Of a stretch of 64,000 nucleotides of DNA, positions 1-64,000 are shown in pieces; positions within the stretch are counted from its first letter, which is position 1, and the number at the start of each line of letters is the position of its first letter. The notes under the pieces are model-generated. The model searched no databases and had not been told where the DNA came from. It was given only the letters and a program-made list of their open reading frames with translations. The position numbers and the translations under genes were made by a program. The stretch is taken from IMG/VR virus record IMGVR_UViG_3300035520_000906. One strand, given 5' to 3'. Source of the stretch: an uncultured virus (IMG/VR IMGVR_UViG_3300035520_000906) (taxonomy: Duplodnaviria; Heunggongvirae; Uroviricota; Caudoviricetes).

Positions 1-2273
1 TGCAGTTCACCTGCTAATGCATCACCTAATGATTTTGGTGACCCATATCCTGCTACATAGTTTCTTACAGGCACTACATCTTCGAGTTTAGATGTCTGTC
101 CGTCTATTGCTAGTGTCCTTACACCATACTTTCTCTCAAGTTTCCAAAATGCTCCAGCCATATCAGGCTTGTAGTCTAGATATACTACTGGACATTTTGC
201 AGCTAACATAGATGCTAATAAACTCATTGTTAGAACACCCTTACCAGAACGAGTTCCTGCTACAACACCTATTGATACGTATGAATTATTATCTAGGTTA
301 AATTCAACTGGATTCCCACTTAAGTCTGTTCCTACTATTGTATGTGATAAGTCTATTGATCCTCCAGATTGTATAACTTTGCCTAGTGTCTTATATGCAA
401 AGTTTATCTCGCCTCTGTACTTATCCTTGTTAGTTACTACAAGTGACTGAAGTACTCCACCTTTTATGTCGTCACCCATAATCTCATATTCACTTAAATC
501 CTTATTTAATGGATTTGAATTTATAATTGTCTTTGTTAATTCTACAAGTTTATTATTTTTACTTAATGATGTACTGTATGCTGTTATTCTAAATGCTTTT
601 TCTACATCAAATTCGTTCACCATAAATATTGTTGTGTACAATTCTTGTATGGATGTCATTGCAGTTTTTAATACAGCATCATTATTACTATTTATTCTCT
701 TTAGTAAAGCTAAAATTGTTGGTTTGAACTCAACATTAAGTTTTGACTTAAACTCACTCCATGTTTTCGCTCTTTTCAGTAATCCTGTCTCTTTATCTCT
801 GTAAACTCCCATAGAGTTTCTTACTTGAATATGTGGAGCATAATTATATTCAAGTGTTCCATCACTATGCATCCATCCAGCTTTGATATCCATTCCATCA
901 TCACCAACTTTTGGAGCTTCTCTTATGTCTTGCCCAGCAAGATTTCTTATTGCTTCATACATTGGTGCTATGAATATTCTTATCTTTTTAAGCTCATGTA
1001 CTTTTACACCAGTACCTGTATCAGCACTACCTACTGACATTATGCTGTATTTCTTTGTTTCATTGTTATAAAACATAACACCTTTTGGTGGATTTTGAAA
1101 TAATGGTCCATATATTTTTGAGTATATGTTCATTATATTTGATATTGTATTATTTACATAGTACTCAAGTTCATCATCTGGTAGTCTATCTTCTTCTGTT
1201 AGATCATCTGCTGTACCAGATACTTTGCCATCTTTAAGTTCTTTCTGTCTCTTTTCTTCCTTTTCCTGTTCTTTTTTCTCTATTTCTTGTTGTGACTCTA
1301 CTTCATTTCCGTTTTCATCTAATAATAATCCACCATCTTCATTGGATGCTCCATCATATTTTTCGGATGTGTCTGAAGGTGATATTTCATTTCCATTTTC
1401 ATCAAGTACAAAGTCACCTGCATCCCCAGTTGCGTCTTCAGAAGTTTCCTCAGTTGTTTCCTCTGAACCTACTTCGTTACCGTTTTCATCAAGTATGATG
1501 CCCTCATCATCAGAAAAATCAGATTCTTCTGTTGTCTCAGATTCTTCTGTTGTTTCAGTCTCATCTGTTGCTTCTGTTTCTTCTTGTGACGATTCATCTA
1601 ATGCTTCTGCTGTTGTTGCTTCTTGTGCTGGTTGCTCAGCTGAAAAGTCATCCATTACAGGTGCTGCTTCTTCTACTTGTGTTGGTTGTTCAGTAGATTC
1701 CTTCTCCAAACTTACTGATGGAGCTACTGGTGTCTCTTCTTGTGCTGGCTCATCAAAAAGTTTAGCTGTAAGATTTTTAATCTCATCAGTAGAATCTGGT
1801 ATACTAGCTGCATCTGTTAACTCAACTGCTTCTTTCTCTGTTATGGTCTTCATACCAAATGTTTTAATTGCATTTGATATGTCATTACCTTTGATTGTAT
1901 CAGCTACCTGTATACCATGTTCAGGCATCCATGAATGTAATTCTGAATACATTTTCTTGAATGCATTAGTATCTCTATTTCCACCGTTATTCTTAACTAC
2001 CAACTGCAGCATATTATTCAGATTTTTATAAGATGATATTGTAATTGGCTTACTTCCAGACATTAAAGTTAAGAATAATGTTCTATTCATAAATACACTG
2101 TAATTAGATGCATTATTTGAAATAAATTCTTTATCTCCATTAACTTTTGCACTTATTAAATCATCATAGCGTTTTAATATAATATCTCTGTATTGTTCTG
2201 GTAAATGCATTGCAATATTTGCAGTATTTACACAGTTTAACAGAACTTGTTCAGATGTTGTAATATTATCCAT
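1..2273 (-). CDS. Large P-loop ATPase, FtsK/HerA/VirB4-like (runs off left edge; absent from ORF track)
   Basis: ATG at 2273 (MDNITTSEQVLLNC...). In-frame Walker A IGVVAGTRSGKG near 240-270, followed by VVYLDYKPD. Acidic linker with three LDENGNE repeats. Confidence 0.7.
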   Translation of the reverse strand, partial: MDNITTSEQVLLNCVNTANIAMHLPEQYRDIILKRYDDLISAKVNGDKEFISNNASNYSVFMNRTLFLTLMSGSKPITISSYKNLNNMLQLVVKNNGGNRDTNAFKKMYSELHSWMPEHGIQVADTIKGNDISNAIKTFGMKTITEKEAVELTDAASIPDSTDEIKNLTAKLFDEPAQEETPVAPSVSLEKESTEQPTQVEEAAPVMDDFSAEQPAQEATTAEALDESSQEETEATDETETTEESETTEESDFSDDEGIILDENGNEVGSEETTEETSEDATGDAGDFVLDENGNEISPSDTSEKYDGASNEDGGLLLDENGNEVESQQEIEKKEQEKEEKRQKELKDGKVSGTADDLTEEDRLPDDELEYYVNNTISNIMNIYSKIYGPLFQNPPKGVMFYNNETKKYSIMSVGSADTGTGVKVHELKKIRIFIAPMYEAIRNLAGQDIREAPKVGDDGMDIKAGWMHSDGTLEYNYAPHIQVRNSMGVYRDKETGLLKRAKTWSEFKSKLNVEFKPTILALLKRINSNNDAVLKTAMTSIQELYTTIFMVNEFDVEKAFRITAYSTSLSKNNKLVELTKTIINSNPLNKDLSEYEIMGDDIKGGVLQSLVVTNKDKYRGEINFAYKTLGKVIQSGGSIDLSHTIVGTDLSGNPVEFNLDNNSYVSIGVVAGTRSGKGVLTMSLLASMLAAKCPVVYLDYKPDMAGAFWKLERKYGVRTLAIDGQTSKLEDVVPVRNYVAGYGSPKSLGDALAGEL

Positions 2274-2291
2274 TGCTCTTACCCCTTTATA

Positions 2292-3542
2292 TTATAAGTC
2301 AATATTTAGCATTTGTGCTATTCTACTTCTGTTTGGCTTCGTAAAATGCCTGAGTATTTTTGTAATCTCTTGTTTAGATAAACCACAACCGTTGTATGCG
2401 AATACTAATGCTTGTTTCATATCGCCCTTACTGTGTCCATCTTTTGTGGTTTCCTCTGCCTCTAATTCCAATAGTCTCTTCTCCAATTCTCCCATGGATA
2501 TTGTTGATTCATCTATTGCATCGGCACCATCTTTCTTATTGTAGCTGTCTATTCTTATCTGAGTAACTTTATCCTTATATGATGCTGCATAAGTTGCTAA
2601 TATATCAGAGTCAAATTTGTAAATTGAACTGTCTACTGTAAAATCAGATGATGGATTTCTTACACTCTTTGTTAAGTCACCTCTAACAACACATGTATTA
2701 CCACTCTCAATGATTTCCTTGTTTACTTCATACCATGTGTTATAAGGATTACCAGATTGTTCATTTATACCAGGTACTGGATGCATATATCCCTTAATGT
2801 TTGGATTATTTATAATCTGATCCAGATTAGATATAAATGTTATCTCTCTTAATCTTGGAAACTTCTTTCTAACATCCTCATGTGCACCTACACTTTGACT
2901 TTTAAATAAGTTTATCATTAACTGATTATTAAAAATTGACTGTGTTGGATAATTAATAAAGGTTCTTGCTATCTGTGCTGGTGAGTTTCCTCTTGTAAGG
3001 TCTGAACAATCCTTACTAATCTCTTGTGATAACAAAACACTCCAGTCAAAATATATCTCTTCAACGTTTGAACAAGTATATGGATAAGTTGCAAAATTAA
3101 ACTTACCTTCTATCACATATTCATTAGGCATCTGAGCACCTTTATTGATTGCTCTTTCCATATTGTACTTGTGCATATCTTCGTTGTAATTTATTATCTT
3201 CAATGCTATATCATATAATGACATACCAGATGCTGGGTCTTTTACTGCTGTTCTTGCCCATCTCTGACCAGGCTTTCCACTTAATATTGGCCCAGTATGA
3301 TATTCCACTGTAACACTCTTACATGTTATGAATATTCTTTTAATATTTCTTGGAGAGTTATAATTTGATTTTGACTGCTTTATATATGTTTCATCAGTTG
3401 CAGCCTTAGATGACTCCTCTCCACCCTCTGATGCTCCCTTATATCCATCTATCTTTGGATATAATGTATACCCATTACTTGACTTTGGTTTGTGTAAGTT
3501 TGTACTTATACAACTATTCAATGTTACTCTCTTTATTGCCAT
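2292..3542 (-). CDS. Hypothetical protein
   Basis: Long ORF; GGAGG RBS favours the start at MAIKR (3542). Confidence 0.75.
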   Translation of the reverse strand: MAIKRVTLNSCISTNLHKPKSSNGYTLYPKIDGYKGASEGGEESSKAATDETYIKQSKSNYNSPRNIKRIFITCKSVTVEYHTGPILSGKPGQRWARTAVKDPASGMSLYDIALKIINYNEDMHKYNMERAINKGAQMPNEYVIEGKFNFATYPYTCSNVEEIYFDWSVLLSQEISKDCSDLTRGNSPAQIARTFINYPTQSIFNNQLMINLFKSQSVGAHEDVRKKFPRLREITFISNLDQIINNPNIKGYMHPVPGINEQSGNPYNTWYEVNKEIIESGNTCVVRGDLTKSVRNPSSDFTVDSSIYKFDSDILATYAASYKDKVTQIRIDSYNKKDGADAIDESTISMGELEKRLLELEAEETTKDGHSKGDMKQALVFAYNGCGLSKQEITKILRHFTKPNRSRIAQMLNIDL

Positions 3543-3558
3543 TGTTATAACCTCCAAA

Positions 3559-3951
3559 TTATTGTTTTATAGCTTTTCCATCTTTGTCAAAGTTCACATA
3601 TAAACTTCTAAACTTCTCTGTATCTTCTGGTTCCTTTAAATCATCCAGCTGTTTAAGTAATAATTCTTTATCGTTGAATACTTTATTTATTCTTTGTTTC
3701 CTTTTTCTTAAAAGCTGATCTTTTTGCTTCTGTTGTTTTTCTTGCTGTTTCTTCTTTTCTTCCTGTTGCTCTTTTTCAATTTTCCTATGTTTATACCAAT
3801 ATTTGTGATATTTCAGTATATATTTTATAAGTATTAGTCCCACAAGTACAATGAGTACAGGTGATATTATTTTTATTATAACTGCAAATAACTCTGCTTT
3901 GTTTAAAATATCTGATGCACTTCCAATGTGCCCTGCTTCATCTATACCCAT
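3559..3951 (-). CDS. Single-pass membrane protein
   Basis: Hydrophobic segment followed by a K/Q-rich charged region. Confidence 0.7.
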   Translation of the reverse strand: MGIDEAGHIGSASDILNKAELFAVIIKIISPVLIVLVGLILIKYILKYHKYWYKHRKIEKEQQEEKKKQQEKQQKQKDQLLRKRKQRINKVFNDKELLLKQLDDLKEPEDTEKFRSLYVNFDKDGKAIKQ

Positions 3952-3965
3952 TTATGTTTCCTCTT

Positions 3966-5321
3966 TTAATAATATGATATTTTACATCCTTTTGGAAAAG
4001 CATTCTCTGCAACTGATGTTTCTTTACTTATAAACACTTCTTCCAGTTTGTTGCATCCAGCAAATGCTCCATTCTGTATTTTTGCTACATTATCTGGAAA
4101 ATGAATAATTCTCAATGATTTACAATCTTTAAAAGCGTCTGCTCTTATATATAACTTTATATTTTCTTCATTAAGATCATGTATATCTTCTTTTTCAAAA
4201 ATTATCTCTGATAATTTTGAACAGCCACTGAATGCTCCAGGTGCTACTCTATTTAACTGTGCTGGTATTCTTAATATTTTTAGTCTGTTACATTCCTTAA
4301 ATGCACATGGTCCTATTATTCTTATATATTCTGACAACTTAATATCTTCAAGTTTAGAGCAGTATGCAAATGCATGTGACTTAACTAATCGTGCTCTATA
4401 TAAGCTCACTTTTTCTATGTTTGTTCCCTCAAATGCATGTTCTTCAATTACAGTTGCATTAGTTCTTACAATTCCTTTTAACAATGAATCTGCAAAAGCA
4501 TATTCACATATTGTATCTTCTGCCCCAGACATTGATATTTCTTTCAAAGCTGAATTATAAAAGCATCTTGATGGTATCTCTTTTATTCCTTTCCCCATCT
4601 TAATCTTATATAAATCATCTATATTACTGAAGCAACCAGTTCCAAGTAATTTTATTGAATCAGGTATAATTACTTCATTTACTCCGCCTTTGAATCTGTA
4701 CAGTTCTGTTATACCCTCTGGAAGTACTGCCCTTCCACTACCATAGTTATGTTCCAATGTATTTACTACTATATCATTTTCTCCAAGTGATTTTATTGAT
4801 ATGCCCCACTCATCACTGTAATTGTTCATAAAATCACCTTGTAATGATGATACTTTAGCTAATTGTTGTCTGTTCTGGTCATACACATATAGTAAGTATT
4901 CTCCATTATTATTTACTATCTCACCATTATAAACTCTGAAGTCTTTTAGCTTTATTCCTGTGAGTTTCTCTAAATCATATACTGTTGCTTTATTTCCAAA
5001 TATAACGTCTGTTCCTGAATCCATTACAAATGAAATATATGGACCTTGTGTACCAGTTATTATGCAGTACTGATTTACTGCTATGTTATCTTTAACAACT
5101 CTATTGAAGTAGTTTATTCTTTGTTGTGGATTCATGTTTTTCATTCTTAAATTTCTTGATGAGTCTAATTCCACATTTTCTATTAGACCTGGCATGACTT
5201 TTACTGCTGCCTTGATATTTTCCCATTTCATGTCTCGCCACTCGTGTGTAGTTTCATTTACAACTTTAGCCCCTAAGATTTTGTTTGTGTCCTTATTTTT
5301 GTATAGTCTAACTACATACAT
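3966..5321 (-). CDS. BspA-type leucine-rich repeat (LRR_5) protein with N-terminal module
   Basis: Repeats such as IGPCAFKECNRLKILRIP and IQNGAFAGCNKLEEVFI. Confidence 0.9.
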   Translation of the reverse strand: MYVVRLYKNKDTNKILGAKVVNETTHEWRDMKWENIKAAVKVMPGLIENVELDSSRNLRMKNMNPQQRINYFNRVVKDNIAVNQYCIITGTQGPYISFVMDSGTDVIFGNKATVYDLEKLTGIKLKDFRVYNGEIVNNNGEYLLYVYDQNRQQLAKVSSLQGDFMNNYSDEWGISIKSLGENDIVVNTLEHNYGSGRAVLPEGITELYRFKGGVNEVIIPDSIKLLGTGCFSNIDDLYKIKMGKGIKEIPSRCFYNSALKEISMSGAEDTICEYAFADSLLKGIVRTNATVIEEHAFEGTNIEKVSLYRARLVKSHAFAYCSKLEDIKLSEYIRIIGPCAFKECNRLKILRIPAQLNRVAPGAFSGCSKLSEIIFEKEDIHDLNEENIKLYIRADAFKDCKSLRIIHFPDNVAKIQNGAFAGCNKLEEVFISKETSVAENAFPKGCKISYY

Positions 5322-5524
5322 GTCATCCAGTCTCCTTTTAAAATAACAATAATTTTTATTACTATTGAATACTAAGTATTTTTTATAGTCGATTAATGTT
5401 TTCTAACTAGTTAATTTTGTGTTTACTAATATTACCTATTTTAAAATTTCGACCTTTATCATCAACTATTTTAATGCCAAAATTATTAAAAATGTTAGTA
5501 ACTTTATATACTGTTTACACATAT

Positions 5525-5558
5525 AAAAATCTGACCAACATTTTATATTGGTCAGATT
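5525..5558 (-). terminator. Intrinsic terminator
   Basis: AATCTGACCAA/TTGGTCAGATT stem followed by a T-run on the minus strand. Confidence 0.7.
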
Positions 5559-5568
5559 ACTTTTACTA

Positions 5569-6429
5569 TTAGATACTCAACACATTATCTCCTGTACTCA
5601 TATCTGCTACAACTCCGCCAGATTCTTTAATTGGCTGTACTTGCTCTTGTTCTGGGTATTCTTCAATTTCTTCTGTGTCTTCAGGTTGTTCAGTTGCTAC
5701 TTTATCTTCGTAGTCGTAAACCTTTCCACTCTCACCTTGTAAGTAAACACCTTTTGTTGCTATGTAGTGTTTTTTAACAGTACTTACATCACCATTCATC
5801 TCTAAATGATATACATGACTGTTAGGAATAATAAATCCATGATCATTTACTATAAACTGAAATCCGATCTCTGTAAAACTCCATAATATATCTGCTACAA
5901 CCTCTCTATTATGAACAGACAAACCTGAAATTATCTCGTCCATTACTAATATTCTTCTGCTACCTGTAATTACTATCAGACTTAAAATACTTAGTAATGA
6001 TACTATCTGTGCAAGTCCATGTCCAGAATCAGACTTAAGACTCCTTGTCTTTCCATTTCCTACGTGCAATACTAATTCCAACTGTGGATATTGATTATTT
6101 CTTATGTATTCCTTAATTTCTATCTTTCTAGTTGTATTAGCAAACATTCTTTCTAATGCTGCATTTAAGCTAGATTCTAGGAAACTATAAGCTTGACTTA
6201 CTGCTTCATCACTTACTTCTCTAAGTATCTCGATTGCATGTGATGCAATATCCAGAGCTTCTTTATTACTTTTGTTAGCCTCCATAATTCTGTTAATGGT
6301 TGCTTCCATCTGTTCCTTACTTCTTATAGCTGCTGTATTTTCAACTTCTATTTCATTTGCCATACTTATGAATGCATTTACTTTCTGTCTTAATTCATTT
6401 ATGTTAATTTGACTTGTTGTACTATCCAT
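5569..6429 (-). CDS. SbcC/Rad50-like ATPase, C-terminal half
   Basis: Short coiled coil, signature-like SDSGHG, Walker B/D-loop ILVMDEIISGLS, H-loop IVNDH; no Walker A. Confidence 0.75.
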   Translation of the reverse strand: MDSTTSQININELRQKVNAFISMANEIEVENTAAIRSKEQMEATINRIMEANKSNKEALDIASHAIEILREVSDEAVSQAYSFLESSLNAALERMFANTTRKIEIKEYIRNNQYPQLELVLHVGNGKTRSLKSDSGHGLAQIVSLLSILSLIVITGSRRILVMDEIISGLSVHNREVVADILWSFTEIGFQFIVNDHGFIIPNSHVYHLEMNGDVSTVKKHYIATKGVYLQGESGKVYDYEDKVATEQPEDTEEIEEYPEQEQVQPIKESGGVVADMSTGDNVLSI

Positions 6430-6451
6430 TATTTTTATGTATCCTTTCTAT

Positions 6452-6931
6452 TTACTCTGCTTTATATATTATTCCAGATAAATTAGCTTCGTCACTGCTT
6501 GATATGTATATTGTATACTTTATTTCATCATATGTTACATTTATCAATTTTCCATACAATATACAGTCTTCTTTTGTTTTCTCTAATGTGTGTAATTTTT
6601 CATTTGTATCATCAACAACGAATACATTGTTTGAATCAGTTACTTTTATGTTTATTTCACCAGAACTATTTGTTGCTGTAATATCTGATGTTGTTAATGC
6701 TTTTATATTATAAGTTGTTGTGCTTGTGTCTATTGTTTCTCTCTTTCCAAATATTGATATAGACACTAAATAAACTACCAAAAGTATTTCAATTACTGTC
6801 ATAACTTTCTTTATGCCAAATAGTCTATGCCTTATTTTAATACCTAAGTTACAAGACATATCTATTGCAGCACCTAATAATAAAACTGTTACTAATGCAA
6901 GAGCTACTGTTGTTGCCTTTAATGTAATCAT
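6452..6931 (-). CDS. Membrane protein (2 TM)
   Basis: Two hydrophobic N-terminal segments. Confidence 0.65.
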   Translation of the reverse strand: MITLKATTVALALVTVLLLGAAIDMSCNLGIKIRHRLFGIKKVMTVIEILLVVYLVSISIFGKRETIDTSTTTYNIKALTTSDITATNSSGEINIKVTDSNNVFVVDDTNEKLHTLEKTKEDCILYGKLINVTYDEIKYTIYISSSDEANLSGIIYKAE

Positions 6932-6986
6932 GTTATTCTATCCTTATAAATTTTCTTTTTTTATATTTTTGTGCTTACTCTTATGT

Positions 6987-7868
6987 CTATATTCCAAAAT
7001 CTGATAGTTCTAATTGTTTGTATATGTTATGTGCACTTTCTGCTAGTGCTCTTAATTCTAATTCTTCTGCTGTTGCTTTCCAATTTATACCACCAGCCTC
7101 TTCTATGTCATATCCATAAAATTCAGCTAGTCCATATTGGTCACTTTTCTTTGTTACACTAATTATCTTATTGTTATCAACTTTTAACCTTGTGCCAGTT
7201 TGATGAAAACTAAAAGGTACCTCATATTCTATACACTGTTGCTGAATATCTTTTACCCATGCTAGGTCAAGTTCTCTTGCTAATCCATCGTAACCCATAT
7301 AACTTTCGCCACCAACACTCACATGTTCTATTAAACCTGAGCTTAAGTATGGTCTTATGTCCATTTGCTCTAACATTGGCTCAATTACTATTCCCATGTG
7401 TTTTATTGGTAAATCTAGCAGTATTGGTACTCTTTCCCATGCCCTATTTTCATTCTCTGTTGTAACATCAATTATTACATTATGCCACCCATCTAACCAG
7501 TTATCAGGTAAACATTGTTCTATACGTTCTGGTCTTTTTGTAATGATTTCAAATAAACAATCACTTCGTTCATGTATATAATTCCAAGCATCTTTTCTCC
7601 ATATATCAGCTTCTTCTATAAAGAAATCTGATGAAAGACAAGTCATTATATGACTTCCACTTGGAACTTTATATTCCAGCTCATATTTCTCATATCTCTT
7701 ATTATCTTTTATTCGTACTCTCTGTACTGGTAATCTGAATCCTGACCTTGTTTGTGTTACTCTACTACTGTCTCTACCATAATTTTTGTCCATTTCATAC
7801 ATGTAACATCTAAGGCAGCCTTCACTACATTTATGACAACCATGCCATGGATTCCATATAATTGACAT
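6987..7868 (-). CDS. DUF5131 / phage Gp37-Gp68 family (radical SAM-like)
   Basis: WNPWHGCHKCSEGCLRCY, SDFF, TKRPER, EPML, VGGES. Confidence 0.9.
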   Translation of the reverse strand: MSIIWNPWHGCHKCSEGCLRCYMYEMDKNYGRDSSRVTQTRSGFRLPVQRVRIKDNKRYEKYELEYKVPSGSHIMTCLSSDFFIEEADIWRKDAWNYIHERSDCLFEIITKRPERIEQCLPDNWLDGWHNVIIDVTTENENRAWERVPILLDLPIKHMGIVIEPMLEQMDIRPYLSSGLIEHVSVGGESYMGYDGLARELDLAWVKDIQQQCIEYEVPFSFHQTGTRLKVDNNKIISVTKKSDQYGLAEFYGYDIEEAGGINWKATAEELELRALAESAHNIYKQLELSDFGI

Positions 7869-7889
7869 TTCTATATGCCTCCTATGTTA

Positions 7890-8696
7890 CTAAAAATTAT
7901 AATCTGCCATTAAATCAATTTGTTTAAAGTTTAATTCTCTTTCTTTCCTAAGTTTCAATCTATCTTTTCTTGAAAACTTCTTATTTAATCCTGCCTTTTC
8001 TGCTTGTTCCCAAGTCTTATCATTTGGTATTCTATAAACTGTCCCGTTCATTCTTAAAAAATTACCTGTTTCAGAGAACACAAAACTGACCTTATTATCA
8101 ATACATTGCTGTCTTAAATCTGTTACCCAGCTATAATCTAAAATACAAGCATAATCTGAATAGGCTTCACCACAAACCATCACTTCATCTATTTCTCCAG
8201 TACTTAGGTACTTTTCCAAGTTCATGTGCTCAAGCATTGGTGATACTGCTATTGCCCTCCACTTACATGGAATTTCTAAGAACTGTGGTATTCTTTCATC
8301 TGCTCTTCTTTGATTTTCTGCTGTTACTGTCAATAACACATTACTGTATCCATCACCCCAATCAGATGGTAAGTACTCTCTTACCCTTTCTATCCTCTTT
8401 GTATATATTAAGAACTTTACGTCTGACCGTTCTTTTATCATTGACCATACTTCTTCTCTCCACTGATCTGCTTCTTCTACAAAGAAATCTGATGTAAAGC
8501 AAGTTCTCAAATAGTGCCCTTTATATTTATATGTGCCATTCTTACATCTTTGTACTGGATAATCAAACATTGTTGGTGACTTTTTCACTATTGTTGGGTT
8601 TATTCCTCGTGCCTCATCTAATACATGCATGTAGCAGTTTTTGCAACCCTCTGAATATTTATGACAACCATGCCATGGATTCCATTGAAAAGCCAT
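7890..8696 (-). CDS. DUF5131 / phage Gp37-Gp68 family, tandem paralog
   Basis: WNPWHGCHKYSEGCKNCY, TSDFF, TKRIER, VTAENQ. Confidence 0.9.
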   Translation of the reverse strand: MAFQWNPWHGCHKYSEGCKNCYMHVLDEARGINPTIVKKSPTMFDYPVQRCKNGTYKYKGHYLRTCFTSDFFVEEADQWREEVWSMIKERSDVKFLIYTKRIERVREYLPSDWGDGYSNVLLTVTAENQRRADERIPQFLEIPCKWRAIAVSPMLEHMNLEKYLSTGEIDEVMVCGEAYSDYACILDYSWVTDLRQQCIDNKVSFVFSETGNFLRMNGTVYRIPNDKTWEQAEKAGLNKKFSRKDRLKLRKERELNFKQIDLMADYNF

Positions 8697-8737
8697 ATTT
8701 TCATTCTCCTGCTGTGTTTTACTTTATTATTGTTTAT

Positions 8738-9565
8738 TTAAAAGTTGTAGTCCATTGGTTTCCAAAAAACCTCATCATTGCATGTGCTCATAAGCTTATT
8801 ATACTCTGCTATACTATATTTATCGTCATCTATATAAACTGTTTTTATGTTTGTATTGTCTAAACTACATATCTTTTGAATTGAACTACTGATTTTTAAT
8901 ACTTCTATACCGCTTGAGTTAAATGTTTTATCCTGTATTGTGTCTAAATATATACAGTTTCTTAAATCCAATATCTTAAGTGATTCACAACCTACAAATG
9001 CTTGTGACCCTATATATATCAAACTACTATTTTCTGCAAAGTTTACTACTTCTAACTTTTTATATAATGCAAAAGTTAATGGTGCTATTACTGTTACACT
9101 GTATGGAATGTTTATAAATCTTAAGTTATTCATTCCATATTGATTGTATCCAAACTCTGTTCCATCTTTATCTCCTATGCTTTCTACTTCTTCAACAAAT
9201 GATGGAATACTAAACTCCATTGCTCGATGACCAGATATGTCTTTTAGCTTCATAGAATTTATAGTAAACTTAACATGTTCCCAAGGCATTATATCTGAAT
9301 GCCCAATGCTAATACAATCTATATAAGACTGCATTTGTAATCCTTGATATGTATTTTTATTACTTAAGAACTTGTTTGCCATTTCTATATAGCTTGCACT
9401 ATCTTCTTGAAAGGATGTGTCATTACTGCTATCATGTAATAAAAAGTCAAACTCATGATTATCTTCCACATCACTATCTGTCGTTTCAGATATTGTCTCT
9501 ATCTCTGGTTCCAGTTGCTCTTGTTCTTCTATAAGGAACTCAAATTCATCCATAATGTTACTCAT
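8738..9565 (-). CDS. BspA-type LRR protein with acidic N-terminus
   Basis: IGSQAFVGCESLKILDL and related repeats. Confidence 0.8.
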   Translation of the reverse strand: MSNIMDEFEFLIEEQEQLEPEIETISETTDSDVEDNHEFDFLLHDSSNDTSFQEDSASYIEMANKFLSNKNTYQGLQMQSYIDCISIGHSDIMPWEHVKFTINSMKLKDISGHRAMEFSIPSFVEEVESIGDKDGTEFGYNQYGMNNLRFINIPYSVTVIAPLTFALYKKLEVVNFAENSSLIYIGSQAFVGCESLKILDLRNCIYLDTIQDKTFNSSGIEVLKISSSIQKICSLDNTNIKTVYIDDDKYSIAEYNKLMSTCNDEVFWKPMDYNF

Positions 9566-9634
9566 ATTATTTATTGTCCTTTAAATAAAATTAAAATATA
9601 TTACATATATAATATAGTCTTATTTTATGAGTAT

Positions 9635-9671
9635 AAAAATGGGTTGAACCTACAACAGTGCTCAACCCATT
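9635..9671 (-). terminator. Intrinsic terminator
   Basis: AATGGGTTGA/TCAACCCATT stem plus T-run. Confidence 0.65.
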
Positions 9672-9790
9672 ACTTATTCTATTTCTGTTTTTCTGTAAAT
9701 TCATTTTTCTAGTTGATATTATATTTTATATACTAAATTTGAAAATTACTTCTAAAACACTTTTATTTATCTCTCAACTATATTTAATTT

Positions 9791-10945
9791 TTATAGCAGT
9801 AATGTGCTTTCCAAATAAGATATAACAATTAAATAGTTCATTGTTACTGTCATTTTTTCAATTGCTTCATCATTATTTAAACATGTTCCTATTATAACTC
9901 CATTCGGTGTATCTGATGAACTTGAAAACAAATTTATATCAAGTATGCTATCTGCTTTTTCTGCTTGGTTCAATATTATACTTGTATAAGTACTAAATTC
10001 AACATCACTGTACTTTTCAACTATTTCATCCTTATTTGATATAAAGCCTTCAAGTGATTTGTCTATTGTCTCAACTTCAGTTTCCTCTTCAACCTCTGTT
10101 GTTTCAACTTCTGTTGACTCTGTATCTTCTGTGTTATCCTCTATGTCTCCAGCAACTACTATTTTTCCACTCTTAGTTGTTGATGCTCCACCATTATAAA
10201 CTATCTGATAAGTACTTCCGTTATCCTCTGATTCTGTTTCTACAATTGACTTTAATATACTTAACTGATAACTTATACTTTTGCTTGAGTCAATCCAATT
10301 ATCTATTGATAACACATCATCTGATACTGCTAAATTATATTTTTTACTTTTTGAATAATTTTGTAAATTGCTTAATAAATTACTTGTATAATCAACTCTA
10401 TGCTGATTCATTACTGTATCGAGTTTTACTATACTATATCCTCCGCCAACACTATTTCTACCACTTTTAACTTTACTTGGATTCAAAGGATTAAATTCTT
10501 TATCAATATTGTTTATTATTGATTCCTCTGTTTGTATTGCTTTATCTTTGCTGACTGTTGTTTTTACAGTGTATATACTACTTGTATTTGTAACATCATC
10601 AACGATTTCTACTAGTTTTTTGGAGTCTTCATCATATCTAAACAATATGTATATTCCGTTTTCTTCATCAGACAACTGTATATAATTACCTTCGTCCGAG
10701 TTGTCATTTGCCAGTAATTCATAAGCACTGCTATAACTTAATGTATATCCATATTTATCTGCTATGTGTTCAAATAAACTTCTCTCTAATAATGATGTGT
10801 AGTTAGCTATTACCATAAAGCACATAATAACTAAAACTAATACAGCTGTTATTAAAAGACTTATTACTTTTCTAGTATAGTATTCTTGTTCATATGTACT
10901 TAACCTACCACGCTTTCCTATCTCCATTACTTTTATTTTCTCCAA
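9791..10945 (-). CDS. Membrane-anchored acidic protein
   Basis: N-terminal TM segment, S/T/E-rich ectodomain. Confidence 0.7.
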   Translation of the reverse strand: MEKIKVMEIGKRGRLSTYEQEYYTRKVISLLITAVLVLVIMCFMVIANYTSLLERSLFEHIADKYGYTLSYSSAYELLANDNSDEGNYIQLSDEENGIYILFRYDEDSKKLVEIVDDVTNTSSIYTVKTTVSKDKAIQTEESIINNIDKEFNPLNPSKVKSGRNSVGGGYSIVKLDTVMNQHRVDYTSNLLSNLQNYSKSKKYNLAVSDDVLSIDNWIDSSKSISYQLSILKSIVETESEDNGSTYQIVYNGGASTTKSGKIVVAGDIEDNTEDTESTEVETTEVEEETEVETIDKSLEGFISNKDEIVEKYSDVEFSTYTSIILNQAEKADSILDINLFSSSSDTPNGVIIGTCLNNDEAIEKMTVTMNYLIVISYLESTLLL

Positions 10946-10947
10946 GT

Positions 10948-12117
10948 CTAATAACCTAAGTTATTTAATATATCAATCACTGTATCTTGCTTATTTGAGT
11001 CGTATGCAATACCTATAATCAGTGTATTGTCTATATATGTTATATCCATAAAAGCATTGTATGTATCACTTATAAGTGTTGATTCAGCTGATTTCTGCCC
11101 TGTTATACTTGATGAATAAGATGACTCTATCTCATCTGCATAGTCTATTATGTAATTATAATATGCTGATGCATCTTCTTGTGATGCAAATTCCACAAAG
11201 TTTATTTCGTAGGTATATTTATCATCACAAGCTATTGTTTTTGTTATTCCTGACCCTATACTATCTGTATCTACTTCCAAACCTAAACTATTCATGTAAG
11301 AACTAAATTTCTCTTGGTCAATTGCTACTGAACCTATAGGTGACACTACACTGATTTTTAATTCATTTACTTGTGTTGCAATTCCAATCCCTATCTTTAC
11401 AGCAAAAATTATAAGTATTATCAATATAGATAAAGGTAAAAGCATATAATATGAACCAGCTGGCCTTTCTTTTTTATGCTTTGTTGTATAATTTGCTATG
11501 TTATTTACAGTATGCAACTCGTAATCATTAGCTGCACCAAGTGTTTGTTTACCAACAACTTGCTCAGCCCTAATTTTAGATACTTTATCTGTTCCATACA
11601 TTGCTTGTTTTTGCAATCTTGTCATGTGTGACATTCTTGCCATATGTGCTGTATTGCTTTGTACAGTAGTCTCATTTTTTATATTAGCTTTTGCATTCTG
11701 AACAATTTGTTGTGATCTCACATTATTCTGTTGCTGTCTAACAGTAGCTTGTTGCGTATTATTTACATTCTGCCTTTGTACAGGTTTCTGTTGTATAGTT
11801 GAATTTCTATTCTGCACATTAGCATTATTTTGTATTGTTCTTACTTGATTTTCTGCTGTTCTTACTTGATTTTGTGACTGTTTTACTAAGTTTACTTGAC
11901 GATTACTATTATTCTGTACTTGTTTATTTAAACTAACACCACTGTTATTTTGATTATTATTTATATGTTTTTCAGTATTTACAGACTGTCTTTTTACTTG
12001 TGTTCCTGTGTTACCATTTCTGTTAGGTTTCACTATTTTTCTATTAGTGATATTGCTAACTACTTTAATGCTATCATTATCACTTATGTGGTTTGATTCC
12101 TCAAAAGTTCTATCCAT
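10948..12117 (-). CDS. Membrane protein with Q/N-rich N-terminus
   Basis: Low-complexity N-terminal half, central TM, globular C-terminus. Confidence 0.7.
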   Translation of the reverse strand: MDRTFEESNHISDNDSIKVVSNITNRKIVKPNRNGNTGTQVKRQSVNTEKHINNNQNNSGVSLNKQVQNNSNRQVNLVKQSQNQVRTAENQVRTIQNNANVQNRNSTIQQKPVQRQNVNNTQQATVRQQQNNVRSQQIVQNAKANIKNETTVQSNTAHMARMSHMTRLQKQAMYGTDKVSKIRAEQVVGKQTLGAANDYELHTVNNIANYTTKHKKERPAGSYYMLLPLSILIILIIFAVKIGIGIATQVNELKISVVSPIGSVAIDQEKFSSYMNSLGLEVDTDSIGSGITKTIACDDKYTYEINFVEFASQEDASAYYNYIIDYADEIESSYSSSITGQKSAESTLISDTYNAFMDITYIDNTLIIGIAYDSNKQDTVIDILNNLGY

Positions 12118-12140
12118 TTTAGCTACTCCCAACGAAATAC

Positions 12141-13103
12141 TTAATTTTTATCTAAAGATACTTTAATACTTTCATCTGTTTTATTCACATTATCAGTTTG
12201 ATTGTTTTCTTTTGATAATGATACTCCAACATGTTGTGCTTGCTGCTCATTAAACTGTTGTGGTTGTTCTACAGGTTGCTGTTGTATTGGCTGTTGCTGA
12301 TACTGCTGATTAACATTTTGATCTTGATTACTTGCTAAACCCATACCTGCTGCAAAACCATTTGCTGCTGACTGAACTCTATTACCAAAGTTGTTCAGTG
12401 ATGATTCAATGCCAGATGCTGCATTATTGAATGTTGCCTGTGCATTTACTCCACCAACTTGATTTGAATAGAATGTATGCACATGTTTACTCAATATACT
12501 TACAAATTTTGCTTTGTTTACTGCAACATATGGAAGCCTCTTAGTTGCCAAATCAACTGCATGGTTGATTTCATTTATTTCACTAATACCAATTAGCTGA
12601 GTATTACATGTATTTGCTGTTGAAATCTCTTGCATACTGTAATTGATATAACCAATAAGTATATTTGCAACTGAAGTATTTGATGCTCCACCCTGTGTAA
12701 GATAACCTAATGCATTATCTGCTTCAGCCTGATTTCTACATGCAAACACTGTATAATTTGCTGTGTTTCCATACTGTGTTGGAATGCTTATCTTTATTAA
12801 AGAACCAACTACCTCAGAATTAATTCCACATGATTTAAACCATTTATCAATGTAATTTACGTACTTTTCACTATCAATGAACTGCTCCATGTATGTTGCT
12901 AATTTTCTACTATCTTTATCTATTTTAGTTATGAACCCACCAGGAGATTCTAGCTGTCCATTAGCATTATCTTTGTTTATATTACCTAATCCACCAATGC
13001 CCTGTGCTGATGCACCATTATAATCATTACCACTGTTTGTTATTTTATCAGCTGCATTGTTTAATTGATTTGTTAAGTTGTTGAGTGTGTCCATGATTCC
13101 CAT
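12141..13103 (-). CDS. Hypothetical protein, Q/N-rich tail
   Basis: 320-aa ORF with RBS. Confidence 0.7.
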   Translation of the reverse strand: MGIMDTLNNLTNQLNNAADKITNSGNDYNGASAQGIGGLGNINKDNANGQLESPGGFITKIDKDSRKLATYMEQFIDSEKYVNYIDKWFKSCGINSEVVGSLIKISIPTQYGNTANYTVFACRNQAEADNALGYLTQGGASNTSVANILIGYINYSMQEISTANTCNTQLIGISEINEINHAVDLATKRLPYVAVNKAKFVSILSKHVHTFYSNQVGGVNAQATFNNAASGIESSLNNFGNRVQSAANGFAAGMGLASNQDQNVNQQYQQQPIQQQPVEQPQQFNEQQAQHVGVSLSKENNQTDNVNKTDESIKVSLDKN

Positions 13104-13135
13104 AGTATTTTTCCCCTTTCATTTTCCAAGTTATA

Positions 13136-13882
13136 TTATTCTGCTCTTTTAAGTATAGCCTCTTCTGCCATGTATTGTTTAAGAGCTATTGGTTCTTTAT
13201 ATAAAAATCCTTGCACTACGCTATACCCAAGGCTCTCTATATTCTCTAACTGTCCGTGTGTTTCTATTCCTTCGACCACATGTTTTAAGTTTAATTCATT
13301 ACATAACTCCAAAAGTTTCCTTAGTATTTTTATCTGTGAATCCTCATTCTCTTTTGATTGTTTGTCAATAAACACCTTGTCTACTTTCAGAATATCTATA
13401 TGATTATTTAGTAATGAATATAGATTTGCTGTATTAGTTCCAAAGTCGTCTAATGCAATCATTATACCATTCCTTTTGAAGTTCTTAATATTTTCTGCTA
13501 CTGCTTTATTTTTAAAGTCGGTGCACTCATTAACTTCAATGACAATATCATTATCTGATAAATTATTATCTCTTATTATACTGACTATTTCATTGCTTAT
13601 TCCAGATTTTGCTATTGTACTTGGACACAAATTTATGCCAATTGGATAATCTAATTTCTCATAATGGTTCAATATTCTTAATGTTTCTCTTAGTACATCC
13701 ATATCAAATGTATATTCAAGCTGACTTAACTTAACAAATGCTAGTATTTTCTGTGTTGAATTTATACCCCTATACCCCCTGATGAGTACTTCTGCGTATT
13801 CAATTTTTTTACTATTATAATTATAAGCTGGTTGTAAATATAAATTTATCTTATCAGGCATCTTACTGTCCTCAACTTTCAA
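13136..13882 (-). CDS. Stand-alone EAL-domain c-di-GMP phosphodiesterase
   Basis: YLQP, EVLIR, GINL, IEVNE, ALDDFG, LKVDK, VVEGIET, QGFLY. Confidence 0.9.
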   Translation of the reverse strand: MKVEDSKMPDKINLYLQPAYNYNSKKIEYAEVLIRGYRGINSTQKILAFVKLSQLEYTFDMDVLRETLRILNHYEKLDYPIGINLCPSTIAKSGISNEIVSIIRDNNLSDNDIVIEVNECTDFKNKAVAENIKNFKRNGIMIALDDFGTNTANLYSLLNNHIDILKVDKVFIDKQSKENEDSQIKILRKLLELCNELNLKHVVEGIETHGQLENIESLGYSVVQGFLYKEPIALKQYMAEEAILKRAE

Positions 13883-14017
13883 ATTATTAATTAAATAAAT
13901 TACCCAATCAATTAAAATTAATGTAAATTTATAAGCACAACTAGTTTATATCATTGTCACTGACAAAATAATACACCAATGCACTGCACTGGTGTATTAT
14001 TTCTACTGTATATTTAA

Positions 14018-14395
14018 TTATTTTATACTGCTAAGTATTTTATCTACCAAGCCATTTTTAAGTTCTTCATCAACATTATCAGATGAATCTATAAAAATAT
14101 ATGGTATGTTTTCCTTATTACAAATGTCTATTTCAGCTTTGCATCCTGTACTTTTCTCCCAATCTCCTACTACTAACATTAAATCACAATGTAATAGTAA
14201 ATCAGTACAGAAGGATAATCCTTTGAAATATTCTGTATCATGGTACATAAACCCATAACAGTGAACAGGTGATACTACACATAAATTGTCAAATACTTCA
14301 TCATTTTGATATAGCTTTCTAACAACTTTCTCTATGTCAAGTGTATTTTCCTCTAATCCGCTGCTAGGATGTGATAAGTATATCAACTTTTTCAT
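14018..14395 (-). CDS. DUF4406-like / nucleoside deoxyribosyltransferase-fold protein
   Basis: IYLSHP, VVSPVH, LLHCD...GDWEKSTGCKAEI. Confidence 0.8.
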   Translation of the reverse strand: MKKLIYLSHPSSGLEENTLDIEKVVRKLYQNDEVFDNLCVVSPVHCYGFMYHDTEYFKGLSFCTDLLLHCDLMLVVGDWEKSTGCKAEIDICNKENIPYIFIDSSDNVDEELKNGLVDKILSSIK

Positions 14396-14412
14396 ATTGT
14401 ATTACCTCTAAC

Positions 14413-15843
14413 TTACTCTACAATACTTATATTTCCAAGTGCTGTCCATTCTATTGCTATTGTGTCTCCAGATTCTATTGTAATACTGTCCACATAATCT
14501 GATGCTAATGTCACACTTGAATCTGTATCATTATAAATAAACTGAAATCCAGTGATTGAATTTATTGTATTTATATCTGATACATTAAGTATTTCACTAT
14601 CTAATATCTCTGAACCATTATCAGTTATAGCTGTTATACTTGTATTTCTTGCCTCTGCTGTTGCTTCATCCAGTGTAGCCTCATCAATCCAGAATAAACA
14701 TAAATTTGGAGATACTGTTGGTTCATCTTCTTCATCACTGTAATAATATGTTCCGCTTGAACCTATAACTGTACAAGGTGTTGTTCCTGTGTCTCCTCTA
14801 TCAGATGTGCCCCAAACTTCTGGGAAAATGTATTCTGCCTCAAATTCATACGTATCAAAAATATCGTTATAGCTCACAGTACATATTCTAAGTATGCTAC
14901 CTGTATCATTTACTAATGTTAATTGATCCTCTATTGTGTAGTATGTATCCTGCTCCACTGATGATAACCATAGTTCATATACATCTTCTGATACTCTGTC
15001 AGTGTTATTTACTTTATCCTGAATTTCAGCTAAAGCTTCATTTGCATAATCTACAATTTCATCTACTGTAAGTTCACCAAGTTTATTGTACTGTGCATCA
15101 TATAATACATAGCTTATGAGTTCCTTTGTATCTGTTGAAGATTCTGTCAATTCATTGCTGTATTCATTATAAAAGTCAAGTGCTCCATCTAAATATTCCT
15201 GTGATAAACCTTCAAGTAAGTATGATTTAATTGTATTTAATTCTTCGTCAGAAAGATCTTCTTCATCTGTATCTAATGATATTCCTGTCTCTGCTTCAAA
15301 ATTTTCGGATACATTTAAGAACTCGTTATATGCATCCTCATCTGATAATGCATAAAAACCAATGTAAAATACAAATGATTTAGTATCTAAGTCGGCTAAA
15401 CTCGTTATTGTTTCATTGTCTATGTCATCCCCAGTATCATCTGGATATGCTTCGTCTACTATTGGCTCGATGTATAAAGTTACTGGACATTGTTGTAGTG
15501 CCTCCATAAGCAAATTATCCAAAGATGCTGATATGATGTCACCCTCTGAATTAATCATGCTAATTGATGATTCACCATTAAATGTACTGTAAGAATAAAT
15601 TGAATACAAGTTTGATGGTGCACTCTCTGATGATGGTATATAATTTGCCATTGATACCTGACATTTATGCTTGTCTGTTGATGCTTCAACTGCTGACTCA
15701 GAATTTTCTGTTGTGTCTTCTGTTTCAGATGTTGTAATCAGTTCGTCTTTTGTTTCTGCTGAGTTGTTTGATGTGTTTACTGATGTCCCACAGCCAACTA
15801 ACAAGGTTGAGCACACCAATAAAGCGAGTAATTTGTTCTTCAT
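14413..15843 (-). CDS. Acidic lipoprotein
   Basis: Signal peptide with lipobox LLVGC. Confidence 0.75.
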   Translation of the reverse strand: MKNKLLALLVCSTLLVGCGTSVNTSNNSAETKDELITTSETEDTTENSESAVEASTDKHKCQVSMANYIPSSESAPSNLYSIYSYSTFNGESSISMINSEGDIISASLDNLLMEALQQCPVTLYIEPIVDEAYPDDTGDDIDNETITSLADLDTKSFVFYIGFYALSDEDAYNEFLNVSENFEAETGISLDTDEEDLSDEELNTIKSYLLEGLSQEYLDGALDFYNEYSNELTESSTDTKELISYVLYDAQYNKLGELTVDEIVDYANEALAEIQDKVNNTDRVSEDVYELWLSSVEQDTYYTIEDQLTLVNDTGSILRICTVSYNDIFDTYEFEAEYIFPEVWGTSDRGDTGTTPCTVIGSSGTYYYSDEEDEPTVSPNLCLFWIDEATLDEATAEARNTSITAITDNGSEILDSEILNVSDINTINSITGFQFIYNDTDSSVTLASDYVDSITIESGDTIAIEWTALGNISIVE

Positions 15844-15879
15844 CCTAATGTTATCCTCCCAATTATATTAATATTTTAA

Positions 15880-15920
15880 TAAAAAAATGGCATACCAATC
15901 ATTATTTGATATGCCATTTT
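15880..15920 (-). terminator. Intrinsic terminator
   Basis: AAAATGGCATA/TATGCCATTTT stem plus T-run. Confidence 0.65.
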
Positions 15921-15949
15921 GATGCTTATTTTAAGTATTCCCAGTTACA

Positions 15950-17428
15950 TTATTTTGCTAACAAAGTAAACTGCTTTGTTGCTAAAATATCATTTCTGTA
16001 GTCAAGTCTTAACTGAACTGGAGTTGGAGTTTTTCCAGGATCAAACTCAATTCCCTGTGACTTGCACAACTCTTCTGTTTTCTTTCTTGCCTTGATATAC
16101 TCATTCTTTTCCTTTGTATTATCAATTTCAGCAAGTCTGATACAAGTTGTTCCATCCTCACCGATGTTAAAGTCTAATGCAATGAAGTCACTCTTTAACT
16201 GATCAAGCATTGCACTAAACACAGCTAATGATACATTAAACACCTTTGCTGTGATGTCTGCAACTCCACCCTGCTCTGACTCTGGAATCCAGTTAGCAGA
16301 ATCAACTACTACTCTGTATGTATCAGAAACTGAAGCTGCTGATGAACCTGCAGCTACGACAAGCTCTACTTTTCCATCTTCATTTCTGTCAAATGTAAAT
16401 GCTACCTGATTTCCCTTATTTACATTTACAGCTGACTTGATATTATCTACAAGGAAGTCTCTAAGGAACTTCAACTGATATGTCTTGTACCCAAGTGAGT
16501 TATATCTCTCAAGAGAACCGATATGAGATCTACTTGCCTGTGCCATCTCAAACCAAATACCAACGTGTTCATCATCAGTATCTACATAAATAGAGCAGAA
16601 CTTCTCTTTAGTATGCAAATACATATTGTCTGCTGATGTTTTTCCAAACACACCTGTAATTGCTTTTGCAATCTGCTGTGGCATTACTACTGCATAGTGC
16701 ATACGATTTTCTTCTGCTGCAATTCTTGTCTGGAATGCCTGCTCTGAAAATCCTTCAGCCGACTCTGTTAACTCTGCACGAATCTCGTCCATTCTGTTTA
16801 AATCAATCTCGCATCTTTTACTAACAGGTACTGATGTTACATGAGCCTGATTAATTACGAAAATTGTCTGGTTCTTAGTAGACAGATAAATCTGTTTACC
16901 CTTTTCAGCAGCTGTCTTGTTAAGAGCATCCAAGAACTCACTTCTGTTAAACTCGTCTGGCATCTCTGAATCAAAGATTTCATCATACTTCATTCTTGTA
17001 AGTATTGCTGAACGCATGTTTGAACCAGGCTCATTCCAAGCAATATCCATTGCTTTCTTGCCGAGTGTTCTTTCCTCTGCAACTGCACCACTATCATCAA
17101 TGATTTCGAACTTCTGATTAACTGATACAGTAATAACTTTCTCCTTGTACTCGAATGTTACTTCGCTGACCTTAATTCTTCCAGATGGCTGACAATTATC
17201 AATAGCGCGTTTAATCTGCTCAAAATCTACTGCAACTGCGCCAATCTTATCAGTCTCTTCTGTCTCAACTGAAAGATGCTCAACAAAAGACTTATGTCCG
17301 TCAGAATAACAAACTTTCAGAAGACCTTCTGATAAGTCTAATAGCACACCAGGTACTGTCTTATCACCAGATGTAAGATCTGAAATTTTTCTAATTGAAC
17401 TTGTGATTTTTGTAATGTCTACTCTCAT
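15950..17428 (-). CDS. Divergent DNA polymerase III beta-like sliding clamp
   Basis: Three-domain DnaN pattern: PGVLLDLSEGLLKVCYSDG, GAVAVDFEQIKRAI, FNRSEFLDALNKT, FLRDFLVDNIKSA, FNVSLAVFSAMLDQLKSDFIALDF. Confidence 0.6.
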   Translation of the reverse strand: MRVDITKITSSIRKISDLTSGDKTVPGVLLDLSEGLLKVCYSDGHKSFVEHLSVETEETDKIGAVAVDFEQIKRAIDNCQPSGRIKVSEVTFEYKEKVITVSVNQKFEIIDDSGAVAEERTLGKKAMDIAWNEPGSNMRSAILTRMKYDEIFDSEMPDEFNRSEFLDALNKTAAEKGKQIYLSTKNQTIFVINQAHVTSVPVSKRCEIDLNRMDEIRAELTESAEGFSEQAFQTRIAAEENRMHYAVVMPQQIAKAITGVFGKTSADNMYLHTKEKFCSIYVDTDDEHVGIWFEMAQASRSHIGSLERYNSLGYKTYQLKFLRDFLVDNIKSAVNVNKGNQVAFTFDRNEDGKVELVVAAGSSAASVSDTYRVVVDSANWIPESEQGGVADITAKVFNVSLAVFSAMLDQLKSDFIALDFNIGEDGTTCIRLAEIDNTKEKNEYIKARKKTEELCKSQGIEFDPGKTPTPVQLRLDYRNDILATKQFTLLAK

Positions 17429-17493
17429 TTTAAAAAATGTCCTCCAAAATAAATTTTAATATATCCTATATATTTTATTGTCATTATTATATG

Positions 17494-17985
17494 CTAAATC
17501 TTAAACAATGGTGGTAGCTGTGAACTTGATGGCTGCACTGTTCCAAACACTGAACCACTTGTCTGCTGAGATTCAAAACTCTGTGCTGGCTGTGTCATGT
17601 TGCTTGGCTGTGTATATGTAGGTGTCATAGCTGGAGCTGTCGGAGGTACTGGCTGTACAGGTACAGAAGGTACTGGTTGTACAGGTACTGACTGTGCTGT
17701 ATTATTCATTGGATTTGAAGCTGCCTCTTCACTAGCAATCTTTGCTAATACAGCATTTCCAGACTGCAATGTTGAATTAATCTTGCTGACTTGTTCATTA
17801 AAAATCTGTTCAATATTATCACGTGTAACAGTCACACCAAGTTCAGCTGTTAATTCTGCACAAACTGAATTGATTTCTTTATTTGTGTATTCGATTTCAG
17901 CATTTAATGCTGCTGCCTTATCTTTATACTGTTTAAGACTGGCATTATACTGTTTAATTTCCTCTAAATTTACTCCTTGTAACAT
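17494..17985 (-). CDS. Coiled-coil protein with Pro-rich tail
   Basis: N-terminal heptads, PVQPVP repeats. Confidence 0.7.
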   Translation of the reverse strand: MLQGVNLEEIKQYNASLKQYKDKAAALNAEIEYTNKEINSVCAELTAELGVTVTRDNIEQIFNEQVSKINSTLQSGNAVLAKIASEEAASNPMNNTAQSVPVQPVPSVPVQPVPPTAPAMTPTYTQPSNMTQPAQSFESQQTSGSVFGTVQPSSSQLPPLFKI

Positions 17986-18063
17986 TTTACATTGTCTACC
18001 TTTCTATTATTTTTATGTTTTAGTTTTCCACACTCTGTATAGTATCAATAAATCTTTTTGTGT

Positions 18064-18360
18064 TTATTTATCTTGCTTTTTATCTAACTCTTCATAGTAC
18101 TTTTTATAATAGTCTAGCCTTTTAAGTAAATCTTCTGGAAGCTCTTTACCTTCTTCTAATAATCTTCGTGCTTCACTTCCATCTCCACGGTATGTATGTA
18201 TATTATCAGGATGCTTTACATTAAATATTCCAGACCTATACAGTCTTACATATACTCCAAGACTTTCAAGCTTTGTTATCATTTGTTCATACTTTTGATT
18301 TTCTTCTACTGAAATAGGTACTTTATCTATTTTTGGTATGTTAAAATGAGCCTGCATCAA
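18064..18360 (-). CDS. Small hypothetical protein, coupled to the upstream JAB-like gene
   Basis: ATGA overlap with 18357..18950. Confidence 0.6.
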   Translation of the reverse strand: MMQAHFNIPKIDKVPISVEENQKYEQMITKLESLGVYVRLYRSGIFNVKHPDNIHTYRGDGSEARRLLEEGKELPEDLLKRLDYYKKYYEELDKKQDK

Positions 18361-18950
18361 AGTGTTATCCTCCTTATTACTAATCCATTTTCTTCCATCA
18401 CTTTTCTAAAATCAGGTGTAATGTAATCTTGCAACATATTGTCTCTATATTCTTTAACTGTGCTGTAATCTTTTGATTTATCTTTAATCAATATAAATAT
18501 ATCTGCATTACTATTTATAACTGATATGCTTATAACTTTGTCATCGTCTAATAAGCTGCACACATCTGTCACAGAAAAATAACTTATATCATTATGAGTA
18601 TGAATAGTCATATATGAATAATTGTCTGATTCTGACATTATTTTATAGCATTCATTATCATCAGTACTCTTATTATCTCCAAAATATACTTCATTATAAT
18701 TAGTTGCCTTTTTAATTCCATACTTTAAATTATCTATATTTAGTACTGCTCCAGCTTCTTTACCTCCATTTGTATATGCCTCAATAAATAATTTTTTGCT
18801 AATATCAATGAGTAAATTATTTATATTTTCAAATTCTTTATTTTTAAAGAATTTTGCTGTATTAATTTTATTAATCATTGACATATTCATATTATTGACT
18901 TGTTCTTCTGGTCTTATTATGTGCGCTCTATACTCGTGTTCATTTATCAT
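18357..18950 (-). CDS. JAB/MPN-like metalloprotein
   Basis: KEAG...IHTHNDISYFSVTD (E...HxH...S..D). Confidence 0.55.
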   Translation of the reverse strand: MINEHEYRAHIIRPEEQVNNMNMSMINKINTAKFFKNKEFENINNLLIDISKKLFIEAYTNGGKEAGAVLNIDNLKYGIKKATNYNEVYFGDNKSTDDNECYKIMSESDNYSYMTIHTHNDISYFSVTDVCSLLDDDKVISISVINSNADIFILIKDKSKDYSTVKEYRDNMLQDYITPDFRKVMEENGLVIRRITL

Positions 18951-19003
18951 ATTTTCTCCATAATTACCTATTATATTAAACTGTATATTGTAAGGTTTAT
19001 AAT

Positions 19004-19975
19004 CTATCCCAGTGCTGATTTGAGAAGTTCGATGGCTTTATTCTTGTACTTATCATCTACACCAACTAAACCATTTATTATCTCTTCGGGACTTCCTACA
19101 TTTCTATCATGAGTATCGAGCTGTTTTACAATATCAGAAATATCAACTCTTGCTGCCTTCTCTTCTTTCTTAGCTGTTACTTTTTGTTTTTCTTCAAGAT
19201 TAAATGATTTATCTATACTCCACAAATCTATGTATTCTGTATCTACATCCATCTGTCCATCATCATAGATTGTAAGTACTAGAATTTTTCCCTTTTCGTC
19301 CATCATACCTTGTCTATATGCTGGTCTCATCATACATCCAAGGTAATTCACATGAACTTGATGTGCCATTCCATCCTTTATAATGTTTCCATCAAATTCC
19401 ATATCTTTATGAATATGTCCACAAGCTATATAGTCTGCTCCAAACCATCTTGTATAATTGTCCAAGTCAAATGGTTTTCCAAAATTAGGTAGTTGTGTTG
19501 CTGAAAACTTAATGTAGTCGTGAATTATCAATAAGTTAATTGAACTCATATCATCTATAATGTTTGGTATTGTATCTTCCATTTTACCATAGTCAACCAT
19601 TGTAATATGTAAGTTTCCTATTGTTAAATTACATGATGGTTTTAGAAAACCCTTACTTACATAGTAGTCTCTTTCGGTTAAACCGTAAGTTGCATCATCA
19701 TGATTTCCACGTAATTCATACCTATTTCCATTGAGTAATGTATATTGGTCTTGCAATTCTTTTTCTACTGCAAGTCTATACTCTAATGAATGAAATCTAC
19801 CAAATGTAAAGTCTCCAGTTCCAATAAGATGTGTTAATCCTCTTTTTTGTATTGTTTCAGTTATTTTGTGAAAATACTCTAAGCTTTCATTTGGATAATC
19901 TCTATGGGCACCATAGTTCTTACTACTTAAGTGCATGTCTCCGTATATACCAATTCTTGCTATTGCATTTGCCAT
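19004..19975 (-). CDS. SbcD/Mre11-like metallophosphoesterase nuclease
   Basis: GDMH, TGDF, RGNHD, CGHIH; next to the SbcC-like gene. Confidence 0.85.
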   Translation of the reverse strand: MANAIARIGIYGDMHLSSKNYGAHRDYPNESLEYFHKITETIQKRGLTHLIGTGDFTFGRFHSLEYRLAVEKELQDQYTLLNGNRYELRGNHDDATYGLTERDYYVSKGFLKPSCNLTIGNLHITMVDYGKMEDTIPNIIDDMSSINLLIIHDYIKFSATQLPNFGKPFDLDNYTRWFGADYIACGHIHKDMEFDGNIIKDGMAHQVHVNYLGCMMRPAYRQGMMDEKGKILVLTIYDDGQMDVDTEYIDLWSIDKSFNLEEKQKVTAKKEEKAARVDISDIVKQLDTHDRNVGSPEEIINGLVGVDDKYKNKAIELLKSALG

Positions 19976-19985
19976 TATGTTCTCC

Positions 19986-20255
19986 TTAAATACCCAGTTC
20001 TTTTAACTTGTCATTAATCTTAAATCTAGGGTCAAGTAATTTCAATTTACACTTGTCAGGTCTATTCTTATAGTCTTCATCCTCAAAAGGTATGTTTCTT
20101 CCACAATTCCCTTGCTGATATCCACATGGACAGCTTGCACAGCTACCTGGAGATGTCATGCATTGATGTGATTCATAAGGTACTGTAATACTTATTGTTA
20201 ATTTTTGACCAGAGTTTGTGTATTCAAGTTTACCGTTTACCAATACATCATTCAT
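19986..20255 (-). CDS. Small Cys-rich protein
   Basis: PGSCASCPC...C...RPDKCKL. Confidence 0.65.
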   Translation of the reverse strand: MNDVLVNGKLEYTNSGQKLTISITVPYESHQCMTSPGSCASCPCGYQQGNCGRNIPFEDEDYKNRPDKCKLKLLDPRFKINDKLKELGI

Positions 20256-20262
20256 GCTTCTG

Positions 20263-21573
20263 TTAAACTCCCATCTTATCTATATCAAATATTACATCTC
20301 CACCACAGTTTGGACATGTCTCTACTGCAACTCCGCACTGTTTCATATAATTCTGAACCTGCTCAATGTAATTGTTTATCTGAACTAATTGAGCCTCACC
20401 ACTATTTATAGCTGTTAGCTGTTCACTTATATGTGATAACTTATTTATTGCACTGATTGATATATCAGATACTTCGCTACAATGAGATGTATCAATCTTA
20501 CTTGCTTGTTTCTCCAATGTTGAAACTCTATTTATAAGTGTTTCTGCTTTTGTTAACTGTACAACTTCTACCTCGGAAATTTCGCTTAATTCTGATACAT
20601 GTACAAGTGCACCTGCTTCCTTAATTTTAGTATCAAGTGACTTAACTTTTTCTAAAATATTTCCTACTCTAGAAATAGTATTTGTATCTATTATTTCAAG
20701 GTTACTTACTTCATTTATCTTTGATAATAAATTAGTTGTATCAGTATTCTTATTAACTAATCTGCTAACATTTGCTAAATTAAATGCTAACATTTCATTT
20801 ACATTACTTAACTGGAATTTATCTATTAAAGCTAATGCTCCAAGCCTTCTTTCACAGTCATAAACTCTTTCTAATAGTGCTTTTGCTTTACTGAGTTTAT
20901 CTAATACTGCCATCTGCTCAATTAGTCTGTTTTTCACATTTGTCAATGGTTCAGTATCTACTATTGTTATGCTCTTTAACTGACTTTGAAGAGTTTGAAT
21001 GCTTGATTCATTACTGTTTATTTCACTTTTAAGTGCATTTACCTCTGTTGAACCCATCTTTATTGCCTTAGTTAGCTGTTCAACTTTTAATGCATTATAC
21101 ATTACTTTATAGTTAGTACTATTAGGAGTTACTACAAAAAGTAATTTATCTTCATATGTTCTTATATGCAAAAACTCATTAGTTTCGGGTTCTGCTATTA
21201 AGCCCATTATTTTTTGAACTTCTGTTGGAAGTCCTTCAGCTAATTTATTTGTGTTCCATATAAGATTTCCATTGCTGTCTGTAATTTGATAGCTGTTTAT
21301 TCCGCCAGCTTCTTTTACTCTTGTTATACGTTTTCCATTTTCTAGTTCAATGGCTACGCCGAACATCTTTGTGCCATCTCTTATATAATCTTTTTGGTCT
21401 CTTGGATTTGCATGTAATGCACAAGTTGCAAAAGCCTTAATTACAGAAGTCTTACCTGCCTCATTCTCTCCAACTAATGTTACTATGGGAGATTCTTTAA
21501 AACTAATCTCTACATCTCCAAGATTTCTAAAATTTCTTACATAGAGCTTACTAATAGGACTGTAATCATACAT
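20263..21573 (-). CDS. SbcC/Rad50-like ATPase, N-terminal half ending at the zinc hook
   Basis: VRNFRNL, Walker A GENEAGKTS, coiled coil, terminal CPNCG; no Walker B. Confidence 0.8.
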   Translation of the reverse strand: MYDYSPISKLYVRNFRNLGDVEISFKESPIVTLVGENEAGKTSVIKAFATCALHANPRDQKDYIRDGTKMFGVAIELENGKRITRVKEAGGINSYQITDSNGNLIWNTNKLAEGLPTEVQKIMGLIAEPETNEFLHIRTYEDKLLFVVTPNSTNYKVMYNALKVEQLTKAIKMGSTEVNALKSEINSNESSIQTLQSQLKSITIVDTEPLTNVKNRLIEQMAVLDKLSKAKALLERVYDCERRLGALALIDKFQLSNVNEMLAFNLANVSRLVNKNTDTTNLLSKINEVSNLEIIDTNTISRVGNILEKVKSLDTKIKEAGALVHVSELSEISEVEVVQLTKAETLINRVSTLEKQASKIDTSHCSEVSDISISAINKLSHISEQLTAINSGEAQLVQINNYIEQVQNYMKQCGVAVETCPNCGGDVIFDIDKMGV

Positions 21574-21597
21574 TTTGATACCTCGTCAATCTTTATT

Positions 21598-21635
21598 AAA
21601 ATAGGGCACAACCTAAGTCGATTGTGCCCTATTTG
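21598..21635 (-). terminator. Hairpin/terminator after the SSB gene
   Basis: AAATAGGGCACAA/TTGTGCCCTATTT inverted repeat. Confidence 0.6.
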
Positions 21636-21652
21636 ATAAGATTTAATCAATC

Positions 21653-22846
21653 TTAGATTGTAACTGTCGGAGCAGCTGCGCCAGTTCCAAATACTGAGTT
21701 AGGATCTGGAGCTACTGGAGCTGCAGGAGCTACTGGAATATTAGGAATTGTAGGAGCTGCTGGAGTCCCTGTTGCCATTGTCGGAACATTTGGAATGTTC
21801 GGAACAGTTGGAATGTTTGGTACATTCGGTACATTCGGAACAACCGGAATTGCTCCAACTACGTTGACACCCTCAGTTCCAAGACTTGGCTTTGTAGTAG
21901 GAGTCTCAACAATGTACTCAAGATACTTAGCTTCAGGATTAACCTTACTCTCGATCTGGTACTTATCCCACTGTTCAAATGCATTGTCCATTGTTGTCTT
22001 AGCTTCAAGGGATGACATACCCTGCCATTCTGGGAATGCCTTCTCTATTCCATCCCACTCAAACTTAGCTACGTCCTGATTAATCTTCTGAAGCAGTGCT
22101 GGATACTTCACTGTAAGCTTATTGTTCGGGAATACAGGGGATGTAGTAGACTGACTTACAAGTAGCCTTCTATCATCAACATTAGGATATTCAAAGATTA
22201 ACTCTGCATCCGGTAACTCAGATCCTGAGTTGACCATCTGCTGCTGAATCTTCTCTACACGAGATGCAGAAAGCTTCATTACCTTAAGCTCATACTCTGG
22301 AAGACCATCCTGACCAAAGGTAGGATTACCACCCTCGTTAAGTCTGAACTTTGCAACTAAGATGTACATGTAATTTCTTACTTCCTTAGCCTTACGCTCC
22401 TGAGCAAACTGTGCATTTGTTTTCTCAAGATGCTGCTTTCTCTGCTCACCAGTAAGCTGGCAGGTTGCTTCCTCCAACTCTTTACGATATCTGTACACAT
22501 TCCAAGCATCTGTAATTCTATCACAGAATGGGCAAGTACCATCGTTGATGATATCTCCATCATCATTCTTACGAACTACATCCTTAAGACAAGCAACTGC
22601 CTTAAACTTGCCATCGCTGGTCTGCCACTCATGAATACCACCCTGCAATGCATCGATTGACTTGATTACTACTTCAGCACCAGTAGCTGGGTCAACCTGT
22701 GTTTCTGTGATGTAAGGAATGTAGATGATGTGTTTTGCACCCTTTTCTGCTGCGTACTTGATACTGTTACCACCTGCTGAATCTCTCAGGAAAGCACGTA
22801 CATCTGTTACTGACTTTGAAGCTGACTTTAAAAAACTGTTACCCAT
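21653..22846 (-). CDS. Putative T4 gp32-like single-stranded DNA-binding protein
   Basis: H...C...CPFC zinc set, position in the recombination module, Pro-rich tail (PNVPNVPNIP). Confidence 0.6.
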   Translation of the reverse strand: MGNSFLKSASKSVTDVRAFLRDSAGGNSIKYAAEKGAKHIIYIPYITETQVDPATGAEVVIKSIDALQGGIHEWQTSDGKFKAVACLKDVVRKNDDGDIINDGTCPFCDRITDAWNVYRYRKELEEATCQLTGEQRKQHLEKTNAQFAQERKAKEVRNYMYILVAKFRLNEGGNPTFGQDGLPEYELKVMKLSASRVEKIQQQMVNSGSELPDAELIFEYPNVDDRRLLVSQSTTSPVFPNNKLTVKYPALLQKINQDVAKFEWDGIEKAFPEWQGMSSLEAKTTMDNAFEQWDKYQIESKVNPEAKYLEYIVETPTTKPSLGTEGVNVVGAIPVVPNVPNVPNIPTVPNIPNVPTMATGTPAAPTIPNIPVAPAAPVAPDPNSVFGTGAAAPTVTI

Positions 22847-22877
22847 TTCTTTTTCTCCTTTACTTTGAAAAAATTTT

Positions 22878-22982
22878 TGTTTTGTGGACCCATATGTTCC
22901 ACGCCTCTCTGGTTGTGTTTGTGAGCCTTGTTATCTCACTTCTGTTGTTTCTGTTTTGCAGACCCTTACGTTCTGCGCCTCT
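22878..22982 (-). repeat. Three 37-nt hairpin units in the SSB leader
   Basis: Hairpins at 22958-22976, 22921-22939 and 22884-22902, each a 5-bp stem with a 9-nt loop followed by AAAC/AAAAC. Confidence 0.85.
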
Positions 22983-23244
22983 AATAAAACTTAATGGGTG
23001 ATACATATTACTATGTATCTTTATATTAAAACCATGTGTGCTGTACATGTTTTTAATCTATCTTACTATCCTTTAAAAAGAACAACTACAATACTTTTAG
23101 GTCATTGCATTGGCTGTTAAATTTATTTACATTGATATTTTCAAAATCTTAATGTAATTTTTATAATAGCTACTGTACAATTTTTAACCTTTAAAAATAA
23201 ATTAGCTTTACTAATTTCAATTTATGCTATTTATCTTGACTTTA

Positions 23245-24060
23245 TTAAACATACATTGTGACTACTATGTTTTGAGCCTCATGATTATGATGTTCTTGAG
23301 TTGCTATCCAATCTATACAAGAGTCTAAATAACTTTGAACTATTGCACAATTTTCTTCTTTATCTCTGCACATTTCATCAATATCCTTGTATGTTACAAA
23401 AGTATTAAGTGTTATACCTCTATAACTTTTCCAACCTTTTAATGCTCGCTGTCCAGCAGCATCTCTATCTGGTATTTTAATTACACCATACTTGCATCTA
23501 TTAAGTTGCTTCATGATAAAATCAGATTTATGTGTACCACACATTGCAAAACAATTAGGATATCCAAGTCCTCTTACTCTTATTGTATCTGTAATACCTT
23601 CTGTTACTATTGCATATCCCATTTTGTAGGCAAGTGGAAGGTTCTCTAAACCATACATTGTTTCTCTACGTCTATAATACTTAGCTGTACCGTATACATA
23701 ACGTTCATCTGCTTCTTTGCTATATCCCACTAGATTTAAAATCTTGCCATTTGTATCTTTAATAGGTATTACAAATCTATTATGAAAGATTGGTTTCTTA
23801 TTTGTAGGACTAATCACGCCAAAATCTTCGACACTTCCTAAATATTTTGGTATAAGCATTTCTGTTGCATCTGCTATATAAAATATATCTGAGCTTTCAA
23901 TTACACTCATTGGAAATTGTCTTAATTCTGCAAAGTAGTCAAGTTTCTTATTCCCTGCTCTACTCTTAAGTTCATAAACGTATTCTGTAAGTTTATCTGT
24001 ATATTCATTAAATTCTTCAATAGCTTTATTTGTGTCTCCAGTATTATTCAATTGGTTCAC
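23245..24060 (-). CDS. DnaG-like primase catalytic/Toprim core lacking the zinc finger
   Basis: FHNRFVIPIKD, IVTEGITD, AMCGT, PDRDAAG. Confidence 0.85.
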   Translation of the reverse strand: MNQLNNTGDTNKAIEEFNEYTDKLTEYVYELKSRAGNKKLDYFAELRQFPMSVIESSDIFYIADATEMLIPKYLGSVEDFGVISPTNKKPIFHNRFVIPIKDTNGKILNLVGYSKEADERYVYGTAKYYRRRETMYGLENLPLAYKMGYAIVTEGITDTIRVRGLGYPNCFAMCGTHKSDFIMKQLNRCKYGVIKIPDRDAAGQRALKGWKSYRGITLNTFVTYKDIDEMCRDKEENCAIVQSYLDSCIDWIATQEHHNHEAQNIVVTMYV

Positions 24061-24295
24061 CTATTTCAGCTTGGTATTCTATAATCTGATTAGCTGCCTC
24101 TTTTAATACTTTTAAGGGTACTCTAGTTTGTTTATCAAAAACTATATTACTACCTTCCACTCTTATTTCAAATGCCTCAGTGTAGCTAGTAACTTCGCCT
24201 TTGCTGTTAGTATTAACCTTGTATCCTTGATACTCTGTAAGGTCGAGCACCCATTTGTCATTTAGTAACTTAACAAATTGATGTCCCTTAAACAT
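24044..24295 (-). CDS. Hypothetical protein
   Basis: ORF with RBS inside the operon. Confidence 0.65.
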   Translation of the reverse strand: MFKGHQFVKLLNDKWVLDLTEYQGYKVNTNSKGEVTSYTEAFEIRVEGSNIVFDKQTRVPLKVLKEAANQIIEYQAEIGEPIE

Positions 24296-24307
24296 TGCTA
24301 CCAGTCC

Positions 24308-24694
24308 TCACTTATCTAAGTTTCTATATTCAATATACTTCTCTATAACTCCAGGTCCAAGTATCTGGTCAGCCTTAACTTTTATACTGTATAATCCTTC
24401 TTCTAACATTTTCTTTCTCTCTGCAAATTGGCTGTTAGTAATTAAACCTTTTGCTACAAGATTTATATATGCTGTATATTCCATTTGAATCTCGATTATT
24501 GCAGTTACAAACATTCTCTCAATTCCAATAAGAGGATGATCAAATTCTACTGTGTTTGTAGCTTCTATGACCTCTGTCTCGTAATCTCTTATAAGGACTG
24601 TCTTCTTAAATGTGACGGTTAACTTATTAGATACCTCGCCAAGTGAAGCTTCCATTATGTTATCCATTGGAATTATATTTGTATTTGTATCCAT
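24308..24694 (-). CDS. Hypothetical phage protein
   Basis: ORF with GGAGG RBS. Confidence 0.7.
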   Translation of the reverse strand: MDTNTNIIPMDNIMEASLGEVSNKLTVTFKKTVLIRDYETEVIEATNTVEFDHPLIGIERMFVTAIIEIQMEYTAYINLVAKGLITNSQFAERKKMLEEGLYSIKVKADQILGPGVIEKYIEYRNLDK

Positions 24695-24716
24695 ACTCTC
24701 TGTTTTCCTCCTTATG

Positions 24717-25187
24717 TTATAGGTTTAACCTCATTTTTGTTATGTCCTTGCTATTTACTTCTTGAACAGGCTCACCTACTTTGAAGTCCTTGTATACTTT
24801 AATTTCATTATTAAACACATGTAACCTGATTAATGGTACAAGTCTTTCTAATGAATATTTATCTCCCATTCCAAATGCAATAAGTCCATTTTTCTTATTG
24901 TATAAGTATAGTTGAACATCACCATACTTAGATACAAGTGACTTTAAGGACTGCTTCTGCATTACATTTATTGATTCTAATGTTGTGAAATCAAATATAT
25001 AATTATATGGAGCTATCTCTGTATCTTCTTTTAATATCAGTGTTTTTATTTTTTCTCCAAGTATTGCTCCATCTATTGATTCAGAAATCAACTTTGATTC
25101 TGTTTCAGTTACAGTACTATCTATACTTGGTAATGCTATATCATTTTCATCAACACTAAACAACTTAATGTTTTCTTCATTATCCAT
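24717..25187 (-). CDS. Hypothetical protein
   Basis: ORF overlapping the upstream stop. Confidence 0.7.
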   Translation of the reverse strand: MDNEENIKLFSVDENDIALPSIDSTVTETESKLISESIDGAILGEKIKTLILKEDTEIAPYNYIFDFTTLESINVMQKQSLKSLVSKYGDVQLYLYNKKNGLIAFGMGDKYSLERLVPLIRLHVFNNEIKVYKDFKVGEPVQEVNSKDITKMRLNL

Positions 25188-26916
25188 TATTGCTACTCCA
25201 TCCTAATTTTAAAAATCCACAATCATATATCTTTAGGTATCCGCTCTGGATCATCTCACTATCTTCTATGTCACACTCCTTGACTATATCTCTATTTTGT
25301 GTACTTACCCAAGTGTAGCTTGGTTCTGATATACTATCAATTATTTTAAATCCTAGTTTTGTGTATACATTCCCAGTAAATTTTGATATATCTATGTTTA
25401 TTGTTATTTCTTCTGGCTTATATTTTTCTATAAAATAATTTAATATTTTATCCACACACTTTAATGTTAATGTCTCTGATTTACAATATACTTCTTCTAG
25501 TGTATAGCGATTGTTTTGCATATTATTAAATCCCAACATACATATTATTTCATTGTTTATCCTATATCCTATACATATGTTGGATTTAGCTTTATTGCAG
25601 AAAGCATTATTATGTATGAATACATTATATTCTTCACTATCAATTAGTTCTTCTACCTTTACATTATCATCTATATTTTCTATATTTTTATATTTATCCT
25701 GCAACAAGTATCTTAAGTAATTCTTAATTTCTCTCTGTCTATCTTTATTTTTCCATTCGTACTCAAAAATATGAATTAGGTGTATTCCTTGCTTTGCACA
25801 TGATATTGTTTTTTCTTGATGATATTCTTTTGATTTATTTATTGTTGAATGCCAGTAGTCTCCATTAAACTCTATTGCTAATTTCTTCTCTGGGATGTAT
25901 ATGTCTAATTCTTTTGGGCTTATTATCTTTCTTGTATCTTCAATAATTTCACCATTGTATATAGATTTAATAAAGTCTGCTACTTCTGACTGTTGTATTT
26001 TTAGTGAATGATACTTGTCCAATTTATAGTCAGTTATATTAAATCTCTTTGTTGCCTCATATACTCCTGTTCTTGTTACCCCAAGTACTTCTGCTATCTC
26101 TTGATTACTCACTTTTCGTCCATAGTTGTAAATTATTAAATTTATGGCATCCAATAATTTATCTTTATCATTAAGTATCTCTATTTGCCAGTCTTCTCTA
26201 GGTTCGCCGCTCTTAAAGTCTCCATATATGTTTAGTCTAGAATTTATTGTATTTATATATCTGTTACAACCACATGATTTTGAATTACCAAGTCTTAATG
26301 ATACTCCAGATACATTCTTAATAGTTCCGCATGAACATTGGCATTTCCAATAATGATTTCCTGTGTATTCTAAAGCTGTCCACTCGCCAAATGTTTGTCC
26401 AGTTAAATCTTTAAATTGTGATGTACTATGACCACATGATGTTGATTTGCCATACATTAATGAGTATGAATGCACGTCTTTTATCTCTCCACATGAACAC
26501 CTACATGTAAAGTATCTGTCTTTATCTGATCTCTTTAATACTTGCCACTCACCAAACCTTTGCCCTGTTAAGTCTTTAAATCCTGTGGTACTATGACCAC
26601 AGGATTTTGTTGCTCCTCGCCTTAGCTCGTGTCCGTCTATTATCTTTACTTTTCCGCAAGAACATTGGCAAGTCCACTTCTGCTTTCCATTGTATTCCAT
26701 TACTTCCCATTCGCCAAATCTTTTATTTGTTAGGTCTACAAATTGGTTCTTTCCATGCCCACATGATTTAGACTGCCCATTCCTTAGTGACTTCGTTGCA
26801 ACCATTTTCTCGTTACCACAAGAACAAACACATCTGTACTTGCCATGCCCATCGTATTCAAATACTGTCCATTCATTTATTTTTGTTCCATACTCTATTT
26901 CTATTCTACTTGGCAT
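25180..26916 (-). CDS. Homing-endonuclease-like protein: 4 Cys repeats, HTH, Vsr/DUF559-like nuclease, C-terminal domain
   Basis: 4x GEW..CxCSCG..LRxG.S.SCG[H/C]; ELDIYIPEKKLAIEFNGDYWH. Confidence 0.8.
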   Translation of the reverse strand: MPSRIEIEYGTKINEWTVFEYDGHGKYRCVCSCGNEKMVATKSLRNGQSKSCGHGKNQFVDLTNKRFGEWEVMEYNGKQKWTCQCSCGKVKIIDGHELRRGATKSCGHSTTGFKDLTGQRFGEWQVLKRSDKDRYFTCRCSCGEIKDVHSYSLMYGKSTSCGHSTSQFKDLTGQTFGEWTALEYTGNHYWKCQCSCGTIKNVSGVSLRLGNSKSCGCNRYINTINSRLNIYGDFKSGEPREDWQIEILNDKDKLLDAINLIIYNYGRKVSNQEIAEVLGVTRTGVYEATKRFNITDYKLDKYHSLKIQQSEVADFIKSIYNGEIIEDTRKIISPKELDIYIPEKKLAIEFNGDYWHSTINKSKEYHQEKTISCAKQGIHLIHIFEYEWKNKDRQREIKNYLRYLLQDKYKNIENIDDNVKVEELIDSEEYNVFIHNNAFCNKAKSNICIGYRINNEIICMLGFNNMQNNRYTLEEVYCKSETLTLKCVDKILNYFIEKYKPEEITINIDISKFTGNVYTKLGFKIIDSISEPSYTWVSTQNRDIVKECDIEDSEMIQSGYLKIYDCGFLKLGWSSNNG

Positions 26917-26940
26917 TTTTATTATTTCCTCTCTGTGTTG

Positions 26941-29900
26941 TTACTTTGCTTGGCTACGTGTTTTTACATCACCTTGTGTATAATCAGATTCTCTACCGTT
27001 AGCATTCTTGTATGCTTCTTCCAACTTGTCTGAATTTAAGTTTTTAACATATATTCCAGTGTACTTTAATATGTTAGCATCAGTAAGGAATACTATCTGA
27101 TAACCGTCTGGGTCATCTTCATCACATAGGTACTTCATTAAATAATCAATGAGTGCATCTTTTCTCTTGTAGTACATATTTTTTGTATTTATACCACAAA
27201 CTCTTTGTTGTTTTAAAAGACATGTGCCAAATACATTTATCATATCATGAATAGTTGAACCAAATGTTTTATCTGATTCATCTACGATTGTAAAGGCTTT
27301 AACATCTGCATCGCCTTCAACCATATCCATGATATCGTCATCGTCCTCATCACCTTCGCTGTATTCCTTATCTTCCTCTTCGTCTTCAGCTTTATTATCA
27401 GTTGCTCTAAACCAACTAGCATCTGCATTTATGTTGTTTTCCTTAAGGAAATCAGCTATATTTAATTCGAGGAACTCTTGGTCTGAGTATGTCTCACCAT
27501 TCGGACCAACATAAGCTTTTGCATCATCTCCACGTCCATAATTGAACTGTAAGTTAATTAAACCTGATATTGCTGGGTAAATTGTCTTATGCCAATTCTC
27601 TGGGTTTGATAAGTAGTCTGCTACTTTCTGTCGTCTGAACTCTACTACTCTATCATCAAAGTATTTGAGCACTTTACTGGGGTCAACGTATGGTTCTTCC
27701 TTTCTCTGCTCCTCTGTCCTCCAAATAGGTATATCTTTTGCTTCTTCAGTGAATTGTTGAAGCAGTGTCGGATGAATTTCTGCCTGTTTACCCTTAGCAT
27801 AGCCCCATGCTTTTCCAACTCCAGCACCTATGTATAATGGTGGAAATCCATCTATCTTAAACTGCATGTTCTTTCCAACTTCTGCCACTATCCTTTGCAT
27901 GTTAAGGTTCTGCACATCTACTTCCATTAACTGCTCATCATGAATCATGTTAATGATTAACATTTTTCCTAATAGATGATTGTTTCTGATGAATGAGAAG
28001 TTTCTTGCTACACCAATTTTGAAGATGTCTGCTGCTGTTCCCTGAATGACCGCGTTTCCAGCCTGACGTAATGCTGCTGCTTTCTTTGCGTTGTTCACAT
28101 TTCCGTCTTTGTCTGTGAAAGAGTAATATCTGTACCTATTAAAAAGCGTCTTTGTATATCCATTAACTTGTGCCATCTCTTTTACGTTTGCAAAGAATTT
28201 TTTAGTCTTTGGCTGATTCTTAAAGTAATCATCCATTTTCTCAGCTGCTTCATCTCGTGTTTGTGCAGTATTTTTACCGGTAAGTAATATAGCGAGGCTA
28301 CCAAGTCCCATGCCATAAGGAATGCCAAAATTAAAGCTCTTCGCGGCACTTCTCATGCTACTTGTTACTGCTGAATAGTCTACTCCATACATCAATGAAG
28401 CCATCAAAGTATGATAGTCACTATCAGGGTTACTAAATAGTTCAGCCAACCAATCATTGCCAGCCATAGCTGTAAGTACGCGATACTCAATCTGACTATA
28501 GTCTGCATCTATCATTACATATCCATCTCTAGGTATAATAATTTTTGTAATGACTTTCGGATATTGTTGGCAGTTGGGCTTGCTACATGACATGCGCCCT
28601 GTATTTGTTGCGATTTGTCCAAAGCTACTAAAAATGAACCCTCCAGGGTATGTAAAGTATATTAAATTATCAAAGAACTTACTTAGTAATGTTTCTTCAT
28701 TCTTATACTTGCTATATAGATGAACTACTGGATACTTTGGAGTTCCATCATCATTTTTCTCTTTAATCAGTGCTTTTATTACTTTCTTAGCGACTGATTG
28801 TTTTTCTTCTGAGCATGGTATTTGTAATTTATTGTAGAATAAATCACAAACCTGTGCAGATGAACCTAGGTTTATCTGTTTCTCAGCATTTGATTCAATA
28901 GCTGCATCTAACTTTCCAACTAGTTCTATTAACTTTTCATTAAATTCGTCATCTTTCAGTTTAAGCTGTGCCTGATTTTCTCTAAATTCTTTTATCTCTT
29001 TATATGCTGCTAATTCTTTTTCATCTGCATAGTCAATCATTTGTCTAATTTCTGAAATGATTTGACTCTTATTTGCCATTGTTTCTGACCGAGCGTGAAG
29101 GATTTTTGATTCATCTATTCTATGTCCATAGAACTCCATGTAGCCTATTGCACAGGCGACAATGACTTCAACATTATAAATGTATTCCATTTCTTTATGA
29201 TTTTGCAACAAATCGCTCTTAAATTTATGGAATAATCCTAATGTACAGTCTCCATCTGTTGGTGCATAAACTCGTGTACCCTGATAATCCATGTATGAGA
29301 AGTCAATCTGGTTTGCATTATTTATCTTACTACCTGGCTTACGTCGCACTAATCCGTCTTTGTCAGGCTTCCAGTTCGGGAAGAAATCATGAAGTTCCCA
29401 CTGGTCTATACCTAATTCCTTCTTAGATAAATATTTCAAGTTAGATGGTTCTGCCTTTCCGCCGCCATTTCTAAATTTATATGCCACCTGGTGCAAAATC
29501 ATCGTGTCATCTTTTAAATTAGTGTCTATCCAGTATTGCAATCCTACTTTATACTCAAACGATCCGTTGTGAGCTACTATATGCTTTGTCTCAAGAATAT
29601 TTCTAACACGTTCCATTAAAATGCAATCTGATGTTATTTCATCAGCAGGTGTATTTCTCCAATATTCTGCAATGCAGGTATCACTTTCTCTGTATTTTCC
29701 TACTGTATACAGAGCTTTTGTATTCTGTATTATTCTATTTCTGATTGGACTCTGTAAATCATCATATAAGTTTTTAAATTTTCTGTTGAAGCATGGAAAA
29801 TAATATGATGTATCTTCCTCTACGCAGAAGATTATACCAACCAGCTTATCTGCTCTAATCGGATTATCCTTATGTTCCTTATTATATTTAATTAAGTCAT

Positions 29901-30561
29901 GCTGATACTTACTATTTATCTGTCCAAAACAGTTAATCTTTAAACCTGTTGTCTCTGTATCATATGCTATGGGTCCATTATACTGGTCAAAGAAGCTAAA
30001 CAATTTCTCTGCTGTTTCATCATCATTTACGATGAAGTATTTCTTTCTCTGTAGCCATGTTATATCATCTTTCTCCAGTGCAATTTCTTGAACTGAACGT
30101 GTTTGTATAGCATCAAGGTCATCATCTACTATGTTCAAGTCCTTCTTAATTGTAGTCAGCTTGACATACTCTATGTTAGTAGGCATCTGAAAACTTTCTA
30201 TGTACTCCATTTCCAATCTCTTGTCAGCAGACTGGATGAAAGCGCCCACTACTTCCCCTCTGTAAAGCTGTATAGTATATTCTACTTTGCTCTTTACAAA
30301 TTCATGAGATGTCATTGCTCCTAACTCAAATGGCTGTGGAGTTCCATTCTTAGATGTACAACTTTTAACTCCTGCCAGAACCATCTGGGCTAACTCTTTT
30401 GCTCTTACGTTATTAAATGAATAAGACCCAGTGTCATCTACTTTGTATGCTGATACAATTGTTCCAGATGTAATCAATATAACTTCAGTATGAGCCTTTG
30501 TATGACTCATGATTGCACCATATGTAACATTGTTTGTAGTAAACTCTCCACGTGTAAACAT
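26941..30561 (-). CDS. polA: Family A DNA polymerase with 3'-5' exonuclease
   Basis: Exo YDTETTG, AHNGSFE, YAPTD; motif A DADYSQIEYR, motif B RSAAKSFNFGIPYG, motif C IHDE. Confidence 0.95.
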   Translation of the reverse strand: MFTRGEFTTNNVTYGAIMSHTKAHTEVILITSGTIVSAYKVDDTGSYSFNNVRAKELAQMVLAGVKSCTSKNGTPQPFELGAMTSHEFVKSKVEYTIQLYRGEVVGAFIQSADKRLEMEYIESFQMPTNIEYVKLTTIKKDLNIVDDDLDAIQTRSVQEIALEKDDITWLQRKKYFIVNDDETAEKLFSFFDQYNGPIAYDTETTGLKINCFGQINSKYQHDLIKYNKEHKDNPIRADKLVGIIFCVEEDTSYYFPCFNRKFKNLYDDLQSPIRNRIIQNTKALYTVGKYRESDTCIAEYWRNTPADEITSDCILMERVRNILETKHIVAHNGSFEYKVGLQYWIDTNLKDDTMILHQVAYKFRNGGGKAEPSNLKYLSKKELGIDQWELHDFFPNWKPDKDGLVRRKPGSKINNANQIDFSYMDYQGTRVYAPTDGDCTLGLFHKFKSDLLQNHKEMEYIYNVEVIVACAIGYMEFYGHRIDESKILHARSETMANKSQIISEIRQMIDYADEKELAAYKEIKEFRENQAQLKLKDDEFNEKLIELVGKLDAAIESNAEKQINLGSSAQVCDLFYNKLQIPCSEEKQSVAKKVIKALIKEKNDDGTPKYPVVHLYSKYKNEETLLSKFFDNLIYFTYPGGFIFSSFGQIATNTGRMSCSKPNCQQYPKVITKIIIPRDGYVMIDADYSQIEYRVLTAMAGNDWLAELFSNPDSDYHTLMASLMYGVDYSAVTSSMRSAAKSFNFGIPYGMGLGSLAILLTGKNTAQTRDEAAEKMDDYFKNQPKTKKFFANVKEMAQVNGYTKTLFNRYRYYSFTDKDGNVNNAKKAAALRQAGNAVIQGTAADIFKIGVARNFSFIRNNHLLGKMLIINMIHDEQLMEVDVQNLNMQRIVAEVGKNMQFKIDGFPPLYIGAGVGKAWGYAKGKQAEIHPTLLQQFTEEAKDIPIWRTEEQRKEEPYVDPSKVLKYFDDRVVEFRRQKVADYLSNPENWHKTIYPAISGLINLQFNYGRGDDAKAYVGPNGETYSDQEFLELNIADFLKENNINADASWFRATDNKAEDEEEDKEYSEGDEDDDDIMDMVEGDADVKAFTIVDESDKTFGSTIHDMINVFGTCLLKQQRVCGINTKNMYYKRKDALIDYLMKYLCDEDDPDGYQIVFLTDANILKYTGIYVKNLNSDKLEEAYKNANGRESDYTQGDVKTRSQAK

Positions 30562-30635
30562 CTTTCTCTCCTAATCAATTTATAATTTCTTCCAAATATA
30601 TTTATGATATTTGATACTGTTAATCCTATAATTAT

Positions 30636-32636
30636 TTACTGGCCTATCCATTCTAATTTTAAGTTACCTGAATCGTATATCTTCAAAAAATTAAGTTTTT
30701 TCATTATTTCATCTTCATTTAGATTTTCTGTTTCAAGCCAATTTTTTATTAAATCTGTTTTTTGGACTTGGTACTTTGTTAATACTTCTTTTCTATCATA
30801 AGATACCCATACATAATTTGGCTCACTTATTGGTGTAAGTGTTGTCTTGAATCCTAATTTTAAATATTCATTACCTGTAAATTTTGATATGTCTATACAT
30901 ATTACTATTGATTGTGGATTATACTTATCACAAAAATAACTAAATAATTTTTCAAGACCTCCTACTATATCAATATTGAATTTATTACAATATCTTGTTA
31001 TCTCATATTGATATTTATTGTTGTGTTTGAATTTACTAAATGATATTACTGATATAATCTCATTATTATAAAATAATCCTAAGTTTATATCGGCATAGCT
31101 GTAATTTTGTAAACTGTATCTATCCAAGAAGCTCTTTGCACTATCATCACTTATCTCATGTACTTCTGTATCTGTGTCATATATTATTTCTAACTTATCA
31201 TGTATGCAACTCTTTATATGATTACATATCTTTTTCCTCTTATTGTCGTTGTCCCATTCATGCTCAAATACATGAATTAGGTGTATTCCTTGCTTTGCAC
31301 ATGATATTGTTTTTTCTTGATGATAATATTTATCCTTCATATCATCTGAGTGCCAGTAGGTTCCGTTAAACTCTATGGCTAGCTTCTTTTCTGGGATGTA
31401 GATATCAAGTTCCTGACCATTTAGTATTAATCTATCAGATTGTATTATGCTATACTTTGATATACTATTTACATATTCAAATAGTTCAGTCTCTTTATTT
31501 GAAATGTTTGGAGCTATGTCTACAAGGTTTTCTAGTTTATACGTATGTATTGCATTTAATATCACTGATTTACATACGTCTAAGTCTGTTTGTAATTGAT
31601 ATACAGTTGGTTTAGTATTATATTTCTTTAGGTATTCCTCCATTTGTTCTCTGTTTTCCAGTGTATTTATTTGCCACATAGATCTAGGATTGTGTATCCT
31701 ATTTGGAGTTATATCCATGTATCTTTCTAATAATGTCATCTTGGATAATTTCTTAGACATACAACCACATGATTTTGTTGTACCATTGCGTAATGCATGC
31801 CCATATATGTTTTTAATAGTTCCGCATGAGCATTTACACTTCCATTTCATATCTCCTACATACTCTAATACTGTCCACTCACCAAATTGCTGTTCTGCTA
31901 AATCTATAATATTGGCTGAATGACCACATGATGTTGATCTACCTAGTCTTAATGATGACCCAGATACCCTACCTATAGCACCACAGGAACACTTACACTT
32001 CCAATATCCATTGTCTATGTAGTCAATAACCTCCCATTCTCCAAAGTGTTTTCCTTTTAAATCTATAAAATTGTTTGTTGCATGCCCGCAAGATGTTGAT
32101 CTCCCAAGTCTAAGTGACACACCATCAACTATCCTAGTGTTTCCGCAAGAACACTGACATAGCCATTGTTTACTACCTGCATATTTAATAACTGTCCATT
32201 CCCCAAACTTTTCATTGGTTATATCTTTTATACTAGCATATCTGCTTTCATGCCCACATGAAAGTGATTTATGACTTGTTAAGCTATATGTACTTACCTC
32301 TCTTTCTTCTCCGCATGAACATCTACATAGATAATGCTGGTTACCAGTATATTTAAGAACACTCCATTCACCTATTTTTGTTCCTTCTAATTTATTACGC
32401 ATTTTATGACCGCATGATAATGATTTTCCTGATGTTAGAAAGTATTTTTGCATAGCCTTATACGTTCCACAAGAACACCTGCACAGCCATAGCTTATCCC
32501 CAAAATAACCCACAACGTGCCACTCACCAAATTCCTTACCAGTTAAATCATCTTTAATGTATCCGTTTAAGTTTTTAATATATTTTCTGTAGTTATTATC
32601 ATTTATATATGAATAATCTATTTTACTTTTTGGCAT
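30636..32636 (-). CDS. Homing-endonuclease-like protein: 5 Cys repeats plus Vsr/DUF559-like nuclease (paralog of 25180..26916)
   Basis: Five copies of the same repeat; ELDIYIPEKKLAIEFNGTYWH. Confidence 0.8.
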   Translation of the reverse strand: MPKSKIDYSYINDNNYRKYIKNLNGYIKDDLTGKEFGEWHVVGYFGDKLWLCRCSCGTYKAMQKYFLTSGKSLSCGHKMRNKLEGTKIGEWSVLKYTGNQHYLCRCSCGEEREVSTYSLTSHKSLSCGHESRYASIKDITNEKFGEWTVIKYAGSKQWLCQCSCGNTRIVDGVSLRLGRSTSCGHATNNFIDLKGKHFGEWEVIDYIDNGYWKCKCSCGAIGRVSGSSLRLGRSTSCGHSANIIDLAEQQFGEWTVLEYVGDMKWKCKCSCGTIKNIYGHALRNGTTKSCGCMSKKLSKMTLLERYMDITPNRIHNPRSMWQINTLENREQMEEYLKKYNTKPTVYQLQTDLDVCKSVILNAIHTYKLENLVDIAPNISNKETELFEYVNSISKYSIIQSDRLILNGQELDIYIPEKKLAIEFNGTYWHSDDMKDKYYHQEKTISCAKQGIHLIHVFEHEWDNDNKRKKICNHIKSCIHDKLEIIYDTDTEVHEISDDSAKSFLDRYSLQNYSYADINLGLFYNNEIISVISFSKFKHNNKYQYEITRYCNKFNIDIVGGLEKLFSYFCDKYNPQSIVICIDISKFTGNEYLKLGFKTTLTPISEPNYVWVSYDRKEVLTKYQVQKTDLIKNWLETENLNEDEIMKKLNFLKIYDSGNLKLEWIGQ

Positions 32637-32671
32637 ATTTGCTCTCCTTTATTATACTCTATTATGCTAGT

Positions 32672-32731
32672 TTATTCTAATACTTTCCATGCATTAAATT
32701 GTTTTCCTGTTAAGTCATCCTTATAACCCAT
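32672..32731 (-). pseudogene. 19-codon remnant of the Cys-repeat nuclease family
   Basis: AAGGAG RBS then MGYKDDLTGKQFNAWKVLE*, matching the repeat start DDLTGKEFGEW. Confidence 0.7.
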
Positions 32732-32825
32732 GTCTATTCTCCTTTGTACATAAAAATAAACATTACAATGTATTTTTACATACTGTAATGTTTATTTTCT
32801 CGTTGTTTTATATTTAATTCTATTT

Positions 32826-33560
32826 TTAATATAATCCATTTCCATTTAGTGTAAGATTAGTAACCTTAATTACTCCGCCCTTGATTTTATCAATCAATAC
32901 TTCCTTATCAACTGTTCTAATTTCACCCTGTGTATTCTTAATCTCATATGCTACTATTCTATTTCCACTTTTTACCTTTTTGATGCATGTTACTGTTAAT
33001 AATGGTATACCATCATAAATGTTACGTAATGTTCTAAGCTTTGTAGGATCTATTACTGTAGCATTATTCAGCTGTGTATTATATTTCTGTTTGGCATTTT
33101 CTAATACTTCTTGTTTAGCTACTAAAATTTTCTTGCTTTTTTCACTTTTCATGAAGTATTCTTGTCTTTCTAGTGCTTTCTCTAGTAAAGCTGTTCTCTG
33201 TTGAACTGGTATCGTACAAACTGATGCTATTATCCATAGTGTTTGAAACATGTATCCAACAGTACCGTCATCTCTAATATACTTTCTGCTATCATTGATT
33301 TCACGTAAAGCATTTAAAAACTGGTTCTTATCTGTCCACTCTGGTGCTCCGTATGTATCTGCTAATATGCCAAGTACATCATTTACAAGCAGGTCTGGCT
33401 CACCGTATGTTAGTACCATTCTTAGATTGCGATCATTTGTTTTCTTATTCCCGTTTATCAAGTCTGTTAGTAGTACAAACATATCGGATGGTGACTTGTA
33501 TCCACCAAGAGCATCTAATATGTCGTCGTTCTGCATTGGTTTATATCCCCAGAAGCTCAT
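32826..33560 (-). CDS. Hypothetical protein with C-terminal recurrent module
   Basis: C-terminus TVTCIKKVKSGNRIVAYEI...KVTNLTL. Confidence 0.7.
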   Translation of the reverse strand: MSFWGYKPMQNDDILDALGGYKSPSDMFVLLTDLINGNKKTNDRNLRMVLTYGEPDLLVNDVLGILADTYGAPEWTDKNQFLNALREINDSRKYIRDDGTVGYMFQTLWIIASVCTIPVQQRTALLEKALERQEYFMKSEKSKKILVAKQEVLENAKQKYNTQLNNATVIDPTKLRTLRNIYDGIPLLTVTCIKKVKSGNRIVAYEIKNTQGEIRTVDKEVLIDKIKGGVIKVTNLTLNGNGLY

Positions 33561-33638
33561 TTCTTTATCGCCTTTCTACACTAAAATTTAATATATTTTC
33601 TATATATTGTTTTTAATGTATACTTTCTGGTGACTAAT

Positions 33639-34241
33639 TTACATGCCAACAATTTCTGGCATGTTTGGATTATCATTCTCAAGCTGTGTGATAGTTTTGT
33701 ACTGAATATTTGATGCATCAATGTCAATTACCTTTACACCAGAGTCTGTTTTCTTAATAACTTCTGTATTATTGTTAATTACTTTATCTTCTCTACAAAA
33801 CTTATATGATTTCTCATAATCTCTTACAGCACATAGACCTATACTTAATATGATTTCTTTAGGTGCTCCTGCTCTATACTTCTCAACAGCACGGTTCATG
33901 TACTCTGTATACTTCTTATTTTTCTTAGGATTCTGAATCCATCCAGCAAGTGTGCTATTATCTGTTACAAGCATAACATTTGTAATCCCTTGTTTACGCA
34001 TAGCCCCCTGCCATGTATAAATACAATATAATGCATGCTCATATGCTTGAATTGCTGTAATAAACTGATGATTTTCCCATAATGGATATTGTCTTGTTGC
34101 CTGAGCAAGCAGTCTCTTTCCTTCGTAATCTGAGAAAAATGCTACTGCAAAGTATCCAATATCTACCCCTTTAGGTCTCTTAAAACTGAAATGACAATAA
34201 ACTGTTTTTGCTTCCCTGTTATTCATAATACTCTGTTCCAC
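33639..34241 (-). CDS. RNase H-like fold protein, degenerate active site
   Basis: TVYCHFS..GYFAV..TAIQAYEHAL..VMLVTDNSTL pattern of RNase HI. Confidence 0.5.
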   Translation of the reverse strand: MEQSIMNNREAKTVYCHFSFKRPKGVDIGYFAVAFFSDYEGKRLLAQATRQYPLWENHQFITAIQAYEHALYCIYTWQGAMRKQGITNVMLVTDNSTLAGWIQNPKKNKKYTEYMNRAVEKYRAGAPKEIILSIGLCAVRDYEKSYKFCREDKVINNNTEVIKKTDSGVKVIDIDASNIQYKTITQLENDNPNMPEIVGM

Positions 34242-34261
34242 TTTTAGTTTTCCTCCGTAAC

Positions 34262-35125
34262 TTAGAAAATCTGTACCAATGGTTCTACTTTAAATCGTCT
34301 TCCAAATATTCTAACTGATATATCAGTTAATAGGTTCTGTTTTATAGTATTTTCATCTTCGGTTTCTATCATAAATGCTATGTCAGTAGCATTTAGCACA
34401 AGCAGTTTGAAATTTATGTTATACCGAGTTGCATTTTTATATATTGTATTCAGTATAATTGTATTTGCAATTCTACATGAATAGTCTACAATATCTCTGT
34501 ATCCATCCTTACGAAAATCTCTTGATGAGAAGTAATCATGCACCTTCTTTGTTTCATGTGAATAATAAGGTGTCTCATCTATTTTCATTGACTTACTTAG
34601 TTCAAATACTTTATCTCCATTAGCTTTAAACATGTCTGTCAATAATGATGCTTTCTCAATACCAATTATTCCACAGTTCTTTAATAATTCTTCGATTGAG
34701 TTATGTGTCTCTCCAAGGTCTTTGTACATCATTTCAAATGCAATCATATCAGCTAAGTCTGTCATATTCATTTCTATCAGTTTTTCCTTACCACTTATCT
34801 CGATATAATTGCAACTATCTATTCCATAGACTCTTTCATTTATGATGTCCAGTGGATATGAATGAGCTAAGTCATTCTTGACGTTCCAGCACATTTCAAA
34901 GTTAGCTTCATCATCAGTATATTTCATCAGCTTTTCAAGATATTCAAGTATAGCTTTTATATTTGCAATGTCATATCTATTTTTAGTAGATGCTAACATT
35001 GCCTGTAACCTCTCATGATCTTTTGCAATCAATTCTTTGTTAAGTTTAACACTAAATTCATTCATCTTGGAAATCTGATTATACAATGTTCCCAAATCAA
35101 TTTTCTGCTGTATAATCTCAATCAT
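34262..35125 (-). CDS. Possible inactive PolA palm-domain paralog
   Basis: LIEMNMTDLADMI resembles motif A; FKLLVLNATDIAFMIE resembles motif C; catalytic Asp residues absent. Confidence 0.4.
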   Translation of the reverse strand: MIEIIQQKIDLGTLYNQISKMNEFSVKLNKELIAKDHERLQAMLASTKNRYDIANIKAILEYLEKLMKYTDDEANFEMCWNVKNDLAHSYPLDIINERVYGIDSCNYIEISGKEKLIEMNMTDLADMIAFEMMYKDLGETHNSIEELLKNCGIIGIEKASLLTDMFKANGDKVFELSKSMKIDETPYYSHETKKVHDYFSSRDFRKDGYRDIVDYSCRIANTIILNTIYKNATRYNINFKLLVLNATDIAFMIETEDENTIKQNLLTDISVRIFGRRFKVEPLVQIF

Positions 35126-35139
35126 AATTATTCTCCTTT

Positions 35140-35526
35140 TTACTCAAATGAGTCCATATTAATAATCATAGGCTTTGTCTTTTCATATTCCTCTTTGAAG
35201 GAAACAAATCCTCTAAGTACTTCATCGTATTCTTCTTTAGTTGTAATGACACCTGCAAATTGAATGTCAAGCAATCTATCAACTGAGAACGACCTTGCAT
35301 CACCTGCTATCATATCAAATACAGCTATATTACCATTATTGATGTTACATCTAGTATCATGTCCACCAAGTACATTTCCCTGGAAACCATACAATAATGC
35401 AACCGTTGTTAAATTTCTAGTTGCTAACATAATACGTACTTCACCATTCTTTTTTATGAATACTACTAAGGCTGTCTCATAAGTTAATTTGCTATAAATT
35501 TCTGGATATGTCATTGTTACTGCCAT
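35140..35526 (-). CDS. WYL_2/DUF2693-like SH3 beta-barrel protein
   Basis: VVFIKKNGEVRIMLATRN...VFDMIAGDARSFSVDRL. Confidence 0.75.
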   Translation of the reverse strand: MAVTMTYPEIYSKLTYETALVVFIKKNGEVRIMLATRNLTTVALLYGFQGNVLGGHDTRCNINNGNIAVFDMIAGDARSFSVDRLLDIQFAGVITTKEEYDEVLRGFVSFKEEYEKTKPMIINMDSFE

Positions 35527-35691
35527 TAAATTATCTCCTTTTCAACTAAATTTAAAAAACTATTTATTATATTCACTAGTCTATTTACTATACCCTAAAT
35601 TTAAAAATAATTGTTTACTGTTACTTTAAACACTGCACTAGTTCATATACTTATGTAACTAGTCCATTTTTACCAACTAGTACTTTTACAC

Positions 35692-35741
35692 ACAAAATCA
35701 CAAAAACCCTAAATCACTGCTGTGACCTAGGGTTTTTGTGA
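35692..35741 (-). terminator. Intrinsic terminator
   Basis: TCACAAAAACCCTA/TAGGGTTTTTGTGA stem. Confidence 0.65.
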
Positions 35742-35746
35742 GTATT

Positions 35747-36508
35747 TTAAAATAATTCTATAACTCTTTGAATTTTATCTGCCGAGTAAGTGTAATTTCT
35801 AATAACTTCTACAGCTTCTTCTATACCTATAAGTGTTACTGCTCTTGCTATACTGAGCATTGCATCATCATAGTTTGTTTTCTTTTCTATTATTGCTATA
35901 TCTTTCTTAGAAATTCCAAGTATTGTTAATACATCCTTGTATCTGTCTCCCTTATTATTAAGTATAGTCTGTAATCTTACAAACCAAATCTGAAAAATAT
36001 CAGGACCAAATACATATCTTTGGCTTTCATAAGCCTTACATATTGTGTTCAAGTCATAACCAAAATCGTTATAACCAGCTTCACGTTTGTCCGCTATTGT
36101 ATCAAACAGGGACATTTCTTTTCCTTCATCGTCGTTTATAGTATCACGAACTAAGTTTTTCTCAGTATTAAATGAATTTGTAACATATCTTATAACGCAA
36201 TACTTAATACAACTATGAACATATCCCTCTAAAGATACTATGACACCTGCGTTACTAGAACGCTCATATGCCTTTGATACATTGTAATCGTCACATGTAT
36301 ATAGGTAATCTATAATTTCCATGTAAACGTCTTCAATGTCGGTCTTTTGCATTATTTTGTTAAGACCTTTTGCTATTCCTCTAATTGTAGCATTGACTCT
36401 TGTTTTATGAGTCAATACATAATCAATTGTCGATTTAGACCATCCAGCGAGTTGTTTCTCTTCTTCCTTTAGTCCACAATAGACTAAATCTGATAAATTT
36501 ACACTCAT
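35747..36508 (-). CDS. Divergent sigma-70-family-like factor
   Basis: DIEDVYME...DYNVSK...SLEGYVHSCIKYCVIRYV (region 2-like); DEGKEMSLFDTIAD (region 3-like). Confidence 0.6.
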   Translation of the reverse strand: MSVNLSDLVYCGLKEEEKQLAGWSKSTIDYVLTHKTRVNATIRGIAKGLNKIMQKTDIEDVYMEIIDYLYTCDDYNVSKAYERSSNAGVIVSLEGYVHSCIKYCVIRYVTNSFNTEKNLVRDTINDDEGKEMSLFDTIADKREAGYNDFGYDLNTICKAYESQRYVFGPDIFQIWFVRLQTILNNKGDRYKDVLTILGISKKDIAIIEKKTNYDDAMLSIARAVTLIGIEEAVEVIRNYTYSADKIQRVIELF

Positions 36509-36548
36509 TGGAGTCTACCACCTTTTTTAATTTTTACATTTAAAAAGG

Positions 36549-37418
36549 TTAGTATGTCGAAATTATCGCATCAAAGACTGCTCTATTATTTTGTGCAAAT
36601 GTTAAAATATCAACCAAGTTTTGTCCTAACTCTTGATGATACTTAACCAACTCTGGTAGTTCACCGAATACACTTTCTGCTGACTTCTTTTTCTTTGAAC
36701 ACTCTCCCAACATCATTGCGATTTTGTCAATATTTTTTAAGATGTTGACAATCTTGATGTCATGTAAACTACAAATGTCAATACAGTAGTCAATCTGCTC
36801 CCTAATGCTTAATTCTTCTGTAATATCATCAGTTGAATCAGCTGTCGATGCCATTGCAAATGCCTTTTGAAAATCGTCATTTGAATCAGCTACGTCCCCA
36901 CCATCATTGAATGATGCTGCATTAGCAGTCATAAGAATTGGAATCTTACGACTTTCTACCCTTTTTATAAGTTTACGGGTTCCGTCTTTATTCAATACAT
37001 CATTTCCATCCTTGTCTAATACTGTATCGAAGTGAACGTGATTTTCTTTTATGTATCCCCCGGCAGCCTCAATAACACTTGTATGGTATCTTACATTTTT
37101 AGAGTACAGCTTGATTCTTCCGATTACAAACTGCTCTACATTCATGATCCTACATTCAAGTTCTCCCTTTTCGTTGATGTAGCTACCATATTCCATGTTA
37201 AATCCTTCGCCGTTTTCTTCAGAGTCTACCAACGACATATAAACATCGTGTAATAGGTCTCCTGCCTTTTCCTTTACCTCACCATTGCTAACGCTCTTAA
37301 CTATCTTGATGAGGTTTCTGTAATTGTTTACTAAGTAACTGCTAGCCTCTCTGTTAATGTTAGGTTCTATAATACAAGCGTAATTCTGAATGCCTTTAGT
37401 TTCAATGCCTACAAGCAT
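36549..37418 (-). CDS. Second, more divergent sigma-like protein
   Basis: LVNNYRNLIKIV...AGDLLHDVYMSL...EQFVIGRIK (region 2-like). Confidence 0.45.
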   Translation of the reverse strand: MLVGIETKGIQNYACIIEPNINREASSYLVNNYRNLIKIVKSVSNGEVKEKAGDLLHDVYMSLVDSEENGEGFNMEYGSYINEKGELECRIMNVEQFVIGRIKLYSKNVRYHTSVIEAAGGYIKENHVHFDTVLDKDGNDVLNKDGTRKLIKRVESRKIPILMTANAASFNDGGDVADSNDDFQKAFAMASTADSTDDITEELSIREQIDYCIDICSLHDIKIVNILKNIDKIAMMLGECSKKKKSAESVFGELPELVKYHQELGQNLVDILTFAQNNRAVFDAIISTY

Positions 37419-37499
37419 ACTTTAAATTTCCCTCCTGACCCCTTTATTTTTCTAAGAGTATTGCGAATCGAACAACCTCTTAATTAACCTTACTCATAT

Positions 37500-37528
37500 A
37501 TTATACCCAAATATATCCATTCTGTCAA
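37500..37528 (-). promoter_or_regulatory. Consensus sigmaA/70 promoter upstream of the sigma-like pair
   Basis: TTGACA-17 nt-TATAAT. Confidence 0.9.
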
Positions 37529-37655
37529 CTTTTTACCAAATAAAATTTTACAAATTTTTAAAAAAATTTCATAATTTATGCTATTCAGTCAAATCACTAA
37601 TGAAATAAAAAATCACCAACCATGTTAGTCTCCGCATAGTTGATGATCTTATTTC

Positions 37656-38447
37656 TTATAAATCGTACAATCCTAACTGTACTGTTTGTTTTACTGTCTT
37701 AGGTTTACTTGTTGTCTCTTTACTGCTGGAATCAGAATCTTTCTTCACTCTTCCAGCGGATTTCTGTTTTCCTTCAGATGGTGCCTCTAAATCACTTGTG
37801 ACCACCATATATCTGATGCACCCACAGCAATTCATACATTGATGATTTGCACTTGGTAATGCTACATCTGATACTTTACTATAAATACTCATTAGTTCTC
37901 TAGCTTTCACAGCTGTTAAACATGCTAAATCTCCAAATGATAATGGAGAACTACAAACCCCAAACTTACTTTCATTAAGTCTACTACCAGTAAATCTATG
38001 ATTAGTCATACACTGTTTAATGAACTTCTTTGTAGCTACAGTATCAAGTGTGGAAGACTTATCCTTAAACATGAATCTGTCTACATCTTTCTCTGCTACT
38101 GTCTCAAACATATTTAATGTTTCCTGACAGAGTGCTCCATTTGTAACATCTGTATCATTTACTTCAATGTAAATGTACTTTGCAATACTTCCAACCTTTT
38201 CGTTTAATTCATCAAGTATCTTACTTGAATCTTCGCTTAGCTTAATTTCTGCTAAATGTGTTGAAAATGAAAATTGCTGCATCATATTTTTAATGTATTC
38301 ATATTCTGTTTCCTCATATTTATCAAATCTGTATCTGATAAATGGAATTTCTTTCTCCACAGACAATACATTGTCATTTACCTTAATTTTCTTTGCAGAG
38401 TTCATTCCTATATTGTATGTTCCTGTAACTACTATGCTAGAAATCAT
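37656..38447 (-). CDS. Hypothetical protein with Cys cluster and C-terminal QLGLY
   Basis: HQCMNCCGC; ends VQLGLYDL. Confidence 0.75.
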   Translation of the reverse strand: MISSIVVTGTYNIGMNSAKKIKVNDNVLSVEKEIPFIRYRFDKYEETEYEYIKNMMQQFSFSTHLAEIKLSEDSSKILDELNEKVGSIAKYIYIEVNDTDVTNGALCQETLNMFETVAEKDVDRFMFKDKSSTLDTVATKKFIKQCMTNHRFTGSRLNESKFGVCSSPLSFGDLACLTAVKARELMSIYSKVSDVALPSANHQCMNCCGCIRYMVVTSDLEAPSEGKQKSAGRVKKDSDSSSKETTSKPKTVKQTVQLGLYDL

Positions 38448-38792
38448 GACTTTATTTTTCCTTTCTTATCAAAAAATTATTATCCATAATACTAAAATGT
38501 ATAAAACATATGCCATTCACACTAAATTTTCAAAACCCTACTAACTTCCAAAAATCATCAAAAAATTTTAATACTTGATGCCTATACTAAAAATATAATA
38601 ATGATTACTATACTTTTTACCCTATGTAGTTTCAAATCATTCAGAAGTTCAGTATAAAAATTTATTCAAATCAACAACTTACAATTAAAAATTGATATTA
38701 TTGTTTTATGTTGGAACTTAGTTTAATGTTTTTAAATTTTTTATACTGTTTATGGTAATGTTATTATAATTCTGTTTTAATGCTTATGTCTA

Positions 38793-39461
38793 TTATTTTT
38801 TATTGTTACTCTTACTATTTTTATCTGTATACTCAAACACATTTTTTATACTTATCTTAGTTATACAATTCTTATGAATCCCAGTTGATGTATCCTCATA
38901 TACAGTAAATTCTTTTCCACAGTAGCCACATTTATTTATATGATATAGCTCCAAATTCTCTACGTGCTCTTTATTATACAGCTTGTTTAGTACAAATAAT
39001 AAAGAACGTATATCTATTGATTGTGGGCTTATTTTTCCTTTATCACCCTGATTAAACTCAAACTTTTGATTGTTTTTATTAAAATATATTAGTCCACAAT
39101 ATATTTTTTCACTTGCCTTTATCAGACTTGTTAATATGATAAGCTGATTTTCATTACTTGTTGATTTCTTCACATTAAGTATAAATCTAAAATCATCACC
39201 AGTTTTTGTACTGTGCATTATAAACTCACTCTGCCCAGCTAACATAAATTCTAATGCATTTTCTTCAGGTATTTTGCCATCTCTCTTATTCAATGCTTTT
39301 TCATAAAATTTACAATATGCTGCACAGTATCTTCCATCTGTTTCAAATAGTTCTTTTACTTGACTATCTTCACATGTACACATTACTTTGCAATTATCTT
39401 TATTTCCAAATACCAATGATTTATTACATTTTAAACAGTCCTTAGCATTTGCTAAATTCAT
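38793..39461 (-). CDS. DUF6011-like zinc-binding phage protein
   Basis: FMLAGQSEF..STKTG...HINKCGYCGKEFT..STGIHKNC. Confidence 0.6.
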   Translation of the reverse strand: MNLANAKDCLKCNKSLVFGNKDNCKVMCTCEDSQVKELFETDGRYCAAYCKFYEKALNKRDGKIPEENALEFMLAGQSEFIMHSTKTGDDFRFILNVKKSTSNENQLIILTSLIKASEKIYCGLIYFNKNNQKFEFNQGDKGKISPQSIDIRSLLFVLNKLYNKEHVENLELYHINKCGYCGKEFTVYEDTSTGIHKNCITKISIKNVFEYTDKNSKSNNKK

Positions 39462-39824
39462 TTACTTATCCTCTTTTTTGGTTGTTTTCGGTTTTCTAAC
39501 AGTTTGTGACTTTATATCTGACTGTATTATGCCAAAGTTTCTAAGTTGCCTTGCTATTTTCTCTGGATTAGGATATGTTGCTTGTGCCTTACCCATAACT
39601 TCTGGATCTTCAAATGATATTGATACATGAGATGGTAGCTCTTTATATCTGCCCCAATCTGGAACTAATAAGCCAGCACTTATTAAAACTTTTTGCTGTT
39701 TCTCTGTAAACTTCTGTATTCCTCTCTGTCTGTACTTTCTTAATGTTCCATCAGTGTCTATTAAAAGTATTATTCCTGCTGTTACACTAATAGCTGTTAA
39801 GTATATTCTTTCTTGCTTAGCCAT
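39462..39824 (-). CDS. Hypothetical basic protein
   Basis: ORF with GGAGG RBS. Confidence 0.7.
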   Translation of the reverse strand: MAKQERIYLTAISVTAGIILLIDTDGTLRKYRQRGIQKFTEKQQKVLISAGLLVPDWGRYKELPSHVSISFEDPEVMGKAQATYPNPEKIARQLRNFGIIQSDIKSQTVRKPKTTKKEDK

Positions 39825-39844
39825 TTCTCTTTATCCTCCTATGC

Positions 39845-41095
39845 TTAACTAATTTCTGCAAGTATCTTATCTTGTTCAATCTTTGCTAGTGAACTTTCAT
39901 CATATTGTATTTTATCTATATTATCTAAGCATTTGTTAAAAACATTGTCTATTCCTATTACATTATTAAGTCTATCTCCATTCATTACTGACCTAGTAGC
40001 TACATCATATAATGCTCTTTGACATTTCTCATCAATTTCATCAGCTGATATTTTGACGTTTTCAATCGCTTTTGACAAAATAATTTTCATATATTCCCAG
40101 TCTCTTAACGATGTAGCTGATGCTGTTTGTGCTTTTTTCCTGAATACCCACTCATTTACTTTTTCATATTTTTTATTGTATGGCTCAGGTAATCTTTTTA
40201 TAATGTCATTGAAGAAATAATTAATGCCTATTGGAATATATCCTCTGTTTATTAGTATTCTGAACTCTATGTACTCATCTATTTTCTTAATTAACTGATA
40301 AACCAAATTCTGTGCTGTTAATTCATCTTCAAGTGCTATCATTATCTTTAGTACTTTTTTACTGTTTGTTTTATCACTTGACATTGGTTTTACTAATTCG
40401 TCTATGAAATCATCTATAATGAAATTCTCAATTCCTTTCATGTAGACTTTCATATCTTTTGCAGTTAGTATTCCATTTTTATGCACATCACAAATATTGT
40501 TTATTTGTTCTTCATATTTATCATATGCTGTACTCATTCTCATTACAAAGAAATCTACTGCACTAGACTCAATTTCTATATTCTTTTCTTCAAAACATTG
40601 TGCTACTATGTTTTTAAGTATTGGTTTACTTGGAAATCCAAGCTGCATTATATGACTTACCTTACTAAATGATAATACTCTATTTTTAAGCAAATCCTTA
40701 TATTGCATCCAGTCTGTTGATACTATTACAAGTATACCATTGTCACTTGGTTCTCTTATGTATTTTAAAAGTTGTTCTTTCTGTTTTTTAGTAAGCATAG
40801 AGTAGTCAGTTCTACAGTACCACTTACCATTAATATTTGCTACACCAATAACTTCCATGAATGTTGCAAAATCAACAGAGTTTGTAAATGTGTCATCTTC
40901 ACCTATATCATCAGGTAGTCCAAATTCTTCTGCAATACCAAAAGATGTAGTAACCATATCATTATTGCCTTTACACATATACTTCAGTGTATCACACACC
41001 ATGTTATTAAACCAGACATACTTACCTACAACAATCATTACTCGTGTATTTTCATATATCTCTGCGTTAAGCATTTCTTTGAATCCGTATTTCAT
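39845..41095 (-). CDS. DNA polymerase III delta (HolA)-like clamp-loader subunit
   Basis: LLKYIREPSDNGILVIV; LKNIVAQCFEEKNIEIESSAVDFFV; IENFIIDDFIDEL. Confidence 0.65.
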   Translation of the reverse strand: MKYGFKEMLNAEIYENTRVMIVVGKYVWFNNMVCDTLKYMCKGNNDMVTTSFGIAEEFGLPDDIGEDDTFTNSVDFATFMEVIGVANINGKWYCRTDYSMLTKKQKEQLLKYIREPSDNGILVIVSTDWMQYKDLLKNRVLSFSKVSHIMQLGFPSKPILKNIVAQCFEEKNIEIESSAVDFFVMRMSTAYDKYEEQINNICDVHKNGILTAKDMKVYMKGIENFIIDDFIDELVKPMSSDKTNSKKVLKIMIALEDELTAQNLVYQLIKKIDEYIEFRILINRGYIPIGINYFFNDIIKRLPEPYNKKYEKVNEWVFRKKAQTASATSLRDWEYMKIILSKAIENVKISADEIDEKCQRALYDVATRSVMNGDRLNNVIGIDNVFNKCLDNIDKIQYDESSLAKIEQDKILAEIS

Positions 41096-41249
41096 AGTTT
41101 ACTCCATGCTATAAATAATTGTAATTATACTAAAAAATTCAACTACCTCAAATACTAATATGTACTATTTCATACACTTAACAATTATAAAAAACAACTT
41201 TTTAACAATCCCTATTGCTCATAATGTTTTATTTATTGTAATTATATAA

Positions 41250-41278
41250 TAAAAAAGGGATACCTAAGTATCCCTTTT
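41250..41278 (-). terminator. Intrinsic terminator
   Basis: AAAAGGGATAC/GTATCCCTTTT stem. Confidence 0.7.
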
Positions 41279-41316
41279 AAATGATTACTATTTATTGTTA
41301 CTGTAATTTGTAATTA

Positions 41317-43083
41317 CTAGATTGTTACACCCTTGAACTTAACGCTCAAACCTTCACAACCCTTTTCATTGCATTTGTAAACAGTTGCTGTCTTAACTCT
41401 TGATGAGCTATCCACGGACCATTTCTTTGTATCGTGTGTATGTATTCTTGACTTGTTTCCATCAAGATACATTGAAGCATTATGCATCCAAAGTTTCTTA
41501 TTGAGTTTTATACCCTCATTCTGAACTTTGTTGTACAATGCTGAAGCAGCTGCATACTGCTTTTCAAGATCACTGATTTCAAGTACTGCTGACACATACT
41601 TAATTACTGATTCTGAAACAACTTCTGTGTTGTTTGCTCTCACAGCATCAAGTATCTTTGAACCAGTAAGTTTGTTTGCATCATATCCATTAAGGATGTA
41701 CTCAATCTCAACAGAAGCTGCTGCATCTTCTGTCTTTGCTCCAGCTTCACCCTTTGCTGCTGGCTTACCAGGAACTGTATATGCTCCAGTATAGATATCA
41801 ATACCGGCTTCTTTGAGAGCTAACAATCCTTCTTTGCTGTACATTGCATAAGCACCAGCAACTTTTTGTTTCTTAGCTTTAGCTACTCCATCATCACCTA
41901 AGGATGCCTTAAGGTTCTTCATTAAACCACCCTTTGGTCCCATAGCTTTCTCAATAAGCTTTAATTCATATCTCTTTCTGCACAGATTAGTAATCTGTTT
42001 TGCAGATAAGATACTGCTCTTACGCTTATCCTTTGAAATCAGGTCAATGTTACTCGTATCTACCCTATAGAATGTTAATGCCTTTGCATCAATTACCTGT
42101 CCAAGAGGTCCAGTAATTGTCGGGTCAGTAATTTTCTCTAATGCTAAACTTCCACCAAGTTTCTTGATGAGTTCCTCTTCCTTATCAGTAGGAACTGCGA
42201 TACCGAATCTCTTGATGTAGTTCTCACCATTATTGAAAATACTCTTTACTCTGTAAACGTAACTTGTAACATTACTTGTTGTTCCGTTAATAGCTACTTC
42301 AACGACACCAACTTTCTTAAATCCTGCATTTACATTTAACTTAGTTGCACTGAAAATTGGCTTAGGACTTGCTACCTCTCCAATACAAAGAGAAGTAAAT
42401 CCTTCAGTGGTTGTCTCACCATCTGATGTAGTTGCTACATAATCTTCATTAGGCAACTTAATAATGCAACCATGACAAGAGTCAATGAAGTTGTAAATGT
42501 CAAGAATGTCAAATCCACTCTCAACTATACCGTTGATTTCACTTTCCTTATCCTTTGCTGCTGAACGAAGTCTCTTTGTAGCTTTTTCAGGAGCCTGCCC
42601 GATAAGTTCTGCTGGAATATCATCAAGAGATACACCATTCTTACCACAGATGTACTGTCTGTTTGTCTTAGATGTTCTGATAATGAAGTTACCTGGCTTG
42701 AACCACTTTGAAATATAGAGAAGAGCCTCATATCTAAGATTCTCTTCACTTCCGTCTGAGAAGTGAACTCTAAATCCAAAGTTCTCATTGTCCTTAATAA
42801 ATCTCTTAACAATATTTACAGTGTTGTCAACAGGAATATACTTATTCTCTGCATAAACCACCATAGGCAATGAGTTGATTCTGAAATTACTCTTTTCTGC
42901 AATCTTACCGTTTGACACGGTAATCTGATTGTTGTTAAGCTTCATCTGAATGATATTATCAGTTGGGATTCCACGTTCAATTCTATCAGTTGAAAATCCG
43001 CCGAACTCTTTTTCCTTGCCTTCAGCCATGAAACCAATAAGATTTTTGTTTGTATCAACAATTGTTTTAGTTAATTTAATCAT
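41317..43083 (-). CDS. Large hypothetical protein
   Basis: AAGGAG RBS favours the start at MIKLTK (43083); promoter TTGATT-17-TGnTATTAT just upstream. Confidence 0.8.
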   Translation of the reverse strand: MIKLTKTIVDTNKNLIGFMAEGKEKEFGGFSTDRIERGIPTDNIIQMKLNNNQITVSNGKIAEKSNFRINSLPMVVYAENKYIPVDNTVNIVKRFIKDNENFGFRVHFSDGSEENLRYEALLYISKWFKPGNFIIRTSKTNRQYICGKNGVSLDDIPAELIGQAPEKATKRLRSAAKDKESEINGIVESGFDILDIYNFIDSCHGCIIKLPNEDYVATTSDGETTTEGFTSLCIGEVASPKPIFSATKLNVNAGFKKVGVVEVAINGTTSNVTSYVYRVKSIFNNGENYIKRFGIAVPTDKEEELIKKLGGSLALEKITDPTITGPLGQVIDAKALTFYRVDTSNIDLISKDKRKSSILSAKQITNLCRKRYELKLIEKAMGPKGGLMKNLKASLGDDGVAKAKKQKVAGAYAMYSKEGLLALKEAGIDIYTGAYTVPGKPAAKGEAGAKTEDAAASVEIEYILNGYDANKLTGSKILDAVRANNTEVVSESVIKYVSAVLEISDLEKQYAAASALYNKVQNEGIKLNKKLWMHNASMYLDGNKSRIHTHDTKKWSVDSSSRVKTATVYKCNEKGCEGLSVKFKGVTI

Positions 43084-43316
43084 GTTTTCTTTCTCCTTTA
43101 CTTTATTTATTATACCCATATAATATCACAAATTTTCAGAAAAATCAAGACTAGTGCCTAAAAAATTTTAAATTTATGTATACTCTGTTTTAAAATAACT
43201 GCTTTTCAGCTTACTTAATGTATTAAAACTGCTTTAATATTTTATATTTTATGTGTACTCTGTTTTTTACTGTTAGACCTACTAACTCAATATTTTCAAC
43301 TTAAATAAAAAATGAC

Positions 43317-43355
43317 AAAAAATATTGGCAGCTGATTAAACTCAACTGCCAATAT
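43317..43355 (-). terminator. Intrinsic terminator
   Basis: ATATTGGCAG/CTGCCAATAT stem plus T-run. Confidence 0.7.
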
Positions 43356-43382
43356 GCTTTATTCTTATAATATTTCTTTGTG

Positions 43383-44324
43383 TTACTGAATCTTAATACT
43401 AGAGAATTTTGTTACAATCTTCTTTGCATAAGACTTAGCTGCCTCTGCTGCTTCAGAATCATTTAATGCTCCGCCAACAGCTTTCCAAGAGTGGTCAAGT
43501 TTAACAGTAGCTTCATCAGCTTCACCATCTGTATACTTGATAGCAGATACTGTAATACCACCAATGTTGTTGCTTATCTTAGCTTTGTGCTGAGCAAGTT
43601 TCTCAAATACAGATGTCTCAAATACACCGTAAATACTGTTAGCACCCATTCTCTGAATTGCTAAGGAATCTCTTACAGACTGTCCAGCTACTTTAACTAC
43701 TTCGCTGATAACCTTTGCATTGGACTTGCTAATTACATCAGTAAGTTTACTCATTTCTGTAGCTGATGTACAAGAAATGATTGCACCAACATAATCTGTA
43801 GCTACTCCAGTAACAGTACAGAAGTACATGATGTCAACAGTTGTATCACCCTTTGGAGCCTTAGCGATCTCAATTGTTCTTAATGGATATGTACCACCAA
43901 TAGCTGATACAATGTCTCCATCCTGTGTATGTCTAATCTTACCATTGCTGATTAAACCTTTGCTTGCTAAGCTAGTAGCATCTACTACGTTAAGTTCAGC
44001 AATTACACCGTTCTGTGTAAATACTGTGTAACCTACAAGTTTTCCGCCCTGTTCTACTCTATCAAGGATAACTGCTCTAGCAACTCCCTCTACCTGATTG
44101 CTTGCTGTGCTGATAAGTGTATACTTATCAAGTGCTCCGTTAGTAGACTCAATACCCTTTGCTCCAACTGCTAAGTTAGCTACGCTGATTTTTCCACCCT
44201 TGATTGCTTTGATTAGTTCAGCAGTTGCTATTGTAACTGTCTGATAATCAGAACTAATCAATGTATAAGCTGTGATATTGTCCTTGGAAGCTCCATGTCT
44301 TGTAATCATTGTATAATTCTTCAT
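43383..44324 (-). CDS. Hypothetical protein with two copies of the recurrent N-terminal module
   Basis: NITAYTL...ELIKAIKGGKISVANL and GKLVGYTV...SKGLISNG. Confidence 0.8.
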   Translation of the reverse strand: MKNYTMITRHGASKDNITAYTLISSDYQTVTIATAELIKAIKGGKISVANLAVGAKGIESTNGALDKYTLISTASNQVEGVARAVILDRVEQGGKLVGYTVFTQNGVIAELNVVDATSLASKGLISNGKIRHTQDGDIVSAIGGTYPLRTIEIAKAPKGDTTVDIMYFCTVTGVATDYVGAIISCTSATEMSKLTDVISKSNAKVISEVVKVAGQSVRDSLAIQRMGANSIYGVFETSVFEKLAQHKAKISNNIGGITVSAIKYTDGEADEATVKLDHSWKAVGGALNDSEAAEAAKSYAKKIVTKFSSIKIQ

Positions 44325-44511
44325 TATAGTGTATCTCCTTTACATTTAATGATCTTAATACTATCTTCTTATTACATTTTTTATTAAAAATAAATATACC
44401 TATATTCACAAAAAAGACTGTAAATTAGACGTTTAATAGTAAATGATGTATAACTGAAAATCAACTCTGTTAAATATACAATAGTCACAATTACTCATCA
44501 ATAGTCACAGG

Positions 44512-45559
44512 TTAGAAGTCATTTTCCTCAAGTATATCTGATTCATCAAGGTTATAATTCGAAATAAACAGTTCCTCCCCTGCGAGAGCGTCTTCCTTAT
44601 TATTTCCAGACATTGTATATCCACCAGGAATAGTGAATGGTTTGAAATAACATGGAGTTCCGAAATAAGTATTTCCTGCAAACAGTTTTCTTACAATGAC
44701 TGAATCGTCATAAGTTACAAACCACTTACATGGCATTGCTTTTGTAAAGTCTGCAAAATGCTGATGAGGAAATCCTCTATGTGTTGACCCTCCTTTTCCA
44801 TACAGTCCACTCTCTTCTTGTTTAGCGTATGGTGGATCAAGGAAAATGAAGCAATCATTTGGATTATAGTCCTTTATCATTCCCATTGTTTCTTCAAATG
44901 ATACATTATAGATTTCTATTTTCTGTAAAAGTCTATTAGCATCATATATGACATTTAACTTATCAAGAGTGAACTCACAGAACTGATCCTTACTTAATGA
45001 ACCTGCATCTCCCATACCACTAAATGATATTTTGTTTACAAGTATCATGCGTGCTGCTCTCTCTAAAGTTGTCATCTGAGTTGTATCAACTGTTTCTGCC
45101 CAATTCCAGAATTCTTTACCTTCCTTACATGCCAGATTATATAAAGCAATTTTATCTCTAATATTCTGTTTATCTGCTTCTGTAAGAATTTCAGATTGCT
45201 CGAAATTCTCCATTTCTCCGCCCTTGAGATATTTTCTTGCTTCACCACATATAAATCCACTGTTGTGTATAGCTGGTTGATTTGGACATTTTTCTGTAAA
45301 CCACTTTGTTGCAATTTCTTCAACTGCTGATGGGTCTGTTTTGATGCCCTGCCAGAGTGCCCACATTTCTGTATATAGGTCTCCTCCTATCATTCTTTCA
45401 AGTTTTGTAAATCTACTATCGTCGGCTACACTTAAACTTACTGATCCTCCACCAAAAAATGGTTCTACAAATACTTTCATATCTGTTGGAAAGTATTCTA
45501 CCATATATGGGTAAAACCTCCATTTAGCGCCTAGGATAGCTTACGACAGGTTGTGCCAT
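44512..45559 (-). CDS. Dam/D12-class N6-adenine methyltransferase, 5' end frameshifted
   Basis: FVEPFFGGGSV and FLDPPY; N-terminal MAQPVVSYP/GAKW split by one extra base at 45532. Confidence 0.85.
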
Positions 45560-45725
45560 AAGCTTACTTTGCTCCCTTCTTTAGCATTATTTACCTATTA
45601 AATTTAGGTACGCTTGTAGTCAAATTTGACTATTTAATAAATAATTTATTTTATATACATCAGTGTAATTAATATATGTACATTTCTTACACTGATGTAT
45701 TTTTAATTATGTTTCTTAGCTTATT

Positions 45726-46565
45726 TTATAATCCTAATGTGTTAAACACATCTTCAAGTAATGATGCATCTTCATTATCACTATCTTCTGCACCCTCAAG
45801 TAATCCTATATTTATGATAAGTCCATAAGCTAACTTGTCTGTATCAATCTTATCTAACTCTTCTATTTTGTTCACACCACCACAGTCATCTACTCCAATA
45901 AGAATGATCTTTCCCGTGTTGTCATTGACTATCTTGCTTAACATCAGTTCAGCATGCTCTATCTCTGATACTTCATTATTTATTCTGTTTAATTCTCCGT
46001 CATCCAACTCATAAACTGAACCGTTTTTTATCTTATCTAATGTATCTTTACTATATTTATCCTCAATACCAAGTGTTTCTATGGCTTTATCAAGTGTCAT
46101 ATCACACCATAATCTGTCACTTTCATTGAATGATACTGTGTCACCATCAATTACAATGTCTGGATTTTCAAAGTCTGCTACTGCTAGCAAAAGTTCTTTG
46201 ATTACAGCATCATTGTTCATGTCTATTACACATTCATCTGTCTCAGCATTATAGCAGCTCTCTAAGTATAAATCATTTCCATCATGATCCATGTTAGCTA
46301 TCTTGAGTAGTATAGTTGTATTTGTTGTGTCATCTATAAGTTCCATGTATGCTCCATCTGCCGCGTGCATTGCTGTACACTCAGAATAGTCAACATCACC
46401 CTTTATTTCATCTTTTAGTAACTTATTAAATAGTTCACTATTCTCCTTTTCAATGAATGATTCCAATGTATCAAGTGATTCAAGTTCACTCTCATCGTAA
46501 AGTTCTGATACAAATACTCCTCTTACTACACCTTTTCTACCAATTCTGAAAGTTACTCTGCTCAT
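45726..46565 (-). CDS. Acidic hypothetical protein
   Basis: AGGAGG RBS favours the start at MSRVTF (46565). Confidence 0.75.
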   Translation of the reverse strand: MSRVTFRIGRKGVVRGVFVSELYDESELESLDTLESFIEKENSELFNKLLKDEIKGDVDYSECTAMHAADGAYMELIDDTTNTTILLKIANMDHDGNDLYLESCYNAETDECVIDMNNDAVIKELLLAVADFENPDIVIDGDTVSFNESDRLWCDMTLDKAIETLGIEDKYSKDTLDKIKNGSVYELDDGELNRINNEVSEIEHAELMLSKIVNDNTGKIILIGVDDCGGVNKIEELDKIDTDKLAYGLIINIGLLEGAEDSDNEDASLLEDVFNTLGL

Positions 46566-47286
46566 TTCTTTGTTCCTCCTGAAACTTGCTTTACTTTGTT
46601 TACATCTACATAATGACAACAAGTTGTACCTATTGTATGATTTATTTTGTTTGTTGTCATTGTATACCAACAATGATTTATTTCTGTATCTCTATATGCA
46701 CATGTTCTACATATCATTGGTATCCCATCTGTTTTTTCTTCTAAGTTTACTAATAACTTAGCTACCTTACGTCTTTCTTTTTCTTCTTGTGTACAAGTAT
46801 TAAGTATACTTATATACTTGTACCAGCATCACTTTTAGACGTTTTTTCTTTTTTGTGAGGTCCTTTCTTTACTGTATATCTTATATTATTGTTAATGATA
46901 AACTGTTTTAATACTTGGTAACTGACACAAATTTTATTTGCCATTGAGCTTATTGATTCGCCGTTATCAAAATCCTGTTGTAGTTTATCTACACCATATT
47001 TAACAATCTTCTCTGTATCAAGTTCTTGAGCACTCTTCTTAGGTTTTTTAATTTTATCTGTGTTAACCTTATCTTCTTGTATAGAATTTATATTGCTTTC
47101 TGTTTTCTCTACACAATCATGTGCTTTTACTAACTTGAACCCTCGTTTGATGATTTTGTTCAAGTCATCTATACACTTATCACACAAGTCATAACTATTA
47201 GTTCCTACTGTAATTGTATTTATATGTCCGTCAGTTACAATTTTACTACATTGTTTATTATCACATCTAAATGCTTCTACTTTCAT
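46562..47286 (-). pseudogene. Zn-finger/HTH/Cys-rich protein interrupted by an 8-bp duplication
   Basis: ORF stops at 46810 inside AAGTATAT-AAGTATAC; the other frame stays open to a TGA overlapping the next ATG. Confidence 0.6.
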
Positions 47287-47995
47287 ATTTTTGTCCCCTA
47301 TTCTTAAAATTAAAAGTTTCTAATAATATATTAATGATTACTACTACGATACACACCAATTGATTTGTTGATACTATATTTCTATTAGAGTAATATCTTA
47401 AATAATCTAAGCTAAATTTTAATATTGCATATGATATCAATGTTACTCTTACTGTTTTACTTTGTAACTTGTTTCTCAATAAATTAAGTATTATAAACAC
47501 AATTAAGAATGTTACTGATTCAAATAATTGTACTGGAAATAAATTCTGCATGTTCTTCTTAGTATCTATGTATGTAATATTTAATAATCCAGTATATCTT
47601 ATTCCATAGCAGCATCCTGCTAATAAGCACCCTATTTTTGATATTGAATACATAAGTCCTAAACTTAATATGTATGTTTCATATAATATATCCTTATTGT
47701 GTTTATTCATTTTTGTATATATTGATGTTCCAATTATCAAGCCTATCATTCCGCCTAAGCTTGAGAATCCTAACTGATTTGCTTCTTTATATTTTATCAG
47801 TTGCTCTATCATTGTAAATGTTATGCTACAATATAGAATTAATATTGTATTTAAAAACATTGAATATGCTATATGCTTATTTTCTACTCCGTTGTTTCTT
47901 AGTTTAACTGCTACATATAAATAACTTATTAAGAATGATAACATAAAACATATAGCATACTGTGATATTTTCCAATGTTGTATTGTTATTATCAT
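47267..47995 (-). CDS. lgt: Prolipoprotein diacylglyceryl transferase-like protein
   Basis: GFSSLGGMIG, KIGCLLAGCCYG, FPVQLFES, KFSLDYLR; multi-TM. Confidence 0.85.
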   Translation of the reverse strand: MIITIQHWKISQYAICFMLSFLISYLYVAVKLRNNGVENKHIAYSMFLNTILILYCSITFTMIEQLIKYKEANQLGFSSLGGMIGLIIGTSIYTKMNKHNKDILYETYILSLGLMYSISKIGCLLAGCCYGIRYTGLLNITYIDTKKNMQNLFPVQLFESVTFLIVFIILNLLRNKLQSKTVRVTLISYAILKFSLDYLRYYSNRNIVSTNQLVCIVVVIINILLETFNFKNRGQKYESRSI

Positions 47996-47999
47996 TTTA

Positions 48000-48425
48000 T
48001 TACCCTATATTTCCACAACCCTGTAAACTCATTATGCATGTATTTAGTAATACTATACATGCTACTATTGCTAATATTGTCAGTATTACATAAATTATTA
48101 CTAGTACTATATATACCCACATGACTACTTTTGATGCAATGTTTTTTGGGTACCTTATTCTGGTGTCTATTATCAAAATTACAGATGCTATTTTAAATAA
48201 TACTATTATACATGCATATATTTCCATTGCAGTTGAAGAAATATCGAGTTCTATATTATATGATTTTGAATATATACTATACATTGATAATGCTATTACA
48301 CTGATTATTGTTGGTGTAAACATCAAAATTAAGGATATCAATGTTCTTTTATTTGCAATTTTGTCATTTATATATTGTTGTTCATTATTATCTGTGCATT
48401 GCTTATTATCTTGAAAGTCATCCAT
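48000..48425 (-). CDS. 3-TM membrane protein with Cys-rich C-terminus
   Basis: Ends ACIVLLNTCIMSLQGCGNIG; directly upstream of lgt. Confidence 0.75.
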   Translation of the reverse strand: MDDFQDNKQCTDNNEQQYINDKIANKRTLISLILMFTPTIISVIALSMYSIYSKSYNIELDISSTAMEIYACIIVLFKIASVILIIDTRIRYPKNIASKVVMWVYIVLVIIYVILTILAIVACIVLLNTCIMSLQGCGNIG

Positions 48426-49173
48426 TATTTTTATTAAAGTCCTTTCTCAGGTATAGCATGTTGCCTTCTGTTTTGCTAAGTTGTATTAACTTATGTTGTT
48501 GTGGACTTGAATCTACTGTAATTAGCTCTCTTACTTTCTGTTTTATGTATTCTTCTGCATTGTCAACTTTAATTAAATCCTTTGATAACAACATATCTAC
48601 ATGGTCTAATATATCCCACACCTGTTCTTTTATCTCTTGTTTAATATTCTTATCAACTGTTATGCTACTCTCAAGATTTGTTCTGTATATATTAAACTTA
48701 ACAACTTCTGAATCTGTATTGAATCGTTCTTTCTTATCAACCTTTTGTTCTTTTTGGTCTATAAATGTTTCTGACTCGTGACCTTTAACAAAGTACTGAT
48801 AAAGAAATGCTATTGCCTCATCTTTGGATGGCATCTTACCATTCATCTTCTCGGCAAAATACATATGAAGATTGATTACATTACCACCTTTTTGGCATCC
48901 AAAACAATAAAATGACTCTGTATCTTCATAATATCTAAAAGATGGTGTATCCTCATCATGAAGACAGCAGCAAGCCCTTGGATCATTGTCAAAGTTAACA
49001 GGATAGTTGTCATAATAACTTCCAAGCTGTGGTATTACTATATTATAGAAATACATTGGTATTGTTACATGAGATTTGACAGCTGCTGCCATAGATTTAA
49101 TCTGTGTTGTAGTTTGAACAGTACCTGTTCCTTTATTCTGTTGACCATTGTTAATTATACTACTCATTGTCAA
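48418..49173 (-). CDS. Stand-alone CHC2 (DnaG-type) zinc-finger protein
   Basis: CCLHDEDTPSF...FYCFGCQKGGNVI. Confidence 0.85.
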   Translation of the reverse strand: MTMSSIINNGQQNKGTGTVQTTTQIKSMAAAVKSHVTIPMYFYNIVIPQLGSYYDNYPVNFDNDPRACCCLHDEDTPSFRYYEDTESFYCFGCQKGGNVINLHMYFAEKMNGKMPSKDEAIAFLYQYFVKGHESETFIDQKEQKVDKKERFNTDSEVVKFNIYRTNLESSITVDKNIKQEIKEQVWDILDHVDMLLSKDLIKVDNAEEYIKQKVRELITVDSSPQQHKLIQLSKTEGNMLYLRKDFNKNNG

Positions 49174-49182
49174 CTCCTATGA

Positions 49183-50544
49183 TTAACCTGATATTCTGAA
49201 ACTATTCATTTTCCTCCACTGATTAAACTTAACTTCATAATCAGCTAACTTGTTGTTTGTAATTTCAATATCGTTATAAGGTTTAATTACTGTTACTCTT
49301 GTAAATTCCTCTGTGGCTTTATATTCAACTCTTGCTACTATATTTTCTTTAGCTTCTCTATAGAATTTAATCTTGACAATCGAATCATAACTACAGCCAT
49401 CTCTTGACAACATTATGTTTCTCATAATCATATTTATAAGACCTTCATAATATGCTCTTGGTACTGAAATTGTATCATCTGTTTTTAGTACCTTTAACAT
49501 AGTGTCATATAAATAGCTATTCATTGTAATACTAGAATTTTCTGTGTCATCTTCTGCATTTTCATCTGTATCATCAGGTTCAACTATGCTATCTACACAT
49601 ACCATTTTCTCATGAACATCATCTGGAAGTGGACCATAGCTTTTACTAATTGCTTCCTTATATGAATTGGCCATGTCTTCAAATTTCTTAGCCATTGCAT
49701 TCATATTATTTGTAGCACTTATCAATGCACTTACATACTCATCAGCATTTGTATCTGAATAATTTAACTGTTTATTTTCTACATTTTTAGAATTATTAAC
49801 TAACTGCTCACTAGTTTCATTATCATTAATTGCTGATTCATTATTTTTAACAATGTCTAATGCTAATTCATGATCTAAAATATTCTTAGTTGCTATTGTT
49901 TCTTCCTTTTTGTCTGTTTCTTCTCCTATATGTTGAATTATCTCTTCCTGTGCTTCAACAAGCTTATCCAAAGTGTCATCTGCATTATTTTCTTCAGCTT
50001 TGATATTACTTACACCAGCTTCAAGCTGAAATTTTGATTTAATTTCCTCTTTTTCCTTTGTTTCCTCAATTTCAGTTTGTTCTTCTATTTCTTTCCCAGT
50101 GATTATAGCAATAAACTTATCTGTTTCAATCTGCTTGTTATTGCTTAAATCTATTCTTCTTACTACACTGAACCACTGTTTGTTATAATTTCCTCTGAAT
50201 ATCTCTTCATTCTGACTTGTTATATCTACTGTACACTTAGGATCACATGTGCTATTTATATAATCACTCTGACAGTTATCTAAATATTTCTTCTGTACCC
50301 ATGCTAAAGCTGGTTTCTTTCCAACTTTTGTATCCTGTACAATACCGCATACACCAAATGTTTTGTGATAAAATACTACTGTACCTTTCATGTTACAAGT
50401 TTTATCATAAACTTCTTTTGCATTGTTACTTGTAAAGCCGTATCTCATATAAATTCCAGTTGCTATATCAAAACCACCATACGCAATACTACTATTTTTT
50501 GCATTTACAGGCACTATTAATATATTGTTGTTTTCTGGCTTCAT
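49183..50544 (-). CDS. Hypothetical protein, acidic centre
   Basis: 453-aa ORF with RBS. Confidence 0.75.
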   Translation of the reverse strand: MKPENNNILIVPVNAKNSSIAYGGFDIATGIYMRYGFTSNNAKEVYDKTCNMKGTVVFYHKTFGVCGIVQDTKVGKKPALAWVQKKYLDNCQSDYINSTCDPKCTVDITSQNEEIFRGNYNKQWFSVVRRIDLSNNKQIETDKFIAIITGKEIEEQTEIEETKEKEEIKSKFQLEAGVSNIKAEENNADDTLDKLVEAQEEIIQHIGEETDKKEETIATKNILDHELALDIVKNNESAINDNETSEQLVNNSKNVENKQLNYSDTNADEYVSALISATNNMNAMAKKFEDMANSYKEAISKSYGPLPDDVHEKMVCVDSIVEPDDTDENAEDDTENSSITMNSYLYDTMLKVLKTDDTISVPRAYYEGLINMIMRNIMLSRDGCSYDSIVKIKFYREAKENIVARVEYKATEEFTRVTVIKPYNDIEITNNKLADYEVKFNQWRKMNSFRISG

Positions 50545-50578
50545 CTTGTATATCTCCCTTAAACTTTGTTTTTAATCT

Positions 50579-51415
50579 TTAAAACTTCAAGTTCATATAT
50601 GCTTCAACTTTATCTGCTGTGTCAATTACTACATTACCGTTACTGTCTTTTTCTAATTTTAATTGTTTTATTTCTTCATCATTCAATGCTTTTGAACATA
50701 GAACACTTGCAAAGTTATAAGAATTTGTTCTGTTTAACTGAAAACTTCCTAAGTTATCTTTTATCATTCCTAATGCTAAAATATCTGTCATTGTTCCATC
50801 ATTTAAACTCTTAATGACACCCATTTCATTCTCATTGAGTGGAACCATTCTAAGTAGATGTAACTTTCCTCTCCTACCTGTTACTTCAATATCAATATCT
50901 TTGTATTCACTATCATAATAATCTGTAATAGCTAAACCACTATACTGATTATTTTCATTATTCTCTGCTTCTCCGTATCTTCCAGCTAAGAGCGTTTCAT
51001 ATCTAGCATTTGTAGCAATAATTCCTATCATACGTAATGCTTCTGAAAGTTCCTTGTTATCTTTTACTTCTTCCAATGTTTCTGATACATGTTTTCCATT
51101 GAATACTTCTTTATCTATTGTCATACCATACTCAAAATGATAGTTTGAATCATTACCATCATCTGTAGTACACCAAATATCCTTTGCACTTGCTCCTAAT
51201 GTAATTGCTACATACTTTTCTAAATCAGATGTTGATGCTAATAATATACTGCTACCAGCCTCTGCTCCATCAATACTATCTGTACTAACTACAAAATATT
51301 CAATGTTTTCTTTATCAGTTCCTAGTATTCTAGGAAGTTCCTTAACGAGTGCTTTCTCTGTATCTCTTTTATTTACCTTAGTTTTCACTGACTGCATTAC
51401 ATATATGATGTTCAT
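50579..51415 (-). CDS. Hypothetical protein
   Basis: 278-aa ORF with AGGAG RBS. Confidence 0.75.
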   Translation of the reverse strand: MNIIYVMQSVKTKVNKRDTEKALVKELPRILGTDKENIEYFVVSTDSIDGAEAGSSILLASTSDLEKYVAITLGASAKDIWCTTDDGNDSNYHFEYGMTIDKEVFNGKHVSETLEEVKDNKELSEALRMIGIIATNARYETLLAGRYGEAENNENNQYSGLAITDYYDSEYKDIDIEVTGRRGKLHLLRMVPLNENEMGVIKSLNDGTMTDILALGMIKDNLGSFQLNRTNSYNFASVLCSKALNDEEIKQLKLEKDSNGNVVIDTADKVEAYMNLKF

Positions 51416-51447
51416 TTGTTATTTTCTCCTGTCTTTCTACTTTATTT

Positions 51448-51774
51448 CTATTTTCTTTTATTATTTTTCCCTTGACTTTTAGCATTTTTACGTGCTGTTT
51501 TTTCAATTTCCTTACGTCTTTTTTCTTCCAGTTGTTTAGGATCTTTATATTTGTCTCCACCTGCCATAAACATGACACCGCATTTTAGCCAAGTCAAACC
51601 AAGTTCTTTCTTCTTAGCTTTTACAGTTGCTACATCAACTCCATACATTGTAGCTATCTGTTTAAATGTGTAAGGTGTATCTTTCCATGTTGCTCCAAAC
51701 CATAATCTGTAAAACTCTACTCTAGTGATTTTGTCAAATTCCTCTGGTGTTTTTGTTTGTGTTACCTTTGCCAT
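51448..51774 (-). CDS. Small basic HTH protein
   Basis: TFKQIATMYGVDVATVKAKKKELGL. Confidence 0.7.
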   Translation of the reverse strand: MAKVTQTKTPEEFDKITRVEFYRLWFGATWKDTPYTFKQIATMYGVDVATVKAKKKELGLTWLKCGVMFMAGGDKYKDPKQLEEKRRKEIEKTARKNAKSQGKNNKRK

Positions 51775-51777
51775 ATC

Positions 51778-52884
51778 TTAATATCCTCCTGACTTTAATT
51801 GCTTTGTAAGTACCTTTCTATCTCTGTGTACTACATCTTCTATATCGTACTCTTCATTAAGTTCCTTTACACTTTTTAATCCTGTATACCACCCATATAC
51901 TCTTGATTCAAACATATCATCACTTGCAACTACATTAGAATCTTCATTCATACCAGTCATTCCAGCAGTGTATTTCTCAAATTTTTGTCTGTATGATTCA
52001 TAGTTTTCTTCTGCTTTATTAAACTGTACACATATGTCTGATGTATACATTCCAATGCTTCTGCAACTCATTACTATATCATTTATTACTGTGTATAATA
52101 GTACAACTCTTGTGCTGTCAATCATATCTGTATGAGCTGTATTACAAATAATATTTGATATCTCAATAAGTTTCATTGGAGTTGCTTCTTCATCATAGTC
52201 TTTAGTATCAATAATATTAAAGAAGAACACTGCTATTAACTTATCATCATTTGCCTTTCTAACTTCATACATAAAGCCCTTATCAATATAATTATTTGAT
52301 GCTTCATTTATATAGCTTGTATCCATATTATAAAATTCATTATAGGCTGTGATAAAGTTCTCTATTTCATCTGTTAATTTCTTAATCTTATTGATTTTTA
52401 TATTAACCTTATAAGTTACAAGTCTCTTTTTATGTGCTATTTTTGTATTCCACAGTGGAACTTCCAATGCCATTGTATTACTGTCAAACATCAATATGTT
52501 TTTATCTGTGAGCCATATGTACTCATTCAAATATTTTCTTGTAATCTCTATTAACTGTTTCTTATATTTATTTTTTAGATATGCTAATGTGCCATATACT
52601 GCTATGATATCATCAGTTTTTTTACTGTTACAATCACTACATAATGGTATAAGATTTTCAATCTTATTGTTTCCACCTTTATTTAAAGGTATAAAATGAT
52701 CAACTGTAAAGTCTTTATCCCCAACTGCTATATGTTTACCACACATAGCACATTTGCAATCAGTTTTCTTTGCTACTGCTTCTTTTATATCTCTAGTCAA
52801 CCATTCTCTCTCGTAGTAATTGCATCTATTAAGTTTTACACTATACTCAGAAGTACTTTCTTCCAATTTCTTTATGTCTCCCAT
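51778..52884 (-). CDS. HNH endonuclease with C-terminal extension
   Basis: CAMCG...TVDHFIPLNKGGNNKIENLIPLCSDCNSKK. Confidence 0.85.
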   Translation of the reverse strand: MGDIKKLEESTSEYSVKLNRCNYYEREWLTRDIKEAVAKKTDCKCAMCGKHIAVGDKDFTVDHFIPLNKGGNNKIENLIPLCSDCNSKKTDDIIAVYGTLAYLKNKYKKQLIEITRKYLNEYIWLTDKNILMFDSNTMALEVPLWNTKIAHKKRLVTYKVNIKINKIKKLTDEIENFITAYNEFYNMDTSYINEASNNYIDKGFMYEVRKANDDKLIAVFFFNIIDTKDYDEEATPMKLIEISNIICNTAHTDMIDSTRVVLLYTVINDIVMSCRSIGMYTSDICVQFNKAEENYESYRQKFEKYTAGMTGMNEDSNVVASDDMFESRVYGWYTGLKSVKELNEEYDIEDVVHRDRKVLTKQLKSGGY

Positions 52885-52983
52885 TGAAGTCCAATGCCCT
52901 CTCTTTCTACCCCTAAATATTAAAATAAGCAACTAACTATACTAAACAGTCAGTTGCTTATGTTGTACCTTAATTTTTAGTTG

Positions 52984-53244
52984 CTATTTTGTTTTATTTT
53001 CTTCGTTGTAATAATCTTCCAGTGCTGACTTAACAAATTCTCTATCTTTTAAGTCTGTCAGTCTTGGTAAATCATAAAACTTAGAATAAGTACACATTCT
53101 ACAGCTACAATGAATCTTTCCTTTAGAATACTGCCCATCATGCTTATACCATTCACATCCATCCCAGTATCTATGCACGATATGCTTTCTGTGAGCTATC
53201 TTCCTATTTCTCACATCTCTTCTGTATGATCTTGTTCTGTACAT
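52984..53244 (-). CDS. Small Arg-rich zinc-binding protein
   Basis: KGKIHCSCRMC; AAGGAG RBS. Confidence 0.7.
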   Translation of the reverse strand: MYRTRSYRRDVRNRKIAHRKHIVHRYWDGCEWYKHDGQYSKGKIHCSCRMCTYSKFYDLPRLTDLKDREFVKSALEDYYNEENKTK

Positions 53245-53397
53245 CTCTTTTTTTCTCCTTGATATTATATTTACTTACCCTGTAAGAATCTATCAAGGAT
53301 ACTGATTATTTTAAACAATCAGTTTAAAACTCTTACAGGTTAAGTATGATTTCACTCATACTTAAGTTATCAGTTTTATTCATACTGTTTTTATCTC

Positions 53398-53823
53398 CTA
53401 CTGCATTTGTGATCTTCTTCTCATATGAGACATTCTTGTTAAATTAACTGTCTCTACATTCTGTGCCATTGTATTCATATTCTGACTTCTTCGCAGTTTT
53501 GACATTCTTGTTAAGTTTATTGTTTGTTCATTATTGTTATGAGTTTCATCCCTACTTGATTTAGAATAATCATCATCTGCTTCAATATTAAGTATTGTCT
53601 GTAATGATTCTCTATCTAAATATAATTCCAATTTTCCACACTGTCTACATACCATAAAGCTAGGCGTTACCTCTTTAAATCCTACACCCTTCATAAATGA
53701 ATCTTTAAATCTAGCTGCAAATAGTGTGAATGTTTTAAAGTATGCCCTCTGTACATCTCCAGTATATACTGCCTTCCAGTTATTTAGCTTTATGAGTTCA
53801 TAACCACAATTACTGCACTTCAT
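53398..53823 (-). CDS. Zinc-ribbon protein
   Basis: CSNCG...VCRQCGKLELY; two NLTRMS repeats. Confidence 0.7.
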   Translation of the reverse strand: MKCSNCGYELIKLNNWKAVYTGDVQRAYFKTFTLFAARFKDSFMKGVGFKEVTPSFMVCRQCGKLELYLDRESLQTILNIEADDDYSKSSRDETHNNNEQTINLTRMSKLRRSQNMNTMAQNVETVNLTRMSHMRRRSQMQ

Positions 53824-54183
53824 ACTTTTTCTTTTCCTTTCACTTTATAAGTCTTTTTACTCAATATTATGATAGAGCACCTTAATAATAAAGTGCTCTA
53901 CCACAAGTTTAAGGGGTTATTGAGAAAATCAATGCCAATGACTTGCAAGGTTGCCTGCCATTGAATGAACAAACTCCAAAATTTAATTAAATAAATTTAT
54001 CTCTTATTATCAATATGTAGTATAATAGGGTATCACTTAATGCAAAAAGAGCACCAATTAGTAAACTAATTGATACCCTTAATGCTGGAGTTTTTCTGAT
54101 AAGTACTTATGGCTATACCTATCAGCTGTGTCATTATGACCCATCAAAAAAATATAATAATGATAAGGAGGTAGTTTAACCAC

Positions 54184-54283
54184 AACAGTGTATAGATAAG
54201 TGCATCCACTTATCGTTCCGGCTAGTGTCTTTAAACAACCACACCGCCAATCGACTGACATTCCGCCGTCTAAATCAACTGTT
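54184..54283 (-). ncRNA. Candidate multi-branch structured RNA
   Basis: AACAGT/ACTGTT closing stem, CGGC/GCCG, GATAAGTG-GATG-CACTTATC hairpin. Confidence 0.45.
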
Positions 54284-54303
54284 TCCCACTATCAAGTTAA
54301 TAG

Positions 54304-54372
54304 AGCAGGCAGCCTGCTTTGAACAGGGCTTCCAATCTGGACGATTGATGTGCCATCCTACACTACTGCCGC
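54304..54372 (-). pseudogene. Degenerate tRNA-Gly(UCC)
   Basis: Cloverleaf GCGGCAG...TCAAT-CG TCC AG-ATTGG...CCTG TTCAAAG CAGG; bulged acceptor stem, G at position 33. Confidence 0.55.
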
Positions 54373-54414
54373 ATATCTTACTTATTAATAAAAAATTATA
54401 CTATTTTTTCTATA

Positions 54415-55343
54415 TTATCTTAAATTGTATGATTTTATCCAACAATGAATCGTTGAATCAGTTCTCCCATACATGCTGGCAATTTGTTTCTTTTGTATAC
54501 CAGCATCTAAGAGTTGTTTTAACTCTTCTTTAGATGGTTTTGGTGACTTTCCCTTTGCTGCTACATTTGAACATGCATTACACATTCCAGTCTTTGATTG
54601 TGATGTTATTGGTTTACCACATATTCTGCATGTTATTTTCTTATTACTTGCTTTAGCTACTTTACATTCTTTCATGTTATCATATTCATTTTTCCAGTCA
54701 TTAAATTGTTTATAATACTTATCTATGTCTTCACAATACAAAAAATGCATACTTAAATATTTATTTTTATACTTACATGCCTTACTTATTGCTTCTACCA
54801 CTGTCCATTTATTTAATGCTTGTGGTATATTTTCACTTATTAAGTACTCGGCACATTGTGAATAATTAACAAAAATTTTATTTAATTCTACACATATTAT
54901 CTGTCTACTTTGTGTTCTTATTTTAACCTTATTAGCTGATAATAATGTCAAAATTGTAATATCTGAACAATTATATTTTCTTGCTATATATATAACGAAC
55001 TATATCCAGATTTATATAATTGTATAATATCATCTATATCATCTTCTAATTTAGAATATGGTGCATTTCCACCAGGTGTTGAATTATACCCATTCTTATA
55101 TGAGTTAAAATATGAAATCCAATAAATTTCTCTTTCATTCAGTAGCTTACTATCACATTCCTCTATTAATTCAATATAAAAGTTATCAGACCCATACTTT
55201 TTTATTGCTCTATATAATTTAAGATGTTCACCTCTAGTATTTGCTATGTGTTCCTCAAATCTTTTACTTATAGGTCTTATTGTTTGCCCTATGTAAACTC
55301 TGCTATTAATCTTATTTCTAATTGCATAAATATATCCTATCAT
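54415..55343 (-). pseudogene. GIY-YIG homing endonuclease split by an extra TA in a (TA)5 run
   Basis: GYIY...YIGQT...REIYWI...GYN; removing TA near 54985 fuses both ORFs through HTH SSLYIARKYNCSDITILTLL. Confidence 0.8.
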
Positions 55344-55391
55344 ACTATGTACTCTCTTGTGTATGTGTCAAAATGCTTAATGATATTATAA

Positions 55392-55476
55392 TGCCGGTAA
55401 CAGGACTTGAACCTGCACCAGTATTTAGCTGAATAGGACCTAAACCTATCGCGTCTGCCAATTCCGCCATACCGGC
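55392..55476 (-). tRNA. tRNA-Leu(UAG)
   Basis: GCCGGTA acceptor, ATAGG-TT TAG GT-CCTAT, long variable arm, GTTCAAGTC; no encoded CCA. Confidence 0.95.
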
Positions 55477-55571
55477 ATGTATCTTTTGTTTTAATAAAGG
55501 GAGGTGACGAGCCTCCCCGACCTACGCAAATGTTGTCATCATTCTGCGTGGAACTATGTTTTAGTTCCAAA

Positions 55572-55683
55572 GCACTTTTAGCAAGAGTTGCACTTGCATT
55601 TTGTAATGATTACTACTTTCTTTCATAATTTAGAAAATAGCTCGCGCTACAAAACTGATACTAACTGCTCATCATAAAAGCAC
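55572..55683 (-). ncRNA. tRNA-like RNA with extended anticodon arm
   Basis: Acceptor-like GTGCTTTTA/TAAAAGTGC, D-like hairpin, T-arm GCAAG-TGCAACT-CTTGC. Confidence 0.55.
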
Positions 55684-55958
55684 ACGGTATATAGACCTTT
55701 GCAACTATATACCATTTTGAGGTGATTTCTGTTTCTGTGTCATGTAGATTTTCACTTACTCTTGAAGCTACTTTTTCAACTATAAGTATATATCGTTTCA
55801 ACTTATAGTCTATACATTACGTTACTGTGTCCAGGTCTGCCTCGTGCGTTGGCACGCTTTTACATTCATTTAATCCCTTATGTACTAGCCTATCATAATA
55901 TATTATGGAACCTTATATAAGGCTGAATGACAGGTTTTAAATTGTAATCCTATTAAAA

Positions 55959-56540
55959 TTAAATGTTTCCTCTAGGGAAATTCATTCTTACATATGATAT
56001 TGCATCACTACTCAATAAGTCAAATGCATTGTCCCCATACAAAAATTGAAGCTCATTTGCAATCATTAATTGTGTGATTAGTCCCTTGTTATCGTCTGCT
56101 AAACCAGATAAATCTTTGAAATCTTTTTCTCTATATGATACTAATTTCATACATATAGCATCTAAATCACATATTTTATATACGTTTAAGCAACTGTATG
56201 ATTTTACTGGAATTGCATTTGCCTTTAACCTAACACTAAATGATTTTGTTTTAGTTGCATCTGTATTTAACCAGTCACTTGTGATTGAATACATATGTTT
56301 TACTTTGTTTATACATGACTTTATATCAATGGATGGCTCAATATAACTATCAATATCTTCTGTCATTGTTCTAAATGTATGCCCTAATATCAATGATGAT
56401 CCACCAACTAATAACATATCAATCTTAATGTACCCATATTTTTCAAATATGCAATTATTAAGTGCTTCCAAATATATGTTCATGTTATATTTACTTATAT
56501 ATGGATATTCAGCTTCGTGTGGCATGTATTCCTCCAACAA
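55959..56540 (-). CDS. DUF6036 / AbiEii-like nucleotidyltransferase
   Basis: LLVGGSSL...RTMTEDIDS...MKLVSYREKDFKD. Confidence 0.8.
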   Translation of the reverse strand: MLEEYMPHEAEYPYISKYNMNIYLEALNNCIFEKYGYIKIDMLLVGGSSLILGHTFRTMTEDIDSYIEPSIDIKSCINKVKHMYSITSDWLNTDATKTKSFSVRLKANAIPVKSYSCLNVYKICDLDAICMKLVSYREKDFKDLSGLADDNKGLITQLMIANELQFLYGDNAFDLLSSDAISYVRMNFPRGNI

Positions 56541-57000
56541 CTGTATCTATCTCTGACACGATTAAATTGTATTTATAGAATATATCTATTCTATTTTTAT
56601 AACTATCTAGTATCTTATTATATGCCCCAAAGTTACTAAACATAACAGGAGTCTCACCAAATAATAGTTTATCTAATTTCTTACCATTGTATAAACTAAC
56701 TATCTCTGGTAATTCGAGATTTTCGCTATTACAAATATATTCAATGTATGCTATTGCATATAGTTGCTCCCACTCTCTCCACAATGATATTCTTTCTTTC
56801 GAAAGATATTCATATATTAACTTTTCACTACCCCAAGATTTTCTGTAATGCTCTAATGCACTTATAAAGGAATAGTAATTTGTATAATCATATTCTTTGT
56901 AATAATCTAAATGCAGTGATTCAAATTCCTCTTTGCATTTTAATTGGTACTCATTGTATTGTTTTTCTTCTTCTGGAGTAATATCAAACATATTTTTCAT
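56509..57000 (-). CDS. Partner (putative antitoxin) of the DUF6036 gene
   Basis: Overlaps the downstream gene; LYAIAYIEYIC...LPEI...Y..KKL. Confidence 0.6.
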   Translation of the reverse strand: MKNMFDITPEEEKQYNEYQLKCKEEFESLHLDYYKEYDYTNYYSFISALEHYRKSWGSEKLIYEYLSKERISLWREWEQLYAIAYIEYICNSENLELPEIVSLYNGKKLDKLLFGETPVMFSNFGAYNKILDSYKNRIDIFYKYNLIVSEIDTVVGGIHATRS

Positions 57001-57020
57001 GCTATTTTCTCCTATTAAAG

Positions 57021-57127
57021 TGACATATACCTCTAGTTCTAGTGAACTAATCGACTAGAACGATCTGAAACTGAAACCCATAAGAGAAAGAGAGGGTCGT
57101 TCACGTCAAACTAGATAATATATGTCA
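57021..57127 (-). ncRNA. Long interrupted hairpin with pyrimidine-rich loop
   Basis: TGACATATA/TATATGTCA, TCTAGTT/AACTAGA, GAACGA/TCGTTC nested stems. Confidence 0.5.
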
Positions 57128-57159
57128 GTACTAAACCTCTAGTAAGTTTAATACTTAAT

Positions 57160-57469
57160 TCATTTCAATAACCTACACATGCACCCTATCGTCTGCACCC
57201 TGCCTCTATCACTTCTATACAGAAGTGACCTATCCAACATCCTTGGTTATTGAACATTGTCATCGCCACCAGTGATGACTTACAGTAGTCATTTGCCACC
57301 TTGAGAAGTTCGTTACCGACTCGTATGGGAACTTAGGTTCTACTTCTCTCAACTACTCCATAGTCGTATCGTTGTCGACCAACGTCAACCCTTAATCATT
57401 CCCGCTCATGCGGGCTCATCCCTGAGGAACATCATATAAAATATGTGCTATTCCGTTGAGCATCCTCAG
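57160..57469 (-). ncRNA. Unrecognised ~310-nt structured RNA, copy B
   Basis: Paralog of 57531..57835 with identical 23- and 33-nt blocks and compensatory stem changes. Confidence 0.8.
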
Positions 57470-57530
57470 TAGATTAGCAGACTTTTACTGCATTGATCAC
57501 TTAAGCATACAGTTTAATTATATGCTTAAG

Positions 57531-57835
57531 TCATTACATAGCCTACTGCTAGATAAATCTAGTCCACAACCTCTCCACAACCTTAGCTATGTACATTGCC
57601 ACCGCCACAGTGATGACTTATGATAGTAATTTAACAACCTTGAGAAGTTTGTTACCAACTCATACTCCCTAGGCCTAATAAACTTTCGTTTAAACTCCTG
57701 TTTGTATGGGAACTTAGGTTCTACTTCTCTCAACTATCCCTTAGCTGTATCGCTTTCAGCCGACGTCAACCATTAACTGTTTAATGAGGAACACATATAA
57801 AACGAGTCATAAGTGCTATTCCGTTGAGCATCCTC
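57531..57835 (-). ncRNA. Unrecognised ~305-nt structured RNA, copy A
   Basis: Starts 3 nt after tRNA-Leu; covaries with copy B. Confidence 0.8.
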
Positions 57836-57838
57836 TAA

Positions 57839-57918
57839 TGCGGATAGAGGGACTCGAACCCTCAAGCCGAAGCGTGGCAGCTTAAATGCCATGTGTTTGC
57901 CAATTTCACCATATCCGC
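57839..57918 (-). tRNA. tRNA-Leu(UAA)
   Basis: GCGGATA acceptor, TGGCA-TT TAA GC-TGCCA, GTTCGAGTC. Confidence 0.95.
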
Positions 57919-58746
57919 TTATTTTATACTTTCTATAAATTTATTGTATTTTCTCTGCATAACTCCGTATTGTTTATTCTTTGTTATATAGAGCTGTCTA
58001 AATTTTGTAAAGGATTCTTTACTGTGTATATAGATAATCCTAATACTGTCTCTACTGCTTACACTGTATTCTATACCAATACCTCTTAGTATTTCTTGTA
58101 TACCTTCTGCATTTGAATAATTAGATGCTATTGTTATAGCATTAGGAGATACTGACACAGAACCATCCCCATCAAAGAACCCAATCATAAAATCTATTCT
58201 ATACTCGTAAGGTATATAATTTATAAATGGTATGTCCTTGTACTTTTTACCCTGTACTATCCCAAATTTTGCAAGGTCATTTACTATTTCATCTGAAATT
58301 ATCTTAATGTTTACTGCATCAAATTCATGTTTAATTCCATTGCTATCAGTATAACTAGCTGTGTGGTCATGAACTTCATAGTCAGACTCAGTAAATTCTA
58401 GAAATCTTTGTAATGTCTCTCTATCTCTTGCATTTAATACAAATCTTAATGAGTTATCTACAACACTTCCATCAGATGCTATAAATCCTAACCAATATGC
58501 TGTATCTGCATTAATTGTTTTGAATATATTGTCATTTACCTTATGCTTTCTGAAATCTTTTTCAGGACATTTTTCTTTTCCAGTGTATCCCTTTAATCCT
58601 TGATTTGTCTTAAATACACCAATCCTAATAGCATGTTCTCTATATGTTTTGTAGTTTATTCCAAGCATTCTTGCTGCTTCAGCAGCTGATCTAGAGTTCT
58701 CTGCCGCATATGCAATTTGTGCATCTGTTACATCTATTGTATTCAT
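57919..58746 (-). CDS. Double-motif LAGLIDADG homing endonuclease with N-terminal HTH
   Basis: AYWLGFIASDGSV and DFMIGFFDGDGSV; stop codon abuts the tRNA. Confidence 0.9.
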   Translation of the reverse strand: MNTIDVTDAQIAYAAENSRSAAEAARMLGINYKTYREHAIRIGVFKTNQGLKGYTGKEKCPEKDFRKHKVNDNIFKTINADTAYWLGFIASDGSVVDNSLRFVLNARDRETLQRFLEFTESDYEVHDHTASYTDSNGIKHEFDAVNIKIISDEIVNDLAKFGIVQGKKYKDIPFINYIPYEYRIDFMIGFFDGDGSVSVSPNAITIASNYSNAEGIQEILRGIGIEYSVSSRDSIRIIYIHSKESFTKFRQLYITKNKQYGVMQRKYNKFIESIK

Positions 58747-58769
58747 TTCATTACACCCGCTTTATAAAA

Positions 58770-59305
58770 GTGGCTTAAGGTCACCACAACCGCACATCTG
58801 TTGATTACTGGAACATTTGCTCTTTCCAATAGTTGTCTTTCCAACTGTCCACCAGTTTAACCTAGCTAATGCCACGTAGTATAGACTTCAGCTTAAGAAC
58901 TCAACCTTCCTAAGTCATACCCGATTTATGTCGGGATATCCACCCACTCTATCTAACTGGCAAGTAATCCACTATGGTGCTTCCAACCAGTTTGTAGAAC
59001 TCAACCACATTTGTCTACTTGTGCTACCCCAATATACTTCACAGTAGCTTTCCACATTCAATTTTGCAGGTCATTCCAACCCACTGGACAGACTCAACCA
59101 TCAACATACTGTCTTGTATCGCCCCATTGACTTGCCCATAGCGACTTTCCAACCACATGCATTCTCGGGAACTTCCCGAAGGTCCATGCAAACCTTTCAA
59201 ATTGCCGTCGACAAGCAATACGAGGTAGGTCATTCACACTAGCTTAACTACACCTGAGCTGCTCGATAACATGCCGCCTTGTTAAGTTCCCTCTAACAGT
59301 GCTCT
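58770..59305 (-). ncRNA. Large ornate ncRNA (~540 nt), ROOL/GOLLD-like in size and context
   Basis: GC-richer non-coding block after tRNA-fMet with more than 10 hairpins and repeated GGTTGAGT and GGTTGGAA motifs. Confidence 0.7.
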
Positions 59306-59310
59306 TTGAG

Positions 59311-59384
59311 TTGCGGGGATAGGACTTGAACCTACATACTCTTGGTTATGAGCCAAGTGAGCTTCCATTGCTCGTCACCCCGCG
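59311..59384 (-). tRNA. tRNA-fMet(CAU), initiator-like
   Basis: CGCGGGG with C1:A72 mismatch; CTTGG-CT CAT AA-CCAAG. Confidence 0.9.
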
Positions 59385-59394
59385 ATAATATAAA

Positions 59395-59524
59395 TTTGTG
59401 ACCTTCCACAATCACAATGCTGAGAAAATCTGTAAATCCACAGTTGTATACAACTGCCTCAGCCCTACACATTAGTGCCTCAGAAGGTTTCCGCTTTTAT
59501 GTGCCACCTACAAGTAATCACAAA
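59395..59524 (-). ncRNA. Candidate 130-nt structured RNA
   Basis: TTTGTGA/TCACAAA, GCACAT/ATGTGT, GCTGAG/CTCAGC, CAGTTG-TATA-CAACTG. Confidence 0.55.
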
Positions 59525-59585
59525 GAAGAAAATGTACACTTTCTTTACTGAGTGTGTACTAACTCTTTTAAGGTCTTTCGACCAG

Positions 59586-59659
59586 TGGACCATGTAGGAC
59601 TCGAACCTACGACCGCTCGGTTATGAGCCGAATGCTCTGACCAACTGAGCTAATGGTCC
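59586..59659 (-). tRNA. tRNA(CAU), probably Ile2 (lysidine)
   Basis: GGACCAT acceptor and body typical of Firmicute tRNA-Ile2; CT CAT AA loop. Confidence 0.85.
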
Positions 59660-59687
59660 AAATTTTAATGTAGTTCTTATCTTTTAA

Positions 59688-59763
59688 TGTAACAAGGAAA
59701 TAACTTACTAACTGATGCCTCGTCAATGATGTCTTACCTGCGTTCAGCCACTTCCTTACTACA
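59688..59763 (-). ncRNA. Candidate small RNA, 18-bp G-U-rich stem
   Basis: TGTAGTAAGGAAGTGGCT pairs with AGTTATTTCCTTGTTACA. Confidence 0.55.
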
Positions 59764-59765
59764 AG

Positions 59766-59841
59766 TTGGAATGCTGGGATTCGAACCCAGGACAGACGTG
59801 GGGTATAAGCCTACCGCTCTAACCAACTGAGCTACATTCCA
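59766..59841 (-). tRNA. tRNA-Ile(UAU)
   Basis: TGGAATG/CATTCCA acceptor, GTAGG-CT TAT AC-CCCAC (one mismatch), GTTCGAATC. Confidence 0.85.
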
Positions 59842-59889
59842 TTAATATGTATTATCAGAAATTACTTTCTGTCTCAACCTTACTTAATT

Positions 59890-59918
59890 ATTATATCATC
59901 TTTACTTTCTTTTGTCAA
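59890..59918 (-). promoter_or_regulatory. Consensus sigmaA promoter
   Basis: TTGACA-17 nt-TATAAT with extended TG. Confidence 0.9.
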
Positions 59919-59982
59919 GAACTTTTTAAAACCTTTTTCAAATAAATTTGAAATCAATTTTTATATCCTTAACACATTTATT

Positions 59983-60011
59983 ATATTATCATATAATATT
60001 TATTTTGTCAA
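59983..60011 (-). promoter_or_regulatory. Second tandem sigmaA promoter
   Basis: TTGACA-17 nt-TAATAT with extended TG. Confidence 0.65.
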
Positions 60012-60046
60012 CTACTTTTTTCAAAAATTTTTTATATTTTGAAAAG

Positions 60047-60129
60047 TGTAGGTAGTGGGACTTGAACCCACACTCATTAAATGAACAGCATCCTTAGTGC
60101 TGCCTGTCTGCCAATTCCAGCATACCTAC
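60047..60129 (-). tRNA. tRNA-Leu(AAG)
   Basis: GTAGGTA acceptor, CAGCA-CT AAG GA-TGCTG, long variable arm. Confidence 0.9.
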
Positions 60130-60142
60130 AAATCTTTATAAG

Positions 60143-60222
60143 TGCTCCCTGAGGGACTTGAACCCTCACCCTCTCGGAACAGATTTTGAATCTGTCGTGT
60201 CTGCCTATTCCACCAAAGGAGC
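60143..60222 (-). tRNA. tRNA-Leu(CAA)
   Basis: GCTCCTT acceptor, ACAGA-TT CAA AA-TCTGT. Confidence 0.95.
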
Positions 60223-60235
60223 TTACTTATTAAAG

Positions 60236-60312
60236 TGGAGCCTACGTGAATCGAACACGCCTGATTTCCTCTTTGCAAGAGAGGTGACCACCCCAATGCA
60301 GTCCCAGACCCC
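60236..60312 (-). tRNA. tRNA-Ala(UGC)
   Basis: G3:U70 pair, CCTCT-CT TGC AA-AGAGG. Confidence 0.9.
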
Positions 60313-60379
60313 ATATTACAGGAACCTATTATTCTTTACACCAAAAGAGTTTTAATTGCTGTATGGTTCCCAATATAAA

Positions 60380-60453
60380 TCGACGTTGCCGGATTCGAAC
60401 CGACGGCCTCTTGATCCCAAATCAAGCGCTCTACCAAACTGAGCCAAACGTCG
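60380..60453 (-). tRNA. tRNA-Pro(UGG)
   Basis: CGACGTT acceptor, CTTGA-TT TGG GA-TCAAG. Confidence 0.95.
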
Positions 60454-60465
60454 TTATTATTTTAG

Positions 60466-60544
60466 TGTGCCTAGAGGGACTTGAACCCTCACGCCGAAGC
60501 AACTGGGCTTAAACCAGTTGTGTCTGCCATTCCACCACAGGCAC
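60466..60544 (-). tRNA. tRNA-Leu(UAA)
   Basis: GTGCCTG acceptor, ACTGG-TT TAA GC-CCAGT. Confidence 0.95.
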
Positions 60545-60579
60545 ATTTATTTGTATCTCTTAATCATTTCTACACTCTT

Positions 60580-60607
60580 ATTATACATCATAATTACTTT
60601 TTGTCAA
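60580..60607 (-). promoter_or_regulatory. sigmaA promoter heading the tRNA array
   Basis: TTGACA-16 nt-TATAAT. Confidence 0.8.
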
Positions 60608-60679
60608 CTACTTTTTTAAAAATTTATTAGAAAAATTTCATAATGTTTTACTAATTTTTAGTTAAGTTTAATAAACATA

Positions 60680-60775
60680 CTAACTGTATTGGTATGTTTC
60701 AATGTTTATCAATCTTAAGTTTGTTTTGGCTCCCAATATAGCAGGGTCACCGAGGTCAGCTAATGCGGGGTCCAT
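60680..60775 (-). CDS. 31-aa small ORF
   Basis: AGGAGG RBS; MDPALADLGDPAILGAKTNLRLINIETYQYS. Confidence 0.4.
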   Translation of the reverse strand: MDPALADLGDPAILGAKTNLRLINIETYQYS

Positions 60776-60794
60776 CTTGTTTCCTCCTGTACAT

Positions 60795-60833
60795 AAAAAT
60801 AACCGTTAAGCTCATTCAATGGCTTAACGGTTA
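60795..60833 (-). terminator. Intrinsic terminator
   Basis: TAACCGTTAAGC/GCTTAACGGTTA stem plus T-run. Confidence 0.75.
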
Positions 60834-60874
60834 GTATCTTTATTATGAAAGTCATTAAATTAGCTAAAACCCTA

Positions 60875-60979
60875 TTAAATTTGCACGTTTATAAGACCTA
60901 TCAAAGCTAATATTGATAGGTTTGCTAGTGCTGCGGGTAAGCTAACTATGCTATTTACATTATTTCTAATGCAATCCAT
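60875..60979 (-). CDS. 34-aa hydrophobic small ORF
   Basis: AAGGAG RBS; MDCIRNNVNSIVSLPAALANLSILALIGLINVQI; followed by a terminator. Confidence 0.45.
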   Translation of the reverse strand: MDCIRNNVNSIVSLPAALANLSILALIGLINVQI

Positions 60980-61034
60980 GACTTTTTCTCCTTAAATATT
61001 TATTAAAAACATACTTTTATTATGTGAATGTAGT

Positions 61035-62228
61035 TTATTTCGTCTTTAATTTTTCTCTCAGGCTTTCACAATCTATTTGTCCAAGCTTTCTTTGTTTCTT
61101 TAATTCACTTATGCATTCTCTTATCTTTATATCTCTAATTGAATCAACACTTATAGCTGTTACATATGATGTTTCTAATTCAGTACTTATGTATAAACTT
61201 TGTAATCTCTCAAGCCTCATAAAATTTGTAACTGATAATGATTTTAAATTCTTAGGAAACTTAACATCAACTGGATATGTATTCATAAATATTCCATCAT
61301 GCAACTTCTCTATTTTTGTATCGTATATATCTATGATTTCTAATGGAGTAAATTTGAATGCCTGACTACCTATCAATCTTAAATCTCCACTTATAGAAAT
61401 TTTATGTATGTGAGATGTTAAGAATGCTCCAGTTCCTATTATACTAAGTTTATCATTAAAATCTACTGTCAAATCACACTCTGAGCAATATGCAAATGCA
61501 AAATCTCCAATCTCTGTTACATTGTCTCCTAATCTAACATAAGATAGTCCTTTACAATTTGCAAATGCTGTTTTACCTATTTTTTCTACTGAATTACCTA
61601 TGTAAATACTTTTTATATGTGTATCACAAAAAGATTTGTCTGCTATGTATTTTACAAAGTCAGGTATTACTAGCTGACTATTTATGTCTTTGCTATTTCT
61701 ATATCCTGTAACTACTAATTCATTGTACAAGTCAAAATCATAAGATAATGTACTCTTACCAGTCATTGCTAATTTATAATTATATGATTCCATCTTATAA
61801 ATTAGATATGCTCGTTTATTTATTGTAGGTATCTTACCAAATTTAGTTGTTATACCATTACCAACAAATTGAATACCACTAAACTTATCTCTGTTGCTCT
61901 TTATTTCTTGTAATGTCATTCTTCTTAAAATACAATTATTATCTGCCACTAGATATGCTCCATCTTGGAATTTAAAAAGAATAACTAATTTATTTCTTAG
62001 GTCTACTACTGTACCTTTTCTATTATAGTTTACAAGTATTATCTTTTTATATTTACTGTCTGGTACGTAATGTTCTGCCTTTACTGCTTTCCCACTTTGT
62101 ATCATACTATCTATTTCGTATTGAGTTATACTTGTTATTGTCATATAATTTGTATTTATTGCACTATATATTTCTCCATAGGGTTCTTCTGATGCTTTAT
62201 ATAATATAATTGTATAATTACTATTCAC
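61035..62228 (-). CDS. BspA-type LRR protein
   Basis: IGKTAFANCKGLSYVRLGDNVTEIGDFAF. Confidence 0.88.
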   Translation of the reverse strand: MNSNYTIILYKASEEPYGEIYSAINTNYMTITSITQYEIDSMIQSGKAVKAEHYVPDSKYKKIILVNYNRKGTVVDLRNKLVILFKFQDGAYLVADNNCILRRMTLQEIKSNRDKFSGIQFVGNGITTKFGKIPTINKRAYLIYKMESYNYKLAMTGKSTLSYDFDLYNELVVTGYRNSKDINSQLVIPDFVKYIADKSFCDTHIKSIYIGNSVEKIGKTAFANCKGLSYVRLGDNVTEIGDFAFAYCSECDLTVDFNDKLSIIGTGAFLTSHIHKISISGDLRLIGSQAFKFTPLEIIDIYDTKIEKLHDGIFMNTYPVDVKFPKNLKSLSVTNFMRLERLQSLYISTELETSYVTAISVDSIRDIKIRECISELKKQRKLGQIDCESLREKLKTK

Positions 62229-62255
62229 TTTGCACCTCCCTATAATTTTGATTGT

Positions 62256-63050
62256 TTATCTTTTAAATAAGCTGAATATTGACACTTTCTTATCTTTATC
62301 TCCAGGATATTCTGTCTCAATAAGTTTGTTAGCTGTCATTTTATTTTTTATTGATTGCTTTCTATAATTGTTTTTATAGGTATCTCTAAGTCTTACTTCA
62401 AATTCACTTAATATATCTCTGCTACCACACCTATAAACCTTAACTTCAACTGTACTCTTAAACACATCAGATATGTCTACTTGATTTGATTTGGTTTCTA
62501 TCTCACCCTCATGTATTTCAGTTGAGTCACTTCTATCTGATACATCATCATTGTATCTTATAATTACTTTTAAATTTTCAGGTTTTTGATTATTTACATT
62601 AAATAGTATATTGTAATCTGAAAAATAGTATGTTCCATTCTCAGTCATGTCACCATAATATCTTGTTCCGCAGTCTACTTTATTTATTATTTTAACATCT
62701 GCATTATACTTATACATACCGAGTAATGCAGCAGCTTTTACTGCTATATCATCTATTTCTGCAAAGGTGTCTTTCGGATTTTTTCTTGTAGGTGCATCCT
62801 TAGTTGCATGCTCACCCTTAAATTCTTTTCTCAAACTGAAATCTGATGAGTCACTTATTTTTGGTGTTGTTGACATTAATCTTCCATCTGATGTTAATGT
62901 TAAATTATCAACTTTTAGTTTATTTGATGCTATTAAATTTTTTAACTCAGTTGCACCTATGTCCTGTATATTTCTGTTAGCATCTTGTAGTTTGTATCCT
63001 ATTATTTTTCCTGTATTGTCTCTAAATTTATATATACAGGTTACTTCCAT
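62256..63050 (-). CDS. Hypothetical protein with recurrent N-terminal module
   Basis: EVTCIYKFRDNTGKIIGYKLQD...ELKNLIASNKLKVDNLTLTSDGRL. Confidence 0.8.
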   Translation of the reverse strand: MEVTCIYKFRDNTGKIIGYKLQDANRNIQDIGATELKNLIASNKLKVDNLTLTSDGRLMSTTPKISDSSDFSLRKEFKGEHATKDAPTRKNPKDTFAEIDDIAVKAAALLGMYKYNADVKIINKVDCGTRYYGDMTENGTYYFSDYNILFNVNNQKPENLKVIIRYNDDVSDRSDSTEIHEGEIETKSNQVDISDVFKSTVEVKVYRCGSRDILSEFEVRLRDTYKNNYRKQSIKNKMTANKLIETEYPGDKDKKVSIFSLFKR

Positions 63051-63071
63051 TTCTATACTACCTCCTTAAAT

Positions 63072-64000
63072 CTATCTGTTTAGTTCAATTACCTCCATGA
63101 AATAATCATAATCTTGCCTGTATAAACTGTACATTTCCACTAAGCTTATCCAACCAAGTCTATGAAATTCTTCTTCTGTTATTGCTTTGTAATTTGCTTT
63201 ATTATGTTTTCCAGTTTTCATAGCTCGTAATGTATCTTTAGTGTATAAGTCTATTTCCTTTAAAGATTTAGTTGTTGATATTCTAGGAAATGAATACATT
63301 GCCCAACCAAATGTTGTATCATTACTTATTGCACAAAATAAATTTTTATTATTAAGCTGTCTTATTATTCTTCTTGCTACTATTTCAAATGACTCATGAT
63401 CTTTTTCAATACATATTCTACCTTTTCTACACCATCTATGTATTTGTTTCTTAATCTTTTGTTTTGCATGGTCAGATATGTCTATCTTCCCATCGCCCAT
63501 TAGCTTAAGTCCTAAATACTCTATGTCATCTCCAGGCTCGAACCATGTATATTTTTCTGGATTCATTGTTAATCCATACTGCTCCAAAAAATCAATTATT
63601 ATATCTAAGTCTTTTTGTAAATCCTCTTTTGACTTATCTAAAACTATTATGTCATCACTATATCTTGCATATACCTTATTTTTATCTTCAAAGTATTCAT
63701 CACAAGGTTTTAAACACCAATTTGCAAAGAAGCTTCCAAATGCACACCCAGGAATTAATGCCTTCCATTCTTCAATTTCTTTGCCGTTCCACATAACTTT
63801 ATCAGATAACATTAAATTTTCAACAGTCTTTTTTAATCCCCCATTGAATAATTCATTTATCATTTCAGCAACCTTTTCTCTTGAAACGCTGTTGAAATAA
63901 GCATGTATGTCAACCTTTACACCAAATCTAAGTTCATCATTTCTATTATCCTTGATGTATTGAATTGCATGACCTGTACTTTCACCAGTTTTATATGAAA
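63072..64000 (-). CDS. Reverse transcriptase (YSDD) with maturase-like C-terminus; 5' end outside the window
   Basis: Frame open to the edge: SYKTGES..AI, KVDIHAYFNSV, LIPGCAFGSFFAN, YARYSDD, GLTMNPEK, IEYLGL, GWAMY..SLKEIDLY..LR. Confidence 0.92.
   Translation of the reverse strand, partial: SYKTGESTGHAIQYIKDNRNDELRFGVKVDIHAYFNSVSREKVAEMINELFNGGLKKTVENLMLSDKVMWNGKEIEEWKALIPGCAFGSFFANWCLKPCDEYFEDKNKVYARYSDDIIVLDKSKEDLQKDLDIIIDFLEQYGLTMNPEKYTWFEPGDDIEYLGLKLMGDGKIDISDHAKQKIKKQIHRWCRKGRICIEKDHESFEIVARRIIRQLNNKNLFCAISNDTTFGWAMYSFPRISTTKSLKEIDLYTKDTLRAMKTGKHNKANYKAITEEEFHRLGWISLVEMYSLYRQDYDYFMEVIELNR

Follow-up and report, generated by a model that had tools for sequence, protein, structure and literature searches.

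The tRNA island analysed here lies in a 64,000-nt stretch of DNA, referred to as the window, from a large, uncultured, AT-rich gut phage. All features discussed are on the minus strand. At the edge of the window, which cuts the gene, a reverse transcriptase (RT) is encoded (63072-64000; RVT_1, E 7e-19). By its sequence this enzyme is assigned to the UG26-type class 2 UG/Abi RTs, since a full-length homologue that is 92% identical to it (P0001) matches the PADLOC RT_UG26 profile over the whole profile (E 9.3e-86). The RT gene stops at 63072, which leaves 2.5 kb to the first tRNA gene, as originally stated. The intervening ORFs (61035-63050) encode a 264-aa protein (62256-63050) and a BspA-type LRR protein (61035-62228). 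Neither protein has a homologue in L012 or L008, two related large-phage contigs, and an LRR homologue follows the RT in another locus, L001. The leader that separates the RT operon from the island (60545-61034) aligns to L012 and L008 with 70% mean column identity. It comprises two small ORFs (60875-60979 and 60680-60775), each preceded by a Shine-Dalgarno site, a terminator hairpin at the end of the RT operon (60800-60833), whose pairing is kept through sequence changes in both relatives, i.e. covaries, and the promoter P1 (60607-60580), the hexamers of which are retained in both.

Ten tRNA genes were called by ARAGORN within 55391-60544, nine of them also by Rfam. A block specifying Leu(taa), Pro(tgg), Ala(tgc), Leu(caa) and Leu(aag) occupies 60046-60544, where Rfam misses Ala and calls the other four. 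It is followed by tRNA-Ile(tat), tRNA-Met and a weak tRNA-Met-like gene (43.9 bits) within 59310-59841 (ARAGORN, Rfam), by tRNA-Leu(taa) at 57839-57918 and by tRNA-Leu(tag) at 55391-55477 (ARAGORN, Rfam). The original prediction of a co-oriented tract headed by three sigmaA-type promoters held: besides P1, putative promoters are located at 60011-59983 (P2) and 59918-59890 (P3), and the sites match the sigma-70-type consensus at 12 (P1, P3) or 10 (P2) of 12 positions, P2 and P3 with a TG before the -10 hexamer. Over the whole region promoter-like sites are not in excess (54 versus 52 ± 7.1 in shuffles). The tract closes with terminator-like hairpins at 54047-54080 and a long hairpin within 53860-53960 (terminator scan; z -5.53). 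Its ORF-free spacers have a GC content of 0.40-0.48 versus about 0.27-0.30 in coding DNA. A tRNA-like element at 54301-54382 had been overlooked. It is 88% identical to L012 15043-15119, which ARAGORN calls as tRNA-Gly(tcc), and is itself called as a tRNA by neither ARAGORN nor the Rfam search. Its anticodon stem differs from that of L012 by paired changes, as read by eye, and the element looks like a decayed tRNA gene.

A battery of ncRNAs among the tRNA genes had been proposed, and it exists. Judged from their sequences, at least three structured ncRNAs in the island, here named A/B-type RNA, X and the 130-nt element, fall outside all described families. RNAs A (57528-57838; CM R1, 154 bits) and B (57160-57493; CM R1, 179.6 bits; fold z -2.91) are tandem paralogues of a multi-helix RNA of about 300 nt; they are 76% identical to each other, with indels restricted to hairpins. 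The 5' hairpin of B (57477-57491) recurs with changed stems before the L012 and L008 copies. When the two window copies were compared with one sequence each from L012 and L008, 20 of 59 predicted pairs had changed on both sides, while 95.8% of cells remained paired; shuffles yielded 10.8 ± 2.0 such changes, none of 500 reaching 20, and slid controls 0-4. Because two of the four copies are paralogues from one genome, these counts represent few independent events. A fifth distinct sequence, detected by a motif scan of IMG/VR and left out of the model, scores 63.9 bits (E 1e-17), and a separate MAFFT and RNAalifold run on all five gave 50 pairs, 25 of them compensatory. Further members were found neither by exact-motif scans of metagenome and genome contigs nor by degenerate-motif scans of genome and viral contigs or blastn against GenBank phages.

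RNA X (58770-59309; CM R2, 62.7 bits) is about 540 nt long (about 480-540) and has homologues in L012 (15225-15590) and L008 (13925-14300), so that three sequences are available. Its conserved 5' module M (59219-59308) contains 13 pairs, five of them compensatory, and a terminator-like hairpin (58770-58787) stands at its 3' end. The structured element of about 130 nt (54165-54300; z -3.38, 0 of 200 shuffles as good) has a homologue at L012 14670-14806, with eight compensatory pairs out of 27. X starts directly after the tRNA-Met-like gene (59310), and A starts 1-3 nt past the discriminator base of tRNA-Leu (57839), a gene that on its other side abuts the stop codon of an endonuclease gene. It is plausible that the ends of these ncRNAs are set by tRNA processing.

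The original prediction had placed a folded element in most tRNA spacers. This stands for four of the eleven elements listed (58770-59305, 57531-57835, 57160-57469 and 54184-54283), all supported by conservation and compensatory pair changes. Such support is lacking for five others, 59688-59763, 59395-59524, 57021-57127, 55838-55933 and 55572-55683: they fold no better than shuffles (z -1.3 to -2.1), and neither L012 nor L008 has a homologue; the spacers 59660-59764, 59385-59584, 55782-55938 and 55572-55700 fold with z -1.98, -1.50, -1.32 and -1.95, respectively. A hairpin in the Pro-Ala spacer (60321-60370; z -1.63) is 83% identical to L012 and shows no covariation in that comparison. Ahead of tRNA-Leu(tag), 55478-55571 forms three hairpins, within which 55497-55569 beats 200 of 200 shuffles (z -3.35) and contains a terminator-like hairpin. 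Most of the remaining small spacer hairpins do not exceed chance expectation.

RNA-library evidence stems from two animal-gut metatranscriptome runs of two studies and consists of assembled contigs of relatives that are 85-95% alike; each contig carries a single depth value, and the libraries may contain DNA. A 464-nt and a 549-nt contig fall nearly entirely within A and B (57254-57800), at depths of 7077 and 5064. X is represented by a 499-nt and a 476-nt contig, which cover 58824-58967 and 59145-59291 at depths of 1087 and 1316; in one of them, position 59291 is followed by adapter sequence. At 57377 and 57365, RNA contig variants replace a C-G pair of copy B by U-A. Contigs also fall on 59348-59574 and 55782-55938, where they overlap two of the five weak elements, 59395-59524 and 55838-55933. 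X and A/B-type RNA are conserved, covarying and matched by RNA-library contigs.

The island is interspersed with protein-coding genes. Both anticipated homing endonucleases were confirmed by profile matches: a free-standing LAGLIDADG enzyme between X and A (57919-58746; LAGLIDADG_3, E 1.4e-11; phrog_4645, E 1.4e-32) and a split GIY-YIG enzyme (54415-55343; GIY-YIG, E 6.6e-10; phrog_314, E 1.5e-27; HTH_23, E 5.3e-5) with a catalytic ORF (54984-55343) and an HTH-bearing ORF (54415-54951). The supposed nucleotidyltransferase pair was upheld for one partner, a DUF6036 nucleotidyltransferase (55959-56540; E 2.5e-11), and not for the overlapping ORF 56509-57000, which matches nothing. Together with a leader (57001-57149) they form a window-specific insert (55959-57149) without homologue in L012 or L008, where the two endonuclease genes were not found either. 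The homing endonucleases and the nucleotidyltransferase operon are probably lineage-specific insertions.

Both related contigs keep X and A/B-type RNA in tRNA islands, and L012 has the gene order of the window: RT, island and seven downstream genes. In L012 and L008, X is adjacent to the A/B-type RNA across a short linker with a conserved hairpin, in ORF-free gaps of 1.07 and 1.2 kb. A/B-type RNA is also present in an unrelated phage, represented by four IMG/VR records of which the longest has 235,843 bp (estimated 75% complete). This phage has no DNA polymerase detectably shared with the window phage, and neither an RT nor a tRNA was found in its records. There, the A/B-type domain forms the 3' end of a 1.34-kb ORF-free gap and the 5' part is different.

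ROOL and GOLLD, large "ornate" phage RNAs, reside near tRNA islands according to the sources cited here (PMC5737381; 10.1101/2024.12.08.627333). ROOL (RF03087), described there as a highly abundant RNA initially identified in rumen data, resembles the A/B-type RNA as a large multi-helix phage RNA beside tRNA genes (PMC5737381; 10.1101/2024.12.08.627333). However, ROOL has no match in the window, L012 or L008 at E<=10; A/B-type RNA is about half its length, and the conserved motifs and helix layout here depart from those of the ROOL consensus. A search of the window tract and L012 15100-16200 with Rfam 15 (E<=10) returned only tRNAs and sub-threshold matches to unrelated families, while the same tool detects ROOL at 308 bits in the tRNA island of L005, whose RT is 60% identical to that of the window. 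For GOLLD, a conserved 3' region, a variable 5' region and a linker sometimes containing tRNAs are reported (10.1101/2024.12.08.627333). Likewise, the part located 5' of the conserved A/B-type domain varies (X, or other sequence in L084), and a tRNA gene lies between X and A. On the other hand, GOLLD gave no Rfam match at E<=10, with ROOL as the tool's positive control, and X and A+B are separate RNA contigs.

We consider it probable that the island encodes previously undescribed RNA families akin to ROOL and GOLLD that are co-transcribed with tRNAs, stable, acting in trans and not serving as RT templates. They would be transcribed together with the tRNAs from the consensus sigma-70-type promoters, their ends probably arising in part from tRNA processing by RNase P and RNase Z and in part from intrinsic terminators, and would build up as stable folded molecules. 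Their genomic niche is that of ROOL and GOLLD, and their role is most likely a structural one in trans during infection rather than that of templates for the neighbouring RT.

A less favoured and rather unlikely alternative is that X and the A/B-type domain constitute one giant two-domain RNA built like GOLLD; in the window, a homing endonuclease and a tRNA would have entered its linker, and its 3' domain would have been duplicated. The adjacency of X and A/B-type RNA in the relatives and the composition of the gap in the unrelated phage agree with this, and such a two-domain layout is described for GOLLD (10.1101/2024.12.08.627333). However, X and A+B correspond to distinct RNA-library contigs of different depth (1087-1316 versus 5064-7077), a terminator-like hairpin closes X, no X precedes copy B and Rfam reveals no GOLLD. 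A reading of the spacers as functionless sequence, made up of ordinary precursor spacers, degenerate tRNA genes and endonuclease debris, is very improbable for the island as a whole. The five poorly folding elements without homologues, the decayed-looking element at 54301-54382 and the split GIY-YIG gene fit such an origin, and for 59688-59763, 57021-57127 and 55572-55683 it is the likeliest one. For X, A/B and the 130-nt element it is already contradicted by their compensatory changes; furthermore, A/B-type RNA is retained in the unrelated phage, and high-depth RNA-library contigs are restricted to X and A+B. A LAGLIDADG ORF amid GC-rich structured RNA has the typical appearance of a group I intron, but a self-splicing intron with its homing endonuclease is hardly credible here: Rfam (E<=10) detects neither a group I nor a group II intron in the tract, the ORF lies between a terminator-like hairpin and an intact tRNA gene, and in relatives the flanking RNAs, which are not interrupted genes, are joined without it. 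No joint across 58747-57918 is among the RNA-library joints listed, all of which stem from contigs.

The original prediction also linked the ncRNAs to the RT, possibly as its templates, and this link was not supported. The precedent is UG27, the sister group of UG26, for which a preprint reports that nearby arrays of ncRNA units of about 150 nt are cDNA templates, the units being hairpins of about 135-167 nt that recur within a single intergenic region next to the genes for the RT and two accessory proteins (10.64898/2026.09.22.753630); ncRNAs are described as common with class 2 UG RTs (PMC9226505). As in UG27 arrays, a phage class 2 UG/Abi RT lies close to several structured ncRNAs, and the window RT matches the UG27 profile with E 3.5e-42, second after UG26. 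RT and tRNA island are 0.5-2.5 kb apart in the window, L012, L008, L005 and L010, and they adjoin in the window and in four of five loci with usable flanks and an RT identity of at least 52%. The non-coding gap beside the RT never exceeds 55 nt in L012, L001 and L009, so any RNA partner would have to lie further away. Nevertheless, it is improbable that the UG26 RT has the island RNAs as its templates or partners. Repeated UG27-like units of about 150 nt are absent; the window RNAs measure 130-540 nt, are of unlike kinds, are mixed with tRNAs and lie behind a terminator. The conserved terminator followed by the island promoters makes RT and island separate transcription units. Within the flanks examined, these RNAs are absent from most RT relatives: CM R1 matches occur in only two of 80 RT-centred loci, and the flanks examined for L009, L014, L016 and L017 contain no tRNA. 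No RT was found in any of the four IMG/VR records with A/B-type RNA (protein and Pfam search; records 21-75% complete by estimate), and A/B-type RNA occurs apart from the RT. Among ten RT-relative loci scanned for tRNAs, only two carry A/B-type RNA, and one, L005, has ROOL instead.

Read along the minus strand, which carries all of its features, the tract opens with a reverse transcriptase (RT) gene truncated by the window edge (63072-64000), followed by two ORFs and a leader that contains a further two small ORFs, the terminator hairpin (60800-60833) and promoter P1 (60607-60580). A block of five tRNAs comes next (Leu, Pro, Ala, Leu, Leu), and behind promoters P2 and P3 lie tRNA-Ile, tRNA-Met and a weak tRNA-Met-like gene. 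Then come the RNA X, an ORF-free stretch of 540 nt, a LAGLIDADG endonuclease gene, a tRNA-Leu and the tandem paralogues A (57528-57838) and B (57160-57493), which are likewise ORF-free and ~300 nt each. The DUF6036 nucleotidyltransferase operon (two genes), another tRNA-Leu, a split GIY-YIG endonuclease (54415-55343), a tRNA-like element (54301-54382), a 130-nt element (54165-54300) and terminators complete the tract. Non-coding stretches have a G+C content of 0.40-0.48, compared with about 0.27-0.30 in coding DNA. The window as a whole is AT-rich and phage-like, with every long ORF on the minus strand, and encodes, besides a DNA polymerase of family A, numerous homing endonucleases and LRR proteins of the BspA type; blastn against GenBank phages returned tRNA matches only and no close relative. 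The polymerase gene (26941-30561) has large HNH/homing-endonuclease ORFs on either side (25180-26916 and 30636-32636).

Both homing endonucleases of the original prediction are present in the tract, the GIY-YIG enzyme being distributed over two ORFs: the catalytic domain is followed by a stop and then by a second ORF, which contains an HTH and a zinc-finger-like motif; either the gene is broken or the enzyme consists of two pieces. The presumed nucleotidyltransferase pair comes down to one nucleotidyltransferase (DUF6036) with an overlapping partner that matches nothing, and atlas and PDB searches with both proteins were uninformative. The small ORFs of the leader (34 and 31 aa; 60680-60979) each possess a Shine-Dalgarno site, and the first, which resembles a small hydrophobic peptide, is kept in the syntenic relatives L012 and L008. 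The tRNA-Ala(tgc) at 60235-60312 is an ARAGORN call that Rfam's tRNA model does not reproduce even at E<=10, and the counterpart in L012 scores no more than 36.5 bits.

RNAs A and B are 76% identical, with long invariant runs between indels that fall in hairpins, and L012 (15596-15880) and L008 (14306-14600) contain a single A/B-type copy each. RNAalifold predicted 59 pairs for these four sequences, with 95.8% of cells paired. Both sides have changed in 20 pairs, a count that none of 500 shuffles reached (10.8 +/- 2.0); with the 3' partners slid, it was 0-4. Folded alone, RNA A is no better than its shuffles (z -0.45). A covariance model of 164 core positions, run over the window and 80 RT-centred loci, recovered the same four sequences and no further member. 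A scan of viral contigs for the invariant 5' motif yielded five loci and, with them, one further phage, represented by four IMG/VR records (L082-L085) that are identical over 900 nt; the fifth locus, L081, was dismissed as a chance match within coding sequence. The A/B-type RNA of the further phage, a sequence independent of the model, scored 63.9 bits (E 1e-17). When it was included, 97% of cells were paired in the model-fitted alignment of five sequences, with double changes in 19 of 42 pairs (8.9 +/- 2.1 in shuffles), and an independent combination of MAFFT and RNAalifold gave 50 pairs, 25 of them compensatory. The invariant 5' loop UCAAY may in addition form a long-range pairing with RUUGA, which contains C-G in both window copies and U-A in the other three; this covariation is a lead only because the relatedness of the sequences reduces the changes to a single event.

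The 5' motif was the only one of the scans to succeed: exact A/B-core motifs were found neither in viral nor in metagenome or genome contig sets, and degenerate motifs neither in viral nor in genome contig sets. The DUF6036 protein and the RT fragment, used as protein queries in viral contigs, revealed no related loci, and the RNA of L084, the representative of the further phage, was without a blastn match in GenBank phages. A T-box-like UGGN loop in the A/B-type RNA was ruled out, as the loop is absent from L084. In that phage, which is unrelated to the window's, the RNA lies within a 1.34-kb ORF-free gap (4152-5491) downstream of a CHAP endolysin gene, preceded by two tandem structured repeats of ~110 nt (about 4730-4930) and by a short stretch resembling a tRNA acceptor and T arm (about 4310-4370).

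Homologues of X are situated directly 5' of the A/B-type copy in L012 (15225-15590) and L008 (13925-14300). Conservation is highest in a module of ~100 nt at the 5' end, which is tandemly doubled in L012 and for which 13 pairs are predicted, five of them compensatory; a covariance model of this module scored in the window, L012 and L008 and in no further member of the 80 RT-centred loci. The 3' end of X is a terminator-like hairpin (58787-58770).

Short RNA-library contigs of high depth coincide with A plus B and with X. They stem from two animal-gut metatranscriptome runs of two studies in which 6-7% of the tract's words are present and from which 58 and 41 contigs, respectively, fit the tract at >=85% likeness. 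A contig of 549 nt (letters 2-529) maps to 57254-57800 and one of 464 nt to 57348-57800, with depths of 5064 and 7077; these and the depths below are single figures per contig, the contigs derive from relatives and the libraries possibly contain DNA. Contigs of 499 and 476 nt (depths 1087 and 1316) match X at 58824-58967 and 59145-59291, with 182 other letters in between. In one contig an Illumina adapter follows 59291, a possible sign that an RNA ends where the conserved X module begins. Two plus-strand variants, 57377 G>A and 57365 C>T, jointly exchange one C-G pair in copy B for U-A. None of the RNA contigs listed covers the LAGLIDADG or nucleotidyltransferase ORFs, which is not to be equated with silence since the relatives may be devoid of these genes.

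The original prediction placed folded elements in most tRNA spacers, eleven in all. Four of these, X, A, B and 54184-54283, are borne out by conservation and compensatory changes. The last of them belongs to the 130-nt element (z -3.38), whose homologue in L012 (14670-14806) follows a different tRNA and in which 8 of 27 pairs are compensatory. None of 200 shuffles folded as well as 55497-55569 (z -3.35), which ends in a terminator-like hairpin; 60321-60370 has an invariant stem and is conserved to 83% in L012. The other five, with z-scores of -1.3 to -2.1 relative to shuffles and without counterparts in L012 and L008, are no more than chance as folds; RNA-library contigs do cover 55782-55938 and 59348-59574. 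The tRNA-like element next to the 130-nt element shares 88% identity with an L012 sequence that ARAGORN calls tRNA-Gly(tcc), a conservation exceeding that of the island's true tRNAs. Neither ARAGORN nor Rfam called a tRNA in the window sequence, and the L012 counterpart had no Rfam tRNA match at E<=1. Read by eye, the window element differs from its L012 counterpart by paired changes in the anticodon stem; its position 33 is a G and its acceptor stem contains a bulge. It may be an unusual tRNA or may mimic one.

Identity with an established RNA family was assessed with Rfam 15 (4227 families, E<=10), which returned tRNAs and sub-threshold matches to unrelated families only for window positions 53300-61100 and L012 15100-16200. 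RNase P RNA, tmRNA, 6S, OLE, raiA, HEARO and introns are without a match. A group I intron with its homing endonuclease can be discarded for the further reason that no gene is interrupted, as the relatives join the flanks of the LAGLIDADG gene as non-coding RNA. ROOL (RF03087; gathering score 99.1 bits) resembles the window RNAs in its phage or prophage setting near tRNA genes, which PMC5737381 describes. It had no match in the window or L012 15100-16200 at E<=10 and none in L012 or L008 at E<=1, and the same tool detected it with 308.3 bits at 3083-3673 of L005, a further relative. With ROOL as the positive control, the GOLLD model was likewise without a match at E<=10 in the window and L012 15100-16200. 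GOLLD combines a conserved 3' region with a variable 5' region and sometimes a tRNA in the linker, a layout similar to that of the window and its relatives, but X and A plus B lie on separate RNA contigs. Open-access papers and preprints yielded no description of these RNAs.

By its profile match the RT is a UG26 reverse transcriptase of class 2 UG/Abi. The assignment was made on P0001, a full-length homologue that shares 92% identity with the fragment in the window (E 9.3e-86, its residues 6-401 covering positions 5-396 of the 398 of PADLOC RT_UG26; UG27 next with 3.5e-42), and the 308-aa fragment itself was compared with Pfam and PHROGs. A retron was rejected, the retron profiles scoring far below UG26 (NCBIfam retron_St85_RT 66 bits against a cut-off of 235) and the gaps that flank the RT gene in L012 and the window amounting to just 15-21 nt. 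According to PMC9226505, the role of UG26 is left open, and UG27 is carried by phages and has an ncRNA beside it. A 2026 preprint on UG27 (10.64898/2026.09.22.753630) reports cDNA synthesis templated by arrays of ~150-nt ncRNA units, so that there is a precedent for the idea that the island RNAs are templates of the neighbouring RT. Two observations speak for it: the RT adjoins a tRNA island, on either side, in the window, L012, L008, L005 and L010, and almost no non-coding DNA is left beside the RT gene in L012, L001 and L009. UG27 systems, however, have repeated units of ~135-167 nt in an array that adjoins the RT and accessory genes, whereas the sole repeated RNA of the window, A/B, measures ~300 nt per copy and is located 5 kb from the RT. 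What adjoins the RT operon here is small ORFs, a terminator and a promoter, not an array of the UG27 type as described.

Because the terminator, conserved with covariation, and the promoter, also conserved, are retained in this leader, the RT and the island form two transcription units. Co-occurrence argues in the same direction. RT and A/B-type RNA do occur together in L012 and L008, but not, within the flanks available, in most RT loci: ARAGORN found tRNAs in the examined flanks of five of ten scanned RT loci (L005, L008, L010, L011, L012), of which two carry A/B-type RNA and one carries ROOL. Conversely, each of the four records of the other phage contains one A/B-type RNA and no RT detectable by protein and Pfam searches; these records (the largest 235,843 bp and an estimated 75% complete) also lacked tRNAs and a match to the window's DNA polymerase, although absence from fragments is no proof. 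The tempting connection between RT and RNAs in the original prediction is therefore not supported, and we consider a template function the least likely of the roles.

The relatives indicate how the island has been assembled. Homologues of the RT number 440, with a length of about 415 aa, and many come from contigs of 200-720 kb. An alignment of 27 of these homologues led to 79 metagenome loci. A tRNA island directly follows the RT in L012 (RT 72% identical, 245,760-bp contig) and L008 (59%, 496,540-bp contig), and L012 matches the window's gene order from RT through the island to the homologues of seven genes downstream of the tract (48418-53823). Since the LAGLIDADG and GIY-YIG genes, the nucleotidyltransferase operon and both ORFs that follow the RT are missing from L012, these are lineage-specific insertions. 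The junction between X and the A/B-type RNA, a short linker in the relatives, is occupied by the endonuclease and tRNA-Leu in the window, where the single A/B-type copy of the relatives is doubled. With insertions at the linker, doubling of A/B and a 130-nt element that follows a different tRNA in L012, the RNAs behave as modules.

Anatomy, promoters and RNA contigs suggest the following way of working. The strong promoters would drive joint transcripts of tRNAs and ncRNAs, from which RNase P and RNase Z would excise the tRNAs. The same cuts would generate the 5' ends of A and X, both located only a few bases from the 3' end of a tRNA. The 3' ends would be set by hairpins, and the folded RNAs would then accumulate and act in trans. 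To our knowledge, ROOL and GOLLD belong to the few large bacterial or phage RNAs of still unknown function. Both form RNA-only cages by cryo-EM, as reported in 10.1101/2024.12.08.627333. If the window RNAs are analogous to these two, their likeliest function is structural or sequestering, in the take-over of translation or in counter-defence. A more far-reaching proposal, which we put forward only tentatively, would make A/B and X two new classes of large, very abundant phage RNAs that act like ROOL and GOLLD, as RNA-only higher-order assemblies or a catalytic core directed at host translation or defence. A/B, in this view, would be a self-contained module that unrelated large phages exchange and that can function as a tandem pair. 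As it stands, the niche of ROOL and GOLLD is shared by further, unrelated RNA families. One phage lineage has ROOL in the place of its relatives' X and A/B, which suggests that interchangeable large structural RNAs are generally housed in phage tRNA islands, and the compact (~300 nt), apparently highly expressed RNAs are new candidates for structural and functional study.

Some features of the RT loci deserve separate mention. A protein of ~290-350 aa without family match follows the RT in L001, L011, L012, L014 and L016 (mutual identity 26-65%) and was undetected by blastp in the window, L005, L008, L009 and L017; in L011, L014 and L016 the two genes are 250-600 nt apart. In L005 (262-kb contig, RT 60% identical), the tRNA island (2430-7736) harbors, besides ROOL, a tmRNA (5353-5743) and a weak RAGATH-33-like match (4066-4173), and its tRNA at 2752-2828 has a four-base anticodon, ttaa, according to ARAGORN.

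Follow-up and report, generated by a model that had tools for sequence, protein, structure and literature searches.

Two diverged tandem copies of a probably uncatalogued ~300-nt structured RNA in a phage tRNA island

Large folded RNAs whose function is not known are seldom found, and every new class has led to new biology; examples are OLE, the cages of ROOL and GOLLD and the RNAs that accompany defence reverse transcriptases. In phage T4, the tRNA gene cluster encodes small stable non-tRNA RNAs of ~120-140 nt, which are co-transcribed and processed with the tRNAs. Phages and prophages encode ROOL and GOLLD, in many cases close to tRNA islands; one GOLLD is located downstream of a Met-tRNA, and both RNAs form RNA-only cages of unknown function (10.1101/2024.12.08.627333). 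The UG27 loci of gut phages carry variable tandem arrays of structurally conserved but sequence-diverse units; these units can be acquired or lost, additional ones occur in intergenic regions nearby, and cDNAs of 50-100 nt are made on the central hairpins as templates (10.64898/2026.09.22.753630). In PMC9226505, the RNAs of UG2 and UG28 were reported at levels >1000-fold above the enzyme mRNA.

Two copies of a structured RNA, A and B, were analysed in the window, i.e., the whole 64-kb stretch of phage DNA under study. Like ROOL and GOLLD, they are phage-borne and lie in a tRNA island, and here too a large RNA (563 nt) directly follows a Met-tRNA. A multi-junction fold, probable long-range pairings and a high depth in RNA libraries are further likenesses, as is the lack of a known protein partner or function. 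Among the differences, neither the ROOL (RF03087) nor the GOLLD (RF01183) covariance model matched the copies, even at a threshold of E<=10. Their units are ~300 nt long compared with ~580 and ~800 nt, thus half the size of ROOL, to which they show no similarity. In addition, A and B are tandem diverged paralogs.

With the UG27 arrays the copies share a location in a gut phage, tandem units, a kept fold, a diverged sequence and a variable unit content in relatives. As for the RNAs of UG27, DRT2/UG2 and DRT9/UG28, a class 2 UG/Abi reverse transcriptase is encoded nearby and the RNA-library depth is very high. However, the enzyme here is of the UG26 type, UG27 being a sister group, and A and B are placed outside the enzyme locus in a separate promoter-driven tRNA island. 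The UG27 arrays occupy an intergenic region of the locus that encodes the UG27 enzyme and two accessory proteins, whereas A and B lie 5.2 kb off, beyond two ORFs. Their units are twice as long, and the motifs AUCN7UANAG and UUYA, which bracket the UG27 central hairpin, were not found to do so in A and B. We know of no similarity between A/B and the stable RNAs of T4.

The two copies and the spacer between them are located as follows:

57531-57835, minus strand: copy A of the structured RNA (228.2 bits with the covariance model R1)
57468-57530, minus strand: spacer, consisting of a 10-bp hairpin (57530-21 / 57509-00), then the hairpin P0, a 9-nt linker and copy B
57491-88 / 57480-77, minus strand: P0, a small hairpin in the spacer with the 7-nt loop UAAAAGU
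57160-57467 (to 57469 in an earlier note on this DNA), minus strand: copy B of the structured RNA (172 bits with R1)

That note, made from the letters of the sequence, had placed two minus-strand copies at 57531-57835 and 57160-57469, and both were recovered there, together with the exact blocks of 23 nt (57813-57835 = 57445-57467) and 33 nt (57704-57736 = 57323-57355) that it had listed. The units measure 305-310 nt with a start-to-start distance of 368-381 nt, and 199/258 aligned columns are identical. It was also correct that the indels are whole hairpins: those of 7, 19, 42 and 30 nt are each a self-contained hairpin. The longest ORFs overlapping the copies were 55 aa (plus strand) and 48 aa (minus strand), and none was common to both copies; since these ORFs are short and unshared, the region was considered to be non-coding and the copies to be diverged non-coding paralogs. 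Only A and B were detected in the 64-kb window by nhmmer and the covariance model. Neither a third copy nor a structural relative was found there, the best score of R1 with the filters off on 58700-61100 being 6.7 bits (E 0.14).

The modelled helices are:

A 57835-31 / 57790-86, B 57467-63 / 57428-24 (5' strand / 3' strand), minus strand: P1
A 57813-57794, B 57445-57433, minus strand: P1a hairpin
A 57785-57772, minus strand: P1b hairpin of copy A
B 57414-10 / 57405-01, minus strand: P1b hairpin of copy B, 19 nt, present in B only
A 57761-57 / 57747-43, B 57380-76 / 57366-62, minus strand: P2
A 57738-33 / 57627-22, B 57357-52 / 57289-84, minus strand: P3
A 57729-23 / 57648-42, B 57348-42 / 57309-03, minus strand: P4
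A 57721-18 / 57713-10, B 57340-37 / 57332-29, minus strand: P5
A 57708-04 / 57665-61 (closing pairs), minus strand: P6, a 42-nt insertion present in A only
A 57658-57649, B 57319-57310, minus strand: P7 with a GUAA loop
A 57617-12 / 57603-598, B 57279-74 / 57264-59, minus strand: P8
A 57593-85 / 57543-35, B 57254-45 / 57173-64 with inner hairpins, minus strand: P9, the variable domain

All listed pairs of both copies form in the window sequence. The fold common to A and B comprises nine helices with 48 pairs, and 96/96 cells pair. Of the 48 pairs, seven differ between the copies at both nucleotides and two at one nucleotide; none is broken, and all substitutions in the 96 helix columns (16/16) kept the pair. 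The four stem pairs quoted in the earlier note were all present and compensatory, and its GNRA loop was found as the conserved GUAA loop. This result was reached by only 4/500 column shuffles. Six slid controls all gave 0 double changes and 31-54% pairing, although this control is partly circular because the nine-helix structure was derived from the same two sequences. The thermodynamic signal was mixed: copy B had a folding z-score of -2.99, with 0/100 shuffles folding equally well, and copy A one of +0.13, with 53/100. G-U pairs occurred in 4/96 cells, where the opposite strand would give A-C. Based on these pairs, and on the minus-strand orientation of all tRNAs, long ORFs and consensus promoters, the minus strand was taken as the functional one.

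The 5' domain (P1/P1a) was well conserved (42/46 aligned positions identical), as was the multi-junction core, in which P2 is followed by P3 around P4, P5 and the GUAA-capped P7, and then by P8 (115/135). The 3' hairpin domain P9 is fast-evolving, with 31/59 positions identical. Invariant blocks left unpaired by the model include UGCUCAACGGAAUAG, GGUUGACGU and the junction around GUUGA, among others. The proposal of a selected multi-junction fold kept in diverged paralogs held, since every difference between A and B in the shared helices keeps the pair and RNA-library contigs of relatives add further pair-keeping changes; the covariation was drawn from the two paralogs and the variant tables of close relatives (~93% identical). 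A long-range pairing between CUCAAC and GUUGAG is possible. For the 5' domain, a tRNA-like alternative with a 4-bp stem and a 9-nt GG loop can also be drawn, and the nucleotides of both pairings are all invariant.

The family had not been recognised initially, and this was borne out by Rfam 15 (4227 covariance models), which gave nine matches over the window at the gathering score, all of them tRNA. At E<=10 on 56900-58000, the only matches besides tRNA were of 12.9-20.1 bits, compared with gathering scores of 40-100. RNase P, tmRNA, 6S, raiA and group I/II intron cores, to which the earlier note could not match the copies, gave no match with Rfam 15, and ARAGORN called no tmRNA. No T-box match was obtained with the Rfam 15 models either.

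Homologs were sought at the DNA level. The earlier note had asked for a covariance model from the two copies and a search of other contigs; R1 was built and recovered exactly two copies in the window, but no homolog among three GTDB genome stretches. These stretches carried a two-block A/B pattern and were rejected as chance matches, only the pattern being common by BLAST and R1 giving no hit at E<=10. Exact and degenerate patterns from four conserved A/B blocks had no match in IMG/VR, nor did a pattern from the 563-nt RNA, and the two-block pattern had none in JGI metagenomes. GenBank phages gave no match by blastn of A/B or of the 563-nt RNA, or by tblastn of the reverse transcriptase. Searches by way of neighbouring proteins found no homologous locus in IMG/VR with the 163-aa protein, and confirmed none of the 594 pattern stretches obtained with it in JGI, of the 13 IMG/VR stretches obtained with the DNA polymerase or of the 12 obtained with the reverse-transcriptase alignment. 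A reverse-transcriptase profile matched 0/401 Bacteroidota genomes in a search that had no positive control. Protein searches did detect relatives of the neighbour genes in assemblies from JGI, ENA and Logan.

Relatives of the RNAs themselves were found in 4/4 animal-gut RNA libraries examined (four studies), in which contigs of 226-549 nt matched 57254-57835, mostly with 90-95% likeness, at a likeness bar of 85%. The matches cover copy B, the spacer and copy A, and single contigs span from A through the spacer to B, such contigs giving neither RNA ends, strand nor level. The four libraries came from 12 listed runs, and the small word shares (0.05-0.08) of the other eight were given no weight. 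Word depth peaked at 7077 in one run (413 million letters) and at 5064 in another (527 million), contig depth being a poor gauge of level in an RNA library that may contain DNA. The ORFs at 56900-57000 and 57919-58746 were almost without cover in the four libraries; this was given no weight, since the coding DNA of the relatives may fall below the 85% bar, and the contig that joins across 57484-58787 was relied on instead.

Listed substitutions of the relatives were rarer in helices than the share of positions predicts; in one contig, 9/28 fell in helices, which make up 196/453 positions. Pairing survived a change of both partners in three pairs, of which two lie in P2 of B and one in P9 of A, and one-sided changes to G-U were seen in P3, P5, P6 and P9a. 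The P2 double change in copy B of the relatives equals the state of copy A and could reflect gene conversion rather than independent compensation. One listed substitution breaks a P9a pair in two contigs, in one of which nearby indels restore a 4-bp stem, and another breaks a P3 pair in a third contig, for which 12/22 differences were listed. High-depth contigs of relatives extend across the spacer, and in them its 10-bp hairpin was shorter by 2 nt on each strand. In relatives, copy A is preceded by a hairpin that resembles P0 and has an identical loop, with G-C in place of the A-U of the window.

The surroundings of the copies, all on the same strand, are:

60607-60580 and 59918-59890, minus strand: promoters with 12/12 matches to the sigma-70 consensus, identified as consensus matches
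60011-59983, minus strand: promoter with 10/12 matches to the sigma-70 consensus, likewise a consensus match
58770-59309 (intergenic region 58747-59309 = 563 nt), minus strand: large non-coding RNA directly after tRNA-Met 59310-59384
58787-58770, minus strand: terminator-like hairpin
57919-58746, minus strand: LAGLIDADG homing endonuclease gene, 275 aa (PF14528, E 1.4e-11)
57839-57918, minus strand: tRNA-Leu(UAA), 3 nt upstream of copy A
56509-57000, minus strand: 163-aa protein, downstream of copy B, with relatives 77-86% identical
55959-56540, minus strand: DUF6036 nucleotidyltransferase, overlapping the 163-aa gene

Ten tRNAs are encoded on the same (minus) strand as A and B. The tRNA-Leu(UAA) at 57839-57918 is a second copy of the one at 60465-60544, the two being 73% identical over 67 nt. 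The 563-nt RNA was not homologous to A/B (6.7 bits at best with R1) and precedes copy A in relatives. It had no Rfam match, ROOL and GOLLD being absent even at E<=10, and RNA contigs of 343-548 nt cover its positions 58793-58972 and 59145-59291.

The 3-nt distance between copy A and tRNA-Leu had been correctly noted and corresponds to the gap UUA after tRNA-Leu(UAA). However, a contig of a relative (run X4) joins 57483 directly to 58788 and is therefore without the LAGLIDADG gene, tRNA-Leu and at least part of copy A. In other relatives, a small hairpin stands before copy A in place of the tRNA and both RNA copies are kept. From such joints, the LAGLIDADG gene, the terminator-like hairpin and tRNA-Leu (58787-57836, ~950 nt) were read as a probable insertion, and the adjacency of tRNA-Leu to copy A as secondary. 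Hence, of the suggestion that tRNA processing may release copy A, the gap is real but the adjacency is not ancestral, and such release would apply to this phage only. As the endonuclease stretch is bridged in one relative and the RNA copies are kept in others, the RNA can exist without the endonuclease. The contig joints also point to a differing unit content, and putatively to further unit types, in relatives.

Based on all of these data, A and B probably represent a previously uncatalogued ~300-nt structured RNA of a large, probably megaphage-type gut phage; relatives of the marker genes lie on contigs of 350-720 kb (those of UG26 on contigs of up to 721 kb). Besides the RNAs, the window holds HNH and GIY-YIG endonuclease genes and replication genes for a DNA polymerase, a primase-type zinc-ribbon protein and DUF5131 proteins. 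We tentatively proposed that A and B are a stable RNA of tRNA islands that acts in trans, new but of the same kind as ROOL and GOLLD, a reading whose likelihood we put somewhat short of even. The island would be transcribed from its own strong promoters, as suggested by the consensus matches, and the units would be cut from a polycistronic precursor at the flanking hairpins, with the adjacent tRNA-Leu possibly serving as a second cutting point in this phage. The released units may then accumulate as stable free-standing RNAs and could act in trans, the invariant unpaired blocks making tertiary or intermolecular RNA-RNA contacts; the conserved quasi-palindromic GACGUY could conceivably let units pair with each other. 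Such units would be RNA particles, as ROOL and GOLLD are, rather than gene leaders, being the same kind of element and not members of either family.

An enzyme with a possible bearing on these RNAs is encoded upstream:

63072-63998, minus strand: class 2 UG/Abi reverse transcriptase of the UG26 type, its N-terminus cut by the window end
62256-63050 and 61035-62228 (LRR_5 protein): ORFs between the reverse transcriptase and the tRNA island

The protein matched RT_UG26 with E 4.7e-70 (234 bits) and RT_UG27 with E 5.1e-31 (106 bits), and also matched RVT_1. Its homologs formed 440 protein clusters at E<=1e-10 and were 61-100% identical among the 120 matches listed, the single match at 100% having no source and being read as the window's own protein. 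Reverse transcriptases of this class normally work with a dedicated structured RNA. The presence of such an enzyme 5.2 kb upstream of copy A on the same strand favours, against the tRNA-island reading, a possible but rather unlikely alternative, in which A and B, perhaps with the 563-nt RNA, are RNA partners or a template array of the UG26 enzyme. Each unit would then consist of a conserved enzyme-binding scaffold and a variable P9 hairpin flanked by the conserved CAAUGU and AUGA, and the enzyme would copy this hairpin into short cDNA. Besides the strong conservation of the enzyme, the UG27-like style of A/B fits this alternative, with tandem units, a kept fold, a diverged P9 and a unit content that varies in relatives, and we estimated that a distance of <=5 kb would arise by chance in ~2% of cases with one enzyme gene per several-hundred-kb genome. 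The putative cDNA product is, however, suggested by analogy, and A and B are set apart from the enzyme gene: the interval contains two ORFs, a terminator-like hairpin near 60800-60833, separate consensus promoters, eight tRNAs and another RNA. The units are of ~300 nt compared with 135-167 nt in UG27, and the start motif AUCN7UANAG had no minus-strand match in A/B and 14 matches in the window against 12.8 expected. The 5' flank of the enzyme, which is the site of the RNA in UG2 and UG28, extends beyond the window, and the true partner may be there; no RNA is described for UG26 in the available text of PMC9226505 or was found in a literature search. It is doubtful, too, that the tRNA island as a whole conceals a reverse-transcriptase RNA array, with A, B and further unit types as scaffold-plus-variable-hairpin units.

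The remaining explanations were considered less probable still. That A and B form a long structured 5' leader regulating the operon of the 163-aa protein and DUF6036 in cis is improbable, even though the orientation is the same, no terminator-like site separates copy B from the start codon at 57000, and the 77-86% identity of the 163-aa relatives implies that RNA and gene may travel together. Known leaders do not resemble such a stretch, in which two tandem copies together occupy ~680 nt and another 160 nt precede the start codon. None of the riboswitch or leader families matched, and the high-depth contigs listed stop within the RNA units or at their borders, with 57245 as the start of the left-most piece. 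We gave very little credence to the idea that A/B are the remains or a variant form of a self-splicing intron, or of some other ribozyme, associated with the LAGLIDADG gene. The gene is directly upstream, other endonuclease genes occur in the window, and the GNRA loop, the multi-junction architecture and the possible CUCAAC/GUUGAG contact are in keeping with a ribozyme; yet Intron_gpI, group II and self-cleaving ribozyme models all failed to match at E<=10, the copies are flanked by a tRNA, a spacer and a 5' untranslated region and not by exons of an interrupted host gene, and the endonuclease and tRNA stretch is bridged in one relative, other relatives keeping both RNA copies. Integration scars are common next to tRNA genes, and a tandem direct repeat adjoining a tRNA gene could act as DNA (an origin, a recombination site or an insertion scar). 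This reading, already disfavoured, is scarcely credible: the copy differences are pair-keeping and strand-specific, with G-U pairs, the relatives are high-depth short contigs in RNA libraries, and the repeated unit contains no tRNA 3' end, the tRNA adjacency being secondary.

The combination of diverged tandem paralogs, the absence of any counterpart in Rfam, a lineage of large contigs and relatives at very high depth in animal-gut RNA libraries suggests that an uncultured giant phage makes A/B as one of its major products. Being located beside the 563-nt RNA and near a UG26 enzyme without a known function, the tRNA-island RNAs offer a testable entry to both questions, and R1 provides a tool for mining large contigs. 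If A and B were instead a UG26 array, the principle of a UG27-type RNA array giving cDNA hairpins would extend to a second enzyme group with a larger and different fold, and the strongly conserved UG26 enzyme of a large-phage lineage would copy the units into short cDNAs.

The RNA-library evidence, the 563-nt RNA and the UG26-class reverse transcriptase were absent from the earlier note. The predicted fold of the 163-aa neighbour had a pLDDT of 49.3, too low for a structure search. It was also observed that the invariant UAAGUUCCC of A/B is complementary over 9 nt to positions 19-27 of the 563-nt RNA; this complementarity was weakly above chance, with 3 eight-mer matches against 0.56 expected, a level reached by 25/500 shuffles.

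Two minus-strand copies of a structured RNA of approximately 300 nt, A and B, were located inside a tRNA island, and no open reading frame longer than 55 aa was found between 57001 and 57918. The features of the locus and of the neighbouring non-coding stretch were as follows:

58747-59309, minus strand: second non-coding RNA region of 563 nt, directly after tRNA-Met
58787-58770, minus strand: terminator-like hairpin after the 563-nt RNA
57839-57918, minus strand: tRNA-Leu(UAA)
57835-57531, minus strand: copy A
between the copies, minus strand: A-B spacer of 63 nt
57467-57160, minus strand: copy B

The copies were identical in 199 of the 258 columns of the whole alignment, and the values for the 5' domain, core, linker and 3' hairpin domain were 42/46, 115/135, 7/14 and 31/59, respectively. 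Exactly two copies were detected in the window by nhmmer and likewise by R1, a covariance model built from the A/B core, which scored them at 228 and 172 bits; the next best match in the 64-kb window reached 10 bits. The features described in the earlier note were all confirmed: the two exact repeats (23 and 33 nt), four stems with compensatory changes, a conserved loop GUAA, and the 3-nt gap between tRNA-Leu and copy A; the A/B indels were indeed whole hairpins. Its statement that no known family could be recognised was upheld: Rfam 15 at the gathering score yielded nine matches over the whole 64 kb, all tRNA, and ARAGORN detected no tmRNA. At E<=10, nothing near the gathering score was found in 56900-58000, tRNA aside. 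Searches of IMG/VR, JGI metagenomes, GTDB and GenBank phages for homologous DNA gave at most chance matches, and no account of the A/B RNA was found in the portion of the published work on phage structured RNAs available to us.

A structure common to A and B comprised nine helices with 48 pairs (P1, P1a, P2, P3, P4, P5, P7, P8 and P9). Pairing was retained in 96/96 cells; seven pairs differed on both sides (two each in P2, P3 and P9, one in P7), two on one side (both in P8, U-A to U-G), and none of the 48 was broken. Since the structure was drawn from the same two sequences, this count was not an independent test. The observed pairing and change values were equalled in 4 of 500 column shuffles, and six slid structures showed 0 double changes with 31-54% pairing. 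All 16 substitutions in helix columns preserved pairing. Folding stability was unremarkable for copy A (z +0.13) and clear for copy B (z -2.99). The RNA was assigned to the minus strand because of four G-U cells in the common structure and the direction of the tRNAs, ORFs and promoters. It was concluded that the two paralogs A and B share a conserved non-coding fold that is strand-specific. There is good evidence of selection on this fold, as the earlier note had proposed for diverged paralogs.

Every one of the 12 sequencing runs containing part of 57000-59400 came from an animal-gut RNA library, and the word shares ranged from 0.05 to 0.11. Four libraries from four studies were compared with the window at a likeness bar of 85%, and contigs of 226-549 nt matched 57254-57835 in all four, mostly with 90-95% likeness. 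Single contigs spanned A, the spacer and the beginning of B, thus the relatives keep the tandem arrangement. In the relatives, the 10-bp hairpin of the spacer lacked two bases from each strand; the P0 hairpin, found before B in the window, occurred before A with the same 7-nt loop and G-C replacing A-U; and the B-type P1b hairpin was seen again with its AUGA loop kept and its stem length altered. Contig joints showed further unit types, one carrying 21 other letters in place of the P5-to-P6 region and another in which 115 other letters separated the 5' domain from the 3' part. The word depth of A/B contigs was 7077 in a run of 413 million letters and 5064 in a run of 527 million letters, by our estimate a share on the order of half a percent of letters at face value, contig depth being a poor measure of level, contigs revealing neither ends nor strand, and RNA libraries possibly containing DNA. 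These depths are suggestive of high expression of the A/B relatives.

The fold had been derived from A and B alone; the substitutions listed for the relatives were then placed on 126 pairs of the shared and copy-specific helices.

Substitutions of three contigs from the gut libraries X1 and X2 on the A/B fold
Deepest contig (X1): 28 of 30 substitutions listed, 9 in helices; pairs changed on both sides and kept, 3; changed on one side and kept, 2; broken, 1
X2 contig: 23 of 43 listed, 9 in helices; both sides and kept, 3; one side and kept, 2; broken, 1
Third contig (X1): 12 of 22 listed, 7 in helices; both sides and kept, 2; one side and kept, 2; broken, 1

In the deepest contig, where helices made up 196 of 453 positions, two of the three double changes affected P2 of copy B and the third P9 of copy A, and both one-sided changes resulted in G-U. 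Its broken pair was in P9a, where adjoining single-base deletions yielded a new 4-bp stem; that of the third contig was in P3. The distinct substitution events were few because the contigs are of common ancestry. The P2 change turned copy B of the relatives A-like and might reflect gene conversion, although the intervening loop passed to a state unlike A.

The island contained ten minus-strand tRNA genes from 60544 to 55391 and was headed by sigma-70-type promoters with 12/12 matches at 60607-60580 and 59918-59890. The 563-nt RNA had no match in Rfam or GenBank phages and no similarity to A/B. Its G+C content exceeded that of its surroundings, and it contained several GAAA loops as well as three modules of the GGUUGAGUYCU type. 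RNA-library contigs of 343-548 nt matched both of its ends (58793-58972 and 59145-59291) with a word depth of up to 1765 (X1), and 182 other letters replaced its middle 177 nt in the relatives. Its positions 19-27 were complementary to the invariant UAAGUUCCC of A/B, weakly above chance. The spacers 59385-59584, 59660-59764 and 60313-60379 between tRNA genes (minus strand) were also non-coding, with several tight hairpins, one of them GAAA-looped, and no Rfam match above noise; 59397-59498 was covered by low-depth RNA contigs.

In one contig of the gut library X4, 58788 was fused directly to 57483; the skipped sequence runs from the terminator-like hairpin through the LAGLIDADG gene, tRNA-Leu(UAA) and copy A into the spacer, up to the loop of the P0 before B. 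Because GCGGU just before the joint in the window resembles the 5' half of a P0-type hairpin, 58787-57836 was read as an endonuclease-plus-tRNA insertion that probably interrupted the P0 hairpin preceding copy A. This tRNA-Leu(UAA) is a second copy, 73% identical to that at 60465-60544, and its adjacency to A appears secondary. The ancestral order would have been tRNA-Met, 563-nt RNA, P0, A, spacer with P0, and B. The LAGLIDADG gene, its preceding hairpin and the second tRNA-Leu(UAA) (57836-58787, minus strand) look like one inserted stretch; if real, an endonuclease gene arrived together with a tRNA gene.

A and B constitute a genuine new RNA family that belongs to a known kind, the large folded phage tRNA-island RNAs, or possibly reverse-transcriptase RNA arrays. 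It was tentatively proposed, at somewhat below even confidence, that they are stable trans-acting island RNAs of the ROOL/GOLLD kind. The units would be cut from the island transcript at the flanking hairpins, in this phage also at the tRNA, would persist as free RNAs and might act in trans via invariant unpaired blocks. According to the available part of one report, ROOL and GOLLD are carried by phages and prophages, frequently close to tRNA islands, with one GOLLD downstream of Met-tRNA; both assemble into RNA-only cages, and the function of neither RNA is known (10.1101/2024.12.08.627333). The phage tRNA-island context is common to them and A/B; when tested, A/B did not qualify as a member of either family. 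The lesser alternatives were that A/B form a cis leader, are what remains of an intron or ribozyme, or are a repeat acting at the DNA level.

A partnership of A/B with a reverse transcriptase was the main rival and was considered less likely than the island-RNA reading. The ORF 63072-63998 (minus strand), 5.2 kb upstream on the same strand, encodes a class 2 UG/Abi enzyme of UG26 type (E 4.7e-70; UG27 second, 5.1e-31). The characterised enzymes UG2, UG28 and UG27 pair with dedicated, highly expressed structured RNAs, and no RNA is described for UG26 in the part of that source available (PMC9226505). In the accessible part of another, the sister group UG27 of gut phages has tandem unit arrays of kept structure and diverse sequence, whose central hairpins are templates for short cDNAs (10.64898/2026.09.22.753630). 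A/B is of similar style, with a fast-evolving hairpin domain between conserved motifs. However, the enzyme is 5.2 kb away, the A/B island is a separate transcription unit, the units are ~300 nt long and UG27 motifs are absent; the N-terminus and the enzyme's own 5' flank fall outside the window. The gene is followed by a 264-aa ORF without a family (62256-63050) and an LRR_5 protein (61035-62228). Its relatives formed 440 clusters at E<=1e-10, the best 120 being 61-100% identical, many on contigs of 350-721 kb; a single 100% cluster without a source was taken as the window's own protein. The enzyme gene thus seems to be conserved within a lineage of megaphage type.

Such a lineage is also suggested for the phage itself, since relatives of a 453-aa neighbour (32-33% identical) sit on contigs of 526 kb and 182 kb. 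Relatives clearly exist, as the reverse transcriptase and the 163-aa downstream protein (representatives 86%, 77% and 43% identical) have cluster matches. The latter, of no family and with a predicted fold too poor to use (pLDDT 49), overlaps a DUF6036 nucleotidyltransferase (193 aa) by 32 nt at 55959-57000 (minus strand), directly downstream of B, and the two may form a two-gene module.

The window was AT-rich (28-38% G+C in 2-kb windows), with all ORFs taken for genes on the minus strand, and it carries the genes of a large-phage replication and accessory region: family-A-type DNA polymerase, CHC2 zinc-ribbon (DnaG-type primase), Toprim, SbcCD-like and Dam methylase proteins, together with two DUF5131, EAL, LGT and BspA-type LRR proteins and HNH, GIY-YIG and LAGLIDADG endonucleases. 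On either side of the polymerase gene (1206 aa, 25180-32636 region, minus strand) lay a large endonuclease gene, one encoding 578 aa and the other 666 aa; both belonged to the same PHROG families, which are annotated as HNH or homing endonuclease. An HNH gene (51778-52932) and a GIY-YIG gene (54984-55343) were closer to the tRNA island. The region was unusually rich in homing-type endonucleases, yet no intron was called by Rfam. Host-like accessory genes at 13136-13882, 47267-47995 and 6987-8696 (minus strand) encoded an EAL-domain protein of the cyclic-di-GMP phosphodiesterase type, a prolipoprotein diacylglyceryl transferase (LGT) and two adjacent DUF5131 paralogs.

Follow-up and report, generated by a model that had tools for sequence, protein, structure and literature searches.

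What is encoded in the 563 nt that separate a tRNA-Met gene from a LAGLIDADG homing-endonuclease gene in an uncultured phage? An earlier note on this DNA had described the gap as a densely hairpinned RNA with periodically repeated loop motifs, either ROOL-like or new. We analyzed it within the window, the whole stretch of 64,000 nt in which it lies. The window appears to be a segment of a large uncultured phage rich in A+T. Its G+C content per 1-kb bin is 26-42%, and every ORF of 100 aa or more, overlaps set aside, is on the minus strand. Among its genes are a family-A DNA polymerase, primase-like and methyltransferase genes, several homing endonucleases of the HNH, GIY-YIG and LAGLIDADG types, and a reverse transcriptase that neighbours a BspA-type LRR protein. 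Ten tRNA genes were found by ARAGORN and Rfam at 55391-60544, all on the minus strand; the candidate RNA is thus on the same strand as all ten tRNAs and all large ORFs.

Several other features of this neighbourhood were recorded along the way. Half of the tRNAs are tRNA-Leu (anticodons tag, taa twice, aag and caa), with two tRNA-Met(cat) and one tRNA-Ile(tat). Homing-endonuclease genes are unusually dense (25180-26916, 30636-32636, 51778-52932, 54984-55343 and 57919-58746): the DNA polymerase gene is flanked by HNH-type genes, one further HNH gene is present, and GIY-YIG and LAGLIDADG genes both lie within the tRNA region. A 193-aa DUF6036 nucleotidyltransferase and an unannotated ORF of 163 aa overlap between two tRNA-Leu genes (55959-57000, minus strand), and the two may form a putative nucleotidyltransferase-based pair such as MNT-HEPN. 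The reverse transcriptase ORF (RVT_1) overruns the end of the window, upstream of a 264-aa ORF and the BspA-type LRR protein; this minus-strand region (61035-63998) may be a diversity-generating retroelement, and no template/variable repeat pair was seen for it in 57000-64000.

The candidate stretch has a G+C content of 44%, above the range of the 1-kb bins. Its longest ORF encodes 64 aa, and with table 11 no frame stays free of stops for more than 64 codons. A coding role with another genetic code was considered and rejected: the sole long frame (150 codons) lies on the plus strand and requires TAG to be read through, single-stop reassignments on the gene strand give no coding, and the genes of the window, which are all on the minus strand, are intact with table 11. 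The stretch is a real sequence feature and probably a structured RNA gene; the case for it is made by its non-coding status, its composition, its position in an operon, the clustering of motifs and the compensatory hairpins between its units. The features discussed below are collected in Table 1.

Table 1. Positions in the window of the candidate RNA, its parts and the elements next to it.
Feature	Position	Strand	Basis or remark
Candidate non-coding RNA, ~545 nt	58765..59309	minus	ends predicted from the 3' end of tRNA-Met and the terminator-like hairpin with its T-run
5' domain	59165..59309	minus	self-comparison and folds; fragments of further units
Unit A, three-hairpin module	59066..59164	minus	MAFFT alignment A3, RNAalifold, model R1 (115.5 bits)
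Unit A stem 1	59145-59141 / 59122-59118	minus	
Unit A stem 2	59113-59109 / 59091-59087	minus	
Unit A stem 3	59082-59080 / 59070-59068	minus	
Unit B, paralogue of unit A	58973..59061	minus	alignment, RNAalifold, model R1 (99.2 bits)
Unit B stem 1	59048-59044 / 59027-59023	minus	
Unit B stem 2	59018-59014 / 58998-58994	minus	
Unit B stem 3	58989-58987 / 58977-58975	minus	
Unit C, rearranged variant	58885..58992	minus	sequence and predicted fold
GGTTGAGT copy 1	59092..59099	minus	3' edge of the loop of unit A hairpin 2
GGTTGAGT copies 2 and 3	58999-59006, 58899-58906	minus	
GGTTGGAA in unit A	59074..59081	minus	hairpin 3 (5' strand and loop)
GGTTGGAA, other copies	58981-58988, 59147-59154	minus	in unit B hairpin 3; ahead of unit A stem 1
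Terminator-like hairpin	58770..58787	minus	5 pairs, 8-nt loop, then TTTTAT
Sigma-70-type promoter	59890..59918	minus	consensus 12/12 (TTGACA, 17 nt, TG-TATAAT); ahead of tRNA-Ile, tRNA-Met, tRNA-Met and the RNA
Second sigma-70-type promoter	60607-60580	minus	perfect, 12/12; ahead of the other tRNA block
tRNA-Met (CAT)	59310..59384	minus	directly 5' of the candidate RNA; no encoded CCA
LAGLIDADG homing-endonuclease gene	57919..58746	minus	directly 3' of the candidate RNA

Short motifs recur in the stretch, exactly at the positions given for them in the earlier note. All three matches to GGTTGAGT in the window fall in the candidate stretch, as do three of the five matches to GGTTGGAA. The placement of GGTTGAGT in three hairpin loops also holds, each copy occupying the 3' edge of its loop. 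Three different 8-mers each occur at least three times, which none of 500 dinucleotide shuffles reached (shuffle mean 0.02). GGTTG is present in seven copies against 0.98 expected and TGGAA in six against 1.15, neither count being reached in 1000 shuffles. The proposed internal period of 93-100 nt describes the spacing of GGTTGAGT (93 and 100 nt) and fails for GGTTGGAA (73 and 93 nt). The best autocorrelation lags are 93 and 100, with 7 and 6 shared 6-mers; for the best lag over 200 shuffles, the 95th percentile is 6 and the highest count 8. Because the observed counts lie near this shuffle range, periodicity taken by itself is only marginally above chance. Tandem Repeats Finder detected no near-identical tandem array in the candidate stretch.

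As had been noticed before, GGTTG recurs in a neighbouring tandem non-coding block (five copies in 57001-57838). This second block, at 57090-57838 on the minus strand directly behind a tRNA-Leu gene, holds two tandem paralogous core copies of ~260 nt with a mean column identity of 76% and large indels. RNAalifold predicts 60 shared pairs for them, 5 of which are compensatory, and no Rfam match was obtained for the block at E ≤ 5. It is probably another uncatalogued RNA, present twice.

Comparison of the stretch with itself revealed a 32-nt block repeated 93 nt apart, which could be extended to two units, A and B, with G+C contents of 50% and 40%. Aligned by MAFFT without structure input, the units are identical in 52 of 87 columns (60%), and the identity is unevenly distributed: it reaches 43 of 61 (70%) in unpaired columns and 9 of 26 (35%) in paired columns. 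Three hairpins occupy the same alignment columns in both units. Stem 1 comprises 5-6 bp with a 16-18-nt loop ending in TGGGG, and the linker after it reads ACAA; stem 2 comprises 5 bp with a 15-17-nt loop ending in TGGTTGAGT; hairpin 3, located 4-5 nt further on, has the stem GGT/ACC and a 7-nt loop, TGGAAnn. All 13 specified pairs form in both units, and in 8 of them both sides have changed. In a control with the partners slid by 1-3 columns, pairing falls to 27-54% with at most one double change, and the observed pairing values were reached by 4 of 500 shuffles. RNAalifold independently recovers the same three hairpins, with 15 pairs, 8 of them compensatory. Among 3000 column-shuffle trials, at least one shared 5-bp helix with at least three double changes appeared in 0.27%, and two such helices, the number observed in the A/B alignment, in none. 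The covariation measured here is that between two paralogous units of one sequence.

A covariance model built from units A and B, R1, found only these two significant among its six matches to the window at E ≤ 10, and no further full unit. The modular architecture of the candidate therefore rests on two good units and fragments. The 200-nt spacer between the two tRNA-Met genes (59385-59584, minus strand, 37.5% G+C) has neither an Rfam match nor a unit-like match to R1, and could hold a further small RNA.

The remaining parts of the stretch are less regular. The third copy of GGTTGAGT lies in the loop of an 8-bp stem unrelated to the stems of A and B. It belongs to unit C, in which GGTTGGAA is followed by a hairpin CCCGA/TCGGG and then by the 8-bp hairpin with its 7-nt loop, GGTTGAG. 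The 8-bp stem has a pair probability of 0.63-0.70 in the full-length ensemble; as a whole unit, C was undetected by R1. The 5' domain contains a TCGGGA/TCCCGA hairpin, a 13-mer that resembles the start of unit B stem 1 and a 9-mer that recurs unchanged at the end of unit A hairpin 3. At the opposite end, the 5' side of the terminator-like hairpin agrees with the hairpin-3 motif at 11 of 14 positions in the self-comparison. Two terminator-like sites occur in 4 kb against 1.8 expected; the site by itself is at chance level and is weak evidence.

The hairpins named in the earlier note, TCGGGA/TCCCGA among them, are present both in the sequence and in the predicted folds. Folding energy, on the other hand, gives no support to the claim that hairpins are dense. 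The z-score of the minimum free energy (MFE) is -0.62 for the minus strand and -1.91 for the plus strand; for the full-length minus strand, 21 of 100 shuffles fold as well. Folds of single units have z-scores of -0.03 to -1.13. In the full-length ensemble the pair probability is ~0-0.01 for stems 1 and 2 of unit A and stems 2 and 3 of unit B, and unit A with its three hairpins enforced has an energy of -16.7 against a computed MFE of -26.5, a gap of ~10 kcal/mol. An alternative fold, seen in the MFE structure of unit B, pairs TGGAA with the 3' strand of stem 2; it was rejected, its register not being common to unit A in alignment columns read by eye. For a 545-nt RNA we place more weight on the compensatory pattern, a predicted covariation drawn from two paralogues, than on energies computed from single sequences.

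The location of the stretch and the size of its units raise the question of whether it is debris of tRNA-gene duplication, that is, degenerate and functionless fragments of tRNAs or of the array, with hairpins and loops as leftovers of tRNA arms and of D- and T-loops. The stretch lies inside the tRNA array, and a period of ~93-100 nt equals one tRNA plus spacer. Positions 59093-59065 of unit A can be aligned to the phage tRNA-Ile across its variable region and T arm (23 matches in 29 columns), hairpin 2 of unit B resembles the T arm of the tRNA-Met at 59585-59659, and part of unit C (~58959-58929) resembles tRNA-Ile from the D loop to the anticodon arm. In addition, a single change separates each of GGTTGGAAT and GGTTGAGT from T-loop strings found in the phage tRNAs. 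However, the best local tRNA alignment, to the T arm of tRNA-Ile, has a score of 28 that 10.7% of 300 shuffles reach and is not significant, and the 6-, 7- and 8-mers shared with the ten tRNAs are at shuffle level (P 0.46-0.73). The alignments are suggestive, and because of these chance rates tRNA descent of the units is a lead only. The Rfam tRNA model matches nothing at E ≤ 10, and ARAGORN predicts nothing inside the stretch. Traits common to A and B are non-canonical for a tRNA: the loops are expanded to 15-18 nt, ACAAG is present, and TGGTTGAGT stands at a loop edge. Even with an origin from tRNA genes, both units must thus go back to a single unit that was already derived. After their divergence the stems changed at 65% of positions with every pair kept, a pattern unlike neutral decay that argues for selection on the fold. 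The stretch has also held its 44% G+C amid bins of 26-42%. We consider the debris explanation unlikely.

A derivation from tRNA could also have led to a functional molecule. The units would then be three-hairpin mimics, derived from a tRNA-Ile-like gene that lost its acceptor stem and whose loops grew, and would serve as a multivalent decoy or docking platform for a tRNA-recognising factor, such as a defence nuclease of the host that cleaves tRNA or an enzyme that processes or modifies tRNA. The RNA would then be encoded next to the replacement tRNAs that the phage itself carries. We regard this proposal as quite unlikely; if true, it would connect RNAs of this kind with the conflict between phage tRNAs and host defence that targets tRNAs. 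Direct pairing of the motifs with the phage tRNAs was rejected as anecdotal. The motif copy of unit A (59073-59081) contains a 7-mer of the 5' acceptor strand of tRNA-Ile (59765-59841), and because it equals that strand it is complementary to the 3' end of the same tRNA (8 contiguous pairs, -8.6 kcal/mol); this applies to one of the three motif copies.

How would the RNA be produced, and what would it do? Between the promoter ahead of tRNA-Ile and the RNA we found no minus-strand promoter-like site, and this promoter is the likely start of the transcript. The presence of two consensus promoters suggests that the host uses TTGACA/TATAAT promoters and that the tRNAs are transcribed strongly and early. 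We tentatively favour, at somewhat less than even confidence, the explanation that the stretch encodes a stable structured non-coding RNA belonging to an uncatalogued family, the last element of a tRNA operon, which displays its motifs multivalently. Transcription of the RNA, its ends, its stability and its binding function we infer as follows. The RNA would be transcribed from the promoter at 59918-59890. Since the preceding tRNA-Met has no encoded CCA, normal 3' processing of that tRNA would free the 5' end of the RNA, which would end at the weak terminator (58787-58770). Its core would be made up of tandem units, each ~90-100 nt long and bearing three short hairpins, that have diverged but keep the loop and linker strings TGGAAAG, TGGGG, ACAAG and TGGTTGAGT and the GGT-TGGAAnn-ACC hairpin. 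One RNA would thereby show the same single-stranded motifs three to six times, and its most likely job would be multivalent binding of one partner, a protein or an RNA, as a sponge or scaffold during infection. Presentation to one partner would be the most economical reading.

No complement of the conserved motifs was found within the RNA, and they pair with the rest of it no better than with shuffled versions. This suggests that the strings are probably exposed and shown repeatedly. In the model the conserved loop motifs are exposed and unpaired, as would also suit a self-assembling multimer made of RNA only, in which the repeated motifs provide intermolecular contacts; this is the oligomerisation raised in the earlier note. 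ROOL and GOLLD, to whose niche and size class the candidate belongs, form cages held together by kissing loops and A-minor contacts, as the excerpted text of 10.1101/2024.12.08.627333 describes them. The candidate, however, matches neither the ROOL nor the GOLLD model, and no loop complementary to the motifs exists: even the best duplexes are less stable than those of shuffles on average (-6.8 against -7.8 and -7.0 against -8.1), and CAACC, the complement of GGTTG, has no copy. Its tandem units set it apart further, as to our knowledge neither ROOL nor GOLLD is reported to be built of such units. A multimer of this kind therefore appears very unlikely.

Another use of the same transcript would be as a long structured 5' leader of the endonuclease mRNA, controlling read-through or translation and having no job of its own. 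The downstream gene is assigned to Pfam LAGLIDADG_3 (E 1.4e-11) and to the endonuclease family phrog_4645 (E 1.4e-32). Its ORF starts 18 nt past the T-run that follows the terminator-like hairpin, with no minus-strand promoter-like site between, and there is a precedent in T4, which according to the excerpted text of PMC3014915 controls I-TevI through an inhibitory RNA helix at the start site. Such a leader, though, requires one hairpin at the start codon and not 545 nt with duplicated units and conserved loops. The protein search of IMG/VR recovered five distant loci of the endonuclease (24-30% identity), and none of them has a similar sequence upstream: the best R1 match (13 bits, in locus L028) has a broken stem 1, is one of 33 similarly weak matches and is noise. 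We attach little probability to the leader reading. The LAGLIDADG gene is taken here as a neighbour of the candidate RNA and not as a part of it. We also rejected a group I intron carrying this gene: no Rfam intron model matches at E ≤ 10, the stop of the ORF abuts tRNA-Leu, and both flanking tRNA genes are whole.

The repeats could instead act at the level of DNA, as iterons with hairpin potential that bind a protein in replication, packaging or partition. The motif copies are all directly repeated and point the same way, and the compensatory stems would suit hairpins of single-stranded DNA as well. Against this, the spacings (73, 93 and 100 bp) do not amount to whole numbers of helical turns, the G+C content of the stretch exceeds that of its surroundings, unlike that of an AT-rich origin, and its position is within a transcription unit, with a tRNA on one side and a terminator-like site on the other. 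Several G-U pairs of the minus strand (columns 22-49, 27-44 and 85-99) would moreover be A-C mismatches on the other strand. A DNA element is in our judgment highly improbable.

Is the proposed RNA of a known family? The suggestion of a ROOL-like RNA did not hold as a statement of family membership, the whole window giving no Rfam match to ROOL at the gathering score. The covariance-model check recommended for ROOL, GOLLD, HEARO and OLE yielded no match, whether at the gathering score or at E ≤ 10, and in the scan of 57500-61000 at E ≤ 10 no Rfam model, tRNA included, matched the stretch. A scan of the 573 bases alone at E ≤ 10 returned solely a chance match to mir-567 (19.8 bits against a gathering score of 90). 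ROOL, GOLLD, HEARO, OLE, tRNA, tRNA-like RNAs, group I introns and Csr/Rsm RNAs, as Rfam models them, are thus excluded. No IscB-type gene was seen among the scanned ORFs, a subset of all. A ToxI-like type III antitoxin RNA was likewise rejected: there is no tandem array, the units are just 60% identical, and the neighbouring gene is a LAGLIDADG endonuclease. The other half of the original suggestion, a new RNA with repeated sites, fits a non-coding, G+C-enriched stretch in a tRNA operon that has paralogous units, compensatory hairpins and conserved loops.

Searches for homologues covered phage, viral, genomic and metagenomic sequences. In distant mode, blastn against 50,697 phage records matched five, all on the tRNA-Met part of the query. 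The pattern GGTTGAGT-N10-GGTTGGAA occurs at 26 loci in IMG/VR, about the number expected by chance under an assumed collection size; 24 of these fall within open frames of 200 codons or more, and alignments to the stretch are 31 nt long at most. A second IMG/VR pattern occurs at two loci, neither matched by R1, and the scan of genome contigs gave none. The two-unit pattern was found at one locus among the metagenome matches listed, inside a 565-codon frame that is unlike the window and by eye looked like leucine-rich repeats. Among the retrieved loci, R1 was run on 16 of 34 and never scored above 15.8 bits, whereas the real units reach 99-115 bits, and blastn of the stretch against seven returned nothing.

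The phage lineage itself was sought through its proteins. The LRR protein, PolA and alignment A1 have no match in IMG/VR viral contigs, nor has A1 in genome contigs, and tblastn of three further proteins found no match in the phage records. By four proteins the lineage has no relatives among GenBank phages, and by the probes used none in IMG/VR or GTDB genomes. One neighbouring protein has, besides a 100%-identical entry, a 77%-identical relative in the protein collection, and relatives of 32-37% identity on contigs of up to 526 kb. The candidate thus comes from a phage lineage without relatives in the reference collections searched, and the evidence for the RNA is one sequence; because no homologue was found in these collections, our confidence is limited.

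With these results the candidate can be set beside RNAs of known systems. According to the excerpted text of 10.1101/2024.12.08.627333, ROOL and GOLLD are "often near tRNA islands", the GOLLD member env-38 lies downstream of a Met-tRNA, and many members of GOLLD exceed 800 nt. The candidate, like ROOL in this description, is a phage non-coding RNA of ~0.5 kb that adjoins a tRNA island on the strand of the tRNAs; it sits directly behind tRNA-Met in an array of ten tRNAs, with phage-type genes around. It differs from ROOL in having no match to the ROOL model, in its tandem paralogous three-hairpin units, and in the lack of predicted pseudoknots and of any loop-loop complementarity found. With GOLLD, as far as the excerpted text portrays it, the candidate shares a phage origin near tRNA islands and, as in env-38, the place downstream of a Met-tRNA; at ~545 nt and without a match to the GOLLD model, it is unrelated in sequence and architecture.

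T4 makes two RNAs from its tRNA region, RNAC and RNAD, to which the excerpted text of PMC3014915 assigns no role. The candidate resembles them, on that account, in being encoded in the tRNA region of a phage. The T4 RNAs are much smaller, at ~120-140 nt, and the blastn search of the phage records gave tRNA matches only. The tRNA region of T4 also contains a homing-endonuclease gene. We know of no function for ROOL, GOLLD or RNAC and RNAD, an old puzzle, and of no protein partner for ROOL.

The proposed mode of action is closest to that of CsrB/RsmZ-type RNAs, in which a short motif is presented many times, both in hairpin loops and in linkers, so that many copies of a partner are bound; similarly, TGGAA is shown in the 7-nt loop of hairpin 3 of the candidate. 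The repeated strings are different, however, being TGGTTGAGT and TTGGAA and not A(N)GGA, and Rfam gives no match. An enrichment of GGA of the CsrA type is absent (13 copies against 13.85 expected), in contrast to that of TGGAA. In common with tRNA-like RNAs, the candidate has three consecutive hairpins, of which the last is T-arm-like with a GG...CC closing stem and a T-loop-like string, and it lies within a tRNA array; it differs from them by the missing acceptor stem, by loops of 15-18 nt and by the lack of an Rfam match to tRNA or tRNA-like models. The candidate is an occupant of the niche of ROOL, GOLLD and the T4 RNAs that belongs to a different family and has a tandem-unit build. This architecture is simpler, with repeated units that show the same loop motifs, and it makes the question of the binding partner directly testable.

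Follow-up and report, generated by a model that had tools for sequence, protein, structure and literature searches.

A UG26-like reverse transcriptase of a likely huge phage, and the two accessory proteins and tandem RNA units that neighbor its relatives

The gene that runs off the end of the stretch of viral DNA analyzed here (64,000 nucleotides, hereafter the window) encodes a class 2 UG/Abi reverse transcriptase (RT). Because the RT_UG26 profile matches it best from end to end and the RT nevertheless falls in a separate sister clade, we call it UG26-like. In the relatives that make up this clade the RT gene has a conserved neighborhood, which contains two proteins, A (~600 aa) and B (~300 aa), and an RNA whose structure is supported by covariation. 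By analogy with the phage-borne UG27 systems, we are inclined to believe, with modest confidence, that the RT together with A and B copies the central hairpins of an array of RNA units into short DNAs for the benefit of the phage.

The RT open reading frame (ORF) enters the window from beyond position 64000 and ends with a TAG stop codon at 63072-63074, which leaves 308 codons visible (Table 1). Its full-length relatives measure 412-442 aa, and ~107 N-terminal codons would therefore lie beyond the window; the whole RT would have ~415 aa, with its C-terminal three quarters in the window. The motifs DIHAYFNSV, ALIPGCAFGSFFAN, LIPGCAFGSFFAN, YARYSDDIIVL and EYLGLKL are present and intact, and judging by them the enzyme looks active. 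Pfam RVT_1 matched the fragment at 68.8 bits, above its cut-off of 29.6 (E = 7e-19). The NCBIfam profile for group II RT/maturases, TIGR04416, aligned with residues 2-260 at 72.8 bits against a cut-off of 300, and this alignment extends to profile position 348 of 353, which indicates that a thumb/X-like tail is present. The other NCBIfam matches were also below their cut-offs (Drt3a, 62 versus 200 bits; retron St85, 58.6 versus 235 bits). The original prediction, made from the sequence of the window, had described an RT with an intact YSDD, an atypical motif 4, a YLG motif and a maturase X-like tail that stands 21 nt from the next gene, in a window with no retron, diversity-generating retroelement (DGR) or group II intron RNA. 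All of these motifs were found in the ORF at 63072-64000, the tail is the one reached by TIGR04416, the spacer is exactly 21 nt long and has AAGGAGG inside it, and Rfam returned tRNAs only. The prediction had left the class as group II-like or unknown-group; the unknown-group half of this proposal stood, in the form of a UG26-like RT, and the likeness to group II proved to be a distant one.

Table 1. Positions of the RT gene and of the features next to it in the window
Feature	Coordinates	Strand	Basis
UG26-like class 2 UG/Abi RT, 3' part (308 codons + TAG)	63072..64000	-	ORF, RVT_1, RT_UG26
Spacer from the RT stop to the next ATG (63050), 21 nt with AAGGAGG ribosome-binding site	63051..63071	-	sequence
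264-aa ORF, predicted, directly 3' of the RT	62256..63050	-	ORF, ATG at 63050
BspA-type leucine-rich-repeat (LRR) protein, 397 aa; context, no shown membership in the RT system	61035..62228	-	Pfam LRR_5, E 9.3e-31
Array of 8 tRNA genes with perfect TTGACA-16-TATAAT promoter-like site (60607-60580)	59310..60607	-	ARAGORN, promoter scan

Among the PADLOC profiles RT_UG26 was the best for the RT fragment (E = 4.7e-70, 234 bits), with residues 1-293 aligned on positions 105-395 of 398, and the runners-up were UG27 (5e-31) and UG17 (2e-23). The same profile was best for seven of seven full-length clade members, which scored 267-286 bits over positions 3-397 of 398, about half of the 511-530 bits that canonical UG26 RTs reach on it. 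On the UG27 profile the fragment and the full-length members scored 106-148 bits, and less on the retron, Drt and group II profiles; weaker scores were obtained on UG17 (81-108 bits) and Drt9 (62-109 bits). The identity of the RT to canonical UG26 is ~30-35 % (about 32 %). Of the 1,097 candidates in the protein search, 440 were relatives at E <= 1e-3; the 120 relatives listed are 61-92 % identical to the RT and mostly 412-430 aa long, one listed at 100 % is the window's own 263-aa ORF, and the closest relative among the matches listed is P0001 (415 aa), whose RT is 92 % identical. A scan of species genomes returned mostly genes of 30-35 % identity from rumen and gut metagenome-assembled genomes (MAGs) labeled Prevotella, Bacteroidales, Lachnospiraceae and Clostridia, and these are canonical UG26.

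The original prediction had also proposed that the RT be placed in a phylogeny, and we did so with a quick maximum-likelihood tree of 66 rows, in which support is given by SH-aLRT only. The 28 rows of the clade (support 96) and the 35 rows of canonical UG26 (support 99) fell on opposite sides of this tree, the window fragment was sister to P0001 (support 100), and two true UG27 RTs stood on a long separate branch. UG26 thus appears, from sequence comparison, to be the nearest known group, with the RT of the window outside it in a sister clade. The solved structures nearest to the RT by sequence are those of group II intron RTs (5hhj, E = 1.7e-22; 7uim, E = 6.6e-22), and the DRT9 structure 9ioa matches at E = 4.1e-16. 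One further locus, L081, which came from peptide scans of viral_contigs, was rejected; it carries a different RT type, and those scans gave nothing related.

All the long ORFs of the window lie on the minus strand, the GC content is 0.30-0.36, and 31 of the 54 ORFs sent to Pfam were without a family. The gene content includes a family A DNA polymerase, SbcCD-like and primase-like proteins, two DUF5131 genes, a D12 methyltransferase and endonucleases of the HNH, GIY-YIG and LAGLIDADG types. The tRNA genes number 10, Rfam gave nine at gathering score, and between 54000 and 64000 Rfam gave nothing credible besides tRNAs at E <= 0.1. No terminator-like site was found on the minus strand from 60500 to 64000, so that the RT, the 264-aa ORF and the LRR gene are not separated by one. 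The original prediction had called the RT phage-borne, and this is likely: the replication genes, the homing endonucleases and the tRNA array agree with it, and the counterpart was a search for capsid, portal and terminase genes that found none within the 64-kb window. The contigs that carry relatives of the RT are AT-rich and reach 720,900 bases, and the four long relative contigs that were sampled have the composition and the tRNA arrays seen in the window. The arrays adjoin the RT in L093, L089, L086 and L091, and the window genes at 49-54 kb are syntenic with the region downstream of the RT module in L093. Since contigs of this size and composition, with their tRNA arrays, suggest huge phages, the carrier is likely to be a huge phage, of rumen or gut communities.

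Several other features of the window were recorded. The family A DNA polymerase (26941-30561; 1,206 aa) is flanked, in the region 25180-32636, by ORFs of 578 and 666 aa, which PHROG places in homing/HNH endonuclease families (E = 1e-47 and 3e-79). A LAGLIDADG homing-endonuclease ORF (57919-58746) ends directly against the gene for tRNA-Leu(UAA) (57839-57918), and an HNH ORF (51778-52932) and a GIY-YIG ORF (54984-55343) are near it. Beside the same tRNA-Leu, an ORF-free stretch holds two direct repeats of 73 nt (57323-57395 and 57704-57776) that are 85 % identical and 381 nt apart; the two copies gave no consistent fold (z of -2.3 versus +1.3). Two further genes, at 13136-13882 and 47267-47995, code for a protein with an EAL domain (E = 1.6e-39), perhaps a c-di-GMP phosphodiesterase, and for an LGT prolipoprotein diacylglyceryl transferase (E = 2.4e-22).

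The ORFs around the RT were compared in ten well-flanked loci, and HMMs were then run over the 4,876 ORFs of 160 loci; the clade is represented by 19 loci, canonical UG26 by 140, and at least 79 are metagenome loci. Protein A gave 10 HMM hits in nine loci and protein B nine hits in nine loci, all of them in the clade, and module copies of a third protein, C, a Dam-like (Pfam D12-class adenine) methyltransferase, were found in six loci, again in the clade only. The gene order is B-A-C-x-RT in L089, where all the partners are upstream of the RT; A ... 1,336-aa ORF-C-RT-B in L082 and L093, where other genes intervene over the ~6 kb that separate the RNA array and A from the RT; A-RT-x-x-C-B in L086; A-A'-RT-B-C in L097; A-RT-B-C in L095, whose GC content is 0.465 versus ~0.31 elsewhere; and A-RT-B in L092. 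A linkage that outlasts both rearrangement and a divergence of the RTs to 44-76 % identity argues for function and not for mere synteny. In a set of 5.8 billion proteins A has 62 relatives and B has 89, all of them free of Pfam domains and many of them on contigs of the same sizes as those of the RT.

The members of A and B that were tested matched no Pfam family, the profile searches of the PDB gave nothing for A and a best E of 0.85 for B, and the ESM Atlas gave no usable match for either. The AlphaFold model of B (pLDDT 86.9, pTM 0.87) found its best match in the PDB at E = 0.12 with Foldseek, at Z = 2.1 in the wide VIA-align search and at E = 0.077 in BFVD, and the whole model of A (pLDDT 86.6, pTM 0.47) found its best at E = 0.082 with Foldseek in the PDB. 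According to these models, both proteins have confidently predicted structures with no match to a known fold in the collections searched. The extra conserved small ORFs of the module loci gave no Pfam family.

Some of these loci have features of their own. An ORF of 1,336-1,351 aa with no Pfam family (L082:4496-8551 and L093:5167-9177) is located between the array and the methyltransferase-RT-B group, and is confined to L082 and L093, the loci closest to the window. L086, on a 262-kb contig, has a ROOL RNA (308 bits versus a gathering score of 99) and a tmRNA among tRNAs at 3083-3673 and 5353-5743, just upstream of the RT module. In L091 the region 10001-11158 encodes an RT that is 52 % identical by tblastn, and yet table 11 gives an ORF of 187 aa there; this RT may be broken or read in another code.

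A repeat scan of L089 revealed three 39-nt repeats spaced 161-177 nt in the 540-nt gap that follows A, and this motif also occurs after A in L082 and L093. With five units RNAalifold gave 41 pairs, 18 of them with compensatory changes. A model built from five units identified 10 further units in L082, L093, L086, L083, L084 and L088 (E = 1e-11 to 2e-19), and a second covariance model, used with filters off, added six in the more distant L095, L097 and L092 (E = 1e-9 to 1e-6), for a total of 21 units in 10 of the 19 clade loci. The units are ~140 nt each, occur singly or in tandem up to three, and are all on the strand of the RT; they occupy either the gap that follows A or the one that separates the RT from B. 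Nine clade loci gave no unit, and six of those nine are cut within the RT or less than 1 kb upstream of it; in L090 and L091 the sequence upstream of the RT extends over 4.8 kb or more and gave no unit.

The structure of a unit combines a long closing stem with three hairpins (a small 5' one, a variable central one and another that is small and conserved) and is completed by a pseudoknot. In alignments that were fitted to the model structure, the pseudoknot excepted, and in which the kinship of the sequences inflates the shuffle statistics, 14 distinct units were paired at 92.3 % (shuffled, 64.4 %; slid by 1-3, 32-41 %) with 30 of 41 pairs changed on both sides, 11 units that include the distant ones were paired at 92.0 % (shuffled, 57.3 %; slid, 31-41 %) with 39 of 46 pairs changed on both sides, and the pseudoknot taken by itself was paired at 97.2 % (shuffled, 61.3 %; slid, 21-57 %) with five of six pairs changed on both sides. 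The pseudoknot, in which the loop of the 5' hairpin pairs with a 3' single-stranded stretch, is absent from the model, and five of its five pairs covary in the second alignment. The central hairpin is the most sequence-variable part of the unit and keeps its pairing. Rfam matched no family on the units, and no intron or retron family, in the loci of four relatives (L086, L089, L093 and L097). The units had no short matches elsewhere in the DNA searched, and hence no target was found. The original prediction had suggested that the template of the RT, its partner genes or an array of repeats may lie upstream; this was borne out in the relatives, whose loci contain A, B, the methyltransferase and the array of RNA units.

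The corresponding searches of the window gave for A a sole HMM match, to a 313-aa ORF at 43383-44324 (E = 4.1e-7), for B a best match of E = 0.044, and for the RNA unit, with the filters of the model off, nothing below E = 0.42. As A, B and the RNA units are absent from these 64 kb, they would lie upstream of 64000, in the manner of L089. The records of P0001 (the RT), P0156 (a B) and P0234 (an A) agree in their sources and in the size of the contig, 70,202 bases; on the basis of this agreement, and not of coordinates, the contig of P0001 appears to carry A and B too.

The 264-aa ORF that follows the RT matched no family in Pfam, NCBIfam, PADLOC or PHROG. With phmmer, against 1.84 billion representatives, it gave 518 matches at E <= 1e-3, nearly all on residues 2-65 alone. 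This N-terminal domain of ~65 aa (KCIxKFRDKNGKIxGYRLQD...NLTLTSD), for which no Pfam family was found, heads 518 clusters whose C-terminal parts are unrelated and 71-616 aa long. A comparison of the ORF family with A by hhalign gave a probability of 81.9 % (E = 1.1e-5) over 45 columns, at residues 111-155 of A.

We propose that the RT acts in a module with A, B, often the Dam-like methyltransferase, and a transcript that has one to three tandem units of ~140 nt. From every unit the RT, with A and B, would copy the variable hairpin in the center, and the short single-stranded DNA so made would serve the phage in some way. The use of the RNA as template, the need for A and B and the role of the cDNA are suggested by the analogy with UG27, the presence of the module upstream of 64000 in this genome by the contig of P0001 and by the synteny of the window with L093. 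This presence has its own alternative, in which the RT of this genome is solitary, or is partnered with the 264-aa protein instead of A and B, the module having been lost or replaced. The ORF stands where L082 and L093 have B, it begins 21 nt downstream of the RT with a strong ribosome-binding site, and the stretch of ~45 residues that it shares with A could be taken as a further sign of partnership; but its N-terminal domain is so widespread that its presence is no argument for a link between ORF and RT. Although L090 keeps B and the RT with neither A nor an RNA unit in 11 kb, the partners in L089 are all upstream of the RT, which corresponds to a position outside this window, and A and B appear to be on the contig of the 92 % identical RT. 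We therefore regard loss or replacement of the module in this genome as quite improbable.

Two other readings concern the nature of the RT itself. All of its best profiles come from a defense library, and, in the sources available to us, the class 2 UG RTs DRT2, DRT9 and DRT10 are RNA-templated antiviral enzymes, so the RT could be a DRT-like system of defense or superinfection exclusion carried by the phage, which would turn its own RNA into a toxic or signaling DNA when a rival infects and would use A and B as effectors. We consider this unlikely. A and B have no recognizable effector domain, and the HipA-like kinase ORF inside the L086 module, which would suit a defense role, is below the Pfam cut-off (23.5 versus 27 bits). 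According to the available text of Mestre et al. 2022 (PMC9226505), association with defense is inconclusive for UG26 and absent for the phage-borne UG27. The module is moreover syntenic beside replication genes and tRNA arrays across RTs that are 44-76 % identical, and a place kept over such a divergence looks like that of a core phage function and not of a swappable island. The remaining reading is in our judgment very improbable; it takes the enzyme for a retron or DGR RT, or for a group II maturase that has been domesticated or has decayed, and places the RNA partner upstream. It could draw on the group II intron RTs that are the nearest solved structures and on the NCBIfam group II profile that spans residues 2-260, but the curated cut-offs are missed widely (group II, 72.8 of 300 bits; retron St85, 58.6 of 235 bits). 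Retron RTs are marked by a VTG motif in region 7. In the window, tRNAs aside, and in the loci of the four relatives, Rfam gave no match to an intron, a retron or another RNA family, and the upstream regions of the relatives contain A, the methyltransferase or the new RNA units, with no intron domains. In search of the TR/VR pair of a DGR, a repeat scan of 55000-64000 gave only repeats that derive from tRNAs and one pair of 73 nt, in which the differences are not specific to adenine, and the repeat scan of the relatives' loci gave no TR/VR-like repeats.

The reading that we favor, in which the RT copies the hairpins of an RNA array with the help of A and B, can be extended, more tentatively, to the clade as a whole. 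The clade may constitute a previously undescribed RT system of huge phages that has its own family of pseudoknotted ~140-nt template RNAs outside Rfam, two accessory proteins without fold relatives in the PDB and often a Dam-like methyltransferase. It would make a few different short cDNAs per genome for a phage function, for example the priming of replication or the decoying of host defenses, and would be independent of UG27, either convergent with it or distantly related.

Class 2 UG RTs write unusual DNAs from small RNAs, among them de novo genes, homopolymers and telomere-like repeats. The phage-borne UG27 copies arrays of hairpin RNAs. If our reading is true, the clade would be a second lineage with the same plan and a different RT clade, different helpers and a different RNA family, which would make the plan a recurring phage strategy, and it would provide an independent system for learning what the short cDNAs do. 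It would also supply the first RNA partners for UG26, an uncharacterized group, including a separate RNA in the canonical bacterial loci. The compact loci, in which A, two units, the RT and B take up ~4 kb, are directly testable.

Among the known systems, UG26 is the one whose RT is most alike: it gives the best profile, matched end to end over the 398 positions of RT_UG26, and in both the RT has ~400 aa with no extra known domain. The neighborhoods differ. Canonical UG26 loci have an ORF of ~200 aa just upstream of the RT in 109 of 140 cases, which is absent from the clade loci, and they have none of A, B and C, unlike the clade. In the 74 canonical loci with both ORFs, the gap between the partner and the RT has a median of 113 nt. 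A single, highly conserved element of ~120 nt occupies this gap in 60 of the 74 loci, which come from rumen and gut MAGs (for example L002:7840-7966), and RNAalifold on 16 copies gave 28 pairs, 13 of them with compensatory changes; the element is probably the UG26 non-coding RNA (ncRNA), and it goes unmentioned in the available text of Mestre et al. 2022 (PMC9226505). In the same text UG26 is a small group within class 2; it counts 35 members, nine of which have a Vsr-like YcjD protein beside them, and no RNA is mentioned for it. In the literature, as far as the available texts go, UG26 was found in that paper and in a cold-seep virus preprint that names it in passing, and our literature search returned no account of RNA arrays in UG26 or of huge-phage RTs.

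In its layout the clade is closest to UG27, for which the available text of Mestre et al. 2022 (PMC9226505) gives a phage-borne RT, two clusters of partners without family and a putative ncRNA. The available part of the more recent preprint (10.64898/2026.09.22.753630) describes loci in which the RT is accompanied by two accessory proteins, one small and one large, and by arrays of units of ~150 nt that have a basal hairpin and a pseudoknot, and reports cDNAs of 50-100 nt from the central hairpin, which are lost in YSAA mutants or on deletion of either accessory protein. UG26 has 0 occurrences in the text of this preprint, whose locus lists might include our clade. In general plan the clade resembles UG27: an RT that is phage-borne, in the clade probably so, goes with a smaller and a larger helper, neither assigned to a family, and with tandem units of ~140-170 nt whose flanks are conserved and in which a basal hairpin and a pseudoknot accompany a central hairpin of variable sequence. 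The true UG27 of Bacteroides phage BS-TP1 has an RT that scores 755 bits on RT_UG27, versus 117-148 bits for the full-length members of the clade, and a 1,350-nt gap after the RT with repeats ~170 nt apart, of which there are ~7 copies, versus 1-3 units in the arrays of the clade; the motifs of the RNAs differ as well. We took as UG27 helpers the ORFs of ~150 and ~365 aa that are common to L161 and L162, one of which is the BS-TP1 locus; the helpers of the clade have 600 and 300 aa versus about 365 and 150 aa, and A and B compared with those ORFs gave hhalign probabilities of <1 % and HMM E-values >0.04. The RNA model R1 scored E ~0.1 on the UG27 array. With no sequence similarity between the helpers and an RNA match at this level, the analogy with UG27 is one of layout and not of shown homology. 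The Dam-like methyltransferase often linked in the clade is a further difference from UG27.

DRT9/UG28, DRT10/UG17 and DRT2/UG2 belong to the same class of RTs and use, according to the sources available to us, a neighboring ncRNA as template. They are bacterial defense systems with one ncRNA and neither A nor B, and a SLATT protein was not seen in the clade. The group II intron RT/maturases share fingers, palm and thumb with the RT and include its nearest solved structures by sequence, whereas the clade has no intron RNA and no endonuclease domain, and its score is far below their cut-off. Set against these systems, the loci of the clade appear to be a new form of the phage systems that combine an RT with an RNA array.
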